Sequence record: OP079919.1
Source: Klebsiella phage KPN8
DNA: 64,000 bases
Strand: one strand, 5' to 3'
The notes beneath the pieces were generated by a model. That model did not search any database and was not told where the DNA came from. It was given only the letters and a program-made list of their open reading frames with translations. The translations under genes were made by a program, and so were the position numbers. Of the stretch, positions 1 to 64,000 are shown in pieces (the first letter of the stretch is position 1; each line of letters begins with the position of its first letter).

Positions 1-516
1 GAACGTCGATTTTACGAGCTTGCCGTATTCTGGCGTGGTCGGCGCGGTAACGTCGAGCTTAACCAGTTTAACGTAAACGCCCGGCACTGCGGTACCGCCG
101 GTAACAGGGATCAGCTCACCGTCGTCGTCGAAAAGATAGCTGCCGTCAGTCGCACGCTGATACTGAGGAATAGATGTACCGTTCCCGATAGCGATGGCGT
201 AAGCAACACGAGCTACTACGGTGTTGGCGGAAACACGGCGTACGCCAAAACCACCCTGACCGCCGGAGGTGATCATCGAGATCAGCCGAGATACCGGGGA
301 GTAGTAAGGGGTGTCAACATCCAGGATATCGCCGTAAAGATTGGTAAAGTCACTTGAGTTTATGAAACTCTGTCCGAGTTCACCCTTAGGGGTGACTACG
401 GGAATAACCGGGTAATGACAAGGATACGTAGGCAGAGACGTTACCGGGTTTAAGCGGCCTTTATCGTCCATACCGTTATTGATGACTTGTCCCGGAATGA
501 TTTTTGTAAAGCTCAT
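1..516 (-). CDS. hypothetical protein (partial; 3' end lies beyond the window start)
   Basis: ATG at 516-514 (complement) with a GAGG-like SD upstream. The reverse-strand frame stays open to position 1 (MSFTKIIPGQVINNGMDDKG...). It is absent from the ORF track because it is truncated. Confidence 0.55.
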   Translation of the reverse strand, partial: MSFTKIIPGQVINNGMDDKGRLNPVTSLPTYPCHYPVIPVVTPKGELGQSFINSSDFTNLYGDILDVDTPYYSPVSRLISMITSGGQGGFGVRRVSANTVVARVAYAIAIGNGTSIPQYQRATDGSYLFDDDGELIPVTGGTAVPGVYVKLVKLDVTAPTTPEYGKLVKSTF

Positions 517-674
517 GCTCTAAGCCTCATATTCGGAAAACGTTTTATTAAGATATTTTTTTGATCAAAAAAATATAGATGGCCGGCAATCGTATGTCTA
601 GAGTCACCATAAGTTACTCTCGTTTAATTTAACCGAACCCGGCACATAACATTCAACATAAGGAGCGGGGAGTC

Positions 675-1553
675 ATGCTTCTCAACGCATACGAAACCAC
701 AGTTGGCAAACCCTTTGCGATCATGGATAAAGTCCAGGGCGTCCTAAAATCGTTAGCGACGATGGATGACTTAGACCATTCCAGTAAAGAAGGGGTTTAT
801 TTCATTACCTATGAAAACGGCAGCCAACTTCCTCTTTTTATTTTCCCTTTAAGTTTATTGGATCATCAGCGTCGTAAAATCACTGTTGTTGACAAGCGCC
901 CCTTCTCCAATAAAAAAGACATCATCATTAGCCCTGTGGAATTTATCGGGCAGTTCACCGCGGCGTGCATTCAGCAAGATGTGTTTGAAGGAAACTTAAA
1001 CACCATCAAAAATTCTCGTTATCTGACGACTCGCGGATACGCCAAATCCCTCAGCAATCGCATTGGGCGTCAGAGCGGTTTAGACCCAAGAGAAATGATT
1101 GAGCTCGCCATCATTCTAGGTCACTTCTTTGTATGTCTCACAGAAAAGCAAAACGACGATTACCAGTTCGTTAGCGCCAACGTACTGAAAAATGCGTTGC
1201 AATTAGATCAGAGTATGACTCAGCCTATTATTGAAGAGATGGGGTTCATTTCAACCATCCCTGAGCTGACCAAATATATCGCTGATCGACCGGGCTTTTT
1301 CAAACTGAAGAATTTCACCCAAAAAGATTTTATCGGGTTGGGTAGCAACATCATCTTCAGTAACCTCGGCAAACAGGTTGTCGGCGCAGCACTGGAACAC
1401 CCTCCGTTATTTACCGGATTATGCTTTATGGCGCTGAAGAACAGAATGTACCTTCAGACTGTTTTGGGTCAGCAAATCGATCCTAAGTACAACGAAAGAT
1501 TAACCGATAGTTTTGTTAAAATGATCAACGGGAATTATCCCGTCCAACTTTAA
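675..1553 (+). CDS. hypothetical protein
   Basis: 292-aa ORF. Strong SD AAGGAGCGGGG 6 nt upstream of the ATG. No motif recognised. Confidence 0.7.
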   Translation: MLLNAYETTVGKPFAIMDKVQGVLKSLATMDDLDHSSKEGVYFITYENGSQLPLFIFPLSLLDHQRRKITVVDKRPFSNKKDIIISPVEFIGQFTAACIQQDVFEGNLNTIKNSRYLTTRGYAKSLSNRIGRQSGLDPREMIELAIILGHFFVCLTEKQNDDYQFVSANVLKNALQLDQSMTQPIIEEMGFISTIPELTKYIADRPGFFKLKNFTQKDFIGLGSNIIFSNLGKQVVGAALEHPPLFTGLCFMALKNRMYLQTVLGQQIDPKYNERLTDSFVKMINGNYPVQL

Positions 1554-1558
1554 AAGGA

Positions 1559-4162
1559 ATGGACATGAGTGTGTCGTTGGTTCAACCAAGAACTGACTTG
1601 ATACGTTACGCCGAGTCCAATATGTGGTCGTCTCCCTATAACGATCAACAATTCAGGCTGGAGCTACAACGTATCAGTCCCCCAGTAGGGTTGGTCAATA
1701 CCTTTACGTATATGGGTAAAGGGAGAGGATTACCCGATTCTACTACCCCTCATCACGTCTATACCCTTAGCGGTACGTCGCTAGGGTACTGGAACTTCAT
1801 CAACAAAAATATAAAAACTAATCCAGTCGATACCTGGGTGAGAGTTGATTGGCTCAGCCATCAGCGTGGGGTTTATATTGAACTTTATCGTCCCGACGGC
1901 AGAATCTATCCAAGAGATTGCGCGTGGATCATGCGGACTTATGACGGGGGACACCTTCTTTGTGTGGAACGTTTAACCAACTACCCGCTGCCATTAAACG
2001 ATAACTTCTATCTACGGTGTTATACCCCTGATTGGGATATTTATCGTGGGGTGGAAGGAACCGACGAAAATAACGGGTTTCAGTATACCAGTTTCGTTGG
2101 TCCAACTCAGGCTAATCTCACGGCGCTCCAAACCCAACTCAATACGTGGAGTGGTTTAGGTGGATTATCGTCCATTTATGTCGATGGAATAAAATGTCCG
2201 TCACTTCCTACAGTGTCGGCTGTTACGTCGAATACCATCGTAGAGATTTTCTACGATCCGACCGTTTATAGAGTCGATAACTACGACTTGAAAACTCTGC
2301 CGGACTTCTATTCTGATTTGGATAGCAAACGCAAATACATCGTTCACCCTCCTAAGGTTGAAGGTGACTGGGCTTTCCGGTACTTCGACGATTGCGACAT
2401 CTACATCACGACCCCAACCGGGAAAGGACTATATTTCAATATCAATAGTCCGGATGCGTTGCGTCAACTCACTCACGCTGACTATAGTGTGAGTACTGAT
2501 TACGTCGCGACCCTTATTGATAGCCTGACGGATCTTAAGAATCGAGATGACCTGAAATTGCAGGTGATTTATCGCAGCACGAACTGGAGTCACAATCTCG
2601 TATGGGAAGCCAATCGAATCAGGTACCTTTACCGTCTTGATGATAATGGAATAATCAACGCAATGACTGCGGTCCACTCCACGCTACCTGAATGGACAGC
2701 CAGTGGTTTGGAAAATTCTTATTCCATGCTGATCAACAGACAGAAATGGGGAGAGCTGACCGATGAGAACATCGTTAAAGCATTGGGGTTCAATGCCCTG
2801 ACTCAAGCTTTAGCATCGTCACCAGTTTCAATGCCCTACGTGGAAGGATACGCCGGTTATGACGTTCCAATTAGTTTCCAAGAAGCTTGCGTGGCTTTTG
2901 AGTACGATGCGGACGGTTTACTCATTAATAACTACCCATTGACTAATGCGCTGAAATATGCTCCAACCAATCCGACCTGTGCTATGGTGGAGTTCATTGC
3001 TGGTAGTCCGGCAATCACCAGACATCAAGTGATTGGGAGCGATCCAGTTACATTATTGAAAAACTGGTCTTATTTGGCTTTGCAATCTGGCCGGTTAGTC
3101 TCTACTGGGGAATCTGACGGGAAATGGGTACCTGCGGTATTGGGTACTGACTATACCGTTACCAATGGTGTTCTTACCTGGATCCACGACTCAACAAACC
3201 GGATAGGTAGAGTTATCTTTAACGATGTTTTCCTTTACAAGGATTTCACGTTATCACATCTTGATAACTCCATTTATTTCGCCATTACCGAAATATGGGA
3301 AGGCGGAGGGATAGCTGCGGATATCGCACCGGCTAACATCTACATTTGGATGAACGGTCATCCTCTCATTCTTAACGTCGATTACGTGATGGATTACCCT
3401 AGGGTATTCATCAACAACAAGATGTATTTGAATGAGAGTGGGGAAAACGATTTTGTCGTGGCTGCGTTCGGGATAAGTACGAGTTTAACTCAGCCGGTAG
3501 AAGAATCTGAATTGGGTTATATCGTCGGCGGAACCATCGGGGTTAACGGCCGTTACAATATCCGAGATGGAAGAGATACGAGGCTTATCGCCGCGGGTCG
3601 TTTATTCCCATCTGATGGCATTGATGATTCAGAGCAACACGCTCCTCAGAACGCCGGTTATTCTCTCAACGGTTACCCGTATCAGGTTAAGCACGTTTAT
3701 CAGACCGTTCAAAAAGCGGTGGATTTTAATAACTATCCTCGGTACGCCGAAGACAGGGATTTGGATAATCGTATCTGTACTTACCTGACGACGTATTGTG
3801 AGAAACCAGGTCCTGTCGTTTGGCCTAACATCTCCGACAAATACAGATTGTTTAGTCCTTTCCTGAATCAGATCGTAAACGCAATATTGCTGAAAATCAT
3901 TACCGTCCCTGCACCAACCACAGGCGGGGTATTCAGCAAACAGGTAATCAATGAGCTAACCAAAGATTATCAATGGTTGCTTGATTACGATCCGGCTTTC
4001 TTGAAATACGACTTGCGGTATTACACAATCAATCCGTTTTCCATGGCGGGTATGCAAACTGTAACAACCGCCCAGTTACTCTTCATCACTCAGGTTAACG
4101 AAATCTATCTCAATAGCGCGTGCGGCATAGAGGGATATTTTGAGGTAAATAATAATGTTTGA
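1559..4162 (+). CDS. hypothetical large protein (867 aa), possibly structural
   Basis: Long ORF starting 6 nt after the previous stop, with SD AAAGGAATGG. No catalytic motif recognised. Confidence 0.7.
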   Translation: MDMSVSLVQPRTDLIRYAESNMWSSPYNDQQFRLELQRISPPVGLVNTFTYMGKGRGLPDSTTPHHVYTLSGTSLGYWNFINKNIKTNPVDTWVRVDWLSHQRGVYIELYRPDGRIYPRDCAWIMRTYDGGHLLCVERLTNYPLPLNDNFYLRCYTPDWDIYRGVEGTDENNGFQYTSFVGPTQANLTALQTQLNTWSGLGGLSSIYVDGIKCPSLPTVSAVTSNTIVEIFYDPTVYRVDNYDLKTLPDFYSDLDSKRKYIVHPPKVEGDWAFRYFDDCDIYITTPTGKGLYFNINSPDALRQLTHADYSVSTDYVATLIDSLTDLKNRDDLKLQVIYRSTNWSHNLVWEANRIRYLYRLDDNGIINAMTAVHSTLPEWTASGLENSYSMLINRQKWGELTDENIVKALGFNALTQALASSPVSMPYVEGYAGYDVPISFQEACVAFEYDADGLLINNYPLTNALKYAPTNPTCAMVEFIAGSPAITRHQVIGSDPVTLLKNWSYLALQSGRLVSTGESDGKWVPAVLGTDYTVTNGVLTWIHDSTNRIGRVIFNDVFLYKDFTLSHLDNSIYFAITEIWEGGGIAADIAPANIYIWMNGHPLILNVDYVMDYPRVFINNKMYLNESGENDFVVAAFGISTSLTQPVEESELGYIVGGTIGVNGRYNIRDGRDTRLIAAGRLFPSDGIDDSEQHAPQNAGYSLNGYPYQVKHVYQTVQKAVDFNNYPRYAEDRDLDNRICTYLTTYCEKPGPVVWPNISDKYRLFSPFLNQIVNAILLKIITVPAPTTGGVFSKQVINELTKDYQWLLDYDPAFLKYDLRYYTINPFSMAGMQTVTTAQLLFITQVNEIYLNSACGIEGYFEVNNNV

Positions 4163-5870
4163 TACCAGCACCACATCGACCACATCAAGTACGAGTGTTG
4201 CGGCGACGGGTCCTCAGTTACCTAACTCGAATGATCTACTCACCCCACTCGATATTTCCAACCTTTACGATCCGGATACGGTAGCTGATTCTGATGCGTC
4301 AAAATACATCGTTGGTCGTGAAGGCCAAACGGTCATAGACGGATTGAACCAACGAGCTTACGTCATTACTCACGTTGGGACTGAAGATGCGAAATACAAA
4401 TCAACGTTAAAACGGATAGGGTTTGTTACGGATAGCGACGACAACTCGAGTGACATCATTGGTTTACCGGGACGCTTTGCCGGCAATGGTGTTTTGGGAA
4501 TCGACTACAGTGTCAGACCTCCTCGGGCTGTCATCGATGGTCGTGTATGGGCTCCTGATGCAGCCTACGGTTTGCTTTATAAAGGCGTGGTTATCGGTGA
4601 TAGCGGTCAGGTCATTTCTGTTCAATACGCAACTAATGGTGATTTGATTTCTAATCAGGTCCCGACTAAATTAGCTGCGGTTAACAACATGACCAACCAC
4701 AGCATCTTCACCACTACTGCATTTTCGGTGACTCAAACGGCTGACGAACTCCCGGACGGAAGTTTGTGTACGCTGGTGTTCTTCGATGCTGCCGGTAACA
4801 TGATTCCTGAACCTTATGAACTTGGCGTGATGCACACTGCGTTGCTGAGAGATCATCAGATCGGGATCAAGTATGTTTCGGCTATTGAACTGGTCTCTCC
4901 TTGGTTCACCGATACGACCGATCCTACTACGCTGAACATTCCTATCAACGTTGCGATGAGTTCGGTTCAATTCTCTGCGCGCATCCATTATAACGATGGG
5001 TCTACCAAAGAGCAATTGATTGACGGGACCAAATGTGCGATCATCGGGCTCAATGAATATAAACCTACTACGGTGGGTCAGCGAGCTTCGATCGTACTTC
5101 GTTATTCGTTCGATGAGGACGAACAGGCTTTAATTGCTACGCCTAATTATCCCGACATGATCACCCAGGCTTATCAGATCGTTTGTACTCAGGTTAACGG
5201 CGCCTACTCTCCAAAACTCTACACTTATCCGGTGTGGAACGGAACAGGGTATTCGCTCAAACATTACCTGTACGATCTTACCCGTGGGTATGCGACTGAC
5301 GTTACTCAGCATGTTACACTCAACGACACGTCGCCAGCCTTCCAGCCGGCTAACTATGGCGTTCAGCAAGACATGGTGTTTAACCTGACGCTGTCAGACG
5401 TATCTTCGACGTTTAAAGCATGGACGCTGGTACAACATACTTCTATTACGTTGTATAAAGCGAATACCGGCACGGGTCGTCGTTGGGCTATTCAGTACTC
5501 TTCTGCGAATAATCCTTACGTCGCTTATAACGTCGGGTATACCGAAGCCAATGGTGTTCAGTCCATTAACCTGGCTGGTTCCATCCTCACGATTTCTGAT
5601 TGGTTGAATCGACTCTACTATCCGGTAGAACCATTGATCGATACCACGAAAGAATCGGCGGCTCTGGTTCCTAACTATATCCGGTTGGTTGACACTAACG
5701 GGGTTACTCACGACCTTGAAATCAACGATTGGAATAAACCTCAAGCTCTCACTTCTCCTGTTGCAAGTGGCCAAACCCTCTTCCTGCAATGGATTCAGAA
5801 ATCAGAGAACGGGGCCGAACTCCAATTGGCGACCACGGGTGTTGTTGTAGACGTCGCTCCGAGCAATTAA
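4155..5870 (+). CDS. hypothetical protein (571 aa), Ser/Thr-rich N-terminus
   Basis: ATGTTTGA start overlaps the previous stop. SD GAGGTAAATAATA. N-terminus is MFDTSTTSTTSSTSVAATG. Confidence 0.7.
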   Translation: MFDTSTTSTTSSTSVAATGPQLPNSNDLLTPLDISNLYDPDTVADSDASKYIVGREGQTVIDGLNQRAYVITHVGTEDAKYKSTLKRIGFVTDSDDNSSDIIGLPGRFAGNGVLGIDYSVRPPRAVIDGRVWAPDAAYGLLYKGVVIGDSGQVISVQYATNGDLISNQVPTKLAAVNNMTNHSIFTTTAFSVTQTADELPDGSLCTLVFFDAAGNMIPEPYELGVMHTALLRDHQIGIKYVSAIELVSPWFTDTTDPTTLNIPINVAMSSVQFSARIHYNDGSTKEQLIDGTKCAIIGLNEYKPTTVGQRASIVLRYSFDEDEQALIATPNYPDMITQAYQIVCTQVNGAYSPKLYTYPVWNGTGYSLKHYLYDLTRGYATDVTQHVTLNDTSPAFQPANYGVQQDMVFNLTLSDVSSTFKAWTLVQHTSITLYKANTGTGRRWAIQYSSANNPYVAYNVGYTEANGVQSINLAGSILTISDWLNRLYYPVEPLIDTTKESAALVPNYIRLVDTNGVTHDLEINDWNKPQALTSPVASGQTLFLQWIQKSENGAELQLATTGVVVDVAPSN

Positions 5871-5882
5871 GATTCGTTATCC

Positions 5883-5918
5883 TAACTACCGGTCTGAAAA
5901 GACCGGTAGTTATATTTT
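5883..5918 (+). terminator. intrinsic terminator hairpin
   Basis: TAACTACCGGTC-TGAAAA-GACCGGTAGTTA is a perfect 12-bp stem, followed by TATATTTTAT. Confidence 0.7.
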
Positions 5919-5953
5919 ATATCGAGACCGAGACAAACCGACAGGATAAAACC

Positions 5954-8900
5954 ATGTTTGCAAGTAAAGACGAATTAGAACTACATCTTGCAAGAGAAAA
6001 ACTTGCTATGATAGGAGCGACAGAAAGTCAGCTCCCCGAATACCTGCTCGATGACGACACAGAAGCGCTTCCCATCAGGACCCCAGAAGAATTGCTTCTA
6101 GCCCATTATCGAGAAGACACATTAAGTGCGATCAAAACGGTCAGGTTCTTAAAGGACTTCGAACGTTATAACGCTAAACCGGATCTGACGACGAAGAACA
6201 TCTCTTTCTTAAAGGTTGCTGAAATCTTTAGACTGATGGGGATAAAGAATTACTATTTCTGCCTCCAGCTCAACAATCCGTTGCTGATAGGGGTAGATCC
6301 TTACGACCCCAACCTGACAGATGAACAAAAATTCATGATCCTCCAGGAGTGCCGTGAAAACTTCTGGTATTTCCTCCGTGAAGTACTTCATCTGAGCGGT
6401 GGTATTCAGTTCCAGGCAAACAGAGCAAACATCTGTTTCTTATGGTGTTATTTGTGCCACGTCAACACCATGCTTATCATTCCCCGCCAATTCGGGAAAA
6501 ATTCTAGATTAGATTCTCTTGTAAAAATACCCAACGGTTGGAAGAAAATGGGGGATATGCGCAAGGGTGACGTAGTATCCACTCCTGATGGTAAAACGGC
6601 TAAAGTTACCGGGGTTTATCCTCAAGGTGTCACTCCTTTATATAAGGTTACTTTTAAAGATGGAAGAGAATCTTACGTCGGGTCTGATCATTATTGGACG
6701 GTATGGGATCCCGGTAAGGGTGATGGCGGGGTCTGGCGAACACTGACCACACTCGAGTGCCAACAACGCATGACCGAGATGAAGAAAGCGCATAACTATC
6801 TTTCTGTTCCTTTGGTTCAGCCTGATAATGATCCAGATAAGAAACTTGCCATTCATCCTTATGTTCTAGGTGTTTTACTAGGTGACGGATGCATCTCTAA
6901 TAAAAGCGTTGTTGTAGCTAAACCAGATAAAGAGATGTTCGATAAGGTTACAGGGCTCATCCCTGAGTCACTAGAAACCTCATGGGTTGATGATAAGAGC
7001 TTTATCATCAGACGTAAGCCGACTAACATAACCCAGAACAATCAACTTAAAGATGATTTAACCAATCTCGATTTATTCGGATTGCGGTCCTGGGAGAAAT
7101 TTGTTCCTACCGATTACTTAAATGGTTCTTATCGCCAGCGTTTAGAGTTGCTACAGGGTTTACTTGATACTGATGGACACGCAGGTACGGGTGGGAACAT
7201 TGAGTATTGCACGACGTCTCCTAAACTCGCTAAAGATTTCGTTTACCTTGCTCGTAGCATCGGGGCAATATGTTCTTGTAAAGAACGCCACACGTATTAC
7301 ACGCATAATGGCGAGAGACGCCAGGGGAGATTATCTTATCGCATTAGTGTTCGACACACACAGCCTTGGGAACTCTTCACGTTAAGTCGTAAACGAGATC
7401 GTTTAGTTGACAAAACACGAGGGTTAAAATTTAACAGCCGTTTAACCATGCGTTCCATTGAGTATGTGGGGGAAGAAGAGACTCAGTGCATTGAAGTGGA
7501 CCATCCTGATCATCTTTACATCATGGATGATTTCGTCGTCACTCACAACACTGTTTCTGCCCAGAGCATTATGTTCTGGCTAACTTACTTAACCGGGAAG
7601 TCTTACGAATCCCACTTAATCACCCTGAAAGACGATAACCGTAGTCAGTTCGTAGAGGCGTTAAAGGGTATCCGTAACAACATCCCGAGTTACTTAACCA
7701 ACGTGGGGTGGCGAGATAAGGATAGCGGTAACTCATTAACCTATAGCGCGTTTGGGGATGATAAGAAAAACATCTTCCGTATTAGTGTACCTCAAATCGG
7801 TAGAGAGGCGGCTCGTAACGTCGGTCGTGGTTTGACTATCAAAACGCGTATGATTGACGAACCGGCATATATCAACTTCATGGAAGAGATACTTAACGGT
7901 GCGGGCCCTAGTACACTAACGGCTCGTGCTAACGCCAGAAGAATAGGTGAACCCTATGGGACGGGATTCATTACCACGCCTGCGAGTAAAACGACGGCAA
8001 GCGGCGAATACATGTACAACATGTTGATGGATGCGACCGAGTGGCGGGAAACGTTCTTCGACAGTTTTAACGAAAGTCATCTCTACCAACGTTTGATTAA
8101 AGCAAGTCCTGTGGAGGGAATCACCAGTCCTACCGTAGGCATGGTTTTCAACTACTTGCAGCTGGGTAGGAATAAAGACTGGGTTAAGAAAACCATAGAC
8201 GAGTTAAAACTCAGTTTAGCCGAAGCGAAGATCGACTTACTGTTAATGTGGGACGACGCCAGTAAAGGTAAACTTTTCGACGACTTAACTCGAGAAGCGT
8301 TAAACGAGGGTAAACGAGGAATACTCTGGAGTCAGGAAGTAGGGAGTACGGGGTTGTTCATCGACTGGTTTATTACGCCAGAAGAACACACCCAAATCAT
8401 TACTGGGAATAGTCAAACCTTTTACGTAGTCGGTTGTGATACTTCCGCTGCGCAAAACCGAGACGCCTGTACTGTCGTGATAAGAGACGTCATGGACGGT
8501 AAAGTGATTGGGGTGGGTCGTTATCCGATAGCCTACTTAATGGACGTGGGCGAGGTACTACAAACGATCCTGTTAGAGATTAAGAACAGCTTACTGATCA
8601 TCGAGCGTAACTTCGCGCATCACATGATCGACCAACTGCTCGTTAGTCTTCCTGCATTAGGCATCGATCCCTTTAAACGTATCTTTAATCAGATCGTACA
8701 GGATCCGGTTAAATACGAAAAAGAAATGATCGAGTTTAAACAACGTAATTTCGCTAACAGAGACAGTCACTTCTATCTGAGATTCAAACATTTGTTTGGG
8801 TTCGTTACCAACGCCAAAACGCGTGACGAAGTATATAGTTTTATCCAAGAAGCGGTAGGGACTACCGGAGATAAAATTTACTATACTAAACTCATCGACG

Positions 8901-9352
8901 AACTGGTCAACCTCAAAGAGAAAGGGGGAAGGATAGACCACGAAGCCAATAAACACGATGACCTGGTTATCGCTTGGTTGTTAGGATTCTGGTTCTTGAA
9001 ACTGGGTAACAATAAAAGCGAATACGGAATTCCTCCAGGTATTAGTTTGAGTAAAATCAGCTTGATGCGTGTTGGGGACGATAAAAATGAGGAAACCAAC
9101 AGTGCGCACAATGAAGCGATGATCGCACTCTATCGTCGTAAAGTTGAAGAGCTGAGTGACAGACTCATTAAAACCACCGACAATACCGTAGCTCAAAGGA
9201 TCGAGTACATGATTGACAAACTCAGCAGCATGATCCCTCAAGATAAGCGTAAGAGTTTGACCATCGATGAAATCGTTAGAAAGGCCAAGGAGGAAAGAAG
9301 TCGTCGAGTATTGGAAGCGCGTAAGTTACGCAGTCGTTACGCGTACATGTAA
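5954..9352 (+). CDS. terL: terminase large subunit (ATPase + nuclease), interrupted by an in-frame intein
   Basis: P-loop IIPRQFGKN aligns to T4 gp17 SRQLGKT. A Walker-B-like MIDEPAYI follows, then FITTPASK (TTP coupling motif), then the nuclease-domain-like FYVVGCDTSAAQNRDACTVVIRD. The ORF track starts at an earlier ATG (5789) that reads through the upstream terminator, so the ATG at 5954 (MFASKDEL) is preferred. Spliced length is ~783 aa. Confidence 0.8.
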   Translation: MFASKDELELHLAREKLAMIGATESQLPEYLLDDDTEALPIRTPEELLLAHYREDTLSAIKTVRFLKDFERYNAKPDLTTKNISFLKVAEIFRLMGIKNYYFCLQLNNPLLIGVDPYDPNLTDEQKFMILQECRENFWYFLREVLHLSGGIQFQANRANICFLWCYLCHVNTMLIIPRQFGKNSRLDSLVKIPNGWKKMGDMRKGDVVSTPDGKTAKVTGVYPQGVTPLYKVTFKDGRESYVGSDHYWTVWDPGKGDGGVWRTLTTLECQQRMTEMKKAHNYLSVPLVQPDNDPDKKLAIHPYVLGVLLGDGCISNKSVVVAKPDKEMFDKVTGLIPESLETSWVDDKSFIIRRKPTNITQNNQLKDDLTNLDLFGLRSWEKFVPTDYLNGSYRQRLELLQGLLDTDGHAGTGGNIEYCTTSPKLAKDFVYLARSIGAICSCKERHTYYTHNGERRQGRLSYRISVRHTQPWELFTLSRKRDRLVDKTRGLKFNSRLTMRSIEYVGEEETQCIEVDHPDHLYIMDDFVVTHNTVSAQSIMFWLTYLTGKSYESHLITLKDDNRSQFVEALKGIRNNIPSYLTNVGWRDKDSGNSLTYSAFGDDKKNIFRISVPQIGREAARNVGRGLTIKTRMIDEPAYINFMEEILNGAGPSTLTARANARRIGEPYGTGFITTPASKTTASGEYMYNMLMDATEWRETFFDSFNESHLYQRLIKASPVEGITSPTVGMVFNYLQLGRNKDWVKKTIDELKLSLAEAKIDLLLMWDDASKGKLFDDLTREALNEGKRGILWSQEVGSTGLFIDWFITPEEHTQIITGNSQTFYVVGCDTSAAQNRDACTVVIRDVMDGKVIGVGRYPIAYLMDVGEVLQTILLEIKNSLLIIERNFAHHMIDQLLVSLPALGIDPFKRIFNQIVQDPVKYEKEMIEFKQRNFANRDSHFYLRFKHLFGFVTNAKTRDEVYSFIQEAVGTTGDKIYYTKLIDELVNLKEKGGRIDHEANKHDDLVIAWLLGFWFLKLGNNKSEYGIPPGISLSKISLMRVGDDKNEETNSAHNEAMIALYRRKVEELSDRLIKTTDNTVAQRIEYMIDKLSSMIPQDKRKSLTIDEIVRKAKEERSRRVLEARKLRSRYAYM
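6503..7549 (+). mobile_element. intein (349 aa) with LAGLIDADG homing-endonuclease domain, inserted in the terminase P-loop
   Basis: Block A SRLDSLVKIPNGW aligns to CLAGDTLITLADG. Block B is GSDHYW. Two LAGLIDADG motifs: LGVLLGDGCI and LLQGLLDTDGHAG. C-terminal VVTHN is followed by a +1 Thr. The intein DNA visibly uses TTA/CTA/AGA codons more than the flanking extein. Confidence 0.75.
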
Positions 9353-9365
9353 ATTTTTATAAGTC

Positions 9366-9385
9366 TACATTATCATGGTGTAAAC
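9366..9385 (+). promoter_or_regulatory. conserved promoter-like motif TACATTATCATGGTGTAAAC (copy 1 of 2)
   Basis: 17 of 18 nt are identical to the copy at 31732-31760. Both copies lie ~35 nt upstream of a small monocistronic gene and directly after a large gene that has no terminator. Confidence 0.35.
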
Positions 9386-9413
9386 CTCAAATAAACTTTT
9401 AGGAGCTAACACC

Positions 9414-9629
9414 ATGAATAAATACAACGTTACTTTTATCCGTCACGACGATACTCTGGTCGCTAACGTTCCTTGTGTCAACGAGGAAAAGGATGTGTTA
9501 CTCGGAGGTGGGTTGGTCGATTCTCGTTTAGGTCATCTCGAAGTCGATATCAAAACGGGAACTCTCGTTCTCAGATCCAATTGCGCCAACGATTCACTCA
9601 CGACGGAATGTCGCCTGCATTACATTTAA
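9414..9629 (+). CDS. small hypothetical protein (71 aa)
   Basis: SD TAGGAGC 8 nt upstream. Flanked by the conserved motif upstream and a strong hairpin downstream. Confidence 0.5.
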   Translation: MNKYNVTFIRHDDTLVANVPCVNEEKDVLLGGGLVDSRLGHLEVDIKTGTLVLRSNCANDSLTTECRLHYI

Positions 9630-9634
9630 CATTA

Positions 9635-9664
9635 TACCCCTACGGCGATTACGCCGTAGGGGTA
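9635..9664. terminator. bidirectional terminator hairpin between convergent genes
   Basis: TACCCCTACGGCG-ATTA-CGCCGTAGGGGTA is a perfect 13-bp stem. The T-run follows on the + side. Confidence 0.7.
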
Positions 9665-9674
9665 TAGTTTTTAT

Positions 9675-10280
9675 TTAGTTTTTAATGTAATCCACTAACG
9701 CTTCAAAATCACCGTCGTAGAAATACGGTTTAATTTTGATTAAAGAACAAGCCGCAGACAGAGCATTTTCGTAACGATGAACGAATCGCTCAAAATACTC
9801 TCGGTTGAGAAGACGGGTTTCTTGATCATCTAAAATCGATCTGGATCCCGCTCTTTGTAAAAACGTATCGTGATCGATTTTTACAAAGATAAGTTTATCG
9901 GGGTACATTTGGGTGCTGAATATTTTTAAAGCCTTTACGTTGCGTTCTATAACACTGTAAAGACCTATTCGACCATTACCCTGATAAACCGCAGTAGAAA
10001 TGAAACAGCGATCGGAAATAACCGTCTTACCTTGGTTTAAAGCAGGAACAACAACTTTATCCCCTAACTCTATTCGCTGAGCAATAGCGAGATAAAGTTT
10101 TGCTTCTTCACAAATCCCATTATCGATAATGAGATTACGGATGGTTAACAAAGAGTCTGGAGACTTAGCCGGTTCCTCCACTTGAAGAACGTCGTAATTA
10201 TCGGCCTTCAATCTCTCTGTTAACTGTTTAGTTAAGGTTGACTTGCCCGCCAAGTCCATGCCTTCTAGAACAATGTACAT
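9675..10280 (-). CDS. tmk: thymidylate kinase (dTMP kinase)
   Basis: P-loop MYIVLEGMDLAGKSTL. DRY-type motif ISDRCFISTAVYQG. SD AGGAG 9 nt upstream. 201 aa. Confidence 0.85.
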   Translation of the reverse strand: MYIVLEGMDLAGKSTLTKQLTERLKADNYDVLQVEEPAKSPDSLLTIRNLIIDNGICEEAKLYLAIAQRIELGDKVVVPALNQGKTVISDRCFISTAVYQGNGRIGLYSVIERNVKALKIFSTQMYPDKLIFVKIDHDTFLQRAGSRSILDDQETRLLNREYFERFVHRYENALSAACSLIKIKPYFYDGDFEALVDYIKN

Positions 10281-10350
10281 AGTGAATTTCTCCTGTAGAT
10301 TTCTATCACTATAACTTATTTATAACCGTTTTATTTTAGGAACCAACATC

Positions 10351-10794
10351 ATGACCGAAGAAGAATTTAACGAGAAAGTAAAGGCTATTGCCGACGAACG
10401 GCAGATACCGGAAGTTTTCGCCGAATACATCGTTATTAGAGAATTTCTTCAATCTGACTCGTCATTCAAAATCGCTGACCATTTAGTCCGCATAGAGGAG
10501 TACGAGTACCGTAATATCAAGATTCCGCCAGAAAGATATGTATTTCGCCCTAGTATTTATGCGGCGGTCTCTGAACCCGCGGCTAACAAAAAAATAATAG
10601 GTTTAAAATTATACATCTTTGATTATTTCCATAATCTCAAACCGGGGTTAGTCTTTGCCTCTAACGAAGAGGAAGCGGTTAAACTTATCAAAGAACGCGG
10701 GGTAACCGGATTGCCAGACAGGTTTTATTCCACGGTTAAAGAAATAGAAATTCCTACTCACTCAACTTACGTTCGTTACGCTACCGGAGAATAA
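10351..10794 (+). CDS. hypothetical protein
   Basis: 147-aa ORF with SD TAGGAAC. Confidence 0.55.
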   Translation: MTEEEFNEKVKAIADERQIPEVFAEYIVIREFLQSDSSFKIADHLVRIEEYEYRNIKIPPERYVFRPSIYAAVSEPAANKKIIGLKLYIFDYFHNLKPGLVFASNEEEAVKLIKERGVTGLPDRFYSTVKEIEIPTHSTYVRYATGE

Positions 10795-10796
10795 AA

Positions 10797-11477
10797 ATGG
10801 AAAAGAAAAAAGAACCATCTTTATCTGAATCAGACTTACCTAAAAATAAGCTAGAAACCCCATTTGATCTTGTCGACAACTATCAAGAAAATAAAAAGGG
10901 GATCGTTGTTATTGTCACGCCCAATGAACAACTCCCTAAAGATGCTCAGGGTCGGACCCCTGACTTACGGTCGGACAGTTCTCCTGCTTTTAGAAGAGAA
11001 GATCTTTTTAAAGCAATGCAAGACGTCGATCTGGAAGAAACATATCCGGGTACTCGTAAAACAAATCCTGAGTTATACCGGTCTTCGCCTTATCCAACTC
11101 CCGAAAACAAGAATATCTTAAACGAAGTAACAGGTGGGATGAAGCGAGGAGAACTGAACTACCTTTCTGCTGAAACTGACCCTGAAAAATCTATCTTCCA
11201 TCCTAAAACTAATAGAGGATCGAGAACGTTATTGCGCGTTACCGATAAATGGTTCTTCTATCGCGTACATCAATTCCACGACGTTCATCACAAACGTCGT
11301 AAAGCGCGTTTCGATAAAATCACCTTCATGTTACTTCGACACAGTTGGGTCGAATACAAAGAATCGCTTCATAAGAAGAAATATCATATCTTCGATAAGA
11401 CCCCTCGGGCCAAGGCTGAACGTTTAGCACTTAAACGTTCCAGAGAAAAGATTAAACCAACTTTGATGATTAGTTGA
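10797..11477 (+). CDS. hypothetical basic protein
   Basis: SD GGAGA 6 nt upstream. Lys/Arg-rich C-terminal half. Confidence 0.6.
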   Translation: MEKKKEPSLSESDLPKNKLETPFDLVDNYQENKKGIVVIVTPNEQLPKDAQGRTPDLRSDSSPAFRREDLFKAMQDVDLEETYPGTRKTNPELYRSSPYPTPENKNILNEVTGGMKRGELNYLSAETDPEKSIFHPKTNRGSRTLLRVTDKWFFYRVHQFHDVHHKRRKARFDKITFMLLRHSWVEYKESLHKKKYHIFDKTPRAKAERLALKRSREKIKPTLMIS

Positions 11478-11785
11478 GGTTAGGCGTGGAGATTCCATTA
11501 GTAAGTTCAGGGGTTGGGATGCACGATAGGTATTACGAGATAATCAGATATGGTTTTAACGAGTGTTTAAACGGATTGGATGACGAAAACAACCAAGCCA
11601 GTTACAAAGATTATCATGGTAATACCTTTACGGCATGTCGGCTAAAACCTAATGATGGGTCTGTTCCTATTTATTCTTTCCGGGTAGGAGAACGAACCCT
11701 ATTAACAGGTGTAACTGATCCAAGAGCGGTGGACTTAACGGAATACCGTAACCTTTTTAGGTTCATTAAAATCAAAGGCTATTAG
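11474..11785 (+). CDS. hypothetical protein (start uncertain: TTG at 11474 or ATG near 11519)
   Basis: ORF overlaps the previous stop. The alternative ATG (MHDRYYEI) has AGGGG upstream. Confidence 0.4.
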   Translation: MRLGVEIPLVSSGVGMHDRYYEIIRYGFNECLNGLDDENNQASYKDYHGNTFTACRLKPNDGSVPIYSFRVGERTLLTGVTDPRAVDLTEYRNLFRFIKIKGY

Positions 11786-11787
11786 CT

Positions 11788-12219
11788 ATGACTGCAAAAA
11801 CGGTTTATAAGTCGGGTTATCTCCCTATTCAACTCGAAGGTTGTTCTAAAGAACAACTTATCGATATCAACAACCAGCTTTTTAACAGGCTTAAAGAGCT
11901 CCGTAAAAACTACATCCCTGGTGATTACGAAATCACTCTCATCACCGACATTCTGAAAGGCAAAGAACCCAAAAAGAATAGTTTCTTTTACAGTCTGACC
12001 TGCGTCAGGGATAACAGCTTGTTAGACCCCCCCATTTCAGAACTTAAAATCAAATTAAATTCTGTGGCAATTTTCCCTTACTCTTGGGTTATCAGGGGTC
12101 ATAAGGCCAGAAACGATAAAGATCCCGAAATTAAAAGATTGAAGAAACACCTCTTTCGGATTTATAAACACAATCTTCATAAGCGGTCTAAATTCCATAA
12201 ATTAAGGAAAGGTCAATGA
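11788..12219 (+). CDS. hypothetical basic protein
   Basis: 143-aa ORF packed 3 nt after the previous stop. Basic C-terminus. Confidence 0.5.
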   Translation: MTAKTVYKSGYLPIQLEGCSKEQLIDINNQLFNRLKELRKNYIPGDYEITLITDILKGKEPKKNSFFYSLTCVRDNSLLDPPISELKIKLNSVAIFPYSWVIRGHKARNDKDPEIKRLKKHLFRIYKHNLHKRSKFHKLRKGQ

Positions 12220-12542
12220 GATCTTTTACACAACCCTTTACGATACATCGATACCCTAGTGTCGATAAGTTCATAAGGGAACCCGGAAACAAATCTCTGC
12301 TGTTATTGAGTTTCTTCAACTTAGAGATCAAAATCAAGAACGCAGAGCTTAGGGGCCGTTAACAATCCATTTCCAGGAGATGTGTTCTTTACTGAGGAAG
12401 TTGGTAACGATAAAATTCTCTTAGTTGTCCGGGTTAACCTCGGTACCGGGGAACGTTACTACCAACTCAATAATCTGGAATGGGTTGTTTGCACTAACTC
12501 TCTCACCGTGAGAGAACTCACTTTACTTTTAGGATAATCATT

Positions 12543-13049
12543 ATGAACAATATTAAAGTTATCGGTCAAACAGAACAACGCGTCATCGACAAAGCACGCG
12601 CCTACAATAACCTCGTCAATGAAACCGATTTCGGAGACGGTAAAATCAAAACGGTTCACGAAGCTATCGTTCAACGCCTGCTCTGTGAAGCAGAGCAGCT
12701 CGGTTTAGATATCGATCAAGAGCCGTTTGCTTCTCTGGGGAATCGCCAATTCACATTCTACCGCGTCCCGGAAGATGCTCATCTCATTCCATGGCACAAT
12801 CATGTTTTCAACATCTGTCAAGTGGAAGACAAACTTCAGGCACGTGACGCTAAAATCGTCGCGATGACATTGAACGGGTTTGACTACCAGATCGAGGTTG
12901 ATTCGGAACGAGGAACTCGTACCTACTACCTTAACGGTCAACGTATTTGTGATTGCACCGGTACTCCGACGTTGCAAGATTTCAAAGATCTCTTCTCGGA
13001 AGAACGTCGTCGTTATTATCAGCAGTTAGAGAAGGCCCTACAGGGTTAG
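12543..13049 (+). CDS. hypothetical protein
   Basis: SD TAGGATAATCATT before the ATG. 168 aa. Confidence 0.6.
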   Translation: MNNIKVIGQTEQRVIDKARAYNNLVNETDFGDGKIKTVHEAIVQRLLCEAEQLGLDIDQEPFASLGNRQFTFYRVPEDAHLIPWHNHVFNICQVEDKLQARDAKIVAMTLNGFDYQIEVDSERGTRTYYLNGQRICDCTGTPTLQDFKDLFSEERRRYYQQLEKALQG

Positions 13050-13057
13050 GAGCGAAC

Positions 13058-13549
13058 ATGGATAAGAAAGGCCAAGGTTCTCTTTACGGCAAAATTATTT
13101 GTACCGGTTTCAATATCGATAAAACTACAGAAGAAGGGTTTGATCTCCTCAGTCTCGTATGGGGAAGAACACCCGGTGAACTTTCGAACTCTGAAATACC
13201 TGGGGTGTATTTAGAGCCATTCTCGCTCAAAGTAGAGAGAGTGGAGCTGAAGATGGCCGAAGAAATATTCGGTGCCGGATGTACGGTAAACTATTCGGGT
13301 ATAGCGGAAGATCACAAAAGCCACGTTTATCATGTCCGAGCGGAGACCTATGGAAGGGGACACTGTCACTTCGGATTAATTTATAATCACGAAACTGAGA
13401 AACTCCATTTCATTGAACGCGGTGATATTGACATCAAAGAAAGTGAGGGGCTTCAACACGCAACTATTGAAAAACTCATACTTTCTTACGACGTGGTAAA
13501 ATTCGAAGGTAGTCCGCAAGAATATATCGAGTTTATGAAAACTCGTTAA
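13058..13549 (+). CDS. hypothetical protein (163 aa; internal start chosen over the 12953 ATG)
   Basis: AGGAGCGAAC-ATG SD at 13058 (MDKKGQGSLYGK). The longer 12953 start would overlap the previous gene by ~100 nt. Confidence 0.55.
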   Translation: MDKKGQGSLYGKIICTGFNIDKTTEEGFDLLSLVWGRTPGELSNSEIPGVYLEPFSLKVERVELKMAEEIFGAGCTVNYSGIAEDHKSHVYHVRAETYGRGHCHFGLIYNHETEKLHFIERGDIDIKESEGLQHATIEKLILSYDVVKFEGSPQEYIEFMKTR

Positions 13550-13556
13550 AACCAAC

Positions 13557-13591
13557 TATACTCTCCTCCCCTTATCGGGGAGGAGAGTATA
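13557..13591. terminator. bidirectional terminator hairpin
   Basis: TATACTCTCCTCCCC-TTATC-GGGGAGGAGAGTATA is a perfect 15-bp stem. T9 follows on the + side. It sits between convergent genes. Confidence 0.75.
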
Positions 13592-13606
13592 ACTTATTTT
13601 TTTTTC

Positions 13607-15097
13607 TTACTTGTACGCGTCTTTAGTCAGCGTTCGTAAAACGATATACAACATCAGACTCGTTCTTAATGAACTTACTGTAATTCGGGTTTTTATCCCC
13701 GTCAGTTGTCTGACAATGTCATCGCCTTCATCTCGCATCTTAAAGACACTTTGGTTTTGGCTACGGCTACTGAGATACGCACCCCGCATTCGACGTAAGA
13801 CTTCTCTCAGGTCGTTAGCCCGAATACCGTTTTCCGTTAAGTATTCGAACAGGTGGGTAGTAACTTCATCGACGAACTCTTTGTATTTAGTTCCCTTTGG
13901 CGAGTTATACTGATCGGGGAATACCCGGATAATTCGCTCCAGTTTATCCCTGGGAGAGTTGTCAATGGCTTCCGCAGCGTAACCTACCAGCTCGTCCTTG
14001 TAAAATCCAGCAGAAGAACTGAGGACATTTTGGATGTAGTTTTTATACTGAGTTACGTTCTTCGTCACCTCTCGTACGCTTACTCCGTCTTCCAGCGTGA
14101 CCATCCCACCGTCCAATCTGACGATATTGGTTTTCGATTTCACTTCATGGAAAACTTTGTTAATGTCGTTGATCACGCCTCTGAGTCGATCCTGGATATC
14201 ACCGACCATGTAAATGATTTTCTTGTCATCATCCATGGTGGTAAACGTTTTATAATGGATCCCCGTTTTGGGATCTAAAATAAACTCAGCCCTGGCTCGG
14301 ATTAACGCCATCCAACTACCGTAACGTTTGATGTCATAACGCATGCTTAAACGGTTATAAGTTTCCATAGCGATCTCTTTCTTCGCCAGGTATTTATAAT
14401 CGTTCGCCATAATACTCGTCAAACATTTGTAATGGTACATCGCTAAGATGTTAACCATCGCATTGTGTTTAACGCGGTCATGGAGATCGCTATGAAACGT
14501 CCGGTACAGCAGGTAAACGATGCTTAGGTTGAACACGTCACCGGTGACTTTCCAGGTCGCATTGATCAGTTTACAGGCGTGGAGGTTTTCTCGTAACTCT
14601 TCTTCGTCGACATCGAAGATTTCAGCGAACCAGCGGTTTCTGTCTTCTGATGTGAAAACGATTCGGTGGATACCTAAATAGGGATTACCAAAGAATTCCA
14701 CGTACTGTTCGTTCTTGGTGGTAAACCCAATGACGTACCGGGTCAGTCTATCGGCCCAACGGTTATCGATTTCTAAATCGTGTCCGAATGCGTTAAACAC
14801 ACCGAGTATCGCGTGATCGGTATTGAAATTGTAATTGGGTAGCAGAGCTTCAAAACCAGATATCCCAAATGTTTTTTGAAGGAGTTTCTCGATTCCCTTG
14901 TCGGGGGTAATCTCCTCGAACATTTTGACTTCGGGTTCGGTGTCGTACATCCCGTCTTCGACCAACATCGGATCTCCGCTTAAAATCCCGCTGGGATCAA
15001 ATACCGGTAATCCAGAAAGCTTATCGAACCATTGACGGTCGTCATTCTGAAAATAACTTTCAGAACCGTTGAGACGATCTGCGTATTGATTAAACAT
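13607..15097 (-). CDS. hypothetical protein (496 aa)
   Basis: SD AGGAG 5-6 nt upstream of the ATG at 15097. No motif recognised. Confidence 0.7.
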   Translation of the reverse strand: MFNQYADRLNGSESYFQNDDRQWFDKLSGLPVFDPSGILSGDPMLVEDGMYDTEPEVKMFEEITPDKGIEKLLQKTFGISGFEALLPNYNFNTDHAILGVFNAFGHDLEIDNRWADRLTRYVIGFTTKNEQYVEFFGNPYLGIHRIVFTSEDRNRWFAEIFDVDEEELRENLHACKLINATWKVTGDVFNLSIVYLLYRTFHSDLHDRVKHNAMVNILAMYHYKCLTSIMANDYKYLAKKEIAMETYNRLSMRYDIKRYGSWMALIRARAEFILDPKTGIHYKTFTTMDDDKKIIYMVGDIQDRLRGVINDINKVFHEVKSKTNIVRLDGGMVTLEDGVSVREVTKNVTQYKNYIQNVLSSSAGFYKDELVGYAAEAIDNSPRDKLERIIRVFPDQYNSPKGTKYKEFVDEVTTHLFEYLTENGIRANDLREVLRRMRGAYLSSRSQNQSVFKMRDEGDDIVRQLTGIKTRITVSSLRTSLMLYIVLRTLTKDAYK

Positions 15098-15105
15098 ATC
15101 GTCTC

Positions 15106-15951
15106 CTAGATCCGACTTGGGACAGCGTTTCTGATGGCGTTGTATCTCCGATCCGGGTCAGAATACGTCATGAGTTTTATCCAGCGAGTTTTAAACAATT
15201 CCTCGTACTGGTTAAGACTATCACGGTACTCACTGATATCGTCACGGATAATATCAACCTGGACCCCAGAGCGGGCTACTCCTTCGTCGACTTTGTACCG
15301 AACTGTTTTCCAGATGTAGTTCTTGGTCATCAGGATAACTAAGTCGCCAAATACGTCGTAGGCTCTCGGATGTATCGTAGATAACCCATCGTCATAACTC
15401 AGGATAAGTTTACCTGTCAGGGAGAATACCCCACTCGGCGCGCCATGGATCACAAACGAGTTATTCCCGACGAGAGTTATATTCGTGAACGTCTGGGGGA
15501 TTTCTCGGTTGGGTAACATCCCGTTGATCATGGAGTTCAATGCATCGTTGACAGTACCTACCCCGCATGAGTCAGCATTGCCAAGTACGCTCATGATTCC
15601 ACTGGAGGAATTCATCGCCCCCTGGTAAACTTCCACAACCGAAATAATTTTCCGACCGCCCGTCAAGAAATCAGGGACGTTAACCAGCTGCATCCCTTGG
15701 CCGAGATGTTCAATCCGAGATCCGGTTAAATCAATCAGCTCTGTCACCCCACCCTGGACGTTGCACCGGGGTAGGATGATCGCATGTATAATTTTTTCTC
15801 GAATGCCTTGCTGAACGGTGGTCTGCGCGTACTGGTTATACCAGTTCCCGGTCAGATTCCCGTTAGGGTTCGAGAACGCAAGCTCCAACAGGTACTCGGG
15901 GATATCACTCCCGTTGAGAACTTTGTTGATCGCGTAGTCCACGCAGTTCAT
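15106..15951 (-). CDS. hypothetical protein (start ATG 15951 preferred over GTG 15966)
   Basis: GGGAG SD 8 nt upstream of the ATG (MNCVDYAINK). Packed 8 nt upstream of the next minus-strand gene. Confidence 0.6.
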   Translation of the reverse strand: MNCVDYAINKVLNGSDIPEYLLELAFSNPNGNLTGNWYNQYAQTTVQQGIREKIIHAIILPRCNVQGGVTELIDLTGSRIEHLGQGMQLVNVPDFLTGGRKIISVVEVYQGAMNSSSGIMSVLGNADSCGVGTVNDALNSMINGMLPNREIPQTFTNITLVGNNSFVIHGAPSGVFSLTGKLILSYDDGLSTIHPRAYDVFGDLVILMTKNYIWKTVRYKVDEGVARSGVQVDIIRDDISEYRDSLNQYEELFKTRWIKLMTYSDPDRRYNAIRNAVPSRI

Positions 15952-15966
15952 AATCAACTCCCACAC

Positions 15967-17109
15967 TGAGTTTCGGGACTGGAGAAATTTCCGTCTCGAT
16001 AAAAATTCAACTGAGAATTTTTACTCTGGGGTTTTCGGCGGTTATAATATTTCACTGCGGGAATTTAAAAACTCAACGGGTTTACGATCCCGTATGTTTT
16101 TGAGTTTTATTTCCCGTATAAAATACTCCGTGCCGTAAGACAACACCCCACAGAAAAAACCTCGCCTTCGGAAAAATTCCTCGAAGGCGAGTTGCCATGA
16201 TCTCACTCGAGCAAGAATCAATCCGACATACAATCCCAAACGGTCCGAAATTTTTTCTTCGGAATTTTGGTCATTGGTAAATTTTTACATACAAATCTAT
16301 TTTATATTTGTATTTTTCGCGTGCGCGGATATTCCAAATTTTCAAAGATAATCTAAAACCGATTCCAATTCTGGGTTTTTATTTTTCTGTGTTTTGATTT
16401 TCCAAATCCAATTTTCAAAAATCTAAATCTAAAAAATCTAAAAAATTTAATACTCAAAAATCAATTTTTCCTAGGGGTCCTTATTACGCGTGCGTACGCC
16501 CGCACGCGTATAAAAAACAAATATAATACTACGTATTATATTTTCCTTTGGTTTTATATTTTTAATTTATTAAAAATATATTAATATAAATTATTATATT
16601 TTTTATTAGTTTGTTTTTATAAAAAATATATAAATATATATTTATATATATTTATATTCATTAGGCGCGCGCCAGCGTGCGTGTGTGTACGTGCGCGCAC
16701 GCGTAATAGAGAAGGGATGATAAAAATACAGGATTTAATCTGAGAAATTATCCAGAAAAAATCACACAGAGTAAAAAAATATTAACCGGAACGATTTTGA
16801 GAAGATTTAATACCCAACCTAGGAATTCGTATCAGTCGGATGAAAAAGGGTTTTAGAAATCGATACAGGAAGTTTTAGAGGGTATTCCGATCGAGTTCTC
16901 AGGAAAGAATTATTCAGATTAAAATATTTTAATCAGGGTAATTAATTTTTACAGTGAATTAAATTTATCGAGACGAGAAGATTTAATCGCAAAGTAATAT
17001 CTTACGGAGAGTATAATCTTCTGAACAGGACCGAGATCTCGAATAGCCAGATGGAAATTATCCATCCGTTCGAAAGTTAACCTGAAATATCCCTAAGAGG
17101 CCAAATCCT
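15967..17109. promoter_or_regulatory. 1.1-kb extremely AT-rich divergent intergenic region with GC palindromic islands, direct repeats and an alternating purine-pyrimidine tract (candidate origin / early-promoter hub)
   Basis: No ORF with an SD. It lies between the 5' ends of a minus-strand operon and a plus-strand operon. See findings for the individual elements. Confidence 0.5.
16152..16191 (-). terminator. minus-strand intrinsic terminator inside the intergenic region
   Basis: CTCGCCTTCG/CGAAGGCGAG is a 10-bp stem. On the minus strand it is followed by GTTTTTTCT. Confidence 0.4.
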
Positions 17110-17844
17110 ATGCAACCAGCTAACCCATGGAAAAACAACAAACACGTTAAATCACAAGATAACACCACCGCAGACCGGTACGAATCTCTTCTGCGTGAAT
17201 TACCTGATGCGCTCAATGCGACTCCCAGAGACCCAGGTTACTTGATCGCTACCAAAAAGATTTTATTAGTACTGGAAATTCTCGAAGGAACTCGATTGTC
17301 AGTTCGTGACGTGATGGAAAACGAGAACCTGATTCGTAAAGTTCACGAGTTACTGGTGGAGTTGGGTTGGAAGCAAGCGATTAGCCGAGGGACTCAGGTT
17401 TTTGTTACTCACCAGGATTTAATTAAACCGGGTGTTTACCGATTGATTGATCTCGATGAAACCGCGATGGGTTACACCAAAGAGATCATGGATCATATTT
17501 TATTAGACCGTCGGTTCAGTGTTCGGGTGGACGGTAACGATATCCGGATTCTTCCTGGAGACCGTAGTGCGAGTAATCCGTTTAGTCTGCTGTCTGCTAA
17601 CGTAGTAAGTAGCTGGCGTAAGGCGATACGGGAATACGATAAAACTGTTACCAGTAATCTTATTGGACATCTGACGGTTATCGGCGAAGATACGATGAGT
17701 TGCCCGCTCGATTTAAAACTCATCTTCGCCCTGCTGGATTACCTCGGCTGGCCGGAAATGTATTTAACCGGCGAACAGATCTTATTGAGTAACCCCATGG
17801 GTGATTATCAAACCCTCGAGGTGAATTTTATCGATCCTGAGTAA
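17110..17844 (+). CDS. hypothetical protein (244 aa)
   Basis: SD AAGAGG 10 nt upstream. First gene of the rightward operon after the AT-rich region. Confidence 0.65.
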   Translation: MQPANPWKNNKHVKSQDNTTADRYESLLRELPDALNATPRDPGYLIATKKILLVLEILEGTRLSVRDVMENENLIRKVHELLVELGWKQAISRGTQVFVTHQDLIKPGVYRLIDLDETAMGYTKEIMDHILLDRRFSVRVDGNDIRILPGDRSASNPFSLLSANVVSSWRKAIREYDKTVTSNLIGHLTVIGEDTMSCPLDLKLIFALLDYLGWPEMYLTGEQILLSNPMGDYQTLEVNFIDPE

Positions 17845-17962
17845 TTCTCAACTACAGTCCGATGTTATTAGTAAAGATCTTTGGACTCCCTGTTGATTAA
17901 CTAGCGACCCAACCTCATCTCTTTGAACCTCCTTACCACGAGCGAGATAACCAAAGTAGCTA

Positions 17963-17998
17963 GGGATTTTCAGGGGGTTCAATCCCCATTTTCGTTAA
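17963..17998 (+). terminator. weak terminator-like hairpin after the 17110 gene
   Basis: GGGATT-(12-nt loop)-AATCCC followed by CATTTTCGTT. Confidence 0.3.
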
Positions 17999-18100
17999 TC
18001 TTATTAGACCCACTGTCCTAAGCCCATGAAGCCTTGAAATCTCTCCTGTAGCAGACAAAGTTTTCGTTCGGTGGGATAGATTAACGTTTTTATTCACGTC

Positions 18101-18172
18101 GTATTATCTGATGAGTCTTCGACGCTAAACAAGACGAAACCTAATGAATCTATTTTATTAGGTCATAATTCA
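18101..18172 (+). ncRNA. type I hammerhead self-cleaving ribozyme
   Basis: Helix I 3' strand AUUAU (18103-18107), then CUGAUGA (18108-18114). Helix II GUCUU (18115-18119), loop cgacgcuaaac (18120-18130), AAGAC (18131-18135), 5 bp. GAA (18136-18138). Helix III ACCUAAU (18139-18145), 11-nt loop (18146-18156), AUUAGGU (18157-18163), 7 bp with a canonical A15.1-U16.1 pair. GUC triplet with C17 at 18164. Helix I 5' strand AUAAU (18165-18169) pairs with AUUAU. Predicted cleavage is between 18164 and 18165. Confidence 0.8.
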
Positions 18173-18824
18173 ACCTAAGCGTTGAACGGGCAGTTAGGGG
18201 CAATGGTCCCCGAGGTCTTCAGCTTCTTCGCCTGCCCGCACTAAAAAGTTCTTTCATGATTAGGCGTGCCGCGCTCTACGAGCGGACAACAAGCAACCGA
18301 AAGTGGGAGAGAAAGAAGCGTGTCCGGTCGCTTGCCGGAAAGTTGGTTCAGGCGGGTTTCTTCCCAACCCAAACGACGCTGCCCAAGATAGGGCTGCAAG
18401 TCGTATTAGCGTATTATACCGGTATGCGGGGTTTCTGCGATAAACCGGGTTAGCTACGGGTAAGAAACCGGCCGGAGTAATCAGCCTTTCGTATTCGGGT
18501 AACGTGAGTTATCGTAGAGATATCTCTGAGGGTTAGGCCAACCCCCGACGTTCTTCGAGTACGAAGGGAAGCTTGCTCAGCTTCGTAGAAACTCCAAAAT
18601 CTCAGACGGTCACACCTCGCAATCTTACGGCAGTATGATTGCCTATTCGTCCTTTGTCGCTCACCAAGGGGCGAGTAGGAAACCTCTGCCACGGCGTTTC
18701 GATTGTTTGCCTTTGCCATAACCCTCCTGTATAGGTTGAGTGTTAACTTCCCCAAGAGTATAACCTGTTATCTCTCTCTTCGTGAGGAGTCGGAGATAAT
18801 GGGATAAATTCTTAGGAGTTCGTT

Positions 18825-19013
18825 ATGTACACATACCAGTATACCGTGCGATACCGAATACCTAATTCTGTGTTTACGACTTACAGCGGAGAAATTACTT
18901 CTGACTGTTTGCTCAATAACGCTAATCGCATTTTTGATGTCTTGCGTACTGAAGTTCTTAAAGCTGTTAACGTTAACTCGTTTAGCATTACGAACTTTAA
19001 GCTGAAAGAATAA
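18825..19013 (+). CDS. small hypothetical protein (62 aa)
   Basis: SD TAGGAG 8 nt upstream. Downstream terminator at 19185-19216. Confidence 0.5.
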   Translation: MYTYQYTVRYRIPNSVFTTYSGEITSDCLLNNANRIFDVLRTEVLKAVNVNSFSITNFKLKE

Positions 19014-19184
19014 GTCGAGCTACGCGCTCAACCTACCTTAGGGCCGGAAGTAGTTACGACTTAGGGGGAAAGAAGAGTCGTGCCTTTGAGTACCCCAACC
19101 CCATTCGTGTGGTGATCTTCCACATCATCCCATGGATAATGCTGCATCATCATCATTAAAGTTCTACCATGAATTTTATTCCTT

Positions 19185-19216
19185 CCAGTAGGGTTCGTCC
19201 CTACTGGACTTTTTTC
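19185..19216 (+). terminator. intrinsic terminator
   Basis: CCAGTAGGG-TTCGT-CCCTACTGG 9-bp stem followed by ACTTTTTTCGCGTTTT. Confidence 0.75.
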
Positions 19217-19346
19217 GCGTTTTATTTATCGGCACATATAAGGTTATAGAGGAACTAGATTTTTTGAGTTCTAAATTATGGTAATGTAAAGCAAAAGATA
19301 ATGCTTTCCATTCCAACTATCATAATTTCTTTTAGGAGTTTCATCT

Positions 19347-20309
19347 ATGAGCACATTACGTGTTTACGCGTGCGGCGGTACCGGTATTAATATTGCGTCT
19401 AAATGGATTGCCACCGGTGCGAATACGCTTATTCGTAAAGCCCAGTTCATTGGACTGGATAGCAGTGAAAACAACAAACCGTATAACGACGCCTTTAAGG
19501 TCGAACGTCCTGAAGGAACTCGTGGCGGTGGCAAAGAACGTAAGCTGATCGGTAAAATCGCTGCTGGGTTTATTGACAGTATTTTGACCAAACATAAACC
19601 GGGCGATTTCAACCTGATCATCATGAACGCGGCTGGCGCTACCGGGAGTACGTTCGGCCCGACTCTGATCAACCGTCTCCTCACCCAGGGCGTTCCGGTC
19701 ATTGCGTTGGTCGTAGGTGACCTGACTTCTGAACTGGAAAACTACAACACGGTTAAAACGTTTGAAAGCCTGGACAACCAGCGCATCAATCTGAACGTGC
19801 CGGTTATCATCGACTACGTGGACAACGCCAAATATCCCAGCCGTGGATTGGCCGACAAATATGCCATCGGCCGTCTTGATATCCTGAGCCTGTTCTTAAC
19901 CGACGAACACGAAGAAAGCGATTTCCAAGACATCCGGAACCTGTTCTATTACAACCAGGTTACCAAGGCGGCGCCTACTCTTGCTCGTATCGACTTCTTG
20001 ACCGATACTCAGTTAGACAACGTTACTCCGGGGCTGGTTGCTGAATTTGGTTTGTATCGTAAAGCGGACGATATCGGTAGCCATATTAAAAATCTGGCAT
20101 ACCGTTCGACCGGCGTTATTCAGGAAGGTAGCACTAACTTCCCGGCTGGAATAGAACATCTCCACATGGTCTTTGACCACGATGCGACGATTAAAGATAT
20201 CTTGGTTCTGGTCCAGGATCTTAAAGATATTGAGATCCAAAATAACGAACGTTTTAAATCCGCTCAGCAGGTTGGAAACGGCGGCGATGATTCTGGAATG
20301 TCCTACTAA
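19347..20309 (+). CDS. phuZ: PhuZ-like phage tubulin/FtsZ-family GTPase
   Basis: YACGGTGINIASK, EGTRGGGKERK, NAAGATGSTFGPTLINRL and NVPVIIDYVDN match PhuZ/tubulin GTP-binding loops as I recall them. 320 aa with an acidic C-terminal tail. Strong SD TAGGAG. Confidence 0.75.
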   Translation: MSTLRVYACGGTGINIASKWIATGANTLIRKAQFIGLDSSENNKPYNDAFKVERPEGTRGGGKERKLIGKIAAGFIDSILTKHKPGDFNLIIMNAAGATGSTFGPTLINRLLTQGVPVIALVVGDLTSELENYNTVKTFESLDNQRINLNVPVIIDYVDNAKYPSRGLADKYAIGRLDILSLFLTDEHEESDFQDIRNLFYYNQVTKAAPTLARIDFLTDTQLDNVTPGLVAEFGLYRKADDIGSHIKNLAYRSTGVIQEGSTNFPAGIEHLHMVFDHDATIKDILVLVQDLKDIEIQNNERFKSAQQVGNGGDDSGMSY

Positions 20310-20318
20310 GTAAAACAA

Positions 20319-20365
20319 TACTGCTACAGCCCTTCTATGGGGCTGTAGCAGTAGTTCTTTATTTT
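20319..20365 (+). terminator. intrinsic terminator
   Basis: ACTGCTACAGCCC-(7-nt loop)-GGGCTGTAGCAGT 13-bp stem, followed by a T-rich run. Confidence 0.7.
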
Positions 20366-20423
20366 TTGCATCTATCTATAGGTCTAACTAAAAAACCGCC
20401 TATAAACCTTTACAGGAAGCTTT

Positions 20424-20729
20424 ATGATAAAAACAACCAGAGTGGTTAAAACGTTGAGTTTTCGCGAATATCATTCTGTGATACTTAATGTCGATAGTAA
20501 CGTTGCTACAGCAGAAAGGTTGCTCCTCAAGGAGGCTTTAATCGAACACGGTTATCAGATCGACGACGGTTTACCTGAGAGCTATCCTCTTTATCCAGAA
20601 TCACTAAGGGAATTCAGAGATATGTTGAAGGCCAGTATCGAACACATAACTTTGGGGATTCCCACAAACGCCAAGGTCGAATATATCAGTCCTACTCTTG
20701 GACTCTTCAATATCATTTTTACTTACTAA
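20424..20729 (+). CDS. hypothetical protein (101 aa)
   Basis: SD ACAGGAAGC. Member of a cluster of small genes. Confidence 0.5.
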   Translation: MIKTTRVVKTLSFREYHSVILNVDSNVATAERLLLKEALIEHGYQIDDGLPESYPLYPESLREFRDMLKASIEHITLGIPTNAKVEYISPTLGLFNIIFTY

Positions 20730-20745
20730 CAGCAGGTGAGCTAAT

Positions 20746-21315
20746 ATGTACTCAGTGGGATCAGAATGGCTTAAGGACCAAATTTTAACATTTGGTTATT
20801 CGGTAGGAGAAACGTCTGATGGAGATCCTAAGCAGTTAACAAGTTTTATCCGACCTATTGTGGATGGTGTGGTCGAGGCATTGAATGCTGACGACCCTGA
20901 CGACATCTGGGATATCATCAGACGTTTTGAGCGGGCAATGTCAGGCAATTATGCTGTCGAGTCTATCTTCGACTTTCTTACCACCAATGTAAGAAAATTG
21001 GCTAAGCGATCTGGTTACGACCCCAGGGTGAAGTTTAGAGTCAGAGAAGTCAGAGTCGGGCACCGGATAAATTTTGTTTTTGAAATGGACCTCGACGCAA
21101 CAATAGCCGCGGTTAATTCCCTCAATCAAGAAATGCTGGAAGAAGATCTCGATGAAATTGTTTCCGATCACCCAGGAGTTGACGTACTTCAAAAACTTGA
21201 AAACGTTAGGAAAAGGGAACTACAAGAAAAACTTAATTCCTTTACACGAAATGTACTCGGAGTTCGTGTCGTACCAGCGGGAGCTAGCAGACGTTACCTT
21301 AATAAAGGAGTCTGA
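20746..21315 (+). CDS. hypothetical acidic protein (189 aa)
   Basis: SD AGGTGAGC 5 nt upstream. Confidence 0.55.
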   Translation: MYSVGSEWLKDQILTFGYSVGETSDGDPKQLTSFIRPIVDGVVEALNADDPDDIWDIIRRFERAMSGNYAVESIFDFLTTNVRKLAKRSGYDPRVKFRVREVRVGHRINFVFEMDLDATIAAVNSLNQEMLEEDLDEIVSDHPGVDVLQKLENVRKRELQEKLNSFTRNVLGVRVVPAGASRRYLNKGV

Positions 21316-21688
21316 TCTAGAAATCGTTTTTGGCGGATTGATACAGTACGTTATGGATGAGTTCCCCTTATCTGTTCGGTGTATAACTTTTGATCAAACT
21401 TCTTTCGATAAAAGGATAGCGAGAAAACATTATTCCTCGGAAGTACTTGAGGAAATATTGGATGCAATGAAATGTGTAATAGCTAAACATATTTATGCGC
21501 TCACTCCTAACACTTTGATTAGAAAGCCCGTGTTTTATCATCTGATTAATACTCGCGTATTGGTGATCCATATAAGTGATTACGATCTAAGAGAGCCTGA
21601 CAATGCATCGTATCCTCGTTCCAGTAAAACCCATCGCGGACGCAATGACGACCTTCCAACTCCCCGAGATTGGCGCGATGACACATAA
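21152..21688 (+). CDS. hypothetical protein (start uncertain; overlaps the previous ORF by 164 nt in another frame)
   Basis: Open frame with no convincing SD at 21152, 21251 or 21353. Confidence 0.35.
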   Translation: MKLFPITQELTYFKNLKTLGKGNYKKNLIPLHEMYSEFVSYQRELADVTLIKESDLEIVFGGLIQYVMDEFPLSVRCITFDQTSFDKRIARKHYSSEVLEEILDAMKCVIAKHIYALTPNTLIRKPVFYHLINTRVLVIHISDYDLREPDNASYPRSSKTHRGRNDDLPTPRDWRDDT

Positions 21689-21971
21689 CCAGTTATTAGA
21701 AATGATTGTGAAATTGAGCTTAGAAGCTCGTTTTAAATCTTACGGGCTTTCTGGTGCGATTGATATCATCAAGGATTTAATCTACGCGTTTAAACCGAAG
21801 GATTCAGTCCCAGACATTCTATTGGGTTTTTATCTCCTCCCGGGAATGGTCGCATTAACGGAAGAAATGACTGCGATTGAGAAAGCCAGGGATGTTTTCG
21901 GATGGGACCTTTATTGCCCTAACATGAAGTCACAACATATCGTCGTCTATGCGGGAGAACCACGTGCCTAA
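21603..21971 (+). CDS. hypothetical protein (start possibly 21678)
   Basis: Overlaps the end of the previous ORF. Confidence 0.4.
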   Translation: MHRILVPVKPIADAMTTFQLPEIGAMTHNQLLEMIVKLSLEARFKSYGLSGAIDIIKDLIYAFKPKDSVPDILLGFYLLPGMVALTEEMTAIEKARDVFGWDLYCPNMKSQHIVVYAGEPRA

Positions 21972-22296
21972 GATAACTATTCAACTTGCAATACCGCCGG
22001 GAACCGATGTGGAAGGATTTGTTTCTGCATATGGCAGTCTCTTAAGAGCACATCGGATTAAATGTAACATCCCTAGTCAGGATGTTCAGCTTAACCATCC
22101 GTTGGAAGAAGCCCGGGAACAAATTCTGGGAGACTTCCAACGTACCAACTCCCAGCTTCAGTCGATCAGCGCTAAATACGCAGACGTCTCTGTGTCCAAT
22201 GTTCTTTCAGACGGGCGCAAGATGACTATCATTTTAGCGTGCGACAGACCCAATAGTGAGTTCATCAATGCGGATTTCTCACACCAGTCTCAATGA
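21949..22296 (+). CDS. hypothetical protein (alternative GTG start at 21964 with GGGAG SD)
   Basis: 115-aa ORF, translationally coupled to its neighbours. Confidence 0.45.
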   Translation: MRENHVPKITIQLAIPPGTDVEGFVSAYGSLLRAHRIKCNIPSQDVQLNHPLEEAREQILGDFQRTNSQLQSISAKYADVSVSNVLSDGRKMTIILACDRPNSEFINADFSHQSQ

Positions 22297-22585
22297 AGAA
22301 GCTTTCCTGGAGGCCATCAAACAAATTTATTTGAGAGATGACCCCCTTCCTTCTGATCAGACAATTTACGAAGTCGTTTCCGAATGGGTTGATGATCTCT
22401 TTCAAAATGGTCATGTGGAAGAAGATGTCATTGATCTTTTTCTGGACGGACTCCCACCTACAGAGCTTTTGAAATCTGTAACGGTGCATCCTCTTTTTAG
22501 GAAGCGGGTGGTTTATTCCGTTAATCCTTTAAATGGTATGACTGAAACTGTGGGCTTCCCCTTAATCATTCTGGAGTACGTATGA
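22256..22585 (+). CDS. hypothetical protein
   Basis: 109-aa ORF overlapping both neighbours at start and stop. Confidence 0.45.
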   Translation: MSSSMRISHTSLNEEAFLEAIKQIYLRDDPLPSDQTIYEVVSEWVDDLFQNGHVEEDVIDLFLDGLPPTELLKSVTVHPLFRKRVVYSVNPLNGMTETVGFPLIILEYV

Positions 22586-22995
22586 CCATTAGTGTGAAGA
22601 ACGGGGATATTGTTAGTTTTTCCCTGGTACAAGCAAACATCATCAACAACGATTACACCAACGTAACTGTGTTAGGTCACGTAATGTTCGATGTTGCTCG
22701 AGGGCACGATCCTGAGCTCCGCAATAAACATTACAATCTTTATCCGTACTTCAAGGATAAAGTTAATAATGTGGACGATCCCAATTACGCTGACGGTTAT
22801 TTGGTCTTAAAGTTAGCCAATGGCGCACTCAGTCCCATTGGGATCCCTTGGATCAACGAAGATACCTTTGAGGTCATCAGCGGAGAAACCCGTGTTTACA
22901 CATTCCCTACCTGGAAAAGTAAATATGAGTCAAGTCTGCATGAGCTCTTGGCTAACCTCGGCGCCGAATATTCTTATACCAGTACTAAAAAATAA
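22582..22995 (+). CDS. hypothetical protein
   Basis: SD GGAG, ATGA overlap with the previous stop, and a strong terminator immediately downstream. Confidence 0.6.
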   Translation: MTISVKNGDIVSFSLVQANIINNDYTNVTVLGHVMFDVARGHDPELRNKHYNLYPYFKDKVNNVDDPNYADGYLVLKLANGALSPIGIPWINEDTFEVISGETRVYTFPTWKSKYESSLHELLANLGAEYSYTSTKK

Positions 22996-22998
22996 ACC

Positions 22999-23060
22999 GT
23001 TACTCTCATCCCTAATGGGATGAGAGTAACCTCTTTTATTATTATTTTTTTATTGCCGTT
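22999..23060 (+). terminator. intrinsic terminator
   Basis: GTTACTCTCATCCC-TAAT-GGGATGAGAGTAAC 14-bp stem, followed by CTCTTTTATTATTATTTTTTT. Confidence 0.8.
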
Positions 23061-23114
23061 CCTTTTTATTAGACGAAAACAATTTTAAATTTTAAAGTGA
23101 AACGGAGCTTAAAG

Positions 23115-25199
23115 ATGACTGAGACTTTTTTAAGTCCGTTTGTTGATGACGATTACAGTGCCGATAGGAATATCGTTAAACACTATCATGAACAAATGGC
23201 TTTGTATCTTGGTAAAAAGCGCAATGAAGATCCTAAAGCTATTTACGAAGTACTTTCTAAACACATCCAGCCCAATCAAAACGGCTATAAAGATCGTCGT
23301 ATGCAGGTTTTAGTAAAAAACAAGTACGGCGATAGAGAAGTTAAAGTCATGACGGCATCTAATTTCTTTAATGAAGTTAGACGTCAGAACTGTCATCTCA
23401 GTCCCAGTATGGTTGCTTACAAGAACACTGAAGAAGAGCAATCCGTTAATGCAATCGGGACAGAAAAATTTCTTAGCCTTCGGTCCCACTATAAAGGGTT
23501 AAAACAAAAGGCCAGTGACGAAGGTGATGAATGGGGTAAGAAGGCTTTCCACGAAATTCAAAACGCCTTGAAAATATTCAACAACGCCCAATCAGGCGCA
23601 ATGTCATCCCGTGGGACTCCTCTTGTTAATAAGTCAGGTCATACTGCTCTGACTAGTGCTTGCCGTGCTTTGACCAGTACCGCTAACATGTGTAATGAAA
23701 AGTTATTGGTCGGTAACCGATTCTTTAACTCGTACGAGCGAACGATGGAGAACTTACTGTCGTTGCTCTCAGTTACTGACATTAAGCGAATGGACGAAGT
23801 CATCAAGAAACTGAAGATGAACTACGCGACCATAGACCAGGTTATGGAAATGGTCAAACGTTGTTCTCGTCGGTATTGGAGAGACGTTAAACAACTCGGC
23901 TACATTAAAGAGTTTTTGGAGCAACTTCGTCCGGTTGAATTAACGGCTTTGCTTTGCAATATGGATATCGAGGGATTGAGGGTTACGAATAAAGAAATCC
24001 TTTATAAATTCTTTGATGACTTCTCTCATATACCGGAAGTTCCAGAAGGCGCTAAGGCTGAAGATTATACTCCGCCTGATAACGGAGACCGATACACGCT
24101 TTGTGTGTCTAAACTCTTAGCGAAACCAAGCAAAGTTCAGTTAAACTTTTTAAACCAGTATCATCTGGAAATGGAACATAAGTGGAAAGACTTTATTGAA
24201 GTCTTCTTTAAATGCTCCATTCCTCCATCGGGCATTTATGAAATCAGGGATATGATCCGAGAGGTAGTTCAAACCTCAGATACCGATTCCTCGATTTACA
24301 CCGTAGATAAAGTCGTAGAGGATTACACCGACGAAAAAGGACAATCGTTGAGATTGAATGGGGTTCTTACTTACTTCATTCGAATGATAGCGGTTCATCA
24401 GCACGCTCAGTTAAGTGAAAACATGAACGTTGCTAAACGCTACCGTAATCGTCTGACGATGAAGAACGAGTACTTGTTTGGAGGATATGTTACAACATTA
24501 ATGTCAAAACACTATTTTGCCACACAGCTGATGGTAGAAGGGGTATTGAATAAAAATGTTGAAATGGAAATTAAGGGTGTTCACTTAAGGAGTTCTAAAG
24601 TAGCTCATGAGATAAAGGATTTTGCACACAAACTCATGAGGGAGATATTGGATTGTATCTATGACAAACGTCAGATGGATGCAGCCGATATTCTCTTTAG
24701 AGCAGCAGAGTTAGAAAGGGCCATCATTAAGGATATCAACGAAGGCCAATGGGGTTGGCTAACACGCAACACGATAAAGAGTGACGACGTGTACACATTG
24801 CCGGATCAATCAGTGTATCAATACCACTTACTCTGGGAGGAAGTGTTCTCCCCTAAATACGGACACGCTCCACCACCACCCTATTCTGCTATGAAAGTTA
24901 ACCTTGATTTAGGTAATAAAGGTAAGGTCGAAGAGTTTTGTAAGAATCTGGAAGATAGAGAACTTGCAAATCGTTTATTAGATTTCTTCGTTAAGAAAGA
25001 GAAAAAAGAAATCAGTACGTTCTTTGTTCCTGCTGACGTATTACCAAGATTAGGCAAGTTACCCGATGAAGTTATTAAAGCCGCGGATATCCGACAGATC
25101 ATTAAACAGAACTTAAAATCCGTTTATGCTGTGTTGGAAGCCTGTGGGCTGTATATTGTTAACGATAAAATAACGCGTTTAATTAGTGACGAACACTAA
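23115..25199 (+). CDS. hypothetical large protein (694 aa)
   Basis: SD GGAG 8 nt before the ATG at 23115 (MTETFLSPF). The upstream 23097 ATG lacks an SD. No motif recognised. Confidence 0.65.
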   Translation: MTETFLSPFVDDDYSADRNIVKHYHEQMALYLGKKRNEDPKAIYEVLSKHIQPNQNGYKDRRMQVLVKNKYGDREVKVMTASNFFNEVRRQNCHLSPSMVAYKNTEEEQSVNAIGTEKFLSLRSHYKGLKQKASDEGDEWGKKAFHEIQNALKIFNNAQSGAMSSRGTPLVNKSGHTALTSACRALTSTANMCNEKLLVGNRFFNSYERTMENLLSLLSVTDIKRMDEVIKKLKMNYATIDQVMEMVKRCSRRYWRDVKQLGYIKEFLEQLRPVELTALLCNMDIEGLRVTNKEILYKFFDDFSHIPEVPEGAKAEDYTPPDNGDRYTLCVSKLLAKPSKVQLNFLNQYHLEMEHKWKDFIEVFFKCSIPPSGIYEIRDMIREVVQTSDTDSSIYTVDKVVEDYTDEKGQSLRLNGVLTYFIRMIAVHQHAQLSENMNVAKRYRNRLTMKNEYLFGGYVTTLMSKHYFATQLMVEGVLNKNVEMEIKGVHLRSSKVAHEIKDFAHKLMREILDCIYDKRQMDAADILFRAAELERAIIKDINEGQWGWLTRNTIKSDDVYTLPDQSVYQYHLLWEEVFSPKYGHAPPPPYSAMKVNLDLGNKGKVEEFCKNLEDRELANRLLDFFVKKEKKEISTFFVPADVLPRLGKLPDEVIKAADIRQIIKQNLKSVYAVLEACGLYIVNDKITRLISDEH

Positions 25200-25206
25200 G
25201 CAGTAA

Positions 25207-25238
25207 ATACTTTCGCTCCTTTACGGGAGCGAGAGTAT
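25207..25238. terminator. bidirectional hairpin between convergent genes
   Basis: ATACTTTCGCTCC-TTTACG-GGAGCGAGAGTAT is a 13-bp stem with one G-U pair. Confidence 0.55.
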
Positions 25239-25244
25239 TAGCGG

Positions 25245-26357
25245 TTACCGAGATAATTTATTTTGTTTTAACATGGCGGTGACTTGTTCTAAGTATTGTA
25301 CTTGTAACGGCCCCGGAATGAAATGTTTAATCATCCCTTTAATATCTTGCTTGGACCAAACATCGATATGACCATTCACCGTCCCCATTGCGTTGAAGCT
25401 TTTATTATTGAGTGCCAAACTAAGCGTCAATAACTTCATTATTGGGAATTGCCAAATGGCGTTTGTTTGACTATATCGATTGTATCTCTTCGCATCTACA
25501 ATGAGAGGGTTGACATCCATCGTCATAAAGTCGCCTATTCTCTGTATGACGTGTTCAGGAGAATAGCTCGGTGTTAGCGTTAAAGTCTCGACCAAGAAGG
25601 TTAAGAATCCTTTGAGTAGTTCACCCACTGGATTGATATTGAACTCCCCCTTGACTACCGTTAATTGGTCGTCGATGTTCTCACCGTTAACTACGACGTT
25701 ATAGAGCGAATTGAATACACTCAATTGATGCTGCAAACACCTTGCGTTGATTAGAGGAGTGCCGGCTAAATAACGATGAGGATCTAATCCAGTTTCTGAT
25801 CCTTCAGCTAACCGTTCGTTAAGGTAACGCCAATACCCTATACCCAAAGCCGTGATATCCACCCCTATTACTGCAAACCCGCCATAATTCATCGGATCGT
25901 TTTTGAGAGAAGTGGTATTAGTGTAACGGATGTCCGTCTCGGTGCTAATCAGCGGGATGATGCTGCAAATGTCTCTTTCGTCTAAATCGAAATAATCATC
26001 GAGATTATCTTTAGCCGGATAAGAGACCAACATTTCAGTCAACCCATTCGCGTACATCACGTTTTGTTTTACGACACCTTTATTGTATATAGACGTGATT
26101 CCGATAGTCGACGCCCAACTATCTACTTGCATCTCGATCATTGCTTTAAGGTAGGTGGGATCCCATTCAGGTTGAATGTTCATTAATGAAAGTAACTGAA
26201 CCAAAGGATGTTGGTTCTGTAAAACGTAGGTGGTATTGTCGTTCCGTGCGATCCACTGATTACGATTAAAATCCAAGATACGTATTACATTACTGAGCCT
26301 ACCATATTTATAGACGGCAGGACGATGATCGGTTGTTATTAATTTTAAAGGTTTCAT
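25245..26357 (-). CDS. hypothetical protein (370 aa)
   Basis: SD AGGA upstream of the ATG at 26357. Confidence 0.65.
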   Translation of the reverse strand: MKPLKLITTDHRPAVYKYGRLSNVIRILDFNRNQWIARNDNTTYVLQNQHPLVQLLSLMNIQPEWDPTYLKAMIEMQVDSWASTIGITSIYNKGVVKQNVMYANGLTEMLVSYPAKDNLDDYFDLDERDICSIIPLISTETDIRYTNTTSLKNDPMNYGGFAVIGVDITALGIGYWRYLNERLAEGSETGLDPHRYLAGTPLINARCLQHQLSVFNSLYNVVVNGENIDDQLTVVKGEFNINPVGELLKGFLTFLVETLTLTPSYSPEHVIQRIGDFMTMDVNPLIVDAKRYNRYSQTNAIWQFPIMKLLTLSLALNNKSFNAMGTVNGHIDVWSKQDIKGMIKHFIPGPLQVQYLEQVTAMLKQNKLSR

Positions 26358-26615
26358 TGTAGTCCTGTTAGTAACTCAGTATTATGTTATTACATATATC
26401 TATTATATGTAAACAAACACACCTCTCCGAAAGGAGGGGAGACCAATGCCGCGGAGTAAAAATCCGTTAAGCATAAAATCGATCAGTTTTTACCACCCCT
26501 AAATAATTTCAGACCGATATTATTTAGGTAGATAAACAACACAAATGTTTATCTGTTTTGATCAAACTAAATAACATCCCCTTTATAAAAAGCTAATAGC
26601 TATTAGGAGTTAAGA

Positions 26616-28628
26616 ATGTCCGACAATCAAAATGGCAACAACTGGGAACAAACCGTCCTGAACACCGCTGCTGGTAAAGGAGAGCCGATCGTCTCTGCTT
26701 CTGCCGAGAATTTCGGTTCTCAGCTGCTCGGTCTGCTCGGCCAGGCTTCTCTTCTGGGTTCTTCCAAGAACGTGCCGGAAGTAGAAGAAACCGCGGCTCT
26801 GATCAAGAAACGCGTAACCGATCTGAAAAACGGTACGCCGGGCGAAACCCAGAAGAAGATCCTGCCGGAAGTGAACATCATCACCAAACCGATCATCTCT
26901 GCACTGCCGGGCATCGTCCTCTCCCTGCACATGAACAACAACCCTGCGGTATACGTCATGCCGGTGCTGTTCTCTAACCGTCATCTGACCAATACCCTGG
27001 AAGAGATCCAGATCGACAACGGCGTTAACCAACAGCGCAAAATGTCCATGCCGTTTACCCCGGATTCCTACGCTCGTGCTGATCTGTTCGAACAGATCAA
27101 AATGCACTACAAAGCGATGCTCCAGGATAAAGGTGTGAGCGAATGCGTGATCATCAACGTGATGGTTATCGACCTGGAACAGATCGTTGGTGACGATGTC
27201 CTGAATCAGGGCAAATCGCCGCTGCTGCGTGATGAAATCATGCGTAGCTGGGAACAGGGTCTGATGGTACAGATCGCGAAAATCGCAGCCAACCAGCCGA
27301 AAGCTTCTCTGCCTTCTCCGTTCTCTGCGACCGGTGGCAAAGCCTATGGTCAGCACGGTAATGCGATTGCTCGCGTTGAACCGATCCGCGGTCAGTATGT
27401 TAACGAAGGTCTGCTGTCTCCGGCGAACCTGACCATCCGCATGCAAACTGCTAACCACAACGGTTATCAGGGTAATGCTGAGCAGTCCCGCGAAATCGTC
27501 AACACCTACGCGACCGTTAGCCTGATGGGTTCTCCGATCCAACAGTTCAACCCGCAGCTGACCGGTAACATTCCGCAGCCGTACCTGCAGACCCCTAACG
27601 GTCGTCCTCAGGGCTACACCCCGCTGCAGCCGGTGGTTATTATGAACCACGCTAAAGCTGGCGAAGTGCTGGGCGATGCGACTGGCCTGTCGACCTACTT
27701 CATGGGTCTGTTCTCTCTGATGGCGACCAACAGCAACTACCTGTTTGCTGAAGCTCTGCGTTCTAAGAACGTAGGTTCTCGTGGCTCCCTGACTGATATG
27801 GAACACCGCATCCGTCAGATGGAAAATGGATTACCTCCGCGCACTAAGGGTACTGAGATGACCGACGCTAAACTGTCGGATATCGATTTCACCACTAACT
27901 GGATTCGCGCCAATATTGGACCTAAAGCAGTCTTTGCTGCTGACCTGATCCAGTTCGGCCCGGATGCGGCGATCTCCAACTTCCTGTTCAACCTCACCTC
28001 CGGTGCGAAAGACTACAGCAAATGCGTGAAAACCGTTATTGCTATCGTCGATTCCATCTCCGGTGATGCGAAAGCCATGTCTGCGGTTATCGCAGAAAAC
28101 CAGGCCAACAACAATGGTAACGGCGGATGGATTCCAGGTAAACCGGTACTGCACGTTTCTAACGCGCTGATCCCGGTCGGTACTGCTGTACTGGATAACA
28201 AACGCATTGCGCTCGGCGAAGTGGACGAGATGTTCCTGTCCAAGCACTACAAAGATCAGATCACCCCGATGAACCAGTACCTGGAAAACATGTACGGGTC
28301 TAACCCGAACGTGCCGGAAAAACTGCGTCGCTATAACCTGCTCATCCAGCTGTCCACCATCTTCTCTGAAGGTGTAAACCTGTTCGGCTTCGCTCGTCGT
28401 TGCTACTGGGATCCGCTGTTCATGGATGCGTTCACTAAAGCGATGAACACCATCGGTTCTCTGCAGGTTACTGGCTCTATGGGTCAGTTCGCTGCTAACG
28501 TTCAAGTCTTCGCTCCTGGCCAGCAGTATATCTCTCAGGCAACTGCTGGTAACTCCGGTGGCGTCGTTCTGGGTAACGGTATGATGCTGGGTGCAGGTGG
28601 CGGTCTGGTGTTTGGCCCGTCCTACTAA
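26616..28628 (+). CDS. putative major capsid protein (670 aa, highly expressed)
   Basis: Codon usage is very strongly biased (CTG, CGT, GGT, ACC). Strong SD TAGGAG, a long 5' leader and a dedicated terminator. The size fits jumbo-phage capsid proteins. No sequence motif was recognised, so the capsid assignment is an inference. Confidence 0.5.
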   Translation: MSDNQNGNNWEQTVLNTAAGKGEPIVSASAENFGSQLLGLLGQASLLGSSKNVPEVEETAALIKKRVTDLKNGTPGETQKKILPEVNIITKPIISALPGIVLSLHMNNNPAVYVMPVLFSNRHLTNTLEEIQIDNGVNQQRKMSMPFTPDSYARADLFEQIKMHYKAMLQDKGVSECVIINVMVIDLEQIVGDDVLNQGKSPLLRDEIMRSWEQGLMVQIAKIAANQPKASLPSPFSATGGKAYGQHGNAIARVEPIRGQYVNEGLLSPANLTIRMQTANHNGYQGNAEQSREIVNTYATVSLMGSPIQQFNPQLTGNIPQPYLQTPNGRPQGYTPLQPVVIMNHAKAGEVLGDATGLSTYFMGLFSLMATNSNYLFAEALRSKNVGSRGSLTDMEHRIRQMENGLPPRTKGTEMTDAKLSDIDFTTNWIRANIGPKAVFAADLIQFGPDAAISNFLFNLTSGAKDYSKCVKTVIAIVDSISGDAKAMSAVIAENQANNNGNGGWIPGKPVLHVSNALIPVGTAVLDNKRIALGEVDEMFLSKHYKDQITPMNQYLENMYGSNPNVPEKLRRYNLLIQLSTIFSEGVNLFGFARRCYWDPLFMDAFTKAMNTIGSLQVTGSMGQFAANVQVFAPGQQYISQATAGNSGGVVLGNGMMLGAGGGLVFGPSY

Positions 28629-28652
28629 GAGTTCGGCTGTAAGCTCACTAAA

Positions 28653-28681
28653 GGAGGAGGCGGAAGCCTCCTCCCTTTTTT
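28653..28681 (+). terminator. intrinsic terminator
   Basis: GGAGGAGGC-GGAA-GCCTCCTCC 9-bp stem followed by CTTTTTTAT. Confidence 0.8.
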
Positions 28682-28714
28682 ATGCATTTCATTTTTTGAG
28701 TGAACGGAGACGTT

Positions 28715-30319
28715 ATGGATCAGTACGGTGATCGTATTATTGATGCATTAACAGCGCCTGAATTTTCATCATTGCAACCAGAGGCTCAGTTTAAAACTTA
28801 TGCCGAACAATACGGTGGTGACCTTTCTGACGACAAACGTTTTTATGAACCCCTTTATCCCGACTTCACTGACTATAACCGTTTGCATGATACTGCTAAG
28901 GTCGATCCGGTTTACCTGAACGATTTCGATTTTTGTTTGGAAGAAGACCGAGAACGAATCGCATCTTTGATTCGTATGGACTTCAACACCGACACATTCG
29001 AAACCGTCGCGAGATGTAGTTGTGGGCATTTGAAGGGCAACTATTTATTGGGTCAGAAAAGATCATGTCCCATCTGTCAATCCCTTGTAGAGAAAGTCGT
29101 AGAGACTTCCTTAGATACTAAGGTATGGGTCAGGGTTCCAGAAGGTGTAGTTGGATTTATCAGCCCGGCTTATTACAAAACCTTCTTATCGAAGATCGCG
29201 ACCAATTCTCCAAAGATTGAGATCGTGACTTGGCTCATCGATCCGTCTTATCGTCGGGGAAGCCGAGCTCAGCATACTGAGTCCGGTCGTCGGATGTTGG
29301 CTGAACTCGATAAACTCGGAATAGTGCCCGGGCTTAACAGCTTTATATTGAACGCGGACAGATTCATGGAACACTTCCTTGTTGGTGAAGGAAGAGGTGC
29401 CGTGAGCATGAAGCCGGCTGATGGTAAAAAGCATTTGGATAAGTATTACGAATATCGTCATCTTATCTTCCCGCGCTATTTGTCCGTACCCAATAAACTC
29501 GCCACCATCATCGAGCAAGATGGTAAAGATAAGTACGTTTCTTCAACCCAATTGAAAACCTCGGCAATCTACCAATCTATTGCGGATACGAGGGATTCTA
29601 CTGAGTTTTATAAATGTACGATTAAGGACCTTAAAGAGAACGCTGATATCGTCGGGAAGGCAATAGTTCGATTAGGTAAGCAGAACTCTGATAACTATAA
29701 GAGTCAGCTGTTTGCTAAATCGAGCCTGATACGTAAACACGTAATCGCGGGATCGTTATCTTTATCAGGTCGTGGTGTTATCACGTCAACTACCGGATTG
29801 CATGACGCCGGTGTTGCTAAGATACCTTGGATCATGGCAGTGGCTATGCTGAAGAAACACATCCTGGGATATCTTTACCGTTTAGGGTACAGTCCCCTGA
29901 AAGCTGAAAGTGTAATCAGTACAGCAGCGCACCAAGTCGTCCCGGTTATCGATCAATTCTTTACCAAGCACGAAAAGCAAAAAGACATTGTCTGCATTTT
30001 AGGAAGAAACCCATCAATTCAGTACCTGTCAGCAAAAGCCTTCTTTATGTCGATCAACCGAGATTTAGAAGACGAGTCGATAAACTTACCGATACTCTCG
30101 GTTAAAACCTTTAATGCTGACTTCGATGGCGATACGATGTATTGCTACGTCCTCAGCGATTTGAAAGGCAAAGCCAAAGCGTATGGGTCGTTCGGTCATC
30201 AGTCCATGCTCGATGAAAACGAACCATTTACAATAAGTCGATTTGCTGATCAAACTTCAACGAATTTGATGAACCTCAACAACATGATGAGAGGAACACC
30301 AATCAATGAATGCGGCTGA
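28715..30319 (+). CDS. multisubunit RNA polymerase beta-prime-like subunit, N-terminal fragment
   Basis: Zinc-binding CSCGHLKG...CPICQ near the N-terminus, and the universal catalytic loop NADFDGDTM. SD GGAG 7 nt before the ATG at 28715. The ORF track's 28700 start is GTG. Confidence 0.8.
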   Translation: MDQYGDRIIDALTAPEFSSLQPEAQFKTYAEQYGGDLSDDKRFYEPLYPDFTDYNRLHDTAKVDPVYLNDFDFCLEEDRERIASLIRMDFNTDTFETVARCSCGHLKGNYLLGQKRSCPICQSLVEKVVETSLDTKVWVRVPEGVVGFISPAYYKTFLSKIATNSPKIEIVTWLIDPSYRRGSRAQHTESGRRMLAELDKLGIVPGLNSFILNADRFMEHFLVGEGRGAVSMKPADGKKHLDKYYEYRHLIFPRYLSVPNKLATIIEQDGKDKYVSSTQLKTSAIYQSIADTRDSTEFYKCTIKDLKENADIVGKAIVRLGKQNSDNYKSQLFAKSSLIRKHVIAGSLSLSGRGVITSTTGLHDAGVAKIPWIMAVAMLKKHILGYLYRLGYSPLKAESVISTAAHQVVPVIDQFFTKHEKQKDIVCILGRNPSIQYLSAKAFFMSINRDLEDESINLPILSVKTFNADFDGDTMYCYVLSDLKGKAKAYGSFGHQSMLDENEPFTISRFADQTSTNLMNLNNMMRGTPINECG

Positions 30320-30941
30320 CGCGTTTAGCTTTAGTTGTGCCGGCGCTATTGACGAAGGTCGAATGCGTCAGTATGCCGGCTACGTTCAAATGAATTTTGA
30401 TAACGTGAAAGGTATGGGAGGTTGGCTGGCGAAAGAAGCAGAAAAAACGTTAGACCGATTTTCTAACTTCATGAATTCCAGGGCGTGGGAGTTATCCAAA
30501 ATCCTAACGGGGAATGGCGATGGTGAATACGTAGGACGATTTGACATCGGTTATTTAGGTTCCCTCAACGCTCAACAACAAGCTCAGGGATTCATGCGGG
30601 ACTACATCATGGCTAACCCATTGGTTATGCAGATGTATCTTGATGGAGGATTGGAAGGCTACGGTGGTGAGTTCTCCCCGTTCTGTAATGCCGTTGGTAA
30701 GAACAACGTTTTCTATCGTAACGCCACCCATGGTATAGTACAAACTGAAACTAAAGACGATGTTCAGAAAACCTGGTTCAGTCACTTTGGTGATGTGCCG
30801 GGTACAGGAATGTCCTTTAGGGAACAAGCGGACATCATGAGAACTTGGAAAGCGACCAATCACCTGATAGGTTCTCAACTCTTTGATATGACCTCACCAT
30901 CGAATAAAAAGATGAATGAGGATAACGAAGAGGAAACATAA
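30306..30941 (+). CDS. hypothetical protein (211 aa), possibly RNAP-associated
   Basis: ATGA-type overlap with the previous gene and SD GAGAGG. Confidence 0.5.
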   Translation: MNAADAFSFSCAGAIDEGRMRQYAGYVQMNFDNVKGMGGWLAKEAEKTLDRFSNFMNSRAWELSKILTGNGDGEYVGRFDIGYLGSLNAQQQAQGFMRDYIMANPLVMQMYLDGGLEGYGGEFSPFCNAVGKNNVFYRNATHGIVQTETKDDVQKTWFSHFGDVPGTGMSFREQADIMRTWKATNHLIGSQLFDMTSPSNKKMNEDNEEET

Positions 30942-30989
30942 ACATTTTTGGGGGGGGGAACTCCCCCATTTAACATCGAGAGTAAACTT

Positions 30990-31352
30990 ATGAATAGCGA
31001 ACAAACCAAACCCATGCATAGTGTTTTTATGCAAATCATCAGTTCCGAAGAAATCGGTAATTTGAAGAATGCCGTTCGGAATACCGAATTCCTTTTAGCC
31101 GAATTAGGCGAATCGGAAGACGGCAAACCACTGGATCCATCCCATCTGATCTTTATTGTAACCGACATGTCTTTTGACGAACACGGAAACTTGATGGGAA
31201 GAGTAACTCCCACCGGCCCATACAAGGACAAGGGACGGGAATGGATTTCGACTAAAAAATATAAAACACCTATTTTTAAGTTTATTCCGAGAGTGGCCAC
31301 GAATAACCGCAATTGGACCTTCATCAATAAACTCGACGTGGTGGTCAAATAA
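30990..31352 (+). CDS. hypothetical protein (120 aa)
   Basis: ATG at 30990 (MNSEQTKPMH). The ORF track's 30948 start is TTG inside a G9 hairpin. Confidence 0.5.
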   Translation: MNSEQTKPMHSVFMQIISSEEIGNLKNAVRNTEFLLAELGESEDGKPLDPSHLIFIVTDMSFDEHGNLMGRVTPTGPYKDKGREWISTKKYKTPIFKFIPRVATNNRNWTFINKLDVVVK

Positions 31353-31714
31353 TGGAAACCACCCGGGATTATACAGCGAAGATCAAATGGCCTTTTGTTG
31401 TTGTGTTTAATCTCAAAGATGGTCCGGAGGAAACTTCCTCCGTGATCATTAAAACCAGGATCCCTTCTGGCGGATATAAGGAATTCCACATCTACTTAAA
31501 AGATTTAATCGACCGTGCTCGTTTAAACGTTCGAGGGTCAATCTCGGATAAAGATTTCTTAACCGATATCAGCGAGTATTTTATTTCGTCTGTTGCTTCT
31601 AAATCAGCGGATAAGAAAACCTTGGCTGAGGCCTGTCGGTCGGTTTTAGAAGGAAACGTGTTTAATCGTAAGATATTCGTTCCCTTTTACGGACTCAGGC
31701 CGAGAGAAGAATAA
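31352..31714 (+). CDS. hypothetical protein
   Basis: TAATG overlap with the previous stop. 120 aa. Confidence 0.55.
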   Translation: METTRDYTAKIKWPFVVVFNLKDGPEETSSVIIKTRIPSGGYKEFHIYLKDLIDRARLNVRGSISDKDFLTDISEYFISSVASKSADKKTLAEACRSVLEGNVFNRKIFVPFYGLRPREE

Positions 31715-31731
31715 TTGACATGCAGATAATT

Positions 31732-31760
31732 ATACATCGATATTATCATGGTGTATAAAC
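31732..31760 (+). promoter_or_regulatory. conserved promoter-like motif TACATCGATATTATCATGGTGTATAAAC (copy 2 of 2)
   Basis: See 9366-9385. The core ATTATCATGGTGTA is identical, and the spacing to the downstream ATG is the same (~36 nt). Confidence 0.35.
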
Positions 31761-31791
31761 AAATGAATATTTTATTTATAAGGAATCTATT

Positions 31792-31917
31792 ATGTCGATC
31801 ATCGCCTCTATCGCTATCGTTGTTATTATTACCGCAGTAGTTTACACTCTCACCAAAGATGCCGTGGAAGAAATCTTCCCGGCTCGTAAAGAAATGGCTG
31901 TTCGTAACAAACGTTAA
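31792..31917 (+). CDS. small hydrophobic protein (41 aa), predicted single-pass membrane peptide
   Basis: MSIIASIAIVVIITAVVYTLTKDAVEEIFPARKEMAVRNKR. SD AAGGA, host-like high-expression codons, and its own hairpin downstream. Confidence 0.5.
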   Translation: MSIIASIAIVVIITAVVYTLTKDAVEEIFPARKEMAVRNKR

Positions 31918-31927
31918 TTTATTGTTA

Positions 31928-31980
31928 CTCCCCTCCTTTCGGAGGGGAGCCTAACCATGATTATTTTTTTTCATGAGGTT
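31928..31980 (+). terminator. hairpin with a distal T-run
   Basis: CTCCCCTCC-TTTC-GGAGGGGAG 9-bp stem. T9 lies 14 nt downstream. Confidence 0.4.
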
Positions 31981-31981
31981 C

Positions 31982-32380
31982 ATGATGACCGGATTTTGCG
32001 TAGCAACAATGTCGACGTTGGGCTTTATTGCCGATGACGTTAAGCTCGCCATGGACAGGCATCTCACTTATTGGTTTGCGTCCAGACGCGATCAAAATAA
32101 GTTAATAGGTGAAGTTGATTCCTTTGAATACCTTTTGATGACCTATCAAGGTAATCGGAGCGCTTTGGTCAGTAATGTTGAAAGCGCGCTCAGGACTTAC
32201 TTCCAGCAGATTTTCAGTACTGTAGAAGTTCAAGTAACTGATACTGATATGCCGGGCGAAACGGAAAACTTTACACTGGTCATGGCGCTTAGAGTCACCC
32301 ATGAAGGTGTTGCTTATGATCTCCAAAACGCCGTTATCGTATCTGGCGCTTCTTATACTCTTCTTCCGAGAGGTAATTAA
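31982..32380 (+). CDS. hypothetical protein
   Basis: GAGG 5 nt before the ATG at 31982. The ORF track's 31973 ATG lacks an SD. Confidence 0.5.
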   Translation: MMTGFCVATMSTLGFIADDVKLAMDRHLTYWFASRRDQNKLIGEVDSFEYLLMTYQGNRSALVSNVESALRTYFQQIFSTVEVQVTDTDMPGETENFTLVMALRVTHEGVAYDLQNAVIVSGASYTLLPRGN

Positions 32381-32382
32381 TA

Positions 32383-33144
32383 ATGTCTGATAAAATGCCA
32401 TCCGAACACTACGCGCTTAAATTCTTAGAGGGCGGTACCCCTAAGGTTATCAATGGTAAGCGCTACCTGGAAATGAACGGCGAATTGGTGAACGTCGCCA
32501 CTTCTATTTCAGAGGCGACCTTCGTCAGAGACTGGCTTCTGGGGTTCTCTTTGGGTTACGTTGGAGAGAAGTCTTATTTTGATTTCGCGCGGTGGATGGA
32601 AATCAGTAACGAAGGTCGTTCAGCGGTTATCGTCCATGACAATGAAGACGAAAATAAACCCGTCTTCGTCGTCCCTCCTCTGACCGATACGAAAATGACA
32701 GCTCAGGAAATGGAAGTTCTTCAAGTAGCCGCTGGCGTGATGAGCAATGCTTATGGTGCACAATTCGGCGGATCGACCAGTAGAAGTACCGAGATACTCC
32801 TACAGGGCCTGTCCATTATTCAAAAAGGTCTGCAGTCTGGCGAATACACCATAACTGATCTCGTCCCATCCTTCATCTATGAAAAATACTCGATCAATCC
32901 TCGTGTATTTAAAAAGATGATGCACTGCAAAAATACCTTTGGATTGGACACCAATGATGAAAGCTGGAAAGTATTAGAAGCTTGCTTCAGGGTCATCGAC
33001 GAAGGTAAAGTGTTAAAACAACAACAGTACGACTTCTTAATGGCGATCACGCAAAATACAGCAATCGTCCCTGATCAATGTAAACCTGACAGTAAAAATA
33101 AACAGGAAGATCAATTTACAGAGATCAACCCATTTGAGTGTTAA
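32383..33144 (+). CDS. hypothetical protein (253 aa)
   Basis: SD GAGAGG. Confidence 0.6.
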   Translation: MSDKMPSEHYALKFLEGGTPKVINGKRYLEMNGELVNVATSISEATFVRDWLLGFSLGYVGEKSYFDFARWMEISNEGRSAVIVHDNEDENKPVFVVPPLTDTKMTAQEMEVLQVAAGVMSNAYGAQFGGSTSRSTEILLQGLSIIQKGLQSGEYTITDLVPSFIYEKYSINPRVFKKMMHCKNTFGLDTNDESWKVLEACFRVIDEGKVLKQQQYDFLMAITQNTAIVPDQCKPDSKNKQEDQFTEINPFEC

Positions 33145-34277
33145 GCATGATTAATTCCCCCAAGAAAATTAGGATGTTGTGGTCAAGTGATCATCACACA
33201 CTTCATGAAGGTACCCCCACAGTTCACATCTTAAGTAACCTGGGGGAATTCTTTTATAAGTACAATTCCCTGGCAGAAACTGACATCGTTGTTTTTGGCG
33301 GTGATTTTTTTCATAAGCTAGTCGATGCTTCTAACAGCTCGATGCGTTTATGTGAATATTGGATTAACAAATTTTTAATTCGGTGTGCTGAAAATAACGT
33401 TGTGGTGAGAGTACTGGAAGGGACGAGTTCTCACGACTGGGAACAACCGGAAATATTCCAAATATTGAGCCCGGATAACCTTGATTTAAAATGGGTTAAA
33501 GAGCTGAGTATTGAACGCATTGAAAAACTGGATATGACCGTGCTTTACGTTCCGGATAACATGGGGGGTAAGAAGCCCGAGGTTATTTGGGATGAGGTCA
33601 TCGATCTTCTAACTAAACATAACCTGGAGAAAGTAGATTTTATCTTTTTCCACGGATCGTTTAAATACCAGTTAGACGAACGTTTCAGTAAACACAGTCA
33701 CGATGAAAAATTGTGGTCAACCATTGTTAACTATTATATCTTTGCCGGGCACATCCACAAACCTTCAGAATGTGGGCCGATTAGATGTTCGGGATCCTTC
33801 GATAGAACGGGTCATTCAGAGGAACATCCTAAGGGCGGATATATCGTTGATTACTTCCCAGACGATAAGAAGTGTACCGCCACCTTTTATGAGAATAAAA
33901 AGGCGCTGCCTTATATCACCCTGAGAATTACACCGGAAACAACAACAGAAGAACTAAATGATAAGCTTGGGTTCCTAATGGATAAGCGATACCCCAAAGC
34001 CAGTCATTTTTGGATTAGAGGAGGGAATCCTCTCGTCGTTAATCCGATCATTCAGTTCTTCAAACAACAGTATCCTCAGTATGACTTTAAGAAAGAAAAC
34101 GTCGTTACTCACGAAGCAGTAATTGACGATGAACTTTATACTGAAGATCTTTATTCTGGTATAACGTTAACGAAAGATAACATCATCCCTTCTCTAATGG
34201 GCTATTTGAATAAGAAGATTTTGTTAGTGGATGAAGAGTTAGATTCCCTAACAAAAACAATGGAGGAGTTTATCTAA
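33138..34277 (+). CDS. calcineurin-like metallophosphoesterase, Mre11/SbcD-like nuclease candidate
   Basis: Ordered motifs: SSDHH (DxH), GGDFFH (GDxxD/H), EGTSSHD (GNHD-like) and GHIH (GHxH). Confidence 0.55.
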   Translation: MLSMINSPKKIRMLWSSDHHTLHEGTPTVHILSNLGEFFYKYNSLAETDIVVFGGDFFHKLVDASNSSMRLCEYWINKFLIRCAENNVVVRVLEGTSSHDWEQPEIFQILSPDNLDLKWVKELSIERIEKLDMTVLYVPDNMGGKKPEVIWDEVIDLLTKHNLEKVDFIFFHGSFKYQLDERFSKHSHDEKLWSTIVNYYIFAGHIHKPSECGPIRCSGSFDRTGHSEEHPKGGYIVDYFPDDKKCTATFYENKKALPYITLRITPETTTEELNDKLGFLMDKRYPKASHFWIRGGNPLVVNPIIQFFKQQYPQYDFKKENVVTHEAVIDDELYTEDLYSGITLTKDNIIPSLMGYLNKKILLVDEELDSLTKTMEEFI

Positions 34278-35077
34278 TGAGGGCGTTAGGGGCGTTAAAT
34301 ATCTCGGTAGGGACGTCTTTAGCATTCGAAGGGGCGGCTAAAATACAGTTGCTCCAATCGGACTCCTTACTTATCAATCTACGGACGATAGCACGTAATG
34401 CCAGGGAGGCTTACGATAAAGATGATTCCGACGGAAAGGATGTTGATCTTCTTACAGCAGCGGCAAGCGATGATTTGATAGGTCTTATTAAAACCGTTCA
34501 GGGATGGATGGGACAAAAAACGATCAATCTTATCGTTTATCTTCCTTCTTACAGATCGCTCCCTAAGATTTTTAAAAGGGCGAATCTCTGGGAACCGACA
34601 ACGGATATCCAGAAAGAAAAAGATAGACTTGATACCGCCGTACTGAATAATTTAAAAAAACGGTTCGGGGCTAATATTAAGGAAACGGACGTCAACCTTC
34701 CTGAATTTATAGGGAATGGTTTGATTTTAACGCATCACCCCATTGATCTTGTAATGACAGGAAGTGGAACAAGGTTGCGTTTAATCGAATCCTATACTGG
34801 GACTTTGAAAGGACATTCTCAGTGGTACACAAAATTTTCCGGTGGGGAAAAACTGTTTAACATTCCCCTAAACAAATTAACCATTCAGATATTCGGGGAT
34901 GGACCGGTTAATTTTAAATCGGAAAAAAGTCATAAACTTAAAGACCTAATAAAAGATATCGCTATTAAAGGTAAATGGACCTCGGTAACGACTCTGGACG
35001 CAGTGAGATCTAGTATCAATGTTCACGCTAAAGGATTTGACCGAGATGGGTTATTAATACTTTTAAACGGCGGGTAG
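34277..35077 (+). CDS. hypothetical protein
   Basis: TAATG overlap with the previous gene. 266 aa. Confidence 0.55.
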   Translation: MRALGALNISVGTSLAFEGAAKIQLLQSDSLLINLRTIARNAREAYDKDDSDGKDVDLLTAAASDDLIGLIKTVQGWMGQKTINLIVYLPSYRSLPKIFKRANLWEPTTDIQKEKDRLDTAVLNNLKKRFGANIKETDVNLPEFIGNGLILTHHPIDLVMTGSGTRLRLIESYTGTLKGHSQWYTKFSGGEKLFNIPLNKLTIQIFGDGPVNFKSEKSHKLKDLIKDIAIKGKWTSVTTLDAVRSSINVHAKGFDRDGLLILLNGG

Positions 35078-35117
35078 CTTTATATTAGCACAAACCCAAT
35101 TTCAAAGGATTTACGTC

Positions 35118-35861
35118 ATGAGTGATTTCAACAACGGTAACAATGGTAACTCCCGTCCCAAAACTCCACTGAACGATTATCGTTACCCGCACCCTAAAAC
35201 CAAAGAACCTCTTCCGGGCGGCAAATACCCTGCGCAAGCGTACTGGGAACTGACCGCCGCTGGTAAGGTCGTTTTCAAAGTACAAGACGGTGTGTTCGGC
35301 GGCGGCGATAACGCGTACAAGAAAAAAGAAATTGAAATGATCGCGTTCGAGCGCAATGCCATCTTCCAGCTTCTGAGAGAAGCAGCGACCGATCCCAATT
35401 TCACCAAATCCCAATACACTGTTCGTGATCGCCAATTCATTCGTGAAGGTGGTCAGGCTAAGATGTCCGACAACCCGATGACCATCGGTGTGTTTACCGT
35501 CATCCGCGATTCGAACGGTGTTGTTCAGCTCGGATTCAGCAAGTCTGATTTCAAAGCTCTGTTCGTTTTCGACAATGCCCGCGAATCCACTCTGGTCGAT
35601 TTTGTCGACGGCGAATTCAAACCAGCTCACGCTCGCATGAGTCGTCTGTATGTCCTCGGTTATCTTTCGGCCGTGGAAGGCTGGCTGAACGCTGCTGAGT
35701 TCTCTCGCTACCAACCGCCTAAACCGAAAAATGGTGGTAACGGTGGCGGCGGTGGCTGGAACAACAATAACGGTGGCAACCGCGGTAATGGCGGCGGTAA
35801 CAGCTGGGGCGGTGGTGGCAACGCACCGGCCGATGACTTCGCGGAAGACATTCCGTTCTAA
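35118..35861 (+). CDS. SSB-like protein: folded N-terminal domain, Gly/Asn-rich linker, acidic DIPF tip
   Basis: The C-terminus NGGNGGGGGWNNNNGGNRGNGGGNSWGGGGNAPADDFAEDIPF ends like E. coli SSB (DDDIPF). Very strong codon bias and SD AAAGGA. The N-terminal domain is not recognisably a bacterial SSB OB fold. Confidence 0.6.
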   Translation: MSDFNNGNNGNSRPKTPLNDYRYPHPKTKEPLPGGKYPAQAYWELTAAGKVVFKVQDGVFGGGDNAYKKKEIEMIAFERNAIFQLLREAATDPNFTKSQYTVRDRQFIREGGQAKMSDNPMTIGVFTVIRDSNGVVQLGFSKSDFKALFVFDNARESTLVDFVDGEFKPAHARMSRLYVLGYLSAVEGWLNAAEFSRYQPPKPKNGGNGGGGGWNNNNGGNRGNGGGNSWGGGGNAPADDFAEDIPF

Positions 35862-35875
35862 ACACAAAGATACTC

Positions 35876-35912
35876 TCTCCTACTCTCTAGGGAGTAGGAG
35901 ATTACTTTTCGT
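35876..35912 (+). terminator. intrinsic terminator
   Basis: TCTCCTACTC-TCTAGG-GAGTAGGAGA 10-bp stem followed by TTACTTTTCGTT. Confidence 0.6.
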
Positions 35913-35979
35913 TATAATTTTTTAGCACTATATTATTTACTGGTAAACCCCGGCTATAAAAATTATTGGGAGTAATAAC

Positions 35980-37566
35980 GTGGAATTTAAACTCAGTTTA
36001 AAACAGAGTGGGAAAAGTCCATTTGCTGGAGTTATTGCGCAATATGGCGAAAGCATTATCGAGTTCAAAGGCAGTGGCAGATTAAATTGTGGTACGATTT
36101 ACGATGATCTTTTCTTTTCTTTTAACGAATACGTCGGGCATTTAGAAGAAAAGAATAAGGCCCGTTTATGGGAACTAATGGTTGCGGGTAAGACCATTTT
36201 GGACCCTTCTTATTTCGACATTGATAACGTCGACGAAGAACTGATGTTGAACAACCGGGATTATAATTTCCTCGTTAAGAAACTCAAACCCATCGTCGCT
36301 GAAATCTTCGATGTGTTGAAAATGAAGAACTATGAGTACTTCATGGAACAGTCCGGGTATATCGATCCACCTAAAGATCTTACCTCGATGTCTGGTCTTG
36401 GGGAGTATCCCGCTGAGACAACTATCACCGCCGAAGATTATCGTAATCTGGCAGCGTTGGTTTTAGGTTTACGCGGCCCACTGCCCATCATCACCGAGAT
36501 GATTTATAAAGTCGAGAGCATCGCCGGTAAAGCATATAAGGAAGTCGTAGCTGGGGATCTGATAAATGATATCGAGTGGGTCAAGCAACACGTCGGCTGG
36601 AATCGTTTAAACGAGTATATTTCTTTTACTTATAGCGCGAAGGGAAGGGGGCCTAATGGACTGAGAATCGATATTGTCAGTGACGATCGATTCACTACTC
36701 ATGTCGTCTATAAGGCGTTGTTCGGGCGTTTATGTTTAAGTCACGTGCCCAGCAAAGATCCACGAAAGAATTTGGTTAAATCGCTTTATTCCATCGTCAA
36801 CCAATCCGACAAAGTTCCTAGTAGTGTAAGGGAAAAGAAAGGAGGGGGTAAAGACGAGAGTAACGATAGAAGGAGTTCTTACGAGATCTATCAGTTACGA
36901 GAAGAAGTGAACGCAACCGATGAAGCGGCTGTGGCCGAGTTCTTTACGTTCGGTATGTTTGATGAAGATGACAATCCGATTTATAAAGATCGATTCGTAC
37001 ATCAGTGTAACGGTTTGAACATAGCTGATCCTAACAAAGCAGAAATTCTACATGATCTTCTGCCGGATAACTGGGATTATGAACCGAGACAGCATATCGT
37101 TAAATTGTGTCAGATGGCTTTCTCTGACGACATTCCTTTTAACATTTATTATGCACTGGATTATCATCAATTGATGTCGGCCATTGTGTTGGCTCAGTTA
37201 AAGCTACATCAAATGGGATATCCTCACCTCGCGGTATTGTTAACGTCAGTTGAGGATCCTGAAGGTGAGCGGATCAACGCAGACGTAATCTTCTCTTTAA
37301 ACCAAACAGAACGTCAACGTATCGAATCGTTATGTGATGTAGTTAAAGGAGACGGGGCCACATCAACTAATAACGAAGCAGTATCAGCGGCACTTGAGTT
37401 CTTTAAGGAACTCGGCAACAGTGCATGGCAGTCAACCATAGAGCTTGGTCTTATCGATGACGATAAAGCTTTAGAAAGTGCACCACGCGGTTTTTTATAC
37501 GAAGTCAATTTGGATATTCAGATTAAAGAAGAGTTCATTCGTCTTTATGAAGAAATCAACAGTTAA
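35980..37566 (+). CDS. hypothetical protein (528 aa), GTG start
   Basis: GGGAG 9 nt upstream of the GTG. No motif recognised. Confidence 0.6.
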   Translation: MEFKLSLKQSGKSPFAGVIAQYGESIIEFKGSGRLNCGTIYDDLFFSFNEYVGHLEEKNKARLWELMVAGKTILDPSYFDIDNVDEELMLNNRDYNFLVKKLKPIVAEIFDVLKMKNYEYFMEQSGYIDPPKDLTSMSGLGEYPAETTITAEDYRNLAALVLGLRGPLPIITEMIYKVESIAGKAYKEVVAGDLINDIEWVKQHVGWNRLNEYISFTYSAKGRGPNGLRIDIVSDDRFTTHVVYKALFGRLCLSHVPSKDPRKNLVKSLYSIVNQSDKVPSSVREKKGGGKDESNDRRSSYEIYQLREEVNATDEAAVAEFFTFGMFDEDDNPIYKDRFVHQCNGLNIADPNKAEILHDLLPDNWDYEPRQHIVKLCQMAFSDDIPFNIYYALDYHQLMSAIVLAQLKLHQMGYPHLAVLLTSVEDPEGERINADVIFSLNQTERQRIESLCDVVKGDGATSTNNEAVSAALEFFKELGNSAWQSTIELGLIDDDKALESAPRGFLYEVNLDIQIKEEFIRLYEEINS

Positions 37567-37599
37567 CATCCCCCATTAATCTTTTTAGGAATAATCATC

Positions 37600-39072
37600 A
37601 TGTCTACTGAAGGCAAAATCTATCTGGTCCGTGCGCGTTTTGGTTTGGCAAACATCTATCAAAATCAGGTAAACAGAACACAGAGCATGAGCATCAACTC
37701 CCAAGATGTCGATCTGCTCAACGTTTCAAAAATTAATGGTCGGGTCAGTCAGAACACATTGCACGAAATCGGCGTGCGGACAGGTGGAGTGTCCACTCAA
37801 GCCGACGGTTACGCGTTTATCGAAGATGGCTGGGACGCACCCCGTCGTGGGCTGGCGATGCTTGAATTCGAAATTGAATCAGCAATGAACGTCGAAGAAA
37901 AACTTCATATCCTCGGTTATCTGGCCGGCGGCAGTCCGTCTATTGATGAAGGCATTCCAGAAGACGTTATGTTTGTGCCGGTGCGTAATTGGGTGGTTAA
38001 CAAAACCATGCAAATGATGCATACCGGTCTGATGAAGTCCACAAGTAATTTGACAAGTGCGTCTCAGGTCCTTTTAAACAACCCGATGGCTTCAGGTGGC
38101 TCGTTCGCTATTCGTCCTCTGGATATTGTTGACGGTGCCTCAGGTATGGTTGCTGATGACGTCCAGGACCAATCGATGAATGGCGGGATGGAATCCCAGT
38201 ATGTCGGAACCAGTAACTCCATCCTTCAGCATACTGGCGCTGCTTACTCTAAAGCCAAAAACCAATCTCCGGGGGAATATGCGAAACAATTGCTCAAGTC
38301 GAGTTTACGAGCCGGGTCCTCTATGGAGACTTCTCGTGATCCGTATGGATCCATGGGTGATGCGTGCATGGACCCTGGTCTGAGCGAGACGGCCCTGCAT
38401 CGAGACCCGTTCTTTAAAACCATGCGTCATGCGTTAGGTATGGGTCAGATGCAAGGATTCCAAGGTTTCTCCGTGGGTCAGATTGCATACGTCTTTGAGA
38501 ATCTTCCTGACGTTATGGATATCAATGCGTGTGACGGAGATCGTTTCCAGATAGAAGATCATCGCTTGACGACGAATGAGTTGGGTTCGTCTAACTATAA
38601 CGAAATCATCGGTAATGAGTTGAGTAGCCTGGCGCAGTACATTCTCGTTGAATCAGAGTTGGGTTACCTGGACATCGCGGCAACTAACAATGTCCAGAAT
38701 TCCGTCGATAACGTCAATGGAATGCCGGTAGGTTTCGTTGTAGGCGAATGTGGTCTGCTGGTTGACGGACTGGAAGGTTCTTTGGAGGAACGTGTCGAGA
38801 AAGCAAAAGAGCTCTTCTTGAGCCATTTCTTCTTGAAGTACGCTACTCCGTATCTGCACGACCGTACTTTGATCAGCTTCCGTATGACGATGCGTCTCTT
38901 CGGCGAAACCGTTATCGAGATCTTCACCAATGGCGATGAAAGCAACAAACGCCGTATCGCTTTCCCGACCTTCTCGACTAACCGGACCGATCTGACTCTG
39001 GCGTCTATGGAATCTGCGGTTAATACCGGCACGACTTTCTTCCGTAACCTGAAAGACTATTTTAACTTTTAA
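37600..39072 (+). CDS. hypothetical abundant protein (490 aa), virion or nucleus-associated candidate
   Basis: Strong codon bias (CTG/CGT/GGT) and SD AGGAATAATCATC. No catalytic motif recognised. Confidence 0.65.
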   Translation: MSTEGKIYLVRARFGLANIYQNQVNRTQSMSINSQDVDLLNVSKINGRVSQNTLHEIGVRTGGVSTQADGYAFIEDGWDAPRRGLAMLEFEIESAMNVEEKLHILGYLAGGSPSIDEGIPEDVMFVPVRNWVVNKTMQMMHTGLMKSTSNLTSASQVLLNNPMASGGSFAIRPLDIVDGASGMVADDVQDQSMNGGMESQYVGTSNSILQHTGAAYSKAKNQSPGEYAKQLLKSSLRAGSSMETSRDPYGSMGDACMDPGLSETALHRDPFFKTMRHALGMGQMQGFQGFSVGQIAYVFENLPDVMDINACDGDRFQIEDHRLTTNELGSSNYNEIIGNELSSLAQYILVESELGYLDIAATNNVQNSVDNVNGMPVGFVVGECGLLVDGLEGSLEERVEKAKELFLSHFFLKYATPYLHDRTLISFRMTMRLFGETVIEIFTNGDESNKRRIAFPTFSTNRTDLTLASMESAVNTGTTFFRNLKDYFNF

Positions 39073-39087
39073 TAGGAACGTTTAATA

Positions 39088-40479
39088 ATGAATAACCTGA
39101 ACAAACTTTATCTGTCCATGCTGGAAGCTTGGGGTGCTAAAATGGAACCCGATCATAGTCTGGTTATGGTTCTGGATGGAGAGAAGTACCCTATTAAGGT
39201 TGATGGAATGAATGTCTATCTCCCGGTAGACACTGTTCTGGATGGTAACACCATGGATAAAGTTTTCTTCCATCCGGCCTGCGAAAGCATTATCAGCCGC
39301 GAAACAGAGATCTTTAAAGTCATTCGTAAACTGACCGGCATGAAGCTTCTGGATACCTTTAAAAAGCTCCCCCTGGTTCTGTTCAATATCGCGTCAAAAC
39401 GTTCCAACAAAAATCTGCGCAGTGATCTGGTTGATATCATCGATCCGTTACGCGACGTCAAAGAAGCAACGCGTAAAGAAGTAATGAATCTGTTTGAACA
39501 AATGCGTGTCGATCTCGAAGAGAACGCAACTGTCGACAATCGTTTCATCCACTTCCAAACAACACGCGGCGGCCGTAGCAAAGTAGGCGGGGAAAAGATC
39601 TGTTATAAAGCTAAACCTATTTTCCCGTTCTATTCGGAAATGGCGAAAAAGCTGAATCGCAGTGAAGGTCTTCCGGATAACCAATCTGTTGATGTTAACG
39701 GATGTCAGATTAGTGTGGGCGGGCTCCGAATCGCAGTGGGTATCTTTAAAGCGGTGTTCCCGGAAATCGATACGCCGGACTTCTACGAGTTCGAATATCA
39801 TCATCCGGACGCCGCTCGACTCTGCGCGTTCTCTGGGGCGTATGTCAACGTGGCTGAATCCATCAACTCTCTGCAGAACTCGTTCCGTACTGAGTTCGAT
39901 AAGGTTGGAGTGTATGGGTTGGAAGTGGGCTTCTTTGAGAAGATGGATAATATCTCCGAATTCTACAAACAAGTTCCTGCCATGAACTATAACTCCCAGA
40001 ATACAGTGGCGGATAGTTCATCAGGTAAATCACATTTGATCGACCAGGTGATCAACACTCAGTCAGTGATTAACCAGAATCAGCCGCAGCAGAACCCCCA
40101 ACAACATATCGGTGGTGACAGCAACAACGGTTTCCGTTCCGTTGTAGAAGCCAGCATGCAGCCTGGTGAAGTTTATCAGGGTTGGTATTACGACCAGAAC
40201 ACGTCGTTCTATATCCACACAACGATGTCTACTGCCGGTCAGGTAAGCTATCGGATAACTCGCGCCGGTAACTTACTCAGCCGAGAATATAACGGGGTAC
40301 CTCAGCAGCAAGGGATGTATCAGGGCTATGGTCAGTATTATCAACAGCAGTACATGCAACCTATCGCTTACGCTAACGTGGGCGCGCCTCAGCAGCAGCA
40401 GTATGTGATGGCGACTCCTCAGATGCAGCAGTCTGTTGTTAACACTGGTTATCAACAGCCGTCCATTCTGACTTTCTAA
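39088..40479 (+). CDS. hypothetical protein with a C-terminal Q/Y/N-rich low-complexity (prion-like) tail
   Basis: The last ~140 aa are QNQPQQNPQQ...QQQGMYQGYGQYYQQQYMQPIAYANVGAPQQQQYVMATPQMQQSVVNTGYQQPS. SD AGGAACG. Moderate codon bias. Confidence 0.65.
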   Translation: MNNLNKLYLSMLEAWGAKMEPDHSLVMVLDGEKYPIKVDGMNVYLPVDTVLDGNTMDKVFFHPACESIISRETEIFKVIRKLTGMKLLDTFKKLPLVLFNIASKRSNKNLRSDLVDIIDPLRDVKEATRKEVMNLFEQMRVDLEENATVDNRFIHFQTTRGGRSKVGGEKICYKAKPIFPFYSEMAKKLNRSEGLPDNQSVDVNGCQISVGGLRIAVGIFKAVFPEIDTPDFYEFEYHHPDAARLCAFSGAYVNVAESINSLQNSFRTEFDKVGVYGLEVGFFEKMDNISEFYKQVPAMNYNSQNTVADSSSGKSHLIDQVINTQSVINQNQPQQNPQQHIGGDSNNGFRSVVEASMQPGEVYQGWYYDQNTSFYIHTTMSTAGQVSYRITRAGNLLSREYNGVPQQQGMYQGYGQYYQQQYMQPIAYANVGAPQQQQYVMATPQMQQSVVNTGYQQPSILTF

Positions 40480-40491
40480 CTTAACCTGTGT

Positions 40492-40527
40492 AGTGAATGG
40501 GGAAATCCCCATTCACTATTTTTTTGG
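40492..40527 (+). terminator. intrinsic terminator
   Basis: AGTGAATGGGG-AAAT-CCCCATTCACT 11-bp stem followed by ATTTTTTTGG. Confidence 0.8.
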
Positions 40528-40535
40528 GATAAAAT

Positions 40536-40886
40536 ATGCGAGCCGTCGTTTTAACTAAAGATTATTTGCTTTACTGGGAAAAACAAAACCGCATTACGGT
40601 CAGAAATATTGTAAATCTCCTCAACGTTAAACCAGTTTACGGGGAACTTTTATCTGATCTTCATGCCAGAGTGGATTCAGAAAGACTCACCGTTGAATTT
40701 CGTAACGTCGTGGCGAAGTTTGAAAGATTTAAACTAACCCCCCAATTGAATATTGAAGCGGACGTTTCTTTCATGGGAAGCTTAAAAGAAAACACGCCTC
40801 CCTCCTCCGACGTGGTTTACCACGCCAGAGGATTTTTAATGGGAGACCGTTTAAATGTTGTTGCTATTGACGTTTCGTTGAAATAA
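40536..40886 (+). CDS. hypothetical protein
   Basis: 116-aa ORF just downstream of the terminator. Confidence 0.5.
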   Translation: MRAVVLTKDYLLYWEKQNRITVRNIVNLLNVKPVYGELLSDLHARVDSERLTVEFRNVVAKFERFKLTPQLNIEADVSFMGSLKENTPPSSDVVYHARGFLMGDRLNVVAIDVSLK

Positions 40887-40920
40887 ATTAAAACTGCGCA
40901 TTGTATCTTAAGCGACTATG

Positions 40921-41244
40921 CTAACTTAACCTCTGAGTATTTGCTTTAGAGATCAAGTTATCGACGATCTGCTGGTCGACATAAAGAAACGTGGTCATTC
41001 CACTAACATCTTGACTTGGATCCGTGATTTTATTTAAAAAACAAGTTATCCATCTCATTTCAATGGGTATATTGTGTGCTCTCAAAACACGACTAAAATC
41101 GTACTTGTGTGCATTAAGAAAACTTCTATCGGAGATAACCTGGGTCTTAGCCATGGAAGTTAAATAATCAATGTTGCTGCGTAATAAGACCTTGGTATCC
41201 TCGGAGAAGTAAACGTCATCAACGGTGACAAAATTACTGAACAT
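40921..41244 (-). CDS. hypothetical protein (isolated minus-strand gene)
   Basis: Strong SD AAGGAG 6 nt upstream of the ATG at 41244. Confidence 0.6.
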   Translation of the reverse strand: MFSNFVTVDDVYFSEDTKVLLRSNIDYLTSMAKTQVISDRSFLNAHKYDFSRVLRAHNIPIEMRWITCFLNKITDPSQDVSGMTTFLYVDQQIVDNLISKANTQRLS

Positions 41245-41319
41245 AAGCTAACTCCTTTAAGACCTATATCATCGCGATGTACCACAACTTTAGGAATAAC
41301 AACGATAGAGGCACATTTC

Positions 41320-43431
41320 ATGGCAGAAAAATTTGTCTATAAGAAACCCATAAACCAGCTTAAACCAGAGTTGATGTCTATCAATATTAACTTGAACTCA
41401 TTTCCCTGGTCGGTTTCATCGTCACGTCAATATATGTTGGGTGGTAACGTAGCTAAAGCAGTTTCCATACAAGGGGCGTCGACAAGACGCAACCCTACCG
41501 GCTTCGAACCAGAATATGCTAAGTATGCTCGTAAAGTCGTAGCGCCGTCAAACATGACTGTAGAGAGAACATTTTATCAGCGATCTCTTCAACCCGGTAG
41601 CAATCTTGCAGATGATTGGGCGGAGATCCACGTTATCTTCTTTAATGAAGAACACCAGCTTTATGATCTCTTGACTATTCCACGATTTAATACGCAGAAT
41701 ACTTACGTTGGGTTTGAGTACAAACTTAACAAGGATAACCTTCGTAAACTCAGTACAGAATCACCGACCTTTAAGAAAGGCGATGTGTTTGCGTATTCTC
41801 CAAATATCAGCGATACTGGAGAGTGGATGTTTGGTACTGAGGCGATGGTTTGTGGGATGACCGCACCTTATACCGAAGAAGACGGCATTGCGATCACTGA
41901 GAGCTTTGCTCGTAAGCTGACCAGCATCTTCCAGCATTCTCGTAAGTTCTCCTGGAACGAAGCAGAGTACGTACCGCTGAATCTTTATGGAACATTAGAT
42001 TCTCCACGGCCTTTCCCTGAGAACGGAGAAAGTGTTCGTAGCGACGGCATCGTCATGGGTTTCCGTAGACGTGACACTTCGAGCGCTCTGGTGGGGTTAA
42101 CCAAAAAAGCACTCATGCGTCCTGATCAAACTTATGATATTCTTTTCTACGCACCTAAAGATTGCGTTGTTAAAAATATCTCGGTCAAGTCAGATCGCTA
42201 TAAGAACGTTTCCAATAACAAACGTCAGGAGAAGATTACTCAGCCCCACACTCAGTTGCTGGAACGTTATGAACAGCGCTCTAACCAAATGGCGTTTGAG
42301 GTCCAGGAGTGGTATTACCGGATGGATGCGAAGTTTAAAGATTCCGATCTTCCTTTCACCCATGCGCTCCAAGAGTTCATCTCTAAACAGTTAGGCGACG
42401 TCACTAAAAACTTCGCTACCGGCAAGTATAACCAGGTCAAGCGAACCCACCGCAATAAGGCGCTTTTGGATTGGAACGTCGAGATTACTTTAAAGGAAAG
42501 AGTCACTGCGCGTAAACGTTTTAAAATTACCGACACTCAAGGTGCAAAAGGCGTAATCGTTCACATTATACCCGATGCTAACGCACCTCGATATGCCGAT
42601 GGACGTCGATCAGAAGTCATTATTAACAATACTCCTGCTTTTAGACGCCAGATCTTTTCGGCGTTAATAGAAGCTGGGGTTAACTTAATAGGTCTGGAGA
42701 TCGAAAACAGGATCAGGGTTCTCGTTGCTCAAAATGGAGGGTATAAGAAAGCTTATCAGGAGCTCATTAAGTTTTATCGTTCTACCGCTCCGGAGTTCGC
42801 TGATATCGTTGATGCCGCTCTCCCCACGGAAGAAGAACAATTCGATCACGTTGACTTTGTGTTGAGTGATAAGATCTGCGTTCAACGTCGAAGCGACGCC
42901 CAGCTGTATGGCGCCGATATTCTGAGATTGATGCGCGAGACCTATCCGGATATCAGACCTCAAAAGGCAATTTACATTAACGAGCTCGGTCAGGAAATCA
43001 CCACCATGTTCCCTGTCAGTATCAGCAGCATGTATTACATCCTGCTTGATAAGTTCGGTAACGATATGAGTTGTCAGTCATTCCCTAAACGTAACGTGTA
43101 CGGCCTGCCGTCTAAGTTGAACCATGGCGATCGTTATAGGGATTGGCACCGTGCTCAACCAGGCCGTAATATGGGCGAGGCAGAATCACGTCAGAAGAAT
43201 ACTCAGATGGGGGGAGAAGAAGTTGTAAGGCAGTTAGCTGCAGCTAACTCCCCTTACGTTTGTATCATGATGACGAAGCGTATTATTCGGGCTAATAACC
43301 CGTTTCGAATTAAAACCATTATTAAACCTGAAGAGTATGCGATGAGCCGATCTTTGGGAATGACGATGAATTTACTTAACGACGCGGGTTATACTTTACG
43401 TAAGGAAAAAGACAGTGATCTTACTTCGTGA
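41320..43431 (+). CDS. multisubunit RNA polymerase beta-like subunit, C-terminal fragment
   Basis: RFKITDTQGAKGVIVHIIP...RSEVIINNTPAFRRQIFSALIEAG aligns to E. coli beta GDKMAGRHGNKGVISKINP...[30 protein letters not shown]. Confidence 0.75.
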   Translation: MAEKFVYKKPINQLKPELMSININLNSFPWSVSSSRQYMLGGNVAKAVSIQGASTRRNPTGFEPEYAKYARKVVAPSNMTVERTFYQRSLQPGSNLADDWAEIHVIFFNEEHQLYDLLTIPRFNTQNTYVGFEYKLNKDNLRKLSTESPTFKKGDVFAYSPNISDTGEWMFGTEAMVCGMTAPYTEEDGIAITESFARKLTSIFQHSRKFSWNEAEYVPLNLYGTLDSPRPFPENGESVRSDGIVMGFRRRDTSSALVGLTKKALMRPDQTYDILFYAPKDCVVKNISVKSDRYKNVSNNKRQEKITQPHTQLLERYEQRSNQMAFEVQEWYYRMDAKFKDSDLPFTHALQEFISKQLGDVTKNFATGKYNQVKRTHRNKALLDWNVEITLKERVTARKRFKITDTQGAKGVIVHIIPDANAPRYADGRRSEVIINNTPAFRRQIFSALIEAGVNLIGLEIENRIRVLVAQNGGYKKAYQELIKFYRSTAPEFADIVDAALPTEEEQFDHVDFVLSDKICVQRRSDAQLYGADILRLMRETYPDIRPQKAIYINELGQEITTMFPVSISSMYYILLDKFGNDMSCQSFPKRNVYGLPSKLNHGDRYRDWHRAQPGRNMGEAESRQKNTQMGGEEVVRQLAAANSPYVCIMMTKRIIRANNPFRIKTIIKPEEYAMSRSLGMTMNLLNDAGYTLRKEKDSDLTS

Positions 43432-45394
43432 TTATGCGAATCTGACCGAACGAGAGCTCCTGACCAAATGGTGGAAGAATCGTGTTAAAGTTGTGGTTAA
43501 GGATGACCACGGTGAAACACTAGAAACCGATTCTTACGTGTTGATGGTGAATTGGTACGGATTATCGATTCACCGAGCCTATAACAAAATCCCTTATTCC
43601 ATACAAGAGATATTCCAAGCCAAAGTTTGGAATGATAAAACAATACAGCGGCCCATTAACTGGTTCCTCCAAAATCAGTTGATGCCGTTAATTGACGATC
43701 CGGTTGAAACTGATCGGATCAAGCAAATGATCTACGAGTGGCAGATCAAACTTAATAACTTCCTGCATTTCTTTGGACAGGGTGCTGAGATATCGGCATT
43801 GGGGTACGATATACTCGACGTCATGGACCATCCTTCGATGAAGAGTATCAAGGAGCGGATCCATTCTCTCGAAATAACCATCGATGAAGGGGAGGCGGAA
43901 TTTAAATCGCTTATCCTTGAGCATGAAGATTTCGATAGCAACACCTTTGCTTTACTCGCTAGGACCGGATCGGTTTCGGTCAATCAGGGCTTCCAAACCG
44001 TTATTATCAGGGGATCGGTATTTGACCTAAACAACCAGATACTCCCCAATCCTGTAGAAGCATCATTTGCAGATGGTTTGGTTAATTTGGCAGATGCTTT
44101 GGGTGAGAGTAAAGCGGCGGGCAAGAGTCTCATCAGTAACGGCCGCGCATTGGAAGATTCAGAGTGGTTCCATAGGAAATTGCATATTGTGACTTCCGTG
44201 GTGACAGATCTGCATCATCAGACTGATTGCGGGACAACCTTCACAGTACCGATTAAAATTCTTTCCAGGGATATGCTTTCTGCTATGAAGGGCAAGTATA
44301 TCGTGGAAGAAGGTAAGTTGGTGTTATTAACCGATCAAACCATTAAACGTTACCATAAGGGCGACGTTATTAATATGAGGTCGGTTAAAGGCTGTCTTAC
44401 CCATAAGCCTGGTGAACCTTGTGGGGTGTGTTACGGTAAGATGAAGGCGTCGATACCGTATAACGTCATCATGATGAAATCTGCGAATCCTGGGATGTAT
44501 TCCGCCACGGCAATTGCAGAACGTATTGGTCAGGCTCTTCTTTCGACCAAACACTTCATGAGACACACTCAAACTATTCCGTTCTTTGTTAAGCCAACAG
44601 ATGCGGATGTGATCTCCTCTGATACGAATTACATTTTCTTGAATAAAGAAATGTGTCGTAAAGGAACTAAGGTCATATTGGATGGGTTGATCGGAAGCGA
44701 GCTTTCTGACTTCCGAAATCTGGAATCTCTGGATGAGATCAATTTCGATCAATTGCGGACATTCCCTTCTGTTGCGTTTGAATATGAAACGGAAGACCCG
44801 ATGACCGAAGGTATTGCGATCACACAACGTAATATCACCACGTCCGTATCCTCTCGTAGTGCAAGGATGTCAAGAGAGTTTATCGAGTACGCCATCGTTA
44901 AAGGTTGGGAGAAAGATAAAAAGTTGATTACGGTCGATCTGTCTGATTATCGTAGTGAGGATCCGTTGTTCTTCCTTCCTTACGTGCATGAGGACCTGGA
45001 TCAGTATCGCCGTCAAATCGAAGGATTCGTCTCTTTCTCCAACCGTAACAACGCTTGGAAGCAAAGGGAGATAACTCCTGAGATCTTCGGGGAAGTATTA
45101 GGGGAAATGTGGAGCTTGGTAAACCGTAAGTTTGCTGGGATCAACATTATTCACTCCGAGATTATCCTCTACTCCCTGTTAACCAGGGATCCGTTTAACG
45201 GATTGTATAGGATACCGAGAGGCGACGAGCCCCAGTATTTCTCCGCTTTCACGCATTGCATTAACAATCGAGGAATAGGGACCCTGGCGATTTACCAGAA
45301 GCAAAATCAGATACTCGAATCCCCTGAGACGTATGATATTAAAGAACGTCAAGGAGGCGCCTTTGAGTGTTATCTGGCTCCAGCCGTCCTATAG
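43415..45394 (+). CDS. multisubunit RNA polymerase beta-prime-like subunit, C-terminal fragment
   Basis: Cys cluster GCLTHKPGEPCGVCYG, then SATAIAERIGQALLSTKHFMRHTQT, which resembles the beta-prime trigger-loop region [21 protein letters not shown]. GTG start with an AAGGA SD. Overlaps the beta fragment by 17 nt. Confidence 0.7.
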   Translation: MILLRDYANLTERELLTKWWKNRVKVVVKDDHGETLETDSYVLMVNWYGLSIHRAYNKIPYSIQEIFQAKVWNDKTIQRPINWFLQNQLMPLIDDPVETDRIKQMIYEWQIKLNNFLHFFGQGAEISALGYDILDVMDHPSMKSIKERIHSLEITIDEGEAEFKSLILEHEDFDSNTFALLARTGSVSVNQGFQTVIIRGSVFDLNNQILPNPVEASFADGLVNLADALGESKAAGKSLISNGRALEDSEWFHRKLHIVTSVVTDLHHQTDCGTTFTVPIKILSRDMLSAMKGKYIVEEGKLVLLTDQTIKRYHKGDVINMRSVKGCLTHKPGEPCGVCYGKMKASIPYNVIMMKSANPGMYSATAIAERIGQALLSTKHFMRHTQTIPFFVKPTDADVISSDTNYIFLNKEMCRKGTKVILDGLIGSELSDFRNLESLDEINFDQLRTFPSVAFEYETEDPMTEGIAITQRNITTSVSSRSARMSREFIEYAIVKGWEKDKKLITVDLSDYRSEDPLFFLPYVHEDLDQYRRQIEGFVSFSNRNNAWKQREITPEIFGEVLGEMWSLVNRKFAGINIIHSEIILYSLLTRDPFNGLYRIPRGDEPQYFSAFTHCINNRGIGTLAIYQKQNQILESPETYDIKERQGGAFECYLAPAVL

Positions 45395-45410
45395 ACAATA
45401 GGAGTTAACC

Positions 45411-46961
45411 GTGCGTAAGACGGTGGTCATTAACAAAGCGCACAATTACCTCAGAATAACGGATTATTCTGAGGAGTTTGTGAACAGAGTGATAATGCCG
45501 TTCTGTCGACGGTATCTTTATAAGTACAAAAAAGAACCTATCCCCGGGACGCGCAAAAGTAGAACAGTCGTGGATAAATGTTTTGCCCGCATGAATAATG
45601 ACAAAACGGAATTCCGTATATCGGCGGGTCTTCTAAAAGAATTCCTGAGTTTTATGGAATATTGCGGGTACGCTCCTAACAGGGTGGAAATCCGGGAGGT
45701 TCCTGAAATTGTTCCGGCGAGGATACATTTCGAATGGAATAAAGGATGGGGTGGGTATAAACCAGGGAGTGAGCAAGAACAGAAGGAATGGTGCGATTAC
45801 CAGATTGCTGACGGACCCATAAAAGTCAACAACGCCGGAACAGGTGTGGGTAAGAGCTTTTGTGCGACCAAGCTCATGGTCGACATGGGGGTTCGTGGAC
45901 TGATAACAGCGTTGCCTCGTTATATACCGATATGGTCCAAATGCTTGTTTCAATATTTGAAACTCTCGGTTGAAGACGTGGTCTATGTTGAATCTGGTGG
46001 GCTTGAGGAGTTAGCCGAAAACATTCAGAAGGGAATCATTAATCCCAAAATTATCATTCTCCCGTTAACCAGGATTGACTCGCACTATAAACGGATGAGG
46101 GAAGATGATACCGTTCCTGACTTAGATGAACTCTACGCTAAGATGGGAATCGGGCTGAGGATCATGGATGAAGGGCATGAATCTGTTTATCAGGTTTACA
46201 TGTCCATGCTTTACGGTAATTTCTCCAAGACCCTGGCGTTGTCAGCAACCCTGAAAGCCGATGATGCTTTACAGAACCGTATCTATTCGTACATCTATCC
46301 TCAAAGCATCCGCTTGAAGGACGGGGAATCGAAGAAATACATCGATGTTTATGCTTACCATCACTGGATTGACATTAGGAAGTTCAGGATTAACCCCAGA
46401 GGATTTGGGGGGTATAACCACGTGAAGTTCGAACAAGGGATTATGAAGTCCCCTTACCTGCTCGGTAGGTATTACGAACTCTGTAAACAGGCGTTTGAAG
46501 AGTTTTATGTCAAAGACTTGTTACCCGAGCAAAAAGCCCTCTGGTTCTTTGCGACGGTAGAAATGTGTGTCAACATGTTGGAGTTCTTTAAAAGGGACTA
46601 CCCGGAAATGGATTTCGGGAAATACACCAACGAGGAATCGTCTAAGGCAGATACCAAGGATAATTACCTCAAGCACCAAGTCTTGATTACCACTCCTCAG
46701 AGTTGCAGCACCGGTAAAGATATTGAGAAACTCTACGTTGCGTTTAGTCCCTATGCGGTTTCTTCTAAACAGCGTAACGCTCAGTCATTAGGGCGTTTAA
46801 GGGAAATAACGAAATGGTGGCCCGATCTTTCTCCTAAGTACGTTTACTTCGTTTGTCAGAACGTAGACAAGCAAGTTGACTACCATCGCAAGCGAATGGA
46901 GGAGTTCGCCAACAAAGCGAAGAGTATCACCAATATCAATAGCGGGCATTCCATTCCTTAG
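45411..46961 (+). CDS. SF2 DExH-box helicase
   Basis: Walker A NAGTGVGKSF, motif II IMDEGHE, motif III LSATL. GTG start with an AGGAG SD. Confidence 0.7.
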   Translation: MRKTVVINKAHNYLRITDYSEEFVNRVIMPFCRRYLYKYKKEPIPGTRKSRTVVDKCFARMNNDKTEFRISAGLLKEFLSFMEYCGYAPNRVEIREVPEIVPARIHFEWNKGWGGYKPGSEQEQKEWCDYQIADGPIKVNNAGTGVGKSFCATKLMVDMGVRGLITALPRYIPIWSKCLFQYLKLSVEDVVYVESGGLEELAENIQKGIINPKIIILPLTRIDSHYKRMREDDTVPDLDELYAKMGIGLRIMDEGHESVYQVYMSMLYGNFSKTLALSATLKADDALQNRIYSYIYPQSIRLKDGESKKYIDVYAYHHWIDIRKFRINPRGFGGYNHVKFEQGIMKSPYLLGRYYELCKQAFEEFYVKDLLPEQKALWFFATVEMCVNMLEFFKRDYPEMDFGKYTNEESSKADTKDNYLKHQVLITTPQSCSTGKDIEKLYVAFSPYAVSSKQRNAQSLGRLREITKWWPDLSPKYVYFVCQNVDKQVDYHRKRMEEFANKAKSITNINSGHSIP

Positions 46962-46993
46962 AATTTTTCAGTACTAAATTATGACTAGGTCAA

Positions 46994-47015
46994 GAGCTGA
47001 GGGTTTCCTCAGCTC
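46994..47015 (+). other. RNA hairpin (no T-run) in the 5' leader of the next gene
   Basis: GAGCTGAGG-GTTT-CCTCAGCTC 9-bp stem. Confidence 0.4.
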
Positions 47016-47053
47016 CCACCTATTATGCGTTTACAAATTTAGGAGGAACGACT

Positions 47054-47503
47054 ATGCGTTCCGTCATGATCATAAGAGCCGGAAAGGAGATCGAACCCTT
47101 TGCATTGGAAGCCTTGATCGCGGGCATTTTGGACTACACGGCGCATCAGAAACTTGAAGATGCGTATGAGATCATGGACTCTTTACTGTCGAACATTGTC
47201 ACGGATAGTTTGGACGAACTTAATGACAAAATGCTCGAACCCACCACTCGACCTCTTTCCATATACGAGAAGGAAAAATATCAGCATTATTTGAACGAAA
47301 AGAAGAACGAACGTTATATTCGTTTCTTCCAATTACGTCAGCGTACTCTGAGCGCTTTCTCGACGTTTCTTGAAAACTTTAACGACCCCATCCTATCTAT
47401 GTCTAAAGGTAATAATCTTTTACCCAAGTTGGAAGCCGAACGAAATAATATTTTGTTCGTCTCATTAGAGCAGAAGAAGAATGGAACCAAAACAAAACAA
47501 TAG
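47054..47503 (+). CDS. hypothetical protein
   Basis: Strong SD TAGGAGGAACG. Confidence 0.6.
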   Translation: MRSVMIIRAGKEIEPFALEALIAGILDYTAHQKLEDAYEIMDSLLSNIVTDSLDELNDKMLEPTTRPLSIYEKEKYQHYLNEKKNERYIRFFQLRQRTLSAFSTFLENFNDPILSMSKGNNLLPKLEAERNNILFVSLEQKKNGTKTKQ

Positions 47504-47879
47504 CCTGATTTCGGTATTGCGATCTCGCTCCAATTATTCTGAGGAAGGAGGCTTGGTAGCTGGAGAATATCTGGCGGATTATTTTGAAAACGCCATTATT
47601 CAAGAGCATATGGATTTGGGTTATTTAAGAAACATGTGTTATGAACAGGCGTTAATGGGCAACAGGTCATTAACAAAACCGGGCTGGATGCATCCAGCCC
47701 TCTCTTACGACGCAAGTGACGTCTGTGACGATTTATTTACAGAAGCGATGGAAATACTCGCTGAAGTTAATAATGACGTCACAGAGGCTCTGAATTGCAT
47801 TAATTCCATTTCCTTTAAACGTACTTCCCGGCTCCTCTTTAGTACCGGAAGTGTAATTATGATAAAAACCCAATGGTAA
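47481..47879 (+). CDS. hypothetical protein
   Basis: Overlaps the previous gene by 23 nt. 132 aa. Confidence 0.45.
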   Translation: MEPKQNNSLISVLRSRSNYSEEGGLVAGEYLADYFENAIIQEHMDLGYLRNMCYEQALMGNRSLTKPGWMHPALSYDASDVCDDLFTEAMEILAEVNNDVTEALNCINSISFKRTSRLLFSTGSVIMIKTQW

Positions 47880-48244
47880 ACAGAATAAGAAGTTTGGTTA
47901 GGGTCAGTGTCCCAGCAGACATCCCCTGGGCTTCTGATTCGAGGTTGTACCACGCCAGCGCACTTTTCTTTGAACGCTGGATTTACTATGGTGATTTCTC
48001 TCCTGAAGCTTACGACGAACTCTTTATCGATGTCGAATCTTTATTTGAGAAACCACCGAAATTAGATGTCAATGAGATGTTTGATGAATGTTTACTCTTA
48101 GTGGAAAACATTCGTAATGACGAACTTAACAGTGAAGTGAAACATCTTATTGAGAGCAGTCGTTTTAAGGTATCGGTTGAGGGCACGAAGCTCATCAATT
48201 GGGATCATCAACGCTTTTTAATCTTAGTGGAAACTTTAACATGA
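47873..48244 (+). CDS. hypothetical protein
   Basis: 123-aa ORF overlapping the previous stop. Confidence 0.45.
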   Translation: MVNRIRSLVRVSVPADIPWASDSRLYHASALFFERWIYYGDFSPEAYDELFIDVESLFEKPPKLDVNEMFDECLLLVENIRNDELNSEVKHLIESSRFKVSVEGTKLINWDHQRFLILVETLT

Positions 48245-48690
48245 GTAGAAAATCTATTGTACTGCGTCTTCCGGCTTCAACTGTTGCCGACCTCAAGGAA
48301 TTCGACGAAGAAGCGCAACTGCTTCTCCTTACTACCGGCCTGACTCTGGCCAAACGACCTGCTCAGGAGCTCGTTAAAGAAGACGAGGATACCGACCCTC
48401 GCTCCATCATTTCCAAAGAGGTCGATGATATCCTCGAAACCATCGACGACAATTACGACGATGACGATTCTGACGGCGATGATGAATCGGCAGAAGCCCG
48501 TAAGGATGAACAACGTACGGTGATTCATCAGCAAATGGCTGACTTCATCGAAGAGTTTGTTGGGTTGCTGACCGACCCTCAAAGTGAAAACTGCGGCGTA
48601 TTGGCGGCCATCGCGCTGGAAGAACTCGACACACCTATCAGCTGGGCTGCTGATGACAAAACTGGCCTGACCACGATTGTATACGGCTGA
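48241..48690 (+). CDS. highly acidic hypothetical protein (~150 aa)
   Basis: ATGA overlap start (MSRKSIVLRL). Contains TIDDNYDDDDSDGDDESAEARKDEQ. Start preferred over the 48199 ATG. Confidence 0.5.
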   Translation: MSRKSIVLRLPASTVADLKEFDEEAQLLLLTTGLTLAKRPAQELVKEDEDTDPRSIISKEVDDILETIDDNYDDDDSDGDDESAEARKDEQRTVIHQQMADFIEEFVGLLTDPQSENCGVLAAIALEELDTPISWAADDKTGLTTIVYG

Positions 48691-48693
48691 CAG

Positions 48694-48740
48694 TAATCCT
48701 CCTACCCCAATGGGGTAGGAGGATTAGCTTATTTATTTTT
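48694..48740. terminator. bidirectional terminator
   Basis: TAATCCTCCTACCCC-AAT-GGGGTAGGAGGATTA 15-bp stem followed by GCTTATTTATTTTTTTTTT. Confidence 0.8.
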
Positions 48741-48745
48741 TTTTT

Positions 48746-50038
48746 CTAGAAAAGTGAATCGTAAAGATTGAGTACCGTTGTTTCTACTTTAGAAACGTGG
48801 GCGTTTTTCATCTTAGTTAACATAAACCGGGTTGGGATGTTAACAACTTCACTACTTAAACGGCTGGCTGATTTACCCAAAGAAACCCCGCAACAAACCT
48901 TGCAGTGGTTATCTTCTTTTGTCTGACAGAGATAAGGAACGCGCATCTTAACCGTACTACCTATCATTTCGGTCTCATTCCCCTCCAGAACGGTCGGTTT
49001 ACCATTCTTAAGGTAATATCCCCCCTTCCAGTTCTTGAGGCTGTAAGGGTCGATATAGACGTCCTCTGTATAGGTTGTTCCGCAATCGTCTTCAGCTACA
49101 ACGATTCGTGAGGTTAACCGCATCAGTTCTTTAACCCCTGCGCCACCTTCACCCGTTGCCTTACCACGGTCATAGGACGCGGAAACTGCGGTATTGATGT
49201 AGTGGGTAATTTGGTCGTAATTCCAAATCTCATTAAGGGGTTGTTTTATCAGAATAAACTCACCCGTGTTAAAGTCCCTTTCCAGACCAAAGACCAGGAA
49301 CATTTTCTTACGGGCGTTATCGATAAATTTCTTATCGATGAAGAAGTCAGAAGAAGCGCCGTTCAATTGCTCTTCCATGTCGAGGTCTACGATCTGTTTG
49401 ATGATGTTCGCTGCGACAATGGGGTCGTTTAACTCATGGGCGTGTTCTTTAAACAATCTCTCTCTTAGTGCAATGACCGCTTTACTTACGGTAACCGCCT
49501 GAATACTCCCGGCTTTAGTAAAGATATCATTTAAGCCCATCAGATAGTTGGCTTGTTTAGTAAGCTTAAGACACTCGGTCACGCTTGCTTTACCGGCCGG
49601 TATCTCTTCACCCGGCTGAGGGTCATCTACCATTAATTCGGCGATGACGTCTTCCACTAATCTACCGGTTATGAGTTTATTGTGATACGGAGTCCGGTTT
49701 TGGAATACTTCCCAGAAAAGACATCTGTTAAGCAATAAGATCCCCATCGTTGTGGTGACGCTCCCCTCAATACTCGGGTGCCATTTATTGTCTATCACCA
49801 ACTTCTCGTGTTTGTAGAATAGCGGGTAAGCGAGATCCCCTTCTATTTCTATCGTGTCCCCGTCATCGTTATAACACCAAAATCCGTTAGGGCTGCGATG
49901 AAGGAACCAGGGGGTTTTACCTAACAGAGTCTCGTTCTTTGCATTATCAGTAAGAACAGAAAAGGTACTCAGTATCCAGAGTTTCTTTTGATACATACGT
50001 CTCTCAAAACACTGGAAGAGGTAATCGATCTTATTCAT
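48746..50038 (-). CDS. RNA polymerase beta-prime-like fragment (paralog of part of the 43415 gene), candidate subunit of a second phage RNAP
   Basis: The C-terminal VKMRVPYLCQTKEDNHCKVCCGVSLGKSASRLSSEVVNIPTRFMLTKMKNAHVS aligns to INMRSVKGCLTHKPGEPCGVCYGKMKAS...SATAIAERIGQALLSTKHFMRHTQT of the 43415 protein. The protein ends shortly after this segment. Confidence 0.45.
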   Translation of the reverse strand: MNKIDYLFQCFERRMYQKKLWILSTFSVLTDNAKNETLLGKTPWFLHRSPNGFWCYNDDGDTIEIEGDLAYPLFYKHEKLVIDNKWHPSIEGSVTTTMGILLLNRCLFWEVFQNRTPYHNKLITGRLVEDVIAELMVDDPQPGEEIPAGKASVTECLKLTKQANYLMGLNDIFTKAGSIQAVTVSKAVIALRERLFKEHAHELNDPIVAANIIKQIVDLDMEEQLNGASSDFFIDKKFIDNARKKMFLVFGLERDFNTGEFILIKQPLNEIWNYDQITHYINTAVSASYDRGKATGEGGAGVKELMRLTSRIVVAEDDCGTTYTEDVYIDPYSLKNWKGGYYLKNGKPTVLEGNETEMIGSTVKMRVPYLCQTKEDNHCKVCCGVSLGKSASRLSSEVVNIPTRFMLTKMKNAHVSKVETTVLNLYDSLF

Positions 50039-50915
50039 TGGTTAACCCCAGCTTTTTCACTAATCCGTCAGCGTAGTACAGACTTTCCACATCAGAGAAA
50101 TCTTCTCCTAAGCGAGCAGAGAGTTTATCGAGGAAACTCTCATTGGTAATCCCGCTGCACAGCATCAAACAAATGATTTCTTTAATGTATTTTTTAGGTT
50201 CAGTCTCTTTCATCTCGTTGAGTCGATCAAGATAGTACTTGTAAATAACCAACCACCCGATACCTAATTTGCCCGCGCTAACAACGTGTTCCCACGCCAA
50301 CGTTCCGCGTAAGAATTCTTTATTGCCCCTGACTCGGTCGCTGACGTATTGAGGGACTTCAACGTCAGCATCAGGGTTAATCAACGACGTCCTTAAAACC
50401 TCTAACAGATGTTCAGAGACGTCAGAGATAATCATTTCGTACAGGCTGGTGTCTTCCAGATCAAGGAGCTTTTCGATCACCGCTATAAAACGATCTTTTG
50501 TTTCTAAGTCGGTCGCTTCCAAAATAACACTCAGGGACAGAAGGTCCTCGTAACCATCAAGAATATAGGCGACGTCGATGATATTAGTAAGCAAGGGAAG
50601 ATGATCTATGGTGATCTGATCTTTATCAATCTCAACGCCAAGTTCTGTGATGATTTGAATACTATTAGCGATGAGGATATCCCTTATAGCGTTAGTCTGT
50701 TCAATGACCGTCATCCCTTCATCAATGAGTATTTCCAGGATTTGACTTTGTACGGTTGTTTCTTCCTGACTAATCGCAATTAAATTATACGCTTTATCGA
50801 ATGTATTGAAATTAAATTCGGTAATAGATTTAGCAAAGGCCAACCAGGTTTCTCCTAACTCAGATGTCAGGATACTGGCTTCAGTGAGGTCTATTGCTCG
50901 TTTTTCAAAAATCAT
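50031..50915 (-). CDS. hypothetical acidic protein (294 aa)
   Basis: Immediately upstream of 48746 on the minus strand, overlapping by 8 nt. Confidence 0.55.
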   Translation of the reverse strand: MIFEKRAIDLTEASILTSELGETWLAFAKSITEFNFNTFDKAYNLIAISQEETTVQSQILEILIDEGMTVIEQTNAIRDILIANSIQIITELGVEIDKDQITIDHLPLLTNIIDVAYILDGYEDLLSLSVILEATDLETKDRFIAVIEKLLDLEDTSLYEMIISDVSEHLLEVLRTSLINPDADVEVPQYVSDRVRGNKEFLRGTLAWEHVVSAGKLGIGWLVIYKYYLDRLNEMKETEPKKYIKEIICLMLCSGITNESFLDKLSARLGEDFSDVESLYYADGLVKKLGLTNE

Positions 50916-50958
50916 GGTTTAACCCCTGCTAAAGGTCGTGGGTAATAGGAGACATAAA

Positions 50959-51666
50959 ATGCGTAGTAGCCAGCAGAAAGCCAAGGCTAGTCACAAGAAA
51001 GCGATCAAAAATACTCACCGCAAGAAAAACTGCAGCGGAAAGAAGATCGTTTTAACTAAGAAACAGAAAGAAAGAAAAATGATTGAAACGGTCACTGCTA
51101 TGGCGAAAGCCGGGGATGTCTCCAGTGTTCAATTACTGGCTGCTGCCAGCGCCAAAGCTAAGGGTGTTAAATCGGGAGAGCTTAAGACCAAGCAGCTTAT
51201 CGAGCTGGTAGATGAAAATATTCAACAGCTCATTATCTCTCACGCTCTTGTGGAAGGCATTGCCGAATGTTTAGATGAAGGGCTTATCGAAGATCCTGAT
51301 AATTCCATCTCTGATAAAGTCAAGGAATGCGACGAATTGACTGTACGTTGGATGGAAGACGCTAACGCCGTTATTGCGCTCAGCCACACCGAACTCATTC
51401 CGGAAGATTACGTCGATATGGCCATTAGTTTTATGGCCAGCACTATCGGTATCATGTCCGATAGCTACCCTCGACTCATCGAATTAACCGAAGATATGAA
51501 ATCAGTCATTAATAAGAAAATGGCTGAGATCATCGATGCGGTGAAAGCTGACTATCCGGAAGCTACTGAATTCGAACAGGTCTCCAAAATTCACCAGAAA
51601 CGGATGATGAAAATCATGCCGCTTTACGGGACCCCAGCGCCTGTAGAAGAAACTGAAACCGTTTAA
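50959..51666 (+). CDS. hypothetical protein with a basic N-terminus (start 50959 preferred)
   Basis: AGGAG 9 nt upstream of the ATG (MRSSQQKAKASHKK). The ORF track's 50938 ATG lacks an SD. Confidence 0.55.
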   Translation: MRSSQQKAKASHKKAIKNTHRKKNCSGKKIVLTKKQKERKMIETVTAMAKAGDVSSVQLLAAASAKAKGVKSGELKTKQLIELVDENIQQLIISHALVEGIAECLDEGLIEDPDNSISDKVKECDELTVRWMEDANAVIALSHTELIPEDYVDMAISFMASTIGIMSDSYPRLIELTEDMKSVINKKMAEIIDAVKADYPEATEFEQVSKIHQKRMMKIMPLYGTPAPVEETETV

Positions 51667-51683
51667 TCATAGGACCGATATTT

Positions 51684-53300
51684 ATGTCTGAAGAAAACAA
51701 CATTCCGGCCCAAGGGACGGCGCACGACAAGAACAACCACACGATGAGTCAGTTCCAGGAACCCAAAGATCTCAAGTTGGGGGTGTTCGATCCAAAAGAA
51801 GATAATAATTTCATTAAGATCTTCTTAGGTGTTGACTCAGAAGAGTACAAGAAACTCTCTGGGCTTATCTCAAGGTGGTTGGAGTACAACTTTACCCTTA
51901 ACGAGCCCAACGCCAAACCGGCCCAGATTAACGCGGTTAAAGACAAATACTTCGGGTATCTCAAAGAACAGTACCCGAACAAAACAGAAGAAGAGGTTAA
52001 CGAGCTGGCTCAGTCATACTACAGCTTCGCAACCAACTTCACTGAAAATCTGTACCGCCGGAACGAAACCGTTAATGGGGCGAAAACGACTAACGTCTCT
52101 TTAAAAGCCCAGGGTATCGTCGAGGGAGACATCGTTGGCCGCGCACCAGGGTTGGGTAAAAAGCTCCCTATGCGCGATATGATGCGCCGCCATTTCCGTC
52201 GCACCACTAACGAAGCGGAAAACTTCGACGTTCTCCTGCGTAACTCATTTATTCAGTTACGTATTTCCCGCCCAACCATTCTGGAACTGGGGCGTCTGCT
52301 GGAAGACATTCAGCTCGAAGTGAAAAACTACGTTCGTCAGGTTAATGGTAACTCATTAACTCTCGCTCGTACTTCTATCGCTCGGGTTATTTGGAAATTC
52401 GTTTCTGATCGCATCGTATCCTGCTCCGTCAAAGATACCGACGATTATTACGATCTCGCTAACAACATCCTTTGGAGTGACTTTGGTGCGCTTTGCATCT
52501 CGTTACTTTCCGCATCGTCGTCCAAGGGTGTGAATTTTCAACTCGAGTGTCTTGCGAACAACTGCGACTGGGAAGAGTATCAGGTTATTGATCCTTCTCT
52601 CTTGCTTCGTCCTATTCCTGAGAATCTTTCAGAAGAGCAGTCTATCGCTCTGGGTAATATCGTTAACGGGGTTCAGCGTTATTCCCGTGAAGAGATTACT
52701 AAGCTTCAGAATAAGACCAAGTACGATTTCGATACCAAATTGATGTTCGACGAAGGCCGGCAGTATTTTGAAATCGCTCCTCCTACGCTGTCCGTTGCGT
52801 TTGAAACCTTCGACATGTTCGTCGATAAAGTCATCCCTTCGATTCAGCAATTGCGCGCTAACACCATCAACGATCAGGAGTATGCCGTTGCTCTGGCTAA
52901 CCTCATCCAGAGTATCGCCGGTAGCGAATACGCCCATTGGGTCAAATCCTACGTGATTAACCCGGAGAGCGGCACAGACGGCGCGCCTACTAAGTATGAT
53001 CGTTTAGGTGAAGGTGGGTCTCGTGAGTTTAATGAAGGTCTCTTTGATATCCTCGATAGCGATGTTGAACTTTCCCAAGAACTCATCAAAAAGATCAACC
53101 GTATCGGTCCATCGATGACACTCACCATCATCGGGGTGCCGAACTATCATTGCCCTCGTTGCGCAAAATCAAGTTCTGAAAGCGGTATCACTTATAAAGG
53201 CATCACCCCTATCGATCCGCTTATGGCTTTTTTTACCCTAACCCAGTTGATGTTTATGGATCGGGTGGTGAATCTAAGCGGTCTCGACGCAACCCCTTAG
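51684..53300 (+). CDS. hypothetical protein (538 aa)
   Basis: SD AGGA. Contains CPRCAKSS. No motif recognised. Confidence 0.6.
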   Translation: MSEENNIPAQGTAHDKNNHTMSQFQEPKDLKLGVFDPKEDNNFIKIFLGVDSEEYKKLSGLISRWLEYNFTLNEPNAKPAQINAVKDKYFGYLKEQYPNKTEEEVNELAQSYYSFATNFTENLYRRNETVNGAKTTNVSLKAQGIVEGDIVGRAPGLGKKLPMRDMMRRHFRRTTNEAENFDVLLRNSFIQLRISRPTILELGRLLEDIQLEVKNYVRQVNGNSLTLARTSIARVIWKFVSDRIVSCSVKDTDDYYDLANNILWSDFGALCISLLSASSSKGVNFQLECLANNCDWEEYQVIDPSLLLRPIPENLSEEQSIALGNIVNGVQRYSREEITKLQNKTKYDFDTKLMFDEGRQYFEIAPPTLSVAFETFDMFVDKVIPSIQQLRANTINDQEYAVALANLIQSIAGSEYAHWVKSYVINPESGTDGAPTKYDRLGEGGSREFNEGLFDILDSDVELSQELIKKINRIGPSMTLTIIGVPNYHCPRCAKSSSESGITYKGITPIDPLMAFFTLTQLMFMDRVVNLSGLDATP

Positions 53301-53319
53301 AGCTAACTACCTTTACTAA

Positions 53320-53343
53320 CTCGCCTGATTATCTGCAGGCGAG
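53320..53343 (+). other. RNA hairpin overlapping the SD region of the next gene
   Basis: CTCGCCTG-(8 nt)-CAGGCGAG 8-bp stem ending 4 nt before the ATG at 53348. Confidence 0.4.
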
Positions 53344-53347
53344 TAAA

Positions 53348-53737
53348 ATGTTCTTAGGGAAGTCCATTAAAACGATCACCCGCACAGAACTCAACGTCAT
53401 CGATAGCAAATTAAATCGTATCGGCATGGGGTATGTGGGGCTGAGTAAAATGACTCCCTTCGATCCTATCAGTTGGGTAGAGGAAGAGCATGAGTATACT
53501 CACCCGTTCAGTCTTCAACGTCGCTTTTACGACTACGGTTATTTCCGCCTAAAAGAAATCTTTACGTTAAACGAATACTTAAACATGGAAGCTTACCTTT
53601 TGGATAAGGCGATGAAGTACATTCGTTTAGGGGCCGATTCCAGATTAAAAGATGAAATCAGGCTCAATAAAGATAAAGCTGAGCCGGAAGCCAGTGAGGT
53701 CGAAAAAGTCATGAAAAACCTATTAGGTAAAGGATAG
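53348..53737 (+). CDS. hypothetical protein
   Basis: 129-aa ORF. Confidence 0.5.
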   Translation: MFLGKSIKTITRTELNVIDSKLNRIGMGYVGLSKMTPFDPISWVEEEHEYTHPFSLQRRFYDYGYFRLKEIFTLNEYLNMEAYLLDKAMKYIRLGADSRLKDEIRLNKDKAEPEASEVEKVMKNLLGKG

Positions 53738-53742
53738 CGATT

Positions 53743-54324
53743 ATGTCTTATTCCAAACCTTCAAGTACTTCTATCACGCCAACCAATAAGGTGATTGAAG
53801 AAACCGAAGAAGCCGTTCAGCAACAAATCACCTTAGAAAAAGAAAATGTTCCTACCGTCGTCCTTGCCAGTGAGATGGTGGGTTCTAAAAGTAACGCAGT
53901 GACTGACGTTTTCGTAGAGGCCCTGACACGCTATAAAAACGTATTAGCCGGTAACCTTGTTCTTAACAAATCCCAGCTCAAAGAAGAGCAGGCTGCGTTT
54001 ATGAACACAGTGAGTAACACGATGAATCTTGAGTTTAAAGATTACGTGTTAACCACCGATGCGTTGGTTCTTTTAATGCGTGATAACAAAGAAGCCTTCA
54101 ACGAAAAGCGTCTGTACGAACTGTTTTATTATGTTCAAGCCGACTACTCTAAGAAGGCAGCTGAACGTTACATGCGTTACATGTCGGCTTTGTATACCCT
54201 GTCCCAAAACCTTCGTAACCGTTCTCGAATCGGTAAGATGGTGGACATTGTCAGTCTTTCCTCTGGCTATACAACTAAAGCCGCTACGAATATCCAGAAT
54301 TACTTCAACCGTAATTACGGTTAA
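53743..54324 (+). CDS. hypothetical protein
   Basis: SD AAAGGATAGCG. 193 aa. Confidence 0.6.
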   Translation: MSYSKPSSTSITPTNKVIEETEEAVQQQITLEKENVPTVVLASEMVGSKSNAVTDVFVEALTRYKNVLAGNLVLNKSQLKEEQAAFMNTVSNTMNLEFKDYVLTTDALVLLMRDNKEAFNEKRLYELFYYVQADYSKKAAERYMRYMSALYTLSQNLRNRSRIGKMVDIVSLSSGYTTKAATNIQNYFNRNYG

Positions 54325-54334
54325 TACTACTCCT

Positions 54335-54366
54335 ACTACTCCTACCGCCAAGGCGGTAGGAGTAGT
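54335..54366. terminator. bidirectional terminator hairpin
   Basis: ACTACTCCTACCGCC-AA-GGCGGTAGGAGTAGT 15-bp stem between convergent genes. Confidence 0.7.
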
Positions 54367-54368
54367 AT

Positions 54369-56090
54369 TTATGCTACGAGTTTATTGTAAACTTTTTCGA
54401 TCTCAGTAATGGTCGGGAATCTATGAAGTGTGGTGCAGAGACTCAACGCATTTGCTTTAGGGCTGCTGGCGTAGTTGACTCCGACTTCCCTGAATTGGAA
54501 TCGGTTCAACCCTTCAATTTTACACGCTTCCATACGTGTTGTTTTATTTGATACGTTCAGCGCCACTGTCGCCGTAGGATAAGCACCAGTAACGTCGATA
54601 TCATCGGTCAAACCACGACCACGACTTCTGATACCCGGCATGCCGATAAAGAGCGCTTTACCCATGTCCTCGTTCTTTTCAGTCTCCAACAACGCAATCC
54701 AATCTTTAAGATCTGGTTTAAGATCATCAAGTTCATCTTTGCTTGTCGTTCCGCGAGTACCCCAAACGTAACCGTTATCTTTAGCAACAAAAGACAGTTC
54801 ATCGGAAATACATTTCGGCTGACTAGGGTAGTTAAAGAATTCAGACGATTTCAAAAGCATAGGTAACGAGAGACTTAAGTCGTCCGTCTTTTCGTTAAGT
54901 TCTTCTATCGTGATGTTATCTTTGATGTTGTATATGCAATATTCGAAGATATGATTCTTTTGCATATAACGGTGCCAGTCGGGAGAACCTGCTGGTAAGT
55001 GACTACCCGATTCGGTATAGAGTTTACCTTCTATCCCATTATCTTGAGCGGTGAATTCCAATCCATAAGAATCCTTCTTACCCTGAGGAGCACGTTTAAT
55101 CGCATAGAAGGATGCCGCATCCAACCATTGCCATGACGACATAGCTTGAACGGTAGGGAAACTTTCTTGCCACTCCAGAGGTTGTTTATCACCGTTCTCC
55201 TTGACCTTATGGGTTCTTCCTTTATTGAACCAATAATTTTGGAATTCCTCAGGAACATTCGGGTCGCTATAAACCGCAGCCGGATCAATGTTGTAAGCGA
55301 GTAACGCTTCCTCGTTCTTCTCCATATCGAACTTGGCGTTCCAAGACGCTATCCAATCCGGATGCCAATCGTGCCAACGTGCGACGTTACTTTCCACTAC
55401 TTGAGCTTGGTTGTCGAAGAGCTCCCAAATCACAGTCGCGTTACGTCGTTTTAAAACATCTCCTAATAATCGCTCAGCTTCAGATTCTAAAGTCTCGATA
55501 ATCTTCTTATCCGACATTCCATTAAAAATCCAACGAACTGCTGAGAAGTAAATCTTTTCTTTAAACGTGGTCGACGCCATAATGATAGAGTCATCATTAT
55601 TGTTGATCATGTTTGTTTCTACGTCATATGCCGCCGTAGTGTAAGATTCAGTTTCTTGGTATTTCGCCTGTGTTCTAAAATAGTAGTTCTTTATGAGTAC
55701 CGGAGTGGTTTGCTCACAACCGTAGACATATGGAGAGTTCTTCATAGTCAGCAGGTCGGCTTTTTTATCAGGCACGCCATAGAGGATTCGGCTGATATTC
55801 ATCGCCATACGAGCACGCGTGCTTTTATAACTATCGCATAATCGTTTGTCGATGTAGTCTTTCTTATCTTTAAACTTACGGAATTTTTCTTTCGTAATAT
55901 AAAAATCGACAACGAGATCAGGAATACCTATCAGCGAATCAGATCGAGATCCGTCTTCATGGACATTGGTTATTTTAACCAGGTTATAGTCTTTTAATTT
56001 GTCGTACCGCGATGTGCTGTAAGCAACTTTTTTACATACTTTTCCAATGATAGGAGAGTCATTTTTTTCTCCTGATCCTAGTGTAATCAT
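54369..56090 (-). CDS. family-B DNA polymerase, N-terminal fragment (3'-5' exonuclease plus polymerase motif A)
   Basis: Exo I-like AYDVETNM, Exo II-like YCIYNIKDNITIEEL, and motif-A-like DDIDVTGAYPTATV (DxxSLYPS). No motif C (DTDS) in this ORF, so the remainder is probably encoded by a separate gene. Confidence 0.5.
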   Translation of the reverse strand: MITLGSGEKNDSPIIGKVCKKVAYSTSRYDKLKDYNLVKITNVHEDGSRSDSLIGIPDLVVDFYITKEKFRKFKDKKDYIDKRLCDSYKSTRARMAMNISRILYGVPDKKADLLTMKNSPYVYGCEQTTPVLIKNYYFRTQAKYQETESYTTAAYDVETNMINNNDDSIIMASTTFKEKIYFSAVRWIFNGMSDKKIIETLESEAERLLGDVLKRRNATVIWELFDNQAQVVESNVARWHDWHPDWIASWNAKFDMEKNEEALLAYNIDPAAVYSDPNVPEEFQNYWFNKGRTHKVKENGDKQPLEWQESFPTVQAMSSWQWLDAASFYAIKRAPQGKKDSYGLEFTAQDNGIEGKLYTESGSHLPAGSPDWHRYMQKNHIFEYCIYNIKDNITIEELNEKTDDLSLSLPMLLKSSEFFNYPSQPKCISDELSFVAKDNGYVWGTRGTTSKDELDDLKPDLKDWIALLETEKNEDMGKALFIGMPGIRSRGRGLTDDIDVTGAYPTATVALNVSNKTTRMEACKIEGLNRFQFREVGVNYASSPKANALSLCTTLHRFPTITEIEKVYNKLVA

Positions 56091-56168
56091 GGGCTCACCA
56101 CATTTTATGAATGTTGAAGTTCTCTAAACAATTACGCTTATAGTTATTTTTAACAGAGGCCTTATTAA

Positions 56169-57494
56169 ATGATTGACGTCAGTTTTCTCCGTCCTGCTAA
56201 GGTGGGTGGGATGGAGTTTATGGATTTCCAATACACCAATTTCTTCGACGAACTCAGCAGGGCCTTTGATGACGTAATTGTCGAGGGTGAATTAAAGGAA
56301 ATTCCTGATGAGGTTCTTGGGCTTGTGCGCAAGTATACCGGATTTAGCAATATCGAAATTAATTTGGTAGAGGTGGGCAATCTTGCTATTGAAGCCGGGT
56401 ATTTAAATCCCAATAATGTGTTCAATATTGAGAATATTGAAAAATATCTTCCTCGGTCTGAGTCTACTTTGTACCGTTGGTTCACCGGAAATAAACAAAC
56501 GTTCTTTAAAGGTACAATAGATTATCAAACGGGATCCGTTGGCGGTGCTTACGCCGAACTACCCTTCCGCCTATTTGTTAATTCCCGCCTTAATACGTTT
56601 TTATCCAAATCGTTCCTGGACAAGTACAAGGCTAGTCAAGGTCAGGCGTTAGCCGCTGCATTTATTCATGAGTTGGGCCACGCATTTGGCGCGATCATGA
56701 TGATCCATCAATCCGTTTACGATGCCATCACCGTAAGAACAGCGGTTGATTTCTTTACTCGAGCTAAAACGCCTAAAGATCGCGTTACCGTAATAAAGGA
56801 CGGTTACCGGTTACTCGACCCAGATGCTAAATCCGATCAGAAAATCGAAAGCGAAATCGCGAACGCCGAAGACGGTAATGAATTCGTTATTTTTCTGTCC
56901 AAGATAGCCTCGCAACGTAACCTCAAACGCAGTTTAAGCTTGGGCGTCACTAAGATGAACTCTGAGGTTGTTGCGGACGCTTATTCGGTCAGAATGGGGT
57001 GCGGACGATCTCTTGCCGTGGCAATAGGGTCAATAACTAAGAACAGTCATTTAGGTCAGCTAGTACTTACTTTGCTGTTGTCCCTCATGACTGCGTTTTA
57101 CAGCGCTTCTCTTTCTCTTACCGTCGGCGGTATCATGGGCGTCGGCGCCCTAGTAGTCTTCTCCTTGCTTTTTTACATGGGTAACAATACGCCGGATGTC
57201 TATAATTCAGAACACCGTAGAATGACCGACATTCTTACTCAGATGATCGGCAAGCTGAAAGATAATAAATTTATTTCAGCTCAAGATAAACAAAAGTACT
57301 TGGGTCAGATTATCGAAACTCAGAAACTCATTGATGAGAACAAACCCTTCATTGAGGGTTCCGTTTTCCAATCGATGTGGATGTGGTTAAAGAGCGGATC
57401 CGATGCTAAGTTAACCAATATCGAACATTATACTTCGCTTATTGCTAACAGCAAAACGAATGTATTGTCAGAACAATTTAATTCCCTTTCCTAG
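56169..57494 (+). CDS. putative membrane-anchored zinc metallopeptidase
   Basis: HExxH motif IHELGHAFG. Two predicted TM segments near the C-terminus (LVLTLLLSLMTAFYSASLSL, GIMGVGALVVFSLLFYM). SD AGAGG. Confidence 0.5.
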   Translation: MIDVSFLRPAKVGGMEFMDFQYTNFFDELSRAFDDVIVEGELKEIPDEVLGLVRKYTGFSNIEINLVEVGNLAIEAGYLNPNNVFNIENIEKYLPRSESTLYRWFTGNKQTFFKGTIDYQTGSVGGAYAELPFRLFVNSRLNTFLSKSFLDKYKASQGQALAAAFIHELGHAFGAIMMIHQSVYDAITVRTAVDFFTRAKTPKDRVTVIKDGYRLLDPDAKSDQKIESEIANAEDGNEFVIFLSKIASQRNLKRSLSLGVTKMNSEVVADAYSVRMGCGRSLAVAIGSITKNSHLGQLVLTLLLSLMTAFYSASLSLTVGGIMGVGALVVFSLLFYMGNNTPDVYNSEHRRMTDILTQMIGKLKDNKFISAQDKQKYLGQIIETQKLIDENKPFIEGSVFQSMWMWLKSGSDAKLTNIEHYTSLIANSKTNVLSEQFNSLS

Positions 57495-57503
57495 AGGTAT
57501 GAC

Positions 57504-57902
57504 ATGTCACATTTAGCCCACACCATCACCCTGAAGAGCAAACTCTTAGAGTTGGGGGTTACTGACCCTGCGGATCAAAAACGTATTGTTGAGAACGCTT
57601 ATGTTCGTGCGCTGGTAAAATACCTGTTTACCTACAAATATGTTTTCTCCGGATACACCGAAGAAGTCGAATCCAATATTTACCGCCGTCTGGCCAAGTG
57701 GAATGAGATCTCGCCTATTAACGGCCCTTTCATTGTCGAGAAACTCAAAGCGATCGTTCGCAATCTGAAAAACGAAGCGCTGGCTGGCGGTCAGTTCACC
57801 CCAATTAAAAACGCGAACGAAACTTTCGATGAACTGAGTTCGGAAGAGTTTATCAAATTGATGGACTGGTTGTTCGGAGAGATGGTGACCGGTAATGACT
57901 GA
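57504..57902 (+). CDS. hypothetical protein
   Basis: SD GAGG. 132 aa. Confidence 0.55.
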   Translation: MSHLAHTITLKSKLLELGVTDPADQKRIVENAYVRALVKYLFTYKYVFSGYTEEVESNIYRRLAKWNEISPINGPFIVEKLKAIVRNLKNEALAGGQFTPIKNANETFDELSSEEFIKLMDWLFGEMVTGND

Positions 57903-59400
57903 TAAAAAAGATCCTGTTGTTACCACCTATCCTTTAATTGGAGAAGGTGGTAAAGTGGTCCCGGGAGACCAAGAAGAACAATTGATCGATCTCGACGCCG
58001 CCTACAAGAAGACAGGTGAAACGAAAACCAATGAGCTTGTAGAAGGCCTGGAGCGTTACATCAACCAAAAAATTCTCGGTAAACGGGAAATGGAATTAGC
58101 TGGAGTTAAAGGAGGGGAGAATTTTGATCCCCTCCCATCCAGACGTAATGCCGTGTTGGGAGGAGAATCTTTCCTCACCGCTGTAAAAGACGGTTTTTTG
58201 AAGATCATTGATTTCATTATCAAGTTTATCAAAGGCGCAGTTAACTGGGTTATCGAACGCATTAAAGTCTTACTGGGCTTTAGTAAGACAAAGGCCGAGA
58301 TTAAAGCCTGCGAAGACGCCAGATCTGATATGGAGAAAGAGGTCAAATCCACCCTGTCTGGATTCGGAATCAACCCTTCTTTCTACAGCCTGGATCAGCT
58401 GGTTGAATCCGCGCCTCGTGGTATCGATCGGGTCGAAATGATTAAATACCTTTCAGCCAAATCTAAAAACGAAACCGAGATGGCGAAAGCACTCACTGGT
58501 GTTATTCCTGACCTGACAACACTGACCCGTAAGTTAAGAGATTCTTCCGATAGCTTGACTAAACGGTACAAGCGATTCAAAGTTGTTCTGGAAGACACCC
58601 GTAAGAAATTGGCCGCTAATAGAGTTGGAGATGCTGACGCTTACGAGCTGTCTAAAGCCATCAAAGACGTTATGGTCATTTCCGAAGACTATGGAGATGT
58701 GGTCGCTTCTTTGTCTGCGGTTGTATCTAAACTGTATGGGGTTAATCTCGATGACTCTAAAATCCTTAAAGAGGGATTTGGTGTTCTACGAGAAAATATC
58801 GCCCGAAATCGTGCGGTTGCAACCAGTAAGCTCAATCCGGAAAAACTGACCGGTCTTTACGCTGAAATCGGAACGTTAAATAACCGGATTATTTCTGAAT
58901 CGGGTAATACGTTCGATTTATCTCACGTCGACACTAAAGTTCTAAAAGAAGTGGTCTCTTTGGATGACGCCAATTTCATCAATAATTTATCTGATGTGGT
59001 CGGTAATCGTCAACTCATTGCAGACTATCAGGCTATGGCTGTTTCCGTCAGGGACTTTACTGCGATTCTGGAATCGTCTTCTGCTATTTGCGCTGACATC
59101 TCCCGTGAAATTGCCAACTTCACTAAGTGGAAAAATAACGTGGATATGTACCTAGCGGTAGCGGTCACAGAAGATCTTAAACTGATCGCTTCTACACTGA
59201 TCGCTTCTGCGGGAGCCGGGGAATATGATCTCGACAAGTTAGGTAAGAGCAAACCTGTTGTTCTACCTGAACCTGGCCTGGTCAAGAAGACCGGTTTGAT
59301 CACCCAGGAAATTCTCGACGCCGATCTCCATGGTGTTACTACCGCTGTTAACAATTTTGCGAAAACTGCGGGACTCAACGTGAGGGTTAAACCACGATGA
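57895..59400 (+). CDS. hypothetical protein (501 aa)
   Basis: Overlapping start (GTAATGACTGA). Confidence 0.6.
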   Translation: MTDKKDPVVTTYPLIGEGGKVVPGDQEEQLIDLDAAYKKTGETKTNELVEGLERYINQKILGKREMELAGVKGGENFDPLPSRRNAVLGGESFLTAVKDGFLKIIDFIIKFIKGAVNWVIERIKVLLGFSKTKAEIKACEDARSDMEKEVKSTLSGFGINPSFYSLDQLVESAPRGIDRVEMIKYLSAKSKNETEMAKALTGVIPDLTTLTRKLRDSSDSLTKRYKRFKVVLEDTRKKLAANRVGDADAYELSKAIKDVMVISEDYGDVVASLSAVVSKLYGVNLDDSKILKEGFGVLRENIARNRAVATSKLNPEKLTGLYAEIGTLNNRIISESGNTFDLSHVDTKVLKEVVSLDDANFINNLSDVVGNRQLIADYQAMAVSVRDFTAILESSSAICADISREIANFTKWKNNVDMYLAVAVTEDLKLIASTLIASAGAGEYDLDKLGKSKPVVLPEPGLVKKTGLITQEILDADLHGVTTAVNNFAKTAGLNVRVKPR

Positions 59401-60077
59401 ACGAAACCCTAGAAAAATTGCTGAGTAACGCGCTGACCCATGACAGCGATTGGGAAGCTGACGCTCAACAATTTAAAGAAGGTATAAAGGAGATTCATCA
59501 GCTCCTGGAACGTCGACTGGATGCCAAGCTTCTGATGGAAGCTCTCGCTTTCTTCGATGCGTGTGAAGAAACGATTATCGACGTAAGAGCCAGGATGGTA
59601 ACAGGTCCTTCTAAAGTCAATAACGATCTTTTCTATAATTTCTGTAAATTTAAATACACGCAGAAAATTATGGGGATCTCAGTATTGGCGGACGGCGTTT
59701 TAGTCGCTAAGGATTTCGATACCGCTATTGGTGCGATGGTTGATGATTTGTTTAAATCGCTTAATCAATCCACTGATAACGATCGTTTCCATAAAGCGAT
59801 TTGTCTTCGTCGTGATGTGAAACGACTTAAGATTGCACTGGAAGATCCGTATACGTTTAATCTCGGTGTGGATTGGACAGCCATTGAACCAAAAGAAGAT
59901 TACATTGAAGACTCGACAGATCTTGACTTCCTGAAAGAATCGAGGGAACGTCTTGCCGTCAATGAAACATCTTACGAGTTCTGGGCGATCGAAAATCGTA
60001 TCCGTCAAATCACGTCGGAGAATTACATTCGTCGTTCGTTCTTAGAACGTCTTGGTCTTTACTACAAAAAAGATTAA
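59397..60077 (+). CDS. hypothetical protein
   Basis: ATGA overlap with the previous gene. 226 aa. Confidence 0.6.
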   Translation: MNETLEKLLSNALTHDSDWEADAQQFKEGIKEIHQLLERRLDAKLLMEALAFFDACEETIIDVRARMVTGPSKVNNDLFYNFCKFKYTQKIMGISVLADGVLVAKDFDTAIGAMVDDLFKSLNQSTDNDRFHKAICLRRDVKRLKIALEDPYTFNLGVDWTAIEPKEDYIEDSTDLDFLKESRERLAVNETSYEFWAIENRIRQITSENYIRRSFLERLGLYYKKD

Positions 60078-60083
60078 TGTTAA

Positions 60084-60115
60084 ATACTCCTCCTACCCTA
60101 GGGTAGGAGGAGTAT
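60084..60115. terminator. bidirectional terminator (perfect 32-nt palindrome)
   Basis: ATACTCCTCCTACCC-TA-GGGTAGGAGGAGTAT between convergent genes. Confidence 0.75.
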
Positions 60116-60118
60116 AGT

Positions 60119-63034
60119 TTAGGATTTATGCAATTTAAAGTTTAAAGTAATATCTTCAGCAATTGTCAACAACGTGTTATTGTTGTTGTTCAACACTTTA
60201 CGAATACTGAACCCAGTTGTAGCATCTTTGTTACTAATGACATCAATGCTGGTAGAACCCGCAAACGATTCCAGTTTTATATCAACCACATCGTCACCAG
60301 AAATATCTTTAAGTGCGGAGATAAGACTGGAGTTAGAAATGGTTGAGTTGGCCAGCATGTTGTTGATAGTCTCAGGATATGTGTTAGCGAGACTGGTCTG
60401 CAACGCATCCGACTCATACCCATTTTTGGTTAAGTAAACCGTAATGGAGAAACTGAGATCGCTCCTAATCGTCGTTTCGATATCAGCGTTGATGATGACA
60501 TCGATATTCCCGATCTTAGCTTTAGGAAGAAACTTAACTTTGGTTTCGTCCAGGCTTCGATTGTTAATCGCTGTCATATCTTGCTTGATATTATCAGTCA
60601 GATAGGTTTTGGTCGACTCATCGAAATCTTTATCGTACGTATCGGTCGTGAAGAAGTAAGAGCCATCAAACCCTAAGAAGTCGAAGCTGTACTGCAGCTT
60701 CCTAGGTTCAACTTCCACGTTGTTACCGTCGGCGTCTTTAACAAAATCGCCGATGAGATATTTGTACGTCGGATTGCCCTGAGCGTCCAGAATAGGGTCA
60801 CCTTTCTTATGCAAGAAGATCGGAAGACCATCATTGCCTAAAACCAGTTTCCCTTCGGCATCACGCTGAGGATAATCTTTATCATAAGTATCCGGAACGT
60901 TATAAGTGTACTTCTGATAACGTGCGTCGCCAGTGATCGGTCGGATACGAGTGTACATGTAATCGAGGCTCTGCCCCAGAGTAATGTTCCACTGCGTTTC
61001 GATAATCGCTTGCATATCAGCAGAGAAAAGACTAGAGGCGATTTTGTTGTCGCTATCTGATCTGTTCGTTGCATCATCAGTAGTTTTTAACAGAAGGAAA
61101 CTGAATGCGTTAGTCAGACTACTTGGGATATTATTTGCGTCCGCGTCGTACTGAGTCAGGTTGTTAAGATAAAGCAAATCGTTGTTATCGATGTCAAAGT
61201 TGCTCGATAACACAAACTGCCAAATCCTTTCACCGGAACTGTTGACCCCTACCAATTCACCCTTAACAGATGCGAGCGCTGCTGCGTTAGCTGGGGTGAA
61301 ACAGAGTTGTGCTCCGACCTCACTATCCTCCAAAGCCTTGTACTCTTTACCAGACTTACAAACAAGAGTAAAGACGTAGCCCGTTTTCGTTACGGAGACG
61401 TTAATACTTGATACACCGAGCTCTATCCCCAGGTTGGTGTTCTCGTATAAGAATCTCTGGTAGTTACCGGTAGGAGAATCCATCCGGTACATTCTTAACG
61501 ACGCTTGATTGTCGGTAAGATCCATGACGTAATGGAACGGAGTGTAAACCAACGCATTCCCATTGACGTAGTTGGAAATAGCCTCAAACCCGGAATTCTG
61601 GATAGCGGTTAATTCCGTTAAGGGAACTATCCTGGTCGTCGTTTTCGAAATATCGAATACCGTCCTGCTCGGTATAGTGATCCGTTCGCCATTGTCAAAC
61701 ACCATTCCTGTCGCTACCAAATCTTCGGCACTTTGCAGAATCGATCCGATGTAGGTGTTCATGCTAGAAACCATCCCGTCTTTATTAGACTGAGCAGGAA
61801 GATCTCTGGATGCCTTGTACAAGCGATTGGTGATGTAATCAATGGAAAGTACTTCGTCGTAACCACGGTCTTCAATATTGTAAGAATATTGATTAGGGGT
61901 AATCGGTAAACTATCTCGGCGATTACCGTAGATGGCCGCCCGACGAACACTTTCAAAACTACGAGGATTCGCCCCACCCGTTACAGCGTTCACGGTAATC
62001 CAGGCTTGGTTATTCGCTTCCAACAACGGCGAGGAGTATACGCCCAATTGGTTGTTGTCGTAATTATAGTCGAGATATTCCGGTGTGTGATCTGCAACAC
62101 TGATCGTTTTAAGATCCTGTTCGTAATAACCGACCGTCGTATAAACGTACAACGCGATCTTACCTACGCCCAACCCGCTCGTTATATACGCAACCGGAAC
62201 TTCATAGGTAAACGAACCGTTATCATTATCCAGGGAGATAACCAAAGTCGGCACAGTCGTATCGAAGTTGGCTTTGTTGTAGCTAATAGCCATCTCGGCA
62301 GTGCTGCCGTCTGAATAAGTGATAAAGGCACGGATGGCGTAAAGATAGTTACTGAAATAAAAGGTGTCTTTAGCCAAGCCGGAGGCTGCCGTTGTCGCGA
62401 TATTGAACTTAGGTGTGTTGTTCAATTGACGAACAGGAACGAGGATGCGGAGGAACTTAACGTTGCTGATAACAACGTAGTCGGTATCCAGTACGTTCTC
62501 TGAAATTGGATTGAGCGGATTGTTGACAGTTGAATCATAAACAACGCTATGGCCGCCATGTTCCATTAAACGAATTTCGAAACCGTTTTCAATACTGAAG
62601 TAAGTGGAGTTAACCAGAATTCGAGTATCTTTAGGAACCAGCAGTTTCCGATATTTGTTTACTACCGCGCCGTCTTCTTCCTGGTATTCGACAGCCAGAC
62701 GTTTTATCTCACTCACCGGAATAAGATAAGCCATCGTTGTACTGCTAGGGACCCCGAGCAAACCGTACCATTCTTCATCAGATAGGTTACGGCTGAGATC
62801 AGACATGTTCCTCGCCTGGTTTTTATACATCTGAGCAGCTGCGTCACTATGACGACTCAGCAAAGTATATGCCTCGCCCACGATCATATCCATAGCTGTG
62901 ATAAATGGATGCGTGGGGCTGTTAAAGGCGATGTTTTTACCTGACCATGCTTCTTCGATCATGGAGAGTACATTAGGAATAACTCGAGTGGGGTTATTCG
63001 ATATTTTTTCTAAGTCGGAGTAGGAATAACTCAT
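60119..63034 (-). CDS. hypothetical large protein (971 aa), putative virion structural protein
   Basis: Long ORF that overlaps the upstream gene start by 4 nt. No motif recognised. Confidence 0.6.
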   Translation of the reverse strand: MSYSYSDLEKISNNPTRVIPNVLSMIEEAWSGKNIAFNSPTHPFITAMDMIVGEAYTLLSRHSDAAAQMYKNQARNMSDLSRNLSDEEWYGLLGVPSSTTMAYLIPVSEIKRLAVEYQEEDGAVVNKYRKLLVPKDTRILVNSTYFSIENGFEIRLMEHGGHSVVYDSTVNNPLNPISENVLDTDYVVISNVKFLRILVPVRQLNNTPKFNIATTAASGLAKDTFYFSNYLYAIRAFITYSDGSTAEMAISYNKANFDTTVPTLVISLDNDNGSFTYEVPVAYITSGLGVGKIALYVYTTVGYYEQDLKTISVADHTPEYLDYNYDNNQLGVYSSPLLEANNQAWITVNAVTGGANPRSFESVRRAAIYGNRRDSLPITPNQYSYNIEDRGYDEVLSIDYITNRLYKASRDLPAQSNKDGMVSSMNTYIGSILQSAEDLVATGMVFDNGERITIPSRTVFDISKTTTRIVPLTELTAIQNSGFEAISNYVNGNALVYTPFHYVMDLTDNQASLRMYRMDSPTGNYQRFLYENTNLGIELGVSSINVSVTKTGYVFTLVCKSGKEYKALEDSEVGAQLCFTPANAAALASVKGELVGVNSSGERIWQFVLSSNFDIDNNDLLYLNNLTQYDADANNIPSSLTNAFSFLLLKTTDDATNRSDSDNKIASSLFSADMQAIIETQWNITLGQSLDYMYTRIRPITGDARYQKYTYNVPDTYDKDYPQRDAEGKLVLGNDGLPIFLHKKGDPILDAQGNPTYKYLIGDFVKDADGNNVEVEPRKLQYSFDFLGFDGSYFFTTDTYDKDFDESTKTYLTDNIKQDMTAINNRSLDETKVKFLPKAKIGNIDVIINADIETTIRSDLSFSITVYLTKNGYESDALQTSLANTYPETINNMLANSTISNSSLISALKDISGDDVVDIKLESFAGSTSIDVISNKDATTGFSIRKVLNNNNNTLLTIAEDITLNFKLHKS

Positions 63035-64000
63035 TTAGCAGTCCACCATTCTAATTCCATGGTACTTAAGTTTATCCAAGGATAAACGTTGTATTGTTTT
63101 TCTAAGAATTCACTAGGTTGTATTTGACGATAGTAAGAGGAACGCTGGTCATCACCCATGTTCGGATTAAAGAATACGGTAGCACCATTAAATCCGTCAA
63201 CGACCTCAAATGTATCGAACCTCGCCCCAACACTACTGAACTGAATTGTCAGTTCATCTTGTCCTTGACCGCGTCTGACAGTACTCTCGTTATCAATCGC
63301 TGACATAGCACCCATGGGGTAAGTCACGGGGATGGATTGAACTGTCATGTACATGCTTTCTATATTTCGTAAGTTTTTGTTCATAATGAAATGATAGATG
63401 CGACAGTCGAAATCCCAGTAGTTACCGGCCAGCGCCTCAAGAGAAGGCTCCATCTCATTATCACCTAATCTCACTTCGGGAATATAGCTTTCCCAAGTTT
63501 GGAAGATATAGGGAATAATACCTGGTTTTGGATTATAGAACGTCGTATTGATCGTCAGTGGTCCGTTCTCATCCAAAATGCCAACGGGAGCCTGATGGAC
63601 CTCGTTACGAATTCCTGGATTGCTTTTCCTGACTTCTAAATCTAAATCAGGGAACCCGTTACTGGCTTTACATAAGTTAGTTAGCGGCGCAATCCAGGCT
63701 AATTTATTGTCGAGATCCGGATGCGGATAAAGGTTAGCTGAGCGATAATCCAATAACCCCCTGACATAAGCAGGAAGGCTATCAGTTTGTGCTTTATAGA
63801 AAGGGGCGAATCGAGGAGATTTTACAACGTTATCGTCTTCGAGATTTAAAACAGGGCGGGTGACGAAAAATAATCCTATGACGTTGTCTGCAATAGGCGT
63901 CATCTGTACGCCTGGTCCCAGAATACGGATTCCCTTTAAAGTATTTGCGAGGGGTGATGTATAGGAGGAACCTCCATTTGCTGTAAACACATCATCAAAG
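63031..64000 (-). CDS. hypothetical protein (partial; 5' end beyond the window)
   Basis: The frame stays open to position 64000 (…FDDVFTANGGSSY). The in-window GTG at 63990 is probably not the true start. Confidence 0.55.
   Translation of the reverse strand, partial: FDDVFTANGGSSYTSPLANTLKGIRILGPGVQMTPIADNVIGLFFVTRPVLNLEDDNVVKSPRFAPFYKAQTDSLPAYVRGLLDYRSANLYPHPDLDNKLAWIAPLTNLCKASNGFPDLDLEVRKSNPGIRNEVHQAPVGILDENGPLTINTTFYNPKPGIIPYIFQTWESYIPEVRLGDNEMEPSLEALAGNYWDFDCRIYHFIMNKNLRNIESMYMTVQSIPVTYPMGAMSAIDNESTVRRGQGQDELTIQFSSVGARFDTFEVVDGFNGATVFFNPNMGDDQRSSYYRQIQPSEFLEKQYNVYPWINLSTMELEWWTAK

Follow-up and report, generated by a model that had tools for sequence, protein, structure and literature searches.

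A probable class 3 intein with a nested LAGLIDADG endonuclease in the terminase Walker A loop of Klebsiella phage KPN8

The large terminase (TerL) gene of Klebsiella phage KPN8 is very likely interrupted within its Walker A loop (RQFGK|T) by a 350-aa class 3 intein, at positions 6500–7549, in which a LAGLIDADG homing endonuclease is nested. Positions refer throughout to the window, the 64,000-nucleotide stretch of OP079919.1 that was analyzed. KPN8 is a jumbo phage ~96% identical to Klebsiella phage Miami, and the host phage is of the nucleus-forming type, with both chimallin and PhuZ encoded. A reading of this DNA made from its letters alone (hereafter the sequence-only reading) had described an in-frame Hint and LAGLIDADG insertion in the large terminase; intein-less homologs that lack the insert, together with Pfam, PDB, PHROG and fold matches, agree with that description, and the exact boundaries and the splicing class are revised below.

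The terminase gene and its gene model

The interrupted gene comprises the following features.

5883–5912, + strand: terminator-like hairpin, a 13-bp stem followed by a T-run, between the end of a virion structural gene and the terminase start
5954–9352, + strand: TerL precursor gene, 1132 aa plus stop, ~130 kDa, assigned from PHROG and homologs
5954–6499, + strand: N-extein, 182 aa, ending in ...IIPRQFGK, delimited by alignment with intein-less TerLs
6494–6499, + strand: codons of the Walker A Gly-Lys, the last two N-extein residues
6500–7549, + strand: predicted class 3 (WCT) intein with nested LAGLIDADG homing endonuclease, 350 aa from Asn1 to Asn350, 40.0 kDa
7550–9349, + strand: C-extein, 600 aa, whose first residue is Thr+1 (7550–7552)

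The TerL protein matches phrog_2 ('terminase large subunit') with E = 6.8e-43 and has 314 phage homologs, many of them labeled TerL and including those of phiKZ-like phages and Goslar, to which the KPN8 protein is 31–34% identical. The spliced extein alone has no match in Pfam and no sequence match in the PDB, and the TerL identity therefore rests on PHROGs and annotated homologs. As in phage TerLs, there is an N-terminal ATPase with a Walker A motif (RQFGKT once restored), alongside homology to annotated members of the family. After splicing, the protein is predicted to have 782 aa and a mass of ~90.0 kDa, and Thr+1 is predicted to double as the splice-junction nucleophile and as the Ser/Thr of the Walker A motif (GK-T).

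The first in-frame ATG lies at 5789, but the terminator-like hairpin at 5883–5912 argues that translation starts at the ATG at 5954, which has an AGGA ~10 nt on its 5′ side; the upstream virion structural gene ends at 5870, and the Miami record annotates a terminator and a ribosome-binding site at the equivalent place. Two small reverse-strand ORFs within the intein (6638–6856 and 6859–7041) were discarded as frame shadows of the coding strand. In records from this clade the gene is called 'DarB-like antirestriction', 'gyrA', 'ATP-dependent DNA helicase' or 'hypothetical'; these names may be explained by spurious matches, which the intein probably attracts.

Predicted fold and the endonuclease domain

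Of the two kinds of Pfam model, Hint and LAGLIDADG, that the sequence-only reading proposed to search, one recovered the insert: LAGLIDADG_3 (PF14528) matches with E = 1.5e-8 (35.2 bits, above the cutoff of 22.5), while Pfam searches of the whole protein and of the insert returned no Hint or intein-splicing model and, besides LAGLIDADG_3, a sub-threshold Hom_end only. NCBIfam gave merely weak, sub-threshold matches to models of intein-containing DnaB, GyrA, RecA and RNR. As the Pfam Hint models are silent, the Hint assignment rests on phmmer against the PDB, on PHROGs and on the fold search. The phmmer search matched mini-inteins including 6bs8 (E = 1.3e-8), with the N- and C-terminal splicing blocks both aligned, and intein-containing PHROG families of terminases, primases and helicases were matched with E-values down to 7e-32. 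An AlphaFold2 model of the intein (pLDDT 94.6, pTM 0.92) was used for Foldseek, which retrieved the full-length intein-endonucleases TliVMA (3e-18), PI-SceI (2e-17) and PI-PfuI (4e-12) as well as I-DmoI and the endonuclease domains of PI-SceI; at the level of this predicted model, these matches show a combined Hint and LAGLIDADG fold. The large protein-database search returned proteins of at most 613 aa and hence no TerL-borne relatives; these were drawn from a phage collection.

6815–7429, + strand: predicted LAGLIDADG homing-endonuclease domain, ~aa 106–310, with approximate limits taken from the secondary structure of the model
6860–6889, + strand: motif 1, YVLGVLLGDG, with Asp129 at 6884–6886 (helix 120–129 in the model)
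7148–7177, + strand: motif 2, LLQGLLDTDG, with Asp225 at 7172–7174 (helix 211–225 in the model)

The domain has the layout of a two-motif monomeric LAGLIDADG enzyme, with two helices that each end in an acidic residue followed by Gly (...LLGD129G and ...LDTD225G), within an alpha-beta-beta-alpha-beta-beta-alpha fold. The family alignment shows no variation at G128, G130, D223, D225, G226 and K200, and conservation of D129 in at least 90% of sequences; the KPN8 intein retains both catalytic Asp residues, Asp129 and Asp225. Decay of the endonuclease is seen elsewhere: both catalytic Asp are replaced in PDCC-1, in EL-like phages (MIZ-Pa99) and in RisingSun, PDCC-1 also lacks part of the domain, and the D9 intein has lost the motif 1 Asp alone, with D225 kept.

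Divergent alleles and the mobility of the intein

One further feature became apparent when closely related terminase genes were compared.

6496–7390, + strand: block of ~24% nucleotide divergence between two intein alleles, one in the window and Miami, the other in YC1, phiKp_32 and BUCTxx100

Between the two allele groups the extein flanks and the final ~160 nt of the intein differ by 0–4%, and the block itself contains islands of low divergence at 6734–6853 and 7094–7273; in the protein, aa 131–197 form a divergent region. For the window against YC1, dS is 1.18 in the intein versus 0.05–0.22 in the extein. The left edge of the divergence coincides with the insertion junction. The right edge is sharp and lies inside the intein (~7390), which simple empty-site homing does not explain, so that later recombination must be invoked. 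The intein is also patchily distributed within subclades, present in Aphrodite1 and USC-1 but absent from pTD1 and VP4B, and likewise present in N1M2 but absent from Sureiya and Yubaba. Similarity rankings of intein and extein conflict, and the endonuclease domain is nearer to helicase- and PhoH-borne inteins (41–44%) than to other TerL-borne ones (at most 39%). Every TerL intein copy compared is an open frame free of stops in an essential gene. As far as they can be read from alignments, these patterns show that the intein has had a history separate from that of its host gene.

Horizontal acquisition had previously been argued from the codons of the intein. Different codon usage holds up in part: TTA and CTA are enriched, CTG is depleted and GC3 is lower than in the extein (0.394 vs 0.515; summed codon chi-square p = 4e-5), but AGA shows no enrichment (5/23 in the intein vs 12/49 in the extein) and GC is nearly equal (0.434 vs 0.448). 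Across the other genes of the window GC3 spans 0.36–0.64 (mean 0.476, sd 0.061), a range that includes the value of the intein. The codon argument for horizontal acquisition is weak; judged from the alignments, mobility is far better supported by the divergence of the alleles and by the conflict between intein and extein than by codon usage. Two 81%-identical alleles in ~99%-identical terminases may reflect ongoing competition and replacement between alleles with differing endonuclease specificities.

One may postulate that the intein splices while its endonuclease is inactive, in a late stage of the homing cycle in which the element is inherited vertically or moved passively by general recombination. 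The intein is present in six of the six closest relatives, which leaves the immediate lineage without a known empty target; Asp residues have been lost in the PDCC-1, EL-like (MIZ-Pa99), RisingSun and D9 copies, and a right divergence boundary within the intein fits ordinary recombination. We nevertheless regard an inactive endonuclease as rather unlikely: KPN8 keeps both LAGLIDADG Asp together with the rest of the invariant endonuclease residues, dN/dS between the intein alleles is 0.14 at dS ~1.2, indicating purifying selection on the endonuclease domain, and both the left divergence boundary at the insertion site and the patchy subclade distribution point to a mobile element.

Insertion site and exact boundaries

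The sequence-only reading placed the insert at 6503–7549, from Ser1 to Asn349, with a mature P-loop of GKNT. That span is in frame with the ORF (5789/5954–9352), and its translation equals the quoted 349-aa string, SRLDSLVKIPNGW ... VVTHN, followed by TVSAQS, but the insert starts one codon earlier, at 6500. Aligned with five intein-less homologs, a comparison that had been proposed as a check, the extein shows a single clean gap across the insert, and the empty sites read PRQxGK|[TS]V (n = 5). A filled and an empty site can be compared directly in Klebsiella phage N1M2 and the intein-less Serratia phage Sureiya, whose TerLs, once the 360-aa insert of N1M2 is taken out, are both 776 aa long and 98.2% identical; here the insert begins immediately after the Lys. 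The form of the empty sites and the N1M2/Sureiya match imply that splicing would restore a canonical GKT Walker A rather than GKNT. The Asn codon accordingly belongs to the insert, as homologs without it read GK|T or GK|S, and the boundaries at Ser1 and Asn349 are not supported. The 'non-canonical Asn1' alternative that the same reading had flagged as restoring GKT proves to be the correct one, and is accounted for by class 3 chemistry through the WCT triplet described below.

Other observations agree with this boundary. In tblastn, matches to intein-bearing homologs resume exactly at query residue 183 (Thr183). Allele divergence sets in at 6496–6500 and the Asn codon lies within the divergent block, with Leu in its place in YC1, phiKp_32 and BUCTxx100. 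At residue 2, where KPN8 has Ser, other terminase copies carry Gln or Leu; AQPL is the family consensus. The insert is thus an in-frame one at a conserved host site and is absent from orthologs, as expected of an intein, and within the Walker A loop, RQFGK|T, it separates Lys182 from Thr183. On its left side the junction DNA reads ...TTCGGGAAA|AATTCT..., and the predicted spliced-junction peptide is ...IIPRQFGKTVSAQSIMF.... Terminase P-loops are a known hot spot for inteins, as the sequence-only reading had noted, which agrees with Kelley et al. 2016 (PMC5050341).

The older boundary corresponds to a class 1 intein of 349 aa with Ser (6503) as its first residue, in which the Ser hydroxyl would undergo an N-O acyl shift. 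A Ser does follow the Asn or Leu in five of five Miami-group copies, and the product would then be GKNT or GKLT. In P-loop NTPases, a residue added after the Walker A Lys and ahead of the Ser/Thr would push the Mg2+-coordinating hydroxyl out of place, which speaks against GKNT. In intein-less homologs, which read GKT or GKS, Lys and Thr/Ser are directly adjacent; the 'extra' residue is Asn in two phages and Leu in three whose exteins are 99% identical, and falls inside the allele-divergence block; and six other TerL inteins have Gln or Leu at the position homologous to the Ser, where the consensus AQPL has Gln. We consider a Ser1 class 1 intein highly improbable on these grounds and on the splicing residues considered next.

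Splicing blocks and class assignment

The insert beginning at Asn1 contains all of the expected splicing blocks.

6500–6541, + strand: block A (NSRLDSLVKIPNGW), homologous to the family consensus AQPLDxKIxTPxGW, with Asn, a non-nucleophile, at position 1
6680–6697, + strand: block B, GSDHYW, with His64 (B:10) at 6689–6691 and Trp66 (B:12, the W of WCT) at 6695–6697
7484–7549, + strand: block F (QCIEVDHPDHLYIMDD) and block G (FVVTHN), aligned to C, T, H and N of 6bs8
7487–7489, + strand: Cys330 (F:4), invariant
7541–7543, + strand: Thr348 (G:5), invariant
7544–7546, + strand: His349, invariant
7547–7549, + strand: terminal Asn350, invariant

Blocks A, B, F and G, the penultimate His, the terminal Asn and Thr at +1 are those of a Hint intein. 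Without exception, the 42 family sequences and the 11 TerL copies keep H64, W66, C330, T348, H349 and N350, which align to the matching residues of the class 3 DnaB intein of M. smegmatis (6bs8); in Asn1 numbering, L4 pairs with residue 4 of the 6bs8 chain. Position 1 is never nucleophilic across the 11 TerL copies compared (N, L, E, Q, A or D). Among 78 P-loop-borne relatives it is Ala in 49, Asn in 13 and Ser in six, and the +1 residue is Thr in 58 and Ser in 20.

By the definition adopted here (Kelley et al. 2016, PMC5050341; Tori et al. 2010, PMC2807308), class 3 inteins have a non-nucleophilic position 1 together with the WCT triplet, and their +1 residue is Ser or Thr, rarely Cys. The KPN8 insert lacks a nucleophile at position 1, has WCT at B:12, F:4 and G:5, and has Thr at +1; with both class-defining features present, the non-nucleophilic position 1 and the invariant WCT, it is a class 3 intein by sequence. 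The triplet alone is no proof of the nucleophile used, since in Tori et al. 2010 (PMC2807308) the N-terminal residue is Ser or Cys in three of 37 WCT inteins. Ser1 inteins exist, and these few WCT examples lend the class 1 reading some room; against it, position 1 is Asn, the Ser at position 2 is unconserved beyond the Miami group, and F:4 is Cys, where class 1 inteins usually have Asp (PMC2807308).

We give next to no credence to two further readings. Bacterial intein-like and domesticated Hint domains exist, but a permanent, non-splicing terminase domain derived from a Hint/endonuclease element is hard to reconcile with an insert that splits the Walker A of an essential ATPase between Lys and Thr and keeps His64, Cys330, His349, Asn350 and Thr+1, the splicing residues, all invariant. 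A class 2 (KlbA-type) intein, in which the +1 residue attacks the N-junction directly, would likewise lack the N-terminal nucleophile, but class 2 inteins have Cys+1 and no WCT (PMC2807308), whereas the KPN8 intein has Thr+1 and a complete WCT.

Proposed splicing and homing pathway

For the preferred class 3 reading, we infer splicing chemistry and endonuclease activity by homology with the Bethlehem DnaB intein and M. smegmatis DnaB intein 1. The 130-kDa precursor would be unable to bind ATP because the intein splits its P-loop. Cys330 (F:4), placed with His64 and Trp66, would attack the Lys(-1)-Asn1 bond to give a thioester-branched intermediate, and the N-extein would then be transferred to the hydroxyl of Thr+1. 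Cyclization of Asn350 with the help of His349 would free the 40-kDa intein, and an O-to-N acyl shift would yield the 90-kDa terminase with its GKT P-loop intact. In co-infection the endonuclease, free or still embedded, would cut intein-less terminase alleles across GGxAAA|ACxGT, the candidate target being the fused intein-less junction CCCCGCCAATTCGGGAAA|ACTGTTTCTGCCCAGAGC; repair from the intein-bearing copy would spread the element by homing.

Since the P-loop is split and the sole initiating nucleophile is the internal Cys330, splicing could in principle act as a conditional switch. Redox or temperature sensitivity of splicing has been reported for other class 3 inteins, and a switch of this kind would hold back the packaging ATPase of a nucleus-forming phage until the terminase was in the right compartment or state. 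Both this conditional switch and, as a separate matter, the ongoing competition between divergent alleles are speculative, and we think them improbable.

Implications

The analysis fixes the gene model, with a predicted mature terminase of 782 aa that has a canonical GKT P-loop and an intein at 6500–7549. Class 3 inteins are best studied in actinobacteria and their phages; the present comparisons indicate that WCT/class 3 inteins are widespread in the terminases of Gram-negative nucleus-forming jumbo phages. P-loop ATPases that are unrelated to one another (TerL, PhoH, DnaB and SNF2) carry members of the WCT family at their GK|T sites, between which the family moves; this spread agrees with a phage origin, as has been proposed for class 3 inteins. 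Two such divergent alleles in exteins that are almost the same also provide a clean natural example of an intein evolving apart from its host gene. Inteins with homing endonucleases are already well known as a kind, and the KPN8 case leaves the principles of intein biology unchanged. The GenBank record of the YC1 terminase is already labeled 'intein-containing', and inteins in terminases of the PaBG group have been noted before (Evseev et al. 2020, PMC7412058). Otherwise the literature on terminase inteins of jumbo phages, N1M2 and phiKZ offered passing mentions in which we found no class 3 assignment, and the related records and papers examined here state neither the class 3 nature nor the exact Asn1 boundary.

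Comparison with known systems

PI-SceI, TliVMA and PI-PfuI share the two-domain Hint and LAGLIDADG fold (TM-score 0.6–0.7) but are class 1 inteins with a Cys1 nucleophile and 13–18% identity, and lie in V-ATPase and RNR genes of archaea or yeast. M. smegmatis DnaB intein 1 (6bs8) is the best sequence match among solved structures (E = 1.3e-8, across blocks A, B, F and G), with a target-normalized TM-score of ~0.8; it differs in being a mini-intein that lacks the endonuclease and interrupts a bacterial helicase at another insertion site.

The prototype of class 3 is the DnaB intein of mycobacteriophage Bethlehem (MP-Be DnaB; Tori et al. 2010, PMC2807308). It too begins with a non-nucleophilic residue (Pro1, where KPN8 has Asn1), and it has WCT at B:12, F:4 and G:5 with the Trp two residues past the block B His, a block F Cys 20–21 residues ahead of the terminal Asn, Thr+1, a nested LAGLIDADG domain and a P-loop ATPase of a phage as host (PMC2807308). 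However, that host is the DnaB helicase and sequence similarity is low, and the Bethlehem intein has been tested experimentally, whereas that of KPN8 is known from its sequence. The TerL intein of Bethlehem belongs to the same broad family, at only 23–29% identity to the KPN8 intein. The 'classic' P-loop inteins of mycobacteriophage TerL (TerL1-a), as described in Kelley et al. 2016 (PMC5050341), likewise interrupt a phage TerL after the invariant Lys of Walker A, with the nucleophilic Thr on the other side; their hosts are Pfam Terminase_1 proteins of actinophages, which infect Gram-positive bacteria, whereas KPN8 TerL matches no Pfam terminase model.

P-loop inteins from phages and metagenomes, in PhoH, DnaB, SNF2 and SF2-helicase proteins, are 35–44% identical over their full length, keep the WCT invariant and are inserted at GxxxxGK|A...THN|T/S; they differ in their hosts and in a first residue that is usually Ala (AQPL...) rather than Asn. 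The TerL inteins of related jumbo phages (Miami, YC1, Aphrodite1, EL, RisingSun, N1M2 and Aeromonas PS1/D9) share both the GK|T site and the WCT. Among these TerL inteins, the endonucleases of the PDCC-1, EL-like, RisingSun and D9 copies are degenerate, and the YC1-group allele is only 81% identical to the KPN8 intein, while the Miami copy matches it at 99.7% amino acid identity.

An intein in the large terminase gene

The segment at 6500-7549 is an intein in the large terminase (TerL) gene, on evidence far beyond chance. The sequence-only reading had placed a 349-aa intein at 6503-7549; this interval is in frame with the sole long ORF covering it in the ORF listing of the window (5789..9352, + strand), and its translation reproduces the proposed 349-aa string exactly, between ...RQFGKN and TVSAQS.... 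That the terminase ORF carries an intein was borne out by Pfam, PDB phmmer, PHROG, and AlphaFold2/Foldseek matches. Pfam LAGLIDADG_3 was matched (E = 1.5e-8, 35.2 bits, cutoff 22.5), and no Pfam Hint model was. PDB mini-inteins (6bs8, 6rix, and gp41-1; best E 1.3e-8) were aligned by phmmer to the first ~66 and last ~23 residues, and intein-containing PHROG families of terminases, primases, and helicases were matched with E down to 7e-32. An AlphaFold2 model, with a 42-sequence alignment as input, reached pLDDT 94.6 and pTM 0.92; Foldseek against the PDB placed full-length intein-endonucleases first (TliVMA, 3e-18; PI-SceI, 2e-17; PI-PfuI, 4e-12), followed by class 3 mini-inteins (TM-score normalised to target ~0.8) and I-DmoI.

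Translation of TerL likely starts at ATG 5954, which has AGGA ~10 nt 5' of it; the phage Miami annotation of the terminase start region agrees with the window. The spliced extein (TerL minus the intein) matched phrog_2, 'terminase large subunit' (E = 6.8e-43), and has 314 homologues in phage genomes, many with a TerL annotation, including those of phiKZ-like phages and Goslar; searches of the extein against Pfam and PDB sequences gave no matches. DNA identity of the intein-bearing gene is 96% to Klebsiella phage Miami and 89-91% to YC1, phiKp_32, and BUCTxx100 (the YC1 group; with Miami and the window, the Miami group). As the collinear Miami region also codes for a nuclear shell protein and PhuZ, the phage is a nucleus-forming jumbo phage, and TerL is a core gene of such phages (PMC10299810). 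Neighboring and counterpart features in the window are as follows.

5883-5912: terminator-like hairpin, between the TerL ORF and the upstream structural gene (ends 5870)
19347-20309: counterpart ORF of Miami 'tubulin PhuZ'
26616-28628: counterpart ORF of Miami 'nuclear shell protein' (chimallin)

The chimallin ORF has the top GC3 value in the window (0.635).

Public records name the intein-bearing terminase (window 5954-9352 and homologues) inconsistently: 'hypothetical protein', 'DarB-like antirestriction' (RefSeq Miami, PDCC-1, N1M2, PS1), 'gyrA: DNA gyrase subunit A' (ZPAH34), and 'putative ATP-dependent DNA helicase' (EL, RisingSun). Probably the names were picked up through the intein, which would match other proteins that carry one.

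Boundaries of the intein

Twelve TerL sequences were aligned. The five that lack an intein (Sureiya, AH04, phiKZ-like SL2, Goslar, and Proteus phage 10) have the empty-site sequence PRQ(S/T)GK-(T/S)V (hyphens mark splice junctions), with one clean gap across the insert rather than a continuous alignment. In the seven intein-bearing proteins the insert begins directly after Lys and closes with xTHN, followed by Thr. The TerL of N1M2 minus its 360-aa insert is 776 aa long and 98.2% identical to the 776-aa TerL of Sureiya, a direct filled/empty-site pair, and tblastn matches in intein-bearing phages, obtained with a strict threshold, restart precisely at Thr+1 (query residue 183). From these three observations, therefore, the element spans Asn1..Asn350 (6500-7549) and the spliced P-loop is GKT. 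The sequence-only reading was thus right about the intein, while its boundary and nucleophile were not upheld: the insert starts directly after Lys at 6500, the Ser proposed as residue 1 (at 6503) is residue 2, and the empty-site homologues indicate a spliced GKT in place of the proposed GKNT.

Splicing class

We consider it highly probable that this is a class 3 intein. Position 1 is never a nucleophile in TerL copies, being Asn (window, Miami), Leu (YC1 group, RisingSun, AerS_266), Glu, Gln, Ala, or Asp. His64, Trp66, Cys330, Thr348, His349, and Asn350 are invariant in the 42-sequence alignment and in 11/11 TerL copies; Trp66 lies 2 residues past the block B His (B:12), and Cys330 and Thr348 lie 20 (F:4) and 2 (G:5) residues before the terminal Asn. 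This Trp/Cys/Thr (WCT) triplet together with the lack of an N-terminal nucleophile defines class 3 (Tori et al. 2010, PMC2807308; Kelley et al. 2016, PMC5050341), and each of the six residues pairs with the same residue of 6bs8, an entry deposited as 'the class 3 DnaB intein from M. smegmatis'. A class 1 intein would have a position-1 nucleophile and Asp at F:4, where Asn and Cys are found, and a class 2 intein would have Cys+1 and no WCT, where +1 is Thr and WCT is present; both assignments fail on the tested features.

The wider family was sampled as the best 120 homologues from a 5.8-billion-protein search, whose host proteins are PhoH, DnaB, SNF2, and other P-loop ATPases. The pattern GxxxxGK-X...C...THN-(T/S) occurs in 78 of them, with Ala (49), Asn (13), or Ser (6) as first intein residue and Thr (58) or Ser (20) at +1. 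All 120 are <=613 aa; no intein-bearing terminase of >1000 aa is among the matches listed, though such proteins are present in the phage collection.

By homology, Cys330 would attack the Lys182-Asn1 bond, the N-extein would be transferred to Thr+1, Asn350 would cyclise, and an O-to-N shift would regain RQFGK-T. The precursor has a computed mass of 130 kDa, spliced TerL one of 90.0 kDa, and the intein one of 40.0 kDa. As the insert splits the Walker A motif of an essential enzyme, every viable phage would have to splice it.

Homing endonuclease domain

The LAGLIDADG motifs (...VLLGD129G and ...LLDTD225G) lie on helices 120-129 and 211-225 of the AlphaFold2 model. Invariant residues of the domain in the 42-sequence alignment are G128, G130, K200, D223, D225, and G226; D129 reaches >=90% conservation. 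Both acidic residues are retained in the TerL inteins of the Miami group, AerS_266, and N1M2; the first alone is lost in D9, and both are gone in PDCC-1 (where the intein has in addition shrunk to 293 aa), RisingSun, and EL-like MIZ-Pa99. Such a mix would be expected if the copies stood at different stages of the homing cycle. The window-YC1 comparison gives a dN/dS of 0.13 for the intein and 0.14 for the endonuclease domain.

Separate histories of intein and extein

A horizontal origin had been argued from codon usage. The GC3 difference stood (intein 0.394 vs extein 0.515; chi-square p = 4e-5), although 0.394 falls inside the 0.36-0.64 gene range of the window; GC is 0.434 vs 0.448, and AGA enrichment in intein vs extein codons was not found, so that codon usage is weak evidence overall. 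Allele divergence is much stronger evidence, and in these sequences it points to independent histories. Compared with the YC1 group, the extein has ~99% aa identity and 3.5-5.8% nt difference, the intein ~81% aa identity, with 23.6% of nucleotides differing, a share that reaches 44% at third codon positions. The Miami intein shares 99.7% identity with that of the window. For the window-YC1 pair, dS amounts to 1.18 for the intein, 0.05-0.22 for the exteins, and 0.07 for the last 50 intein codons. The divergent block has its left edge on the junction itself (6496-6500), takes in the Asn/Leu codon, and stops near 7390, with low-divergence islands inside.

Similarity rankings of intein and extein also conflict. 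Outside the Miami group the nearest TerL-borne inteins are those of AerS_266 and N1M2 (51%, Hint part), and the exteins of both rank among the most distant; in PDCC-1 the extein is the closest (62%) but the intein lies further away (43%). For the endonuclease domain, identity is 44% to a Serratia-phage SF2 helicase intein, 41% to PhoH inteins, and <=39% to other TerL inteins. Intein presence is patchy inside subclades. Separately, BUCTxx100 has 48 differences clustered in the N-extein (window 6134-6433, ~70-370 nt upstream of the intein; other relatives 0-8), which looks like a separate recombination tract within the terminase gene.

Other differences from phage Miami

An uninterrupted gene at 28715-30319 encodes a product with the RNA-polymerase beta-prime catalytic motif NADFDGD (~30110-30130). 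In Miami (31854-33274) the gene is split directly after NADFDG by an unannotated 1.4-kb insertion matching Rfam group I intron RF00028 (42.9 bits, E = 3.7e-9, under the gathering score of 50) and containing an unannotated 328-aa ORF (Miami 32243-33229), possibly a homing endonuclease. The window is without two further Miami blocks: 1.27 kb with a 'transposase'-annotated gene, gp287 (Miami 34889-36156; window 31746-31765), and ~1 kb with gp279, a hypothetical protein homologous to phage EL gp165 (Miami 25920-26978; window 25199-25251). Just downstream of the thymidylate kinase gene, the 868 bp at 10369-11236 appear to be a replaced cassette, with no blastn match to the 1511 bp in the same place in Miami (10431-11941, gp253 to gp255).

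Comparison with known inteins

Lying between Lys and Thr of Walker A, the insertion uses the 'classic' P-loop intein site, as is also the case in mycobacteriophage terminases (Kelley et al. 2016, PMC5050341), which bears out the earlier remark that terminase P-loops are known intein sites. Actinophage terminases commonly carry class 3 inteins, and inteins have been noted in terminases of PaBG-group jumbo phages (Evseev et al. 2020, PMC7412058) and in Rak2 and K64-1. In Pseudomonas phage PA1C (2012-5166, record coordinates), an SNF2 helicase has a related class 3 intein at its GTGK- site; the frame is broken inside this intein, and two overlapping CDSs are annotated for the gene. A sequencing error could explain this, as could an intein that is frameshifted or decaying. 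In GenBank, the YC1 gene is already labelled 'terminase large subunit @ intein-containing', and our literature search found no paper giving a class 3 assignment or the Asn1 boundary for this phage clade. The kind of intein is already known; the corrected boundary and the proposed mechanism are the addition made here.
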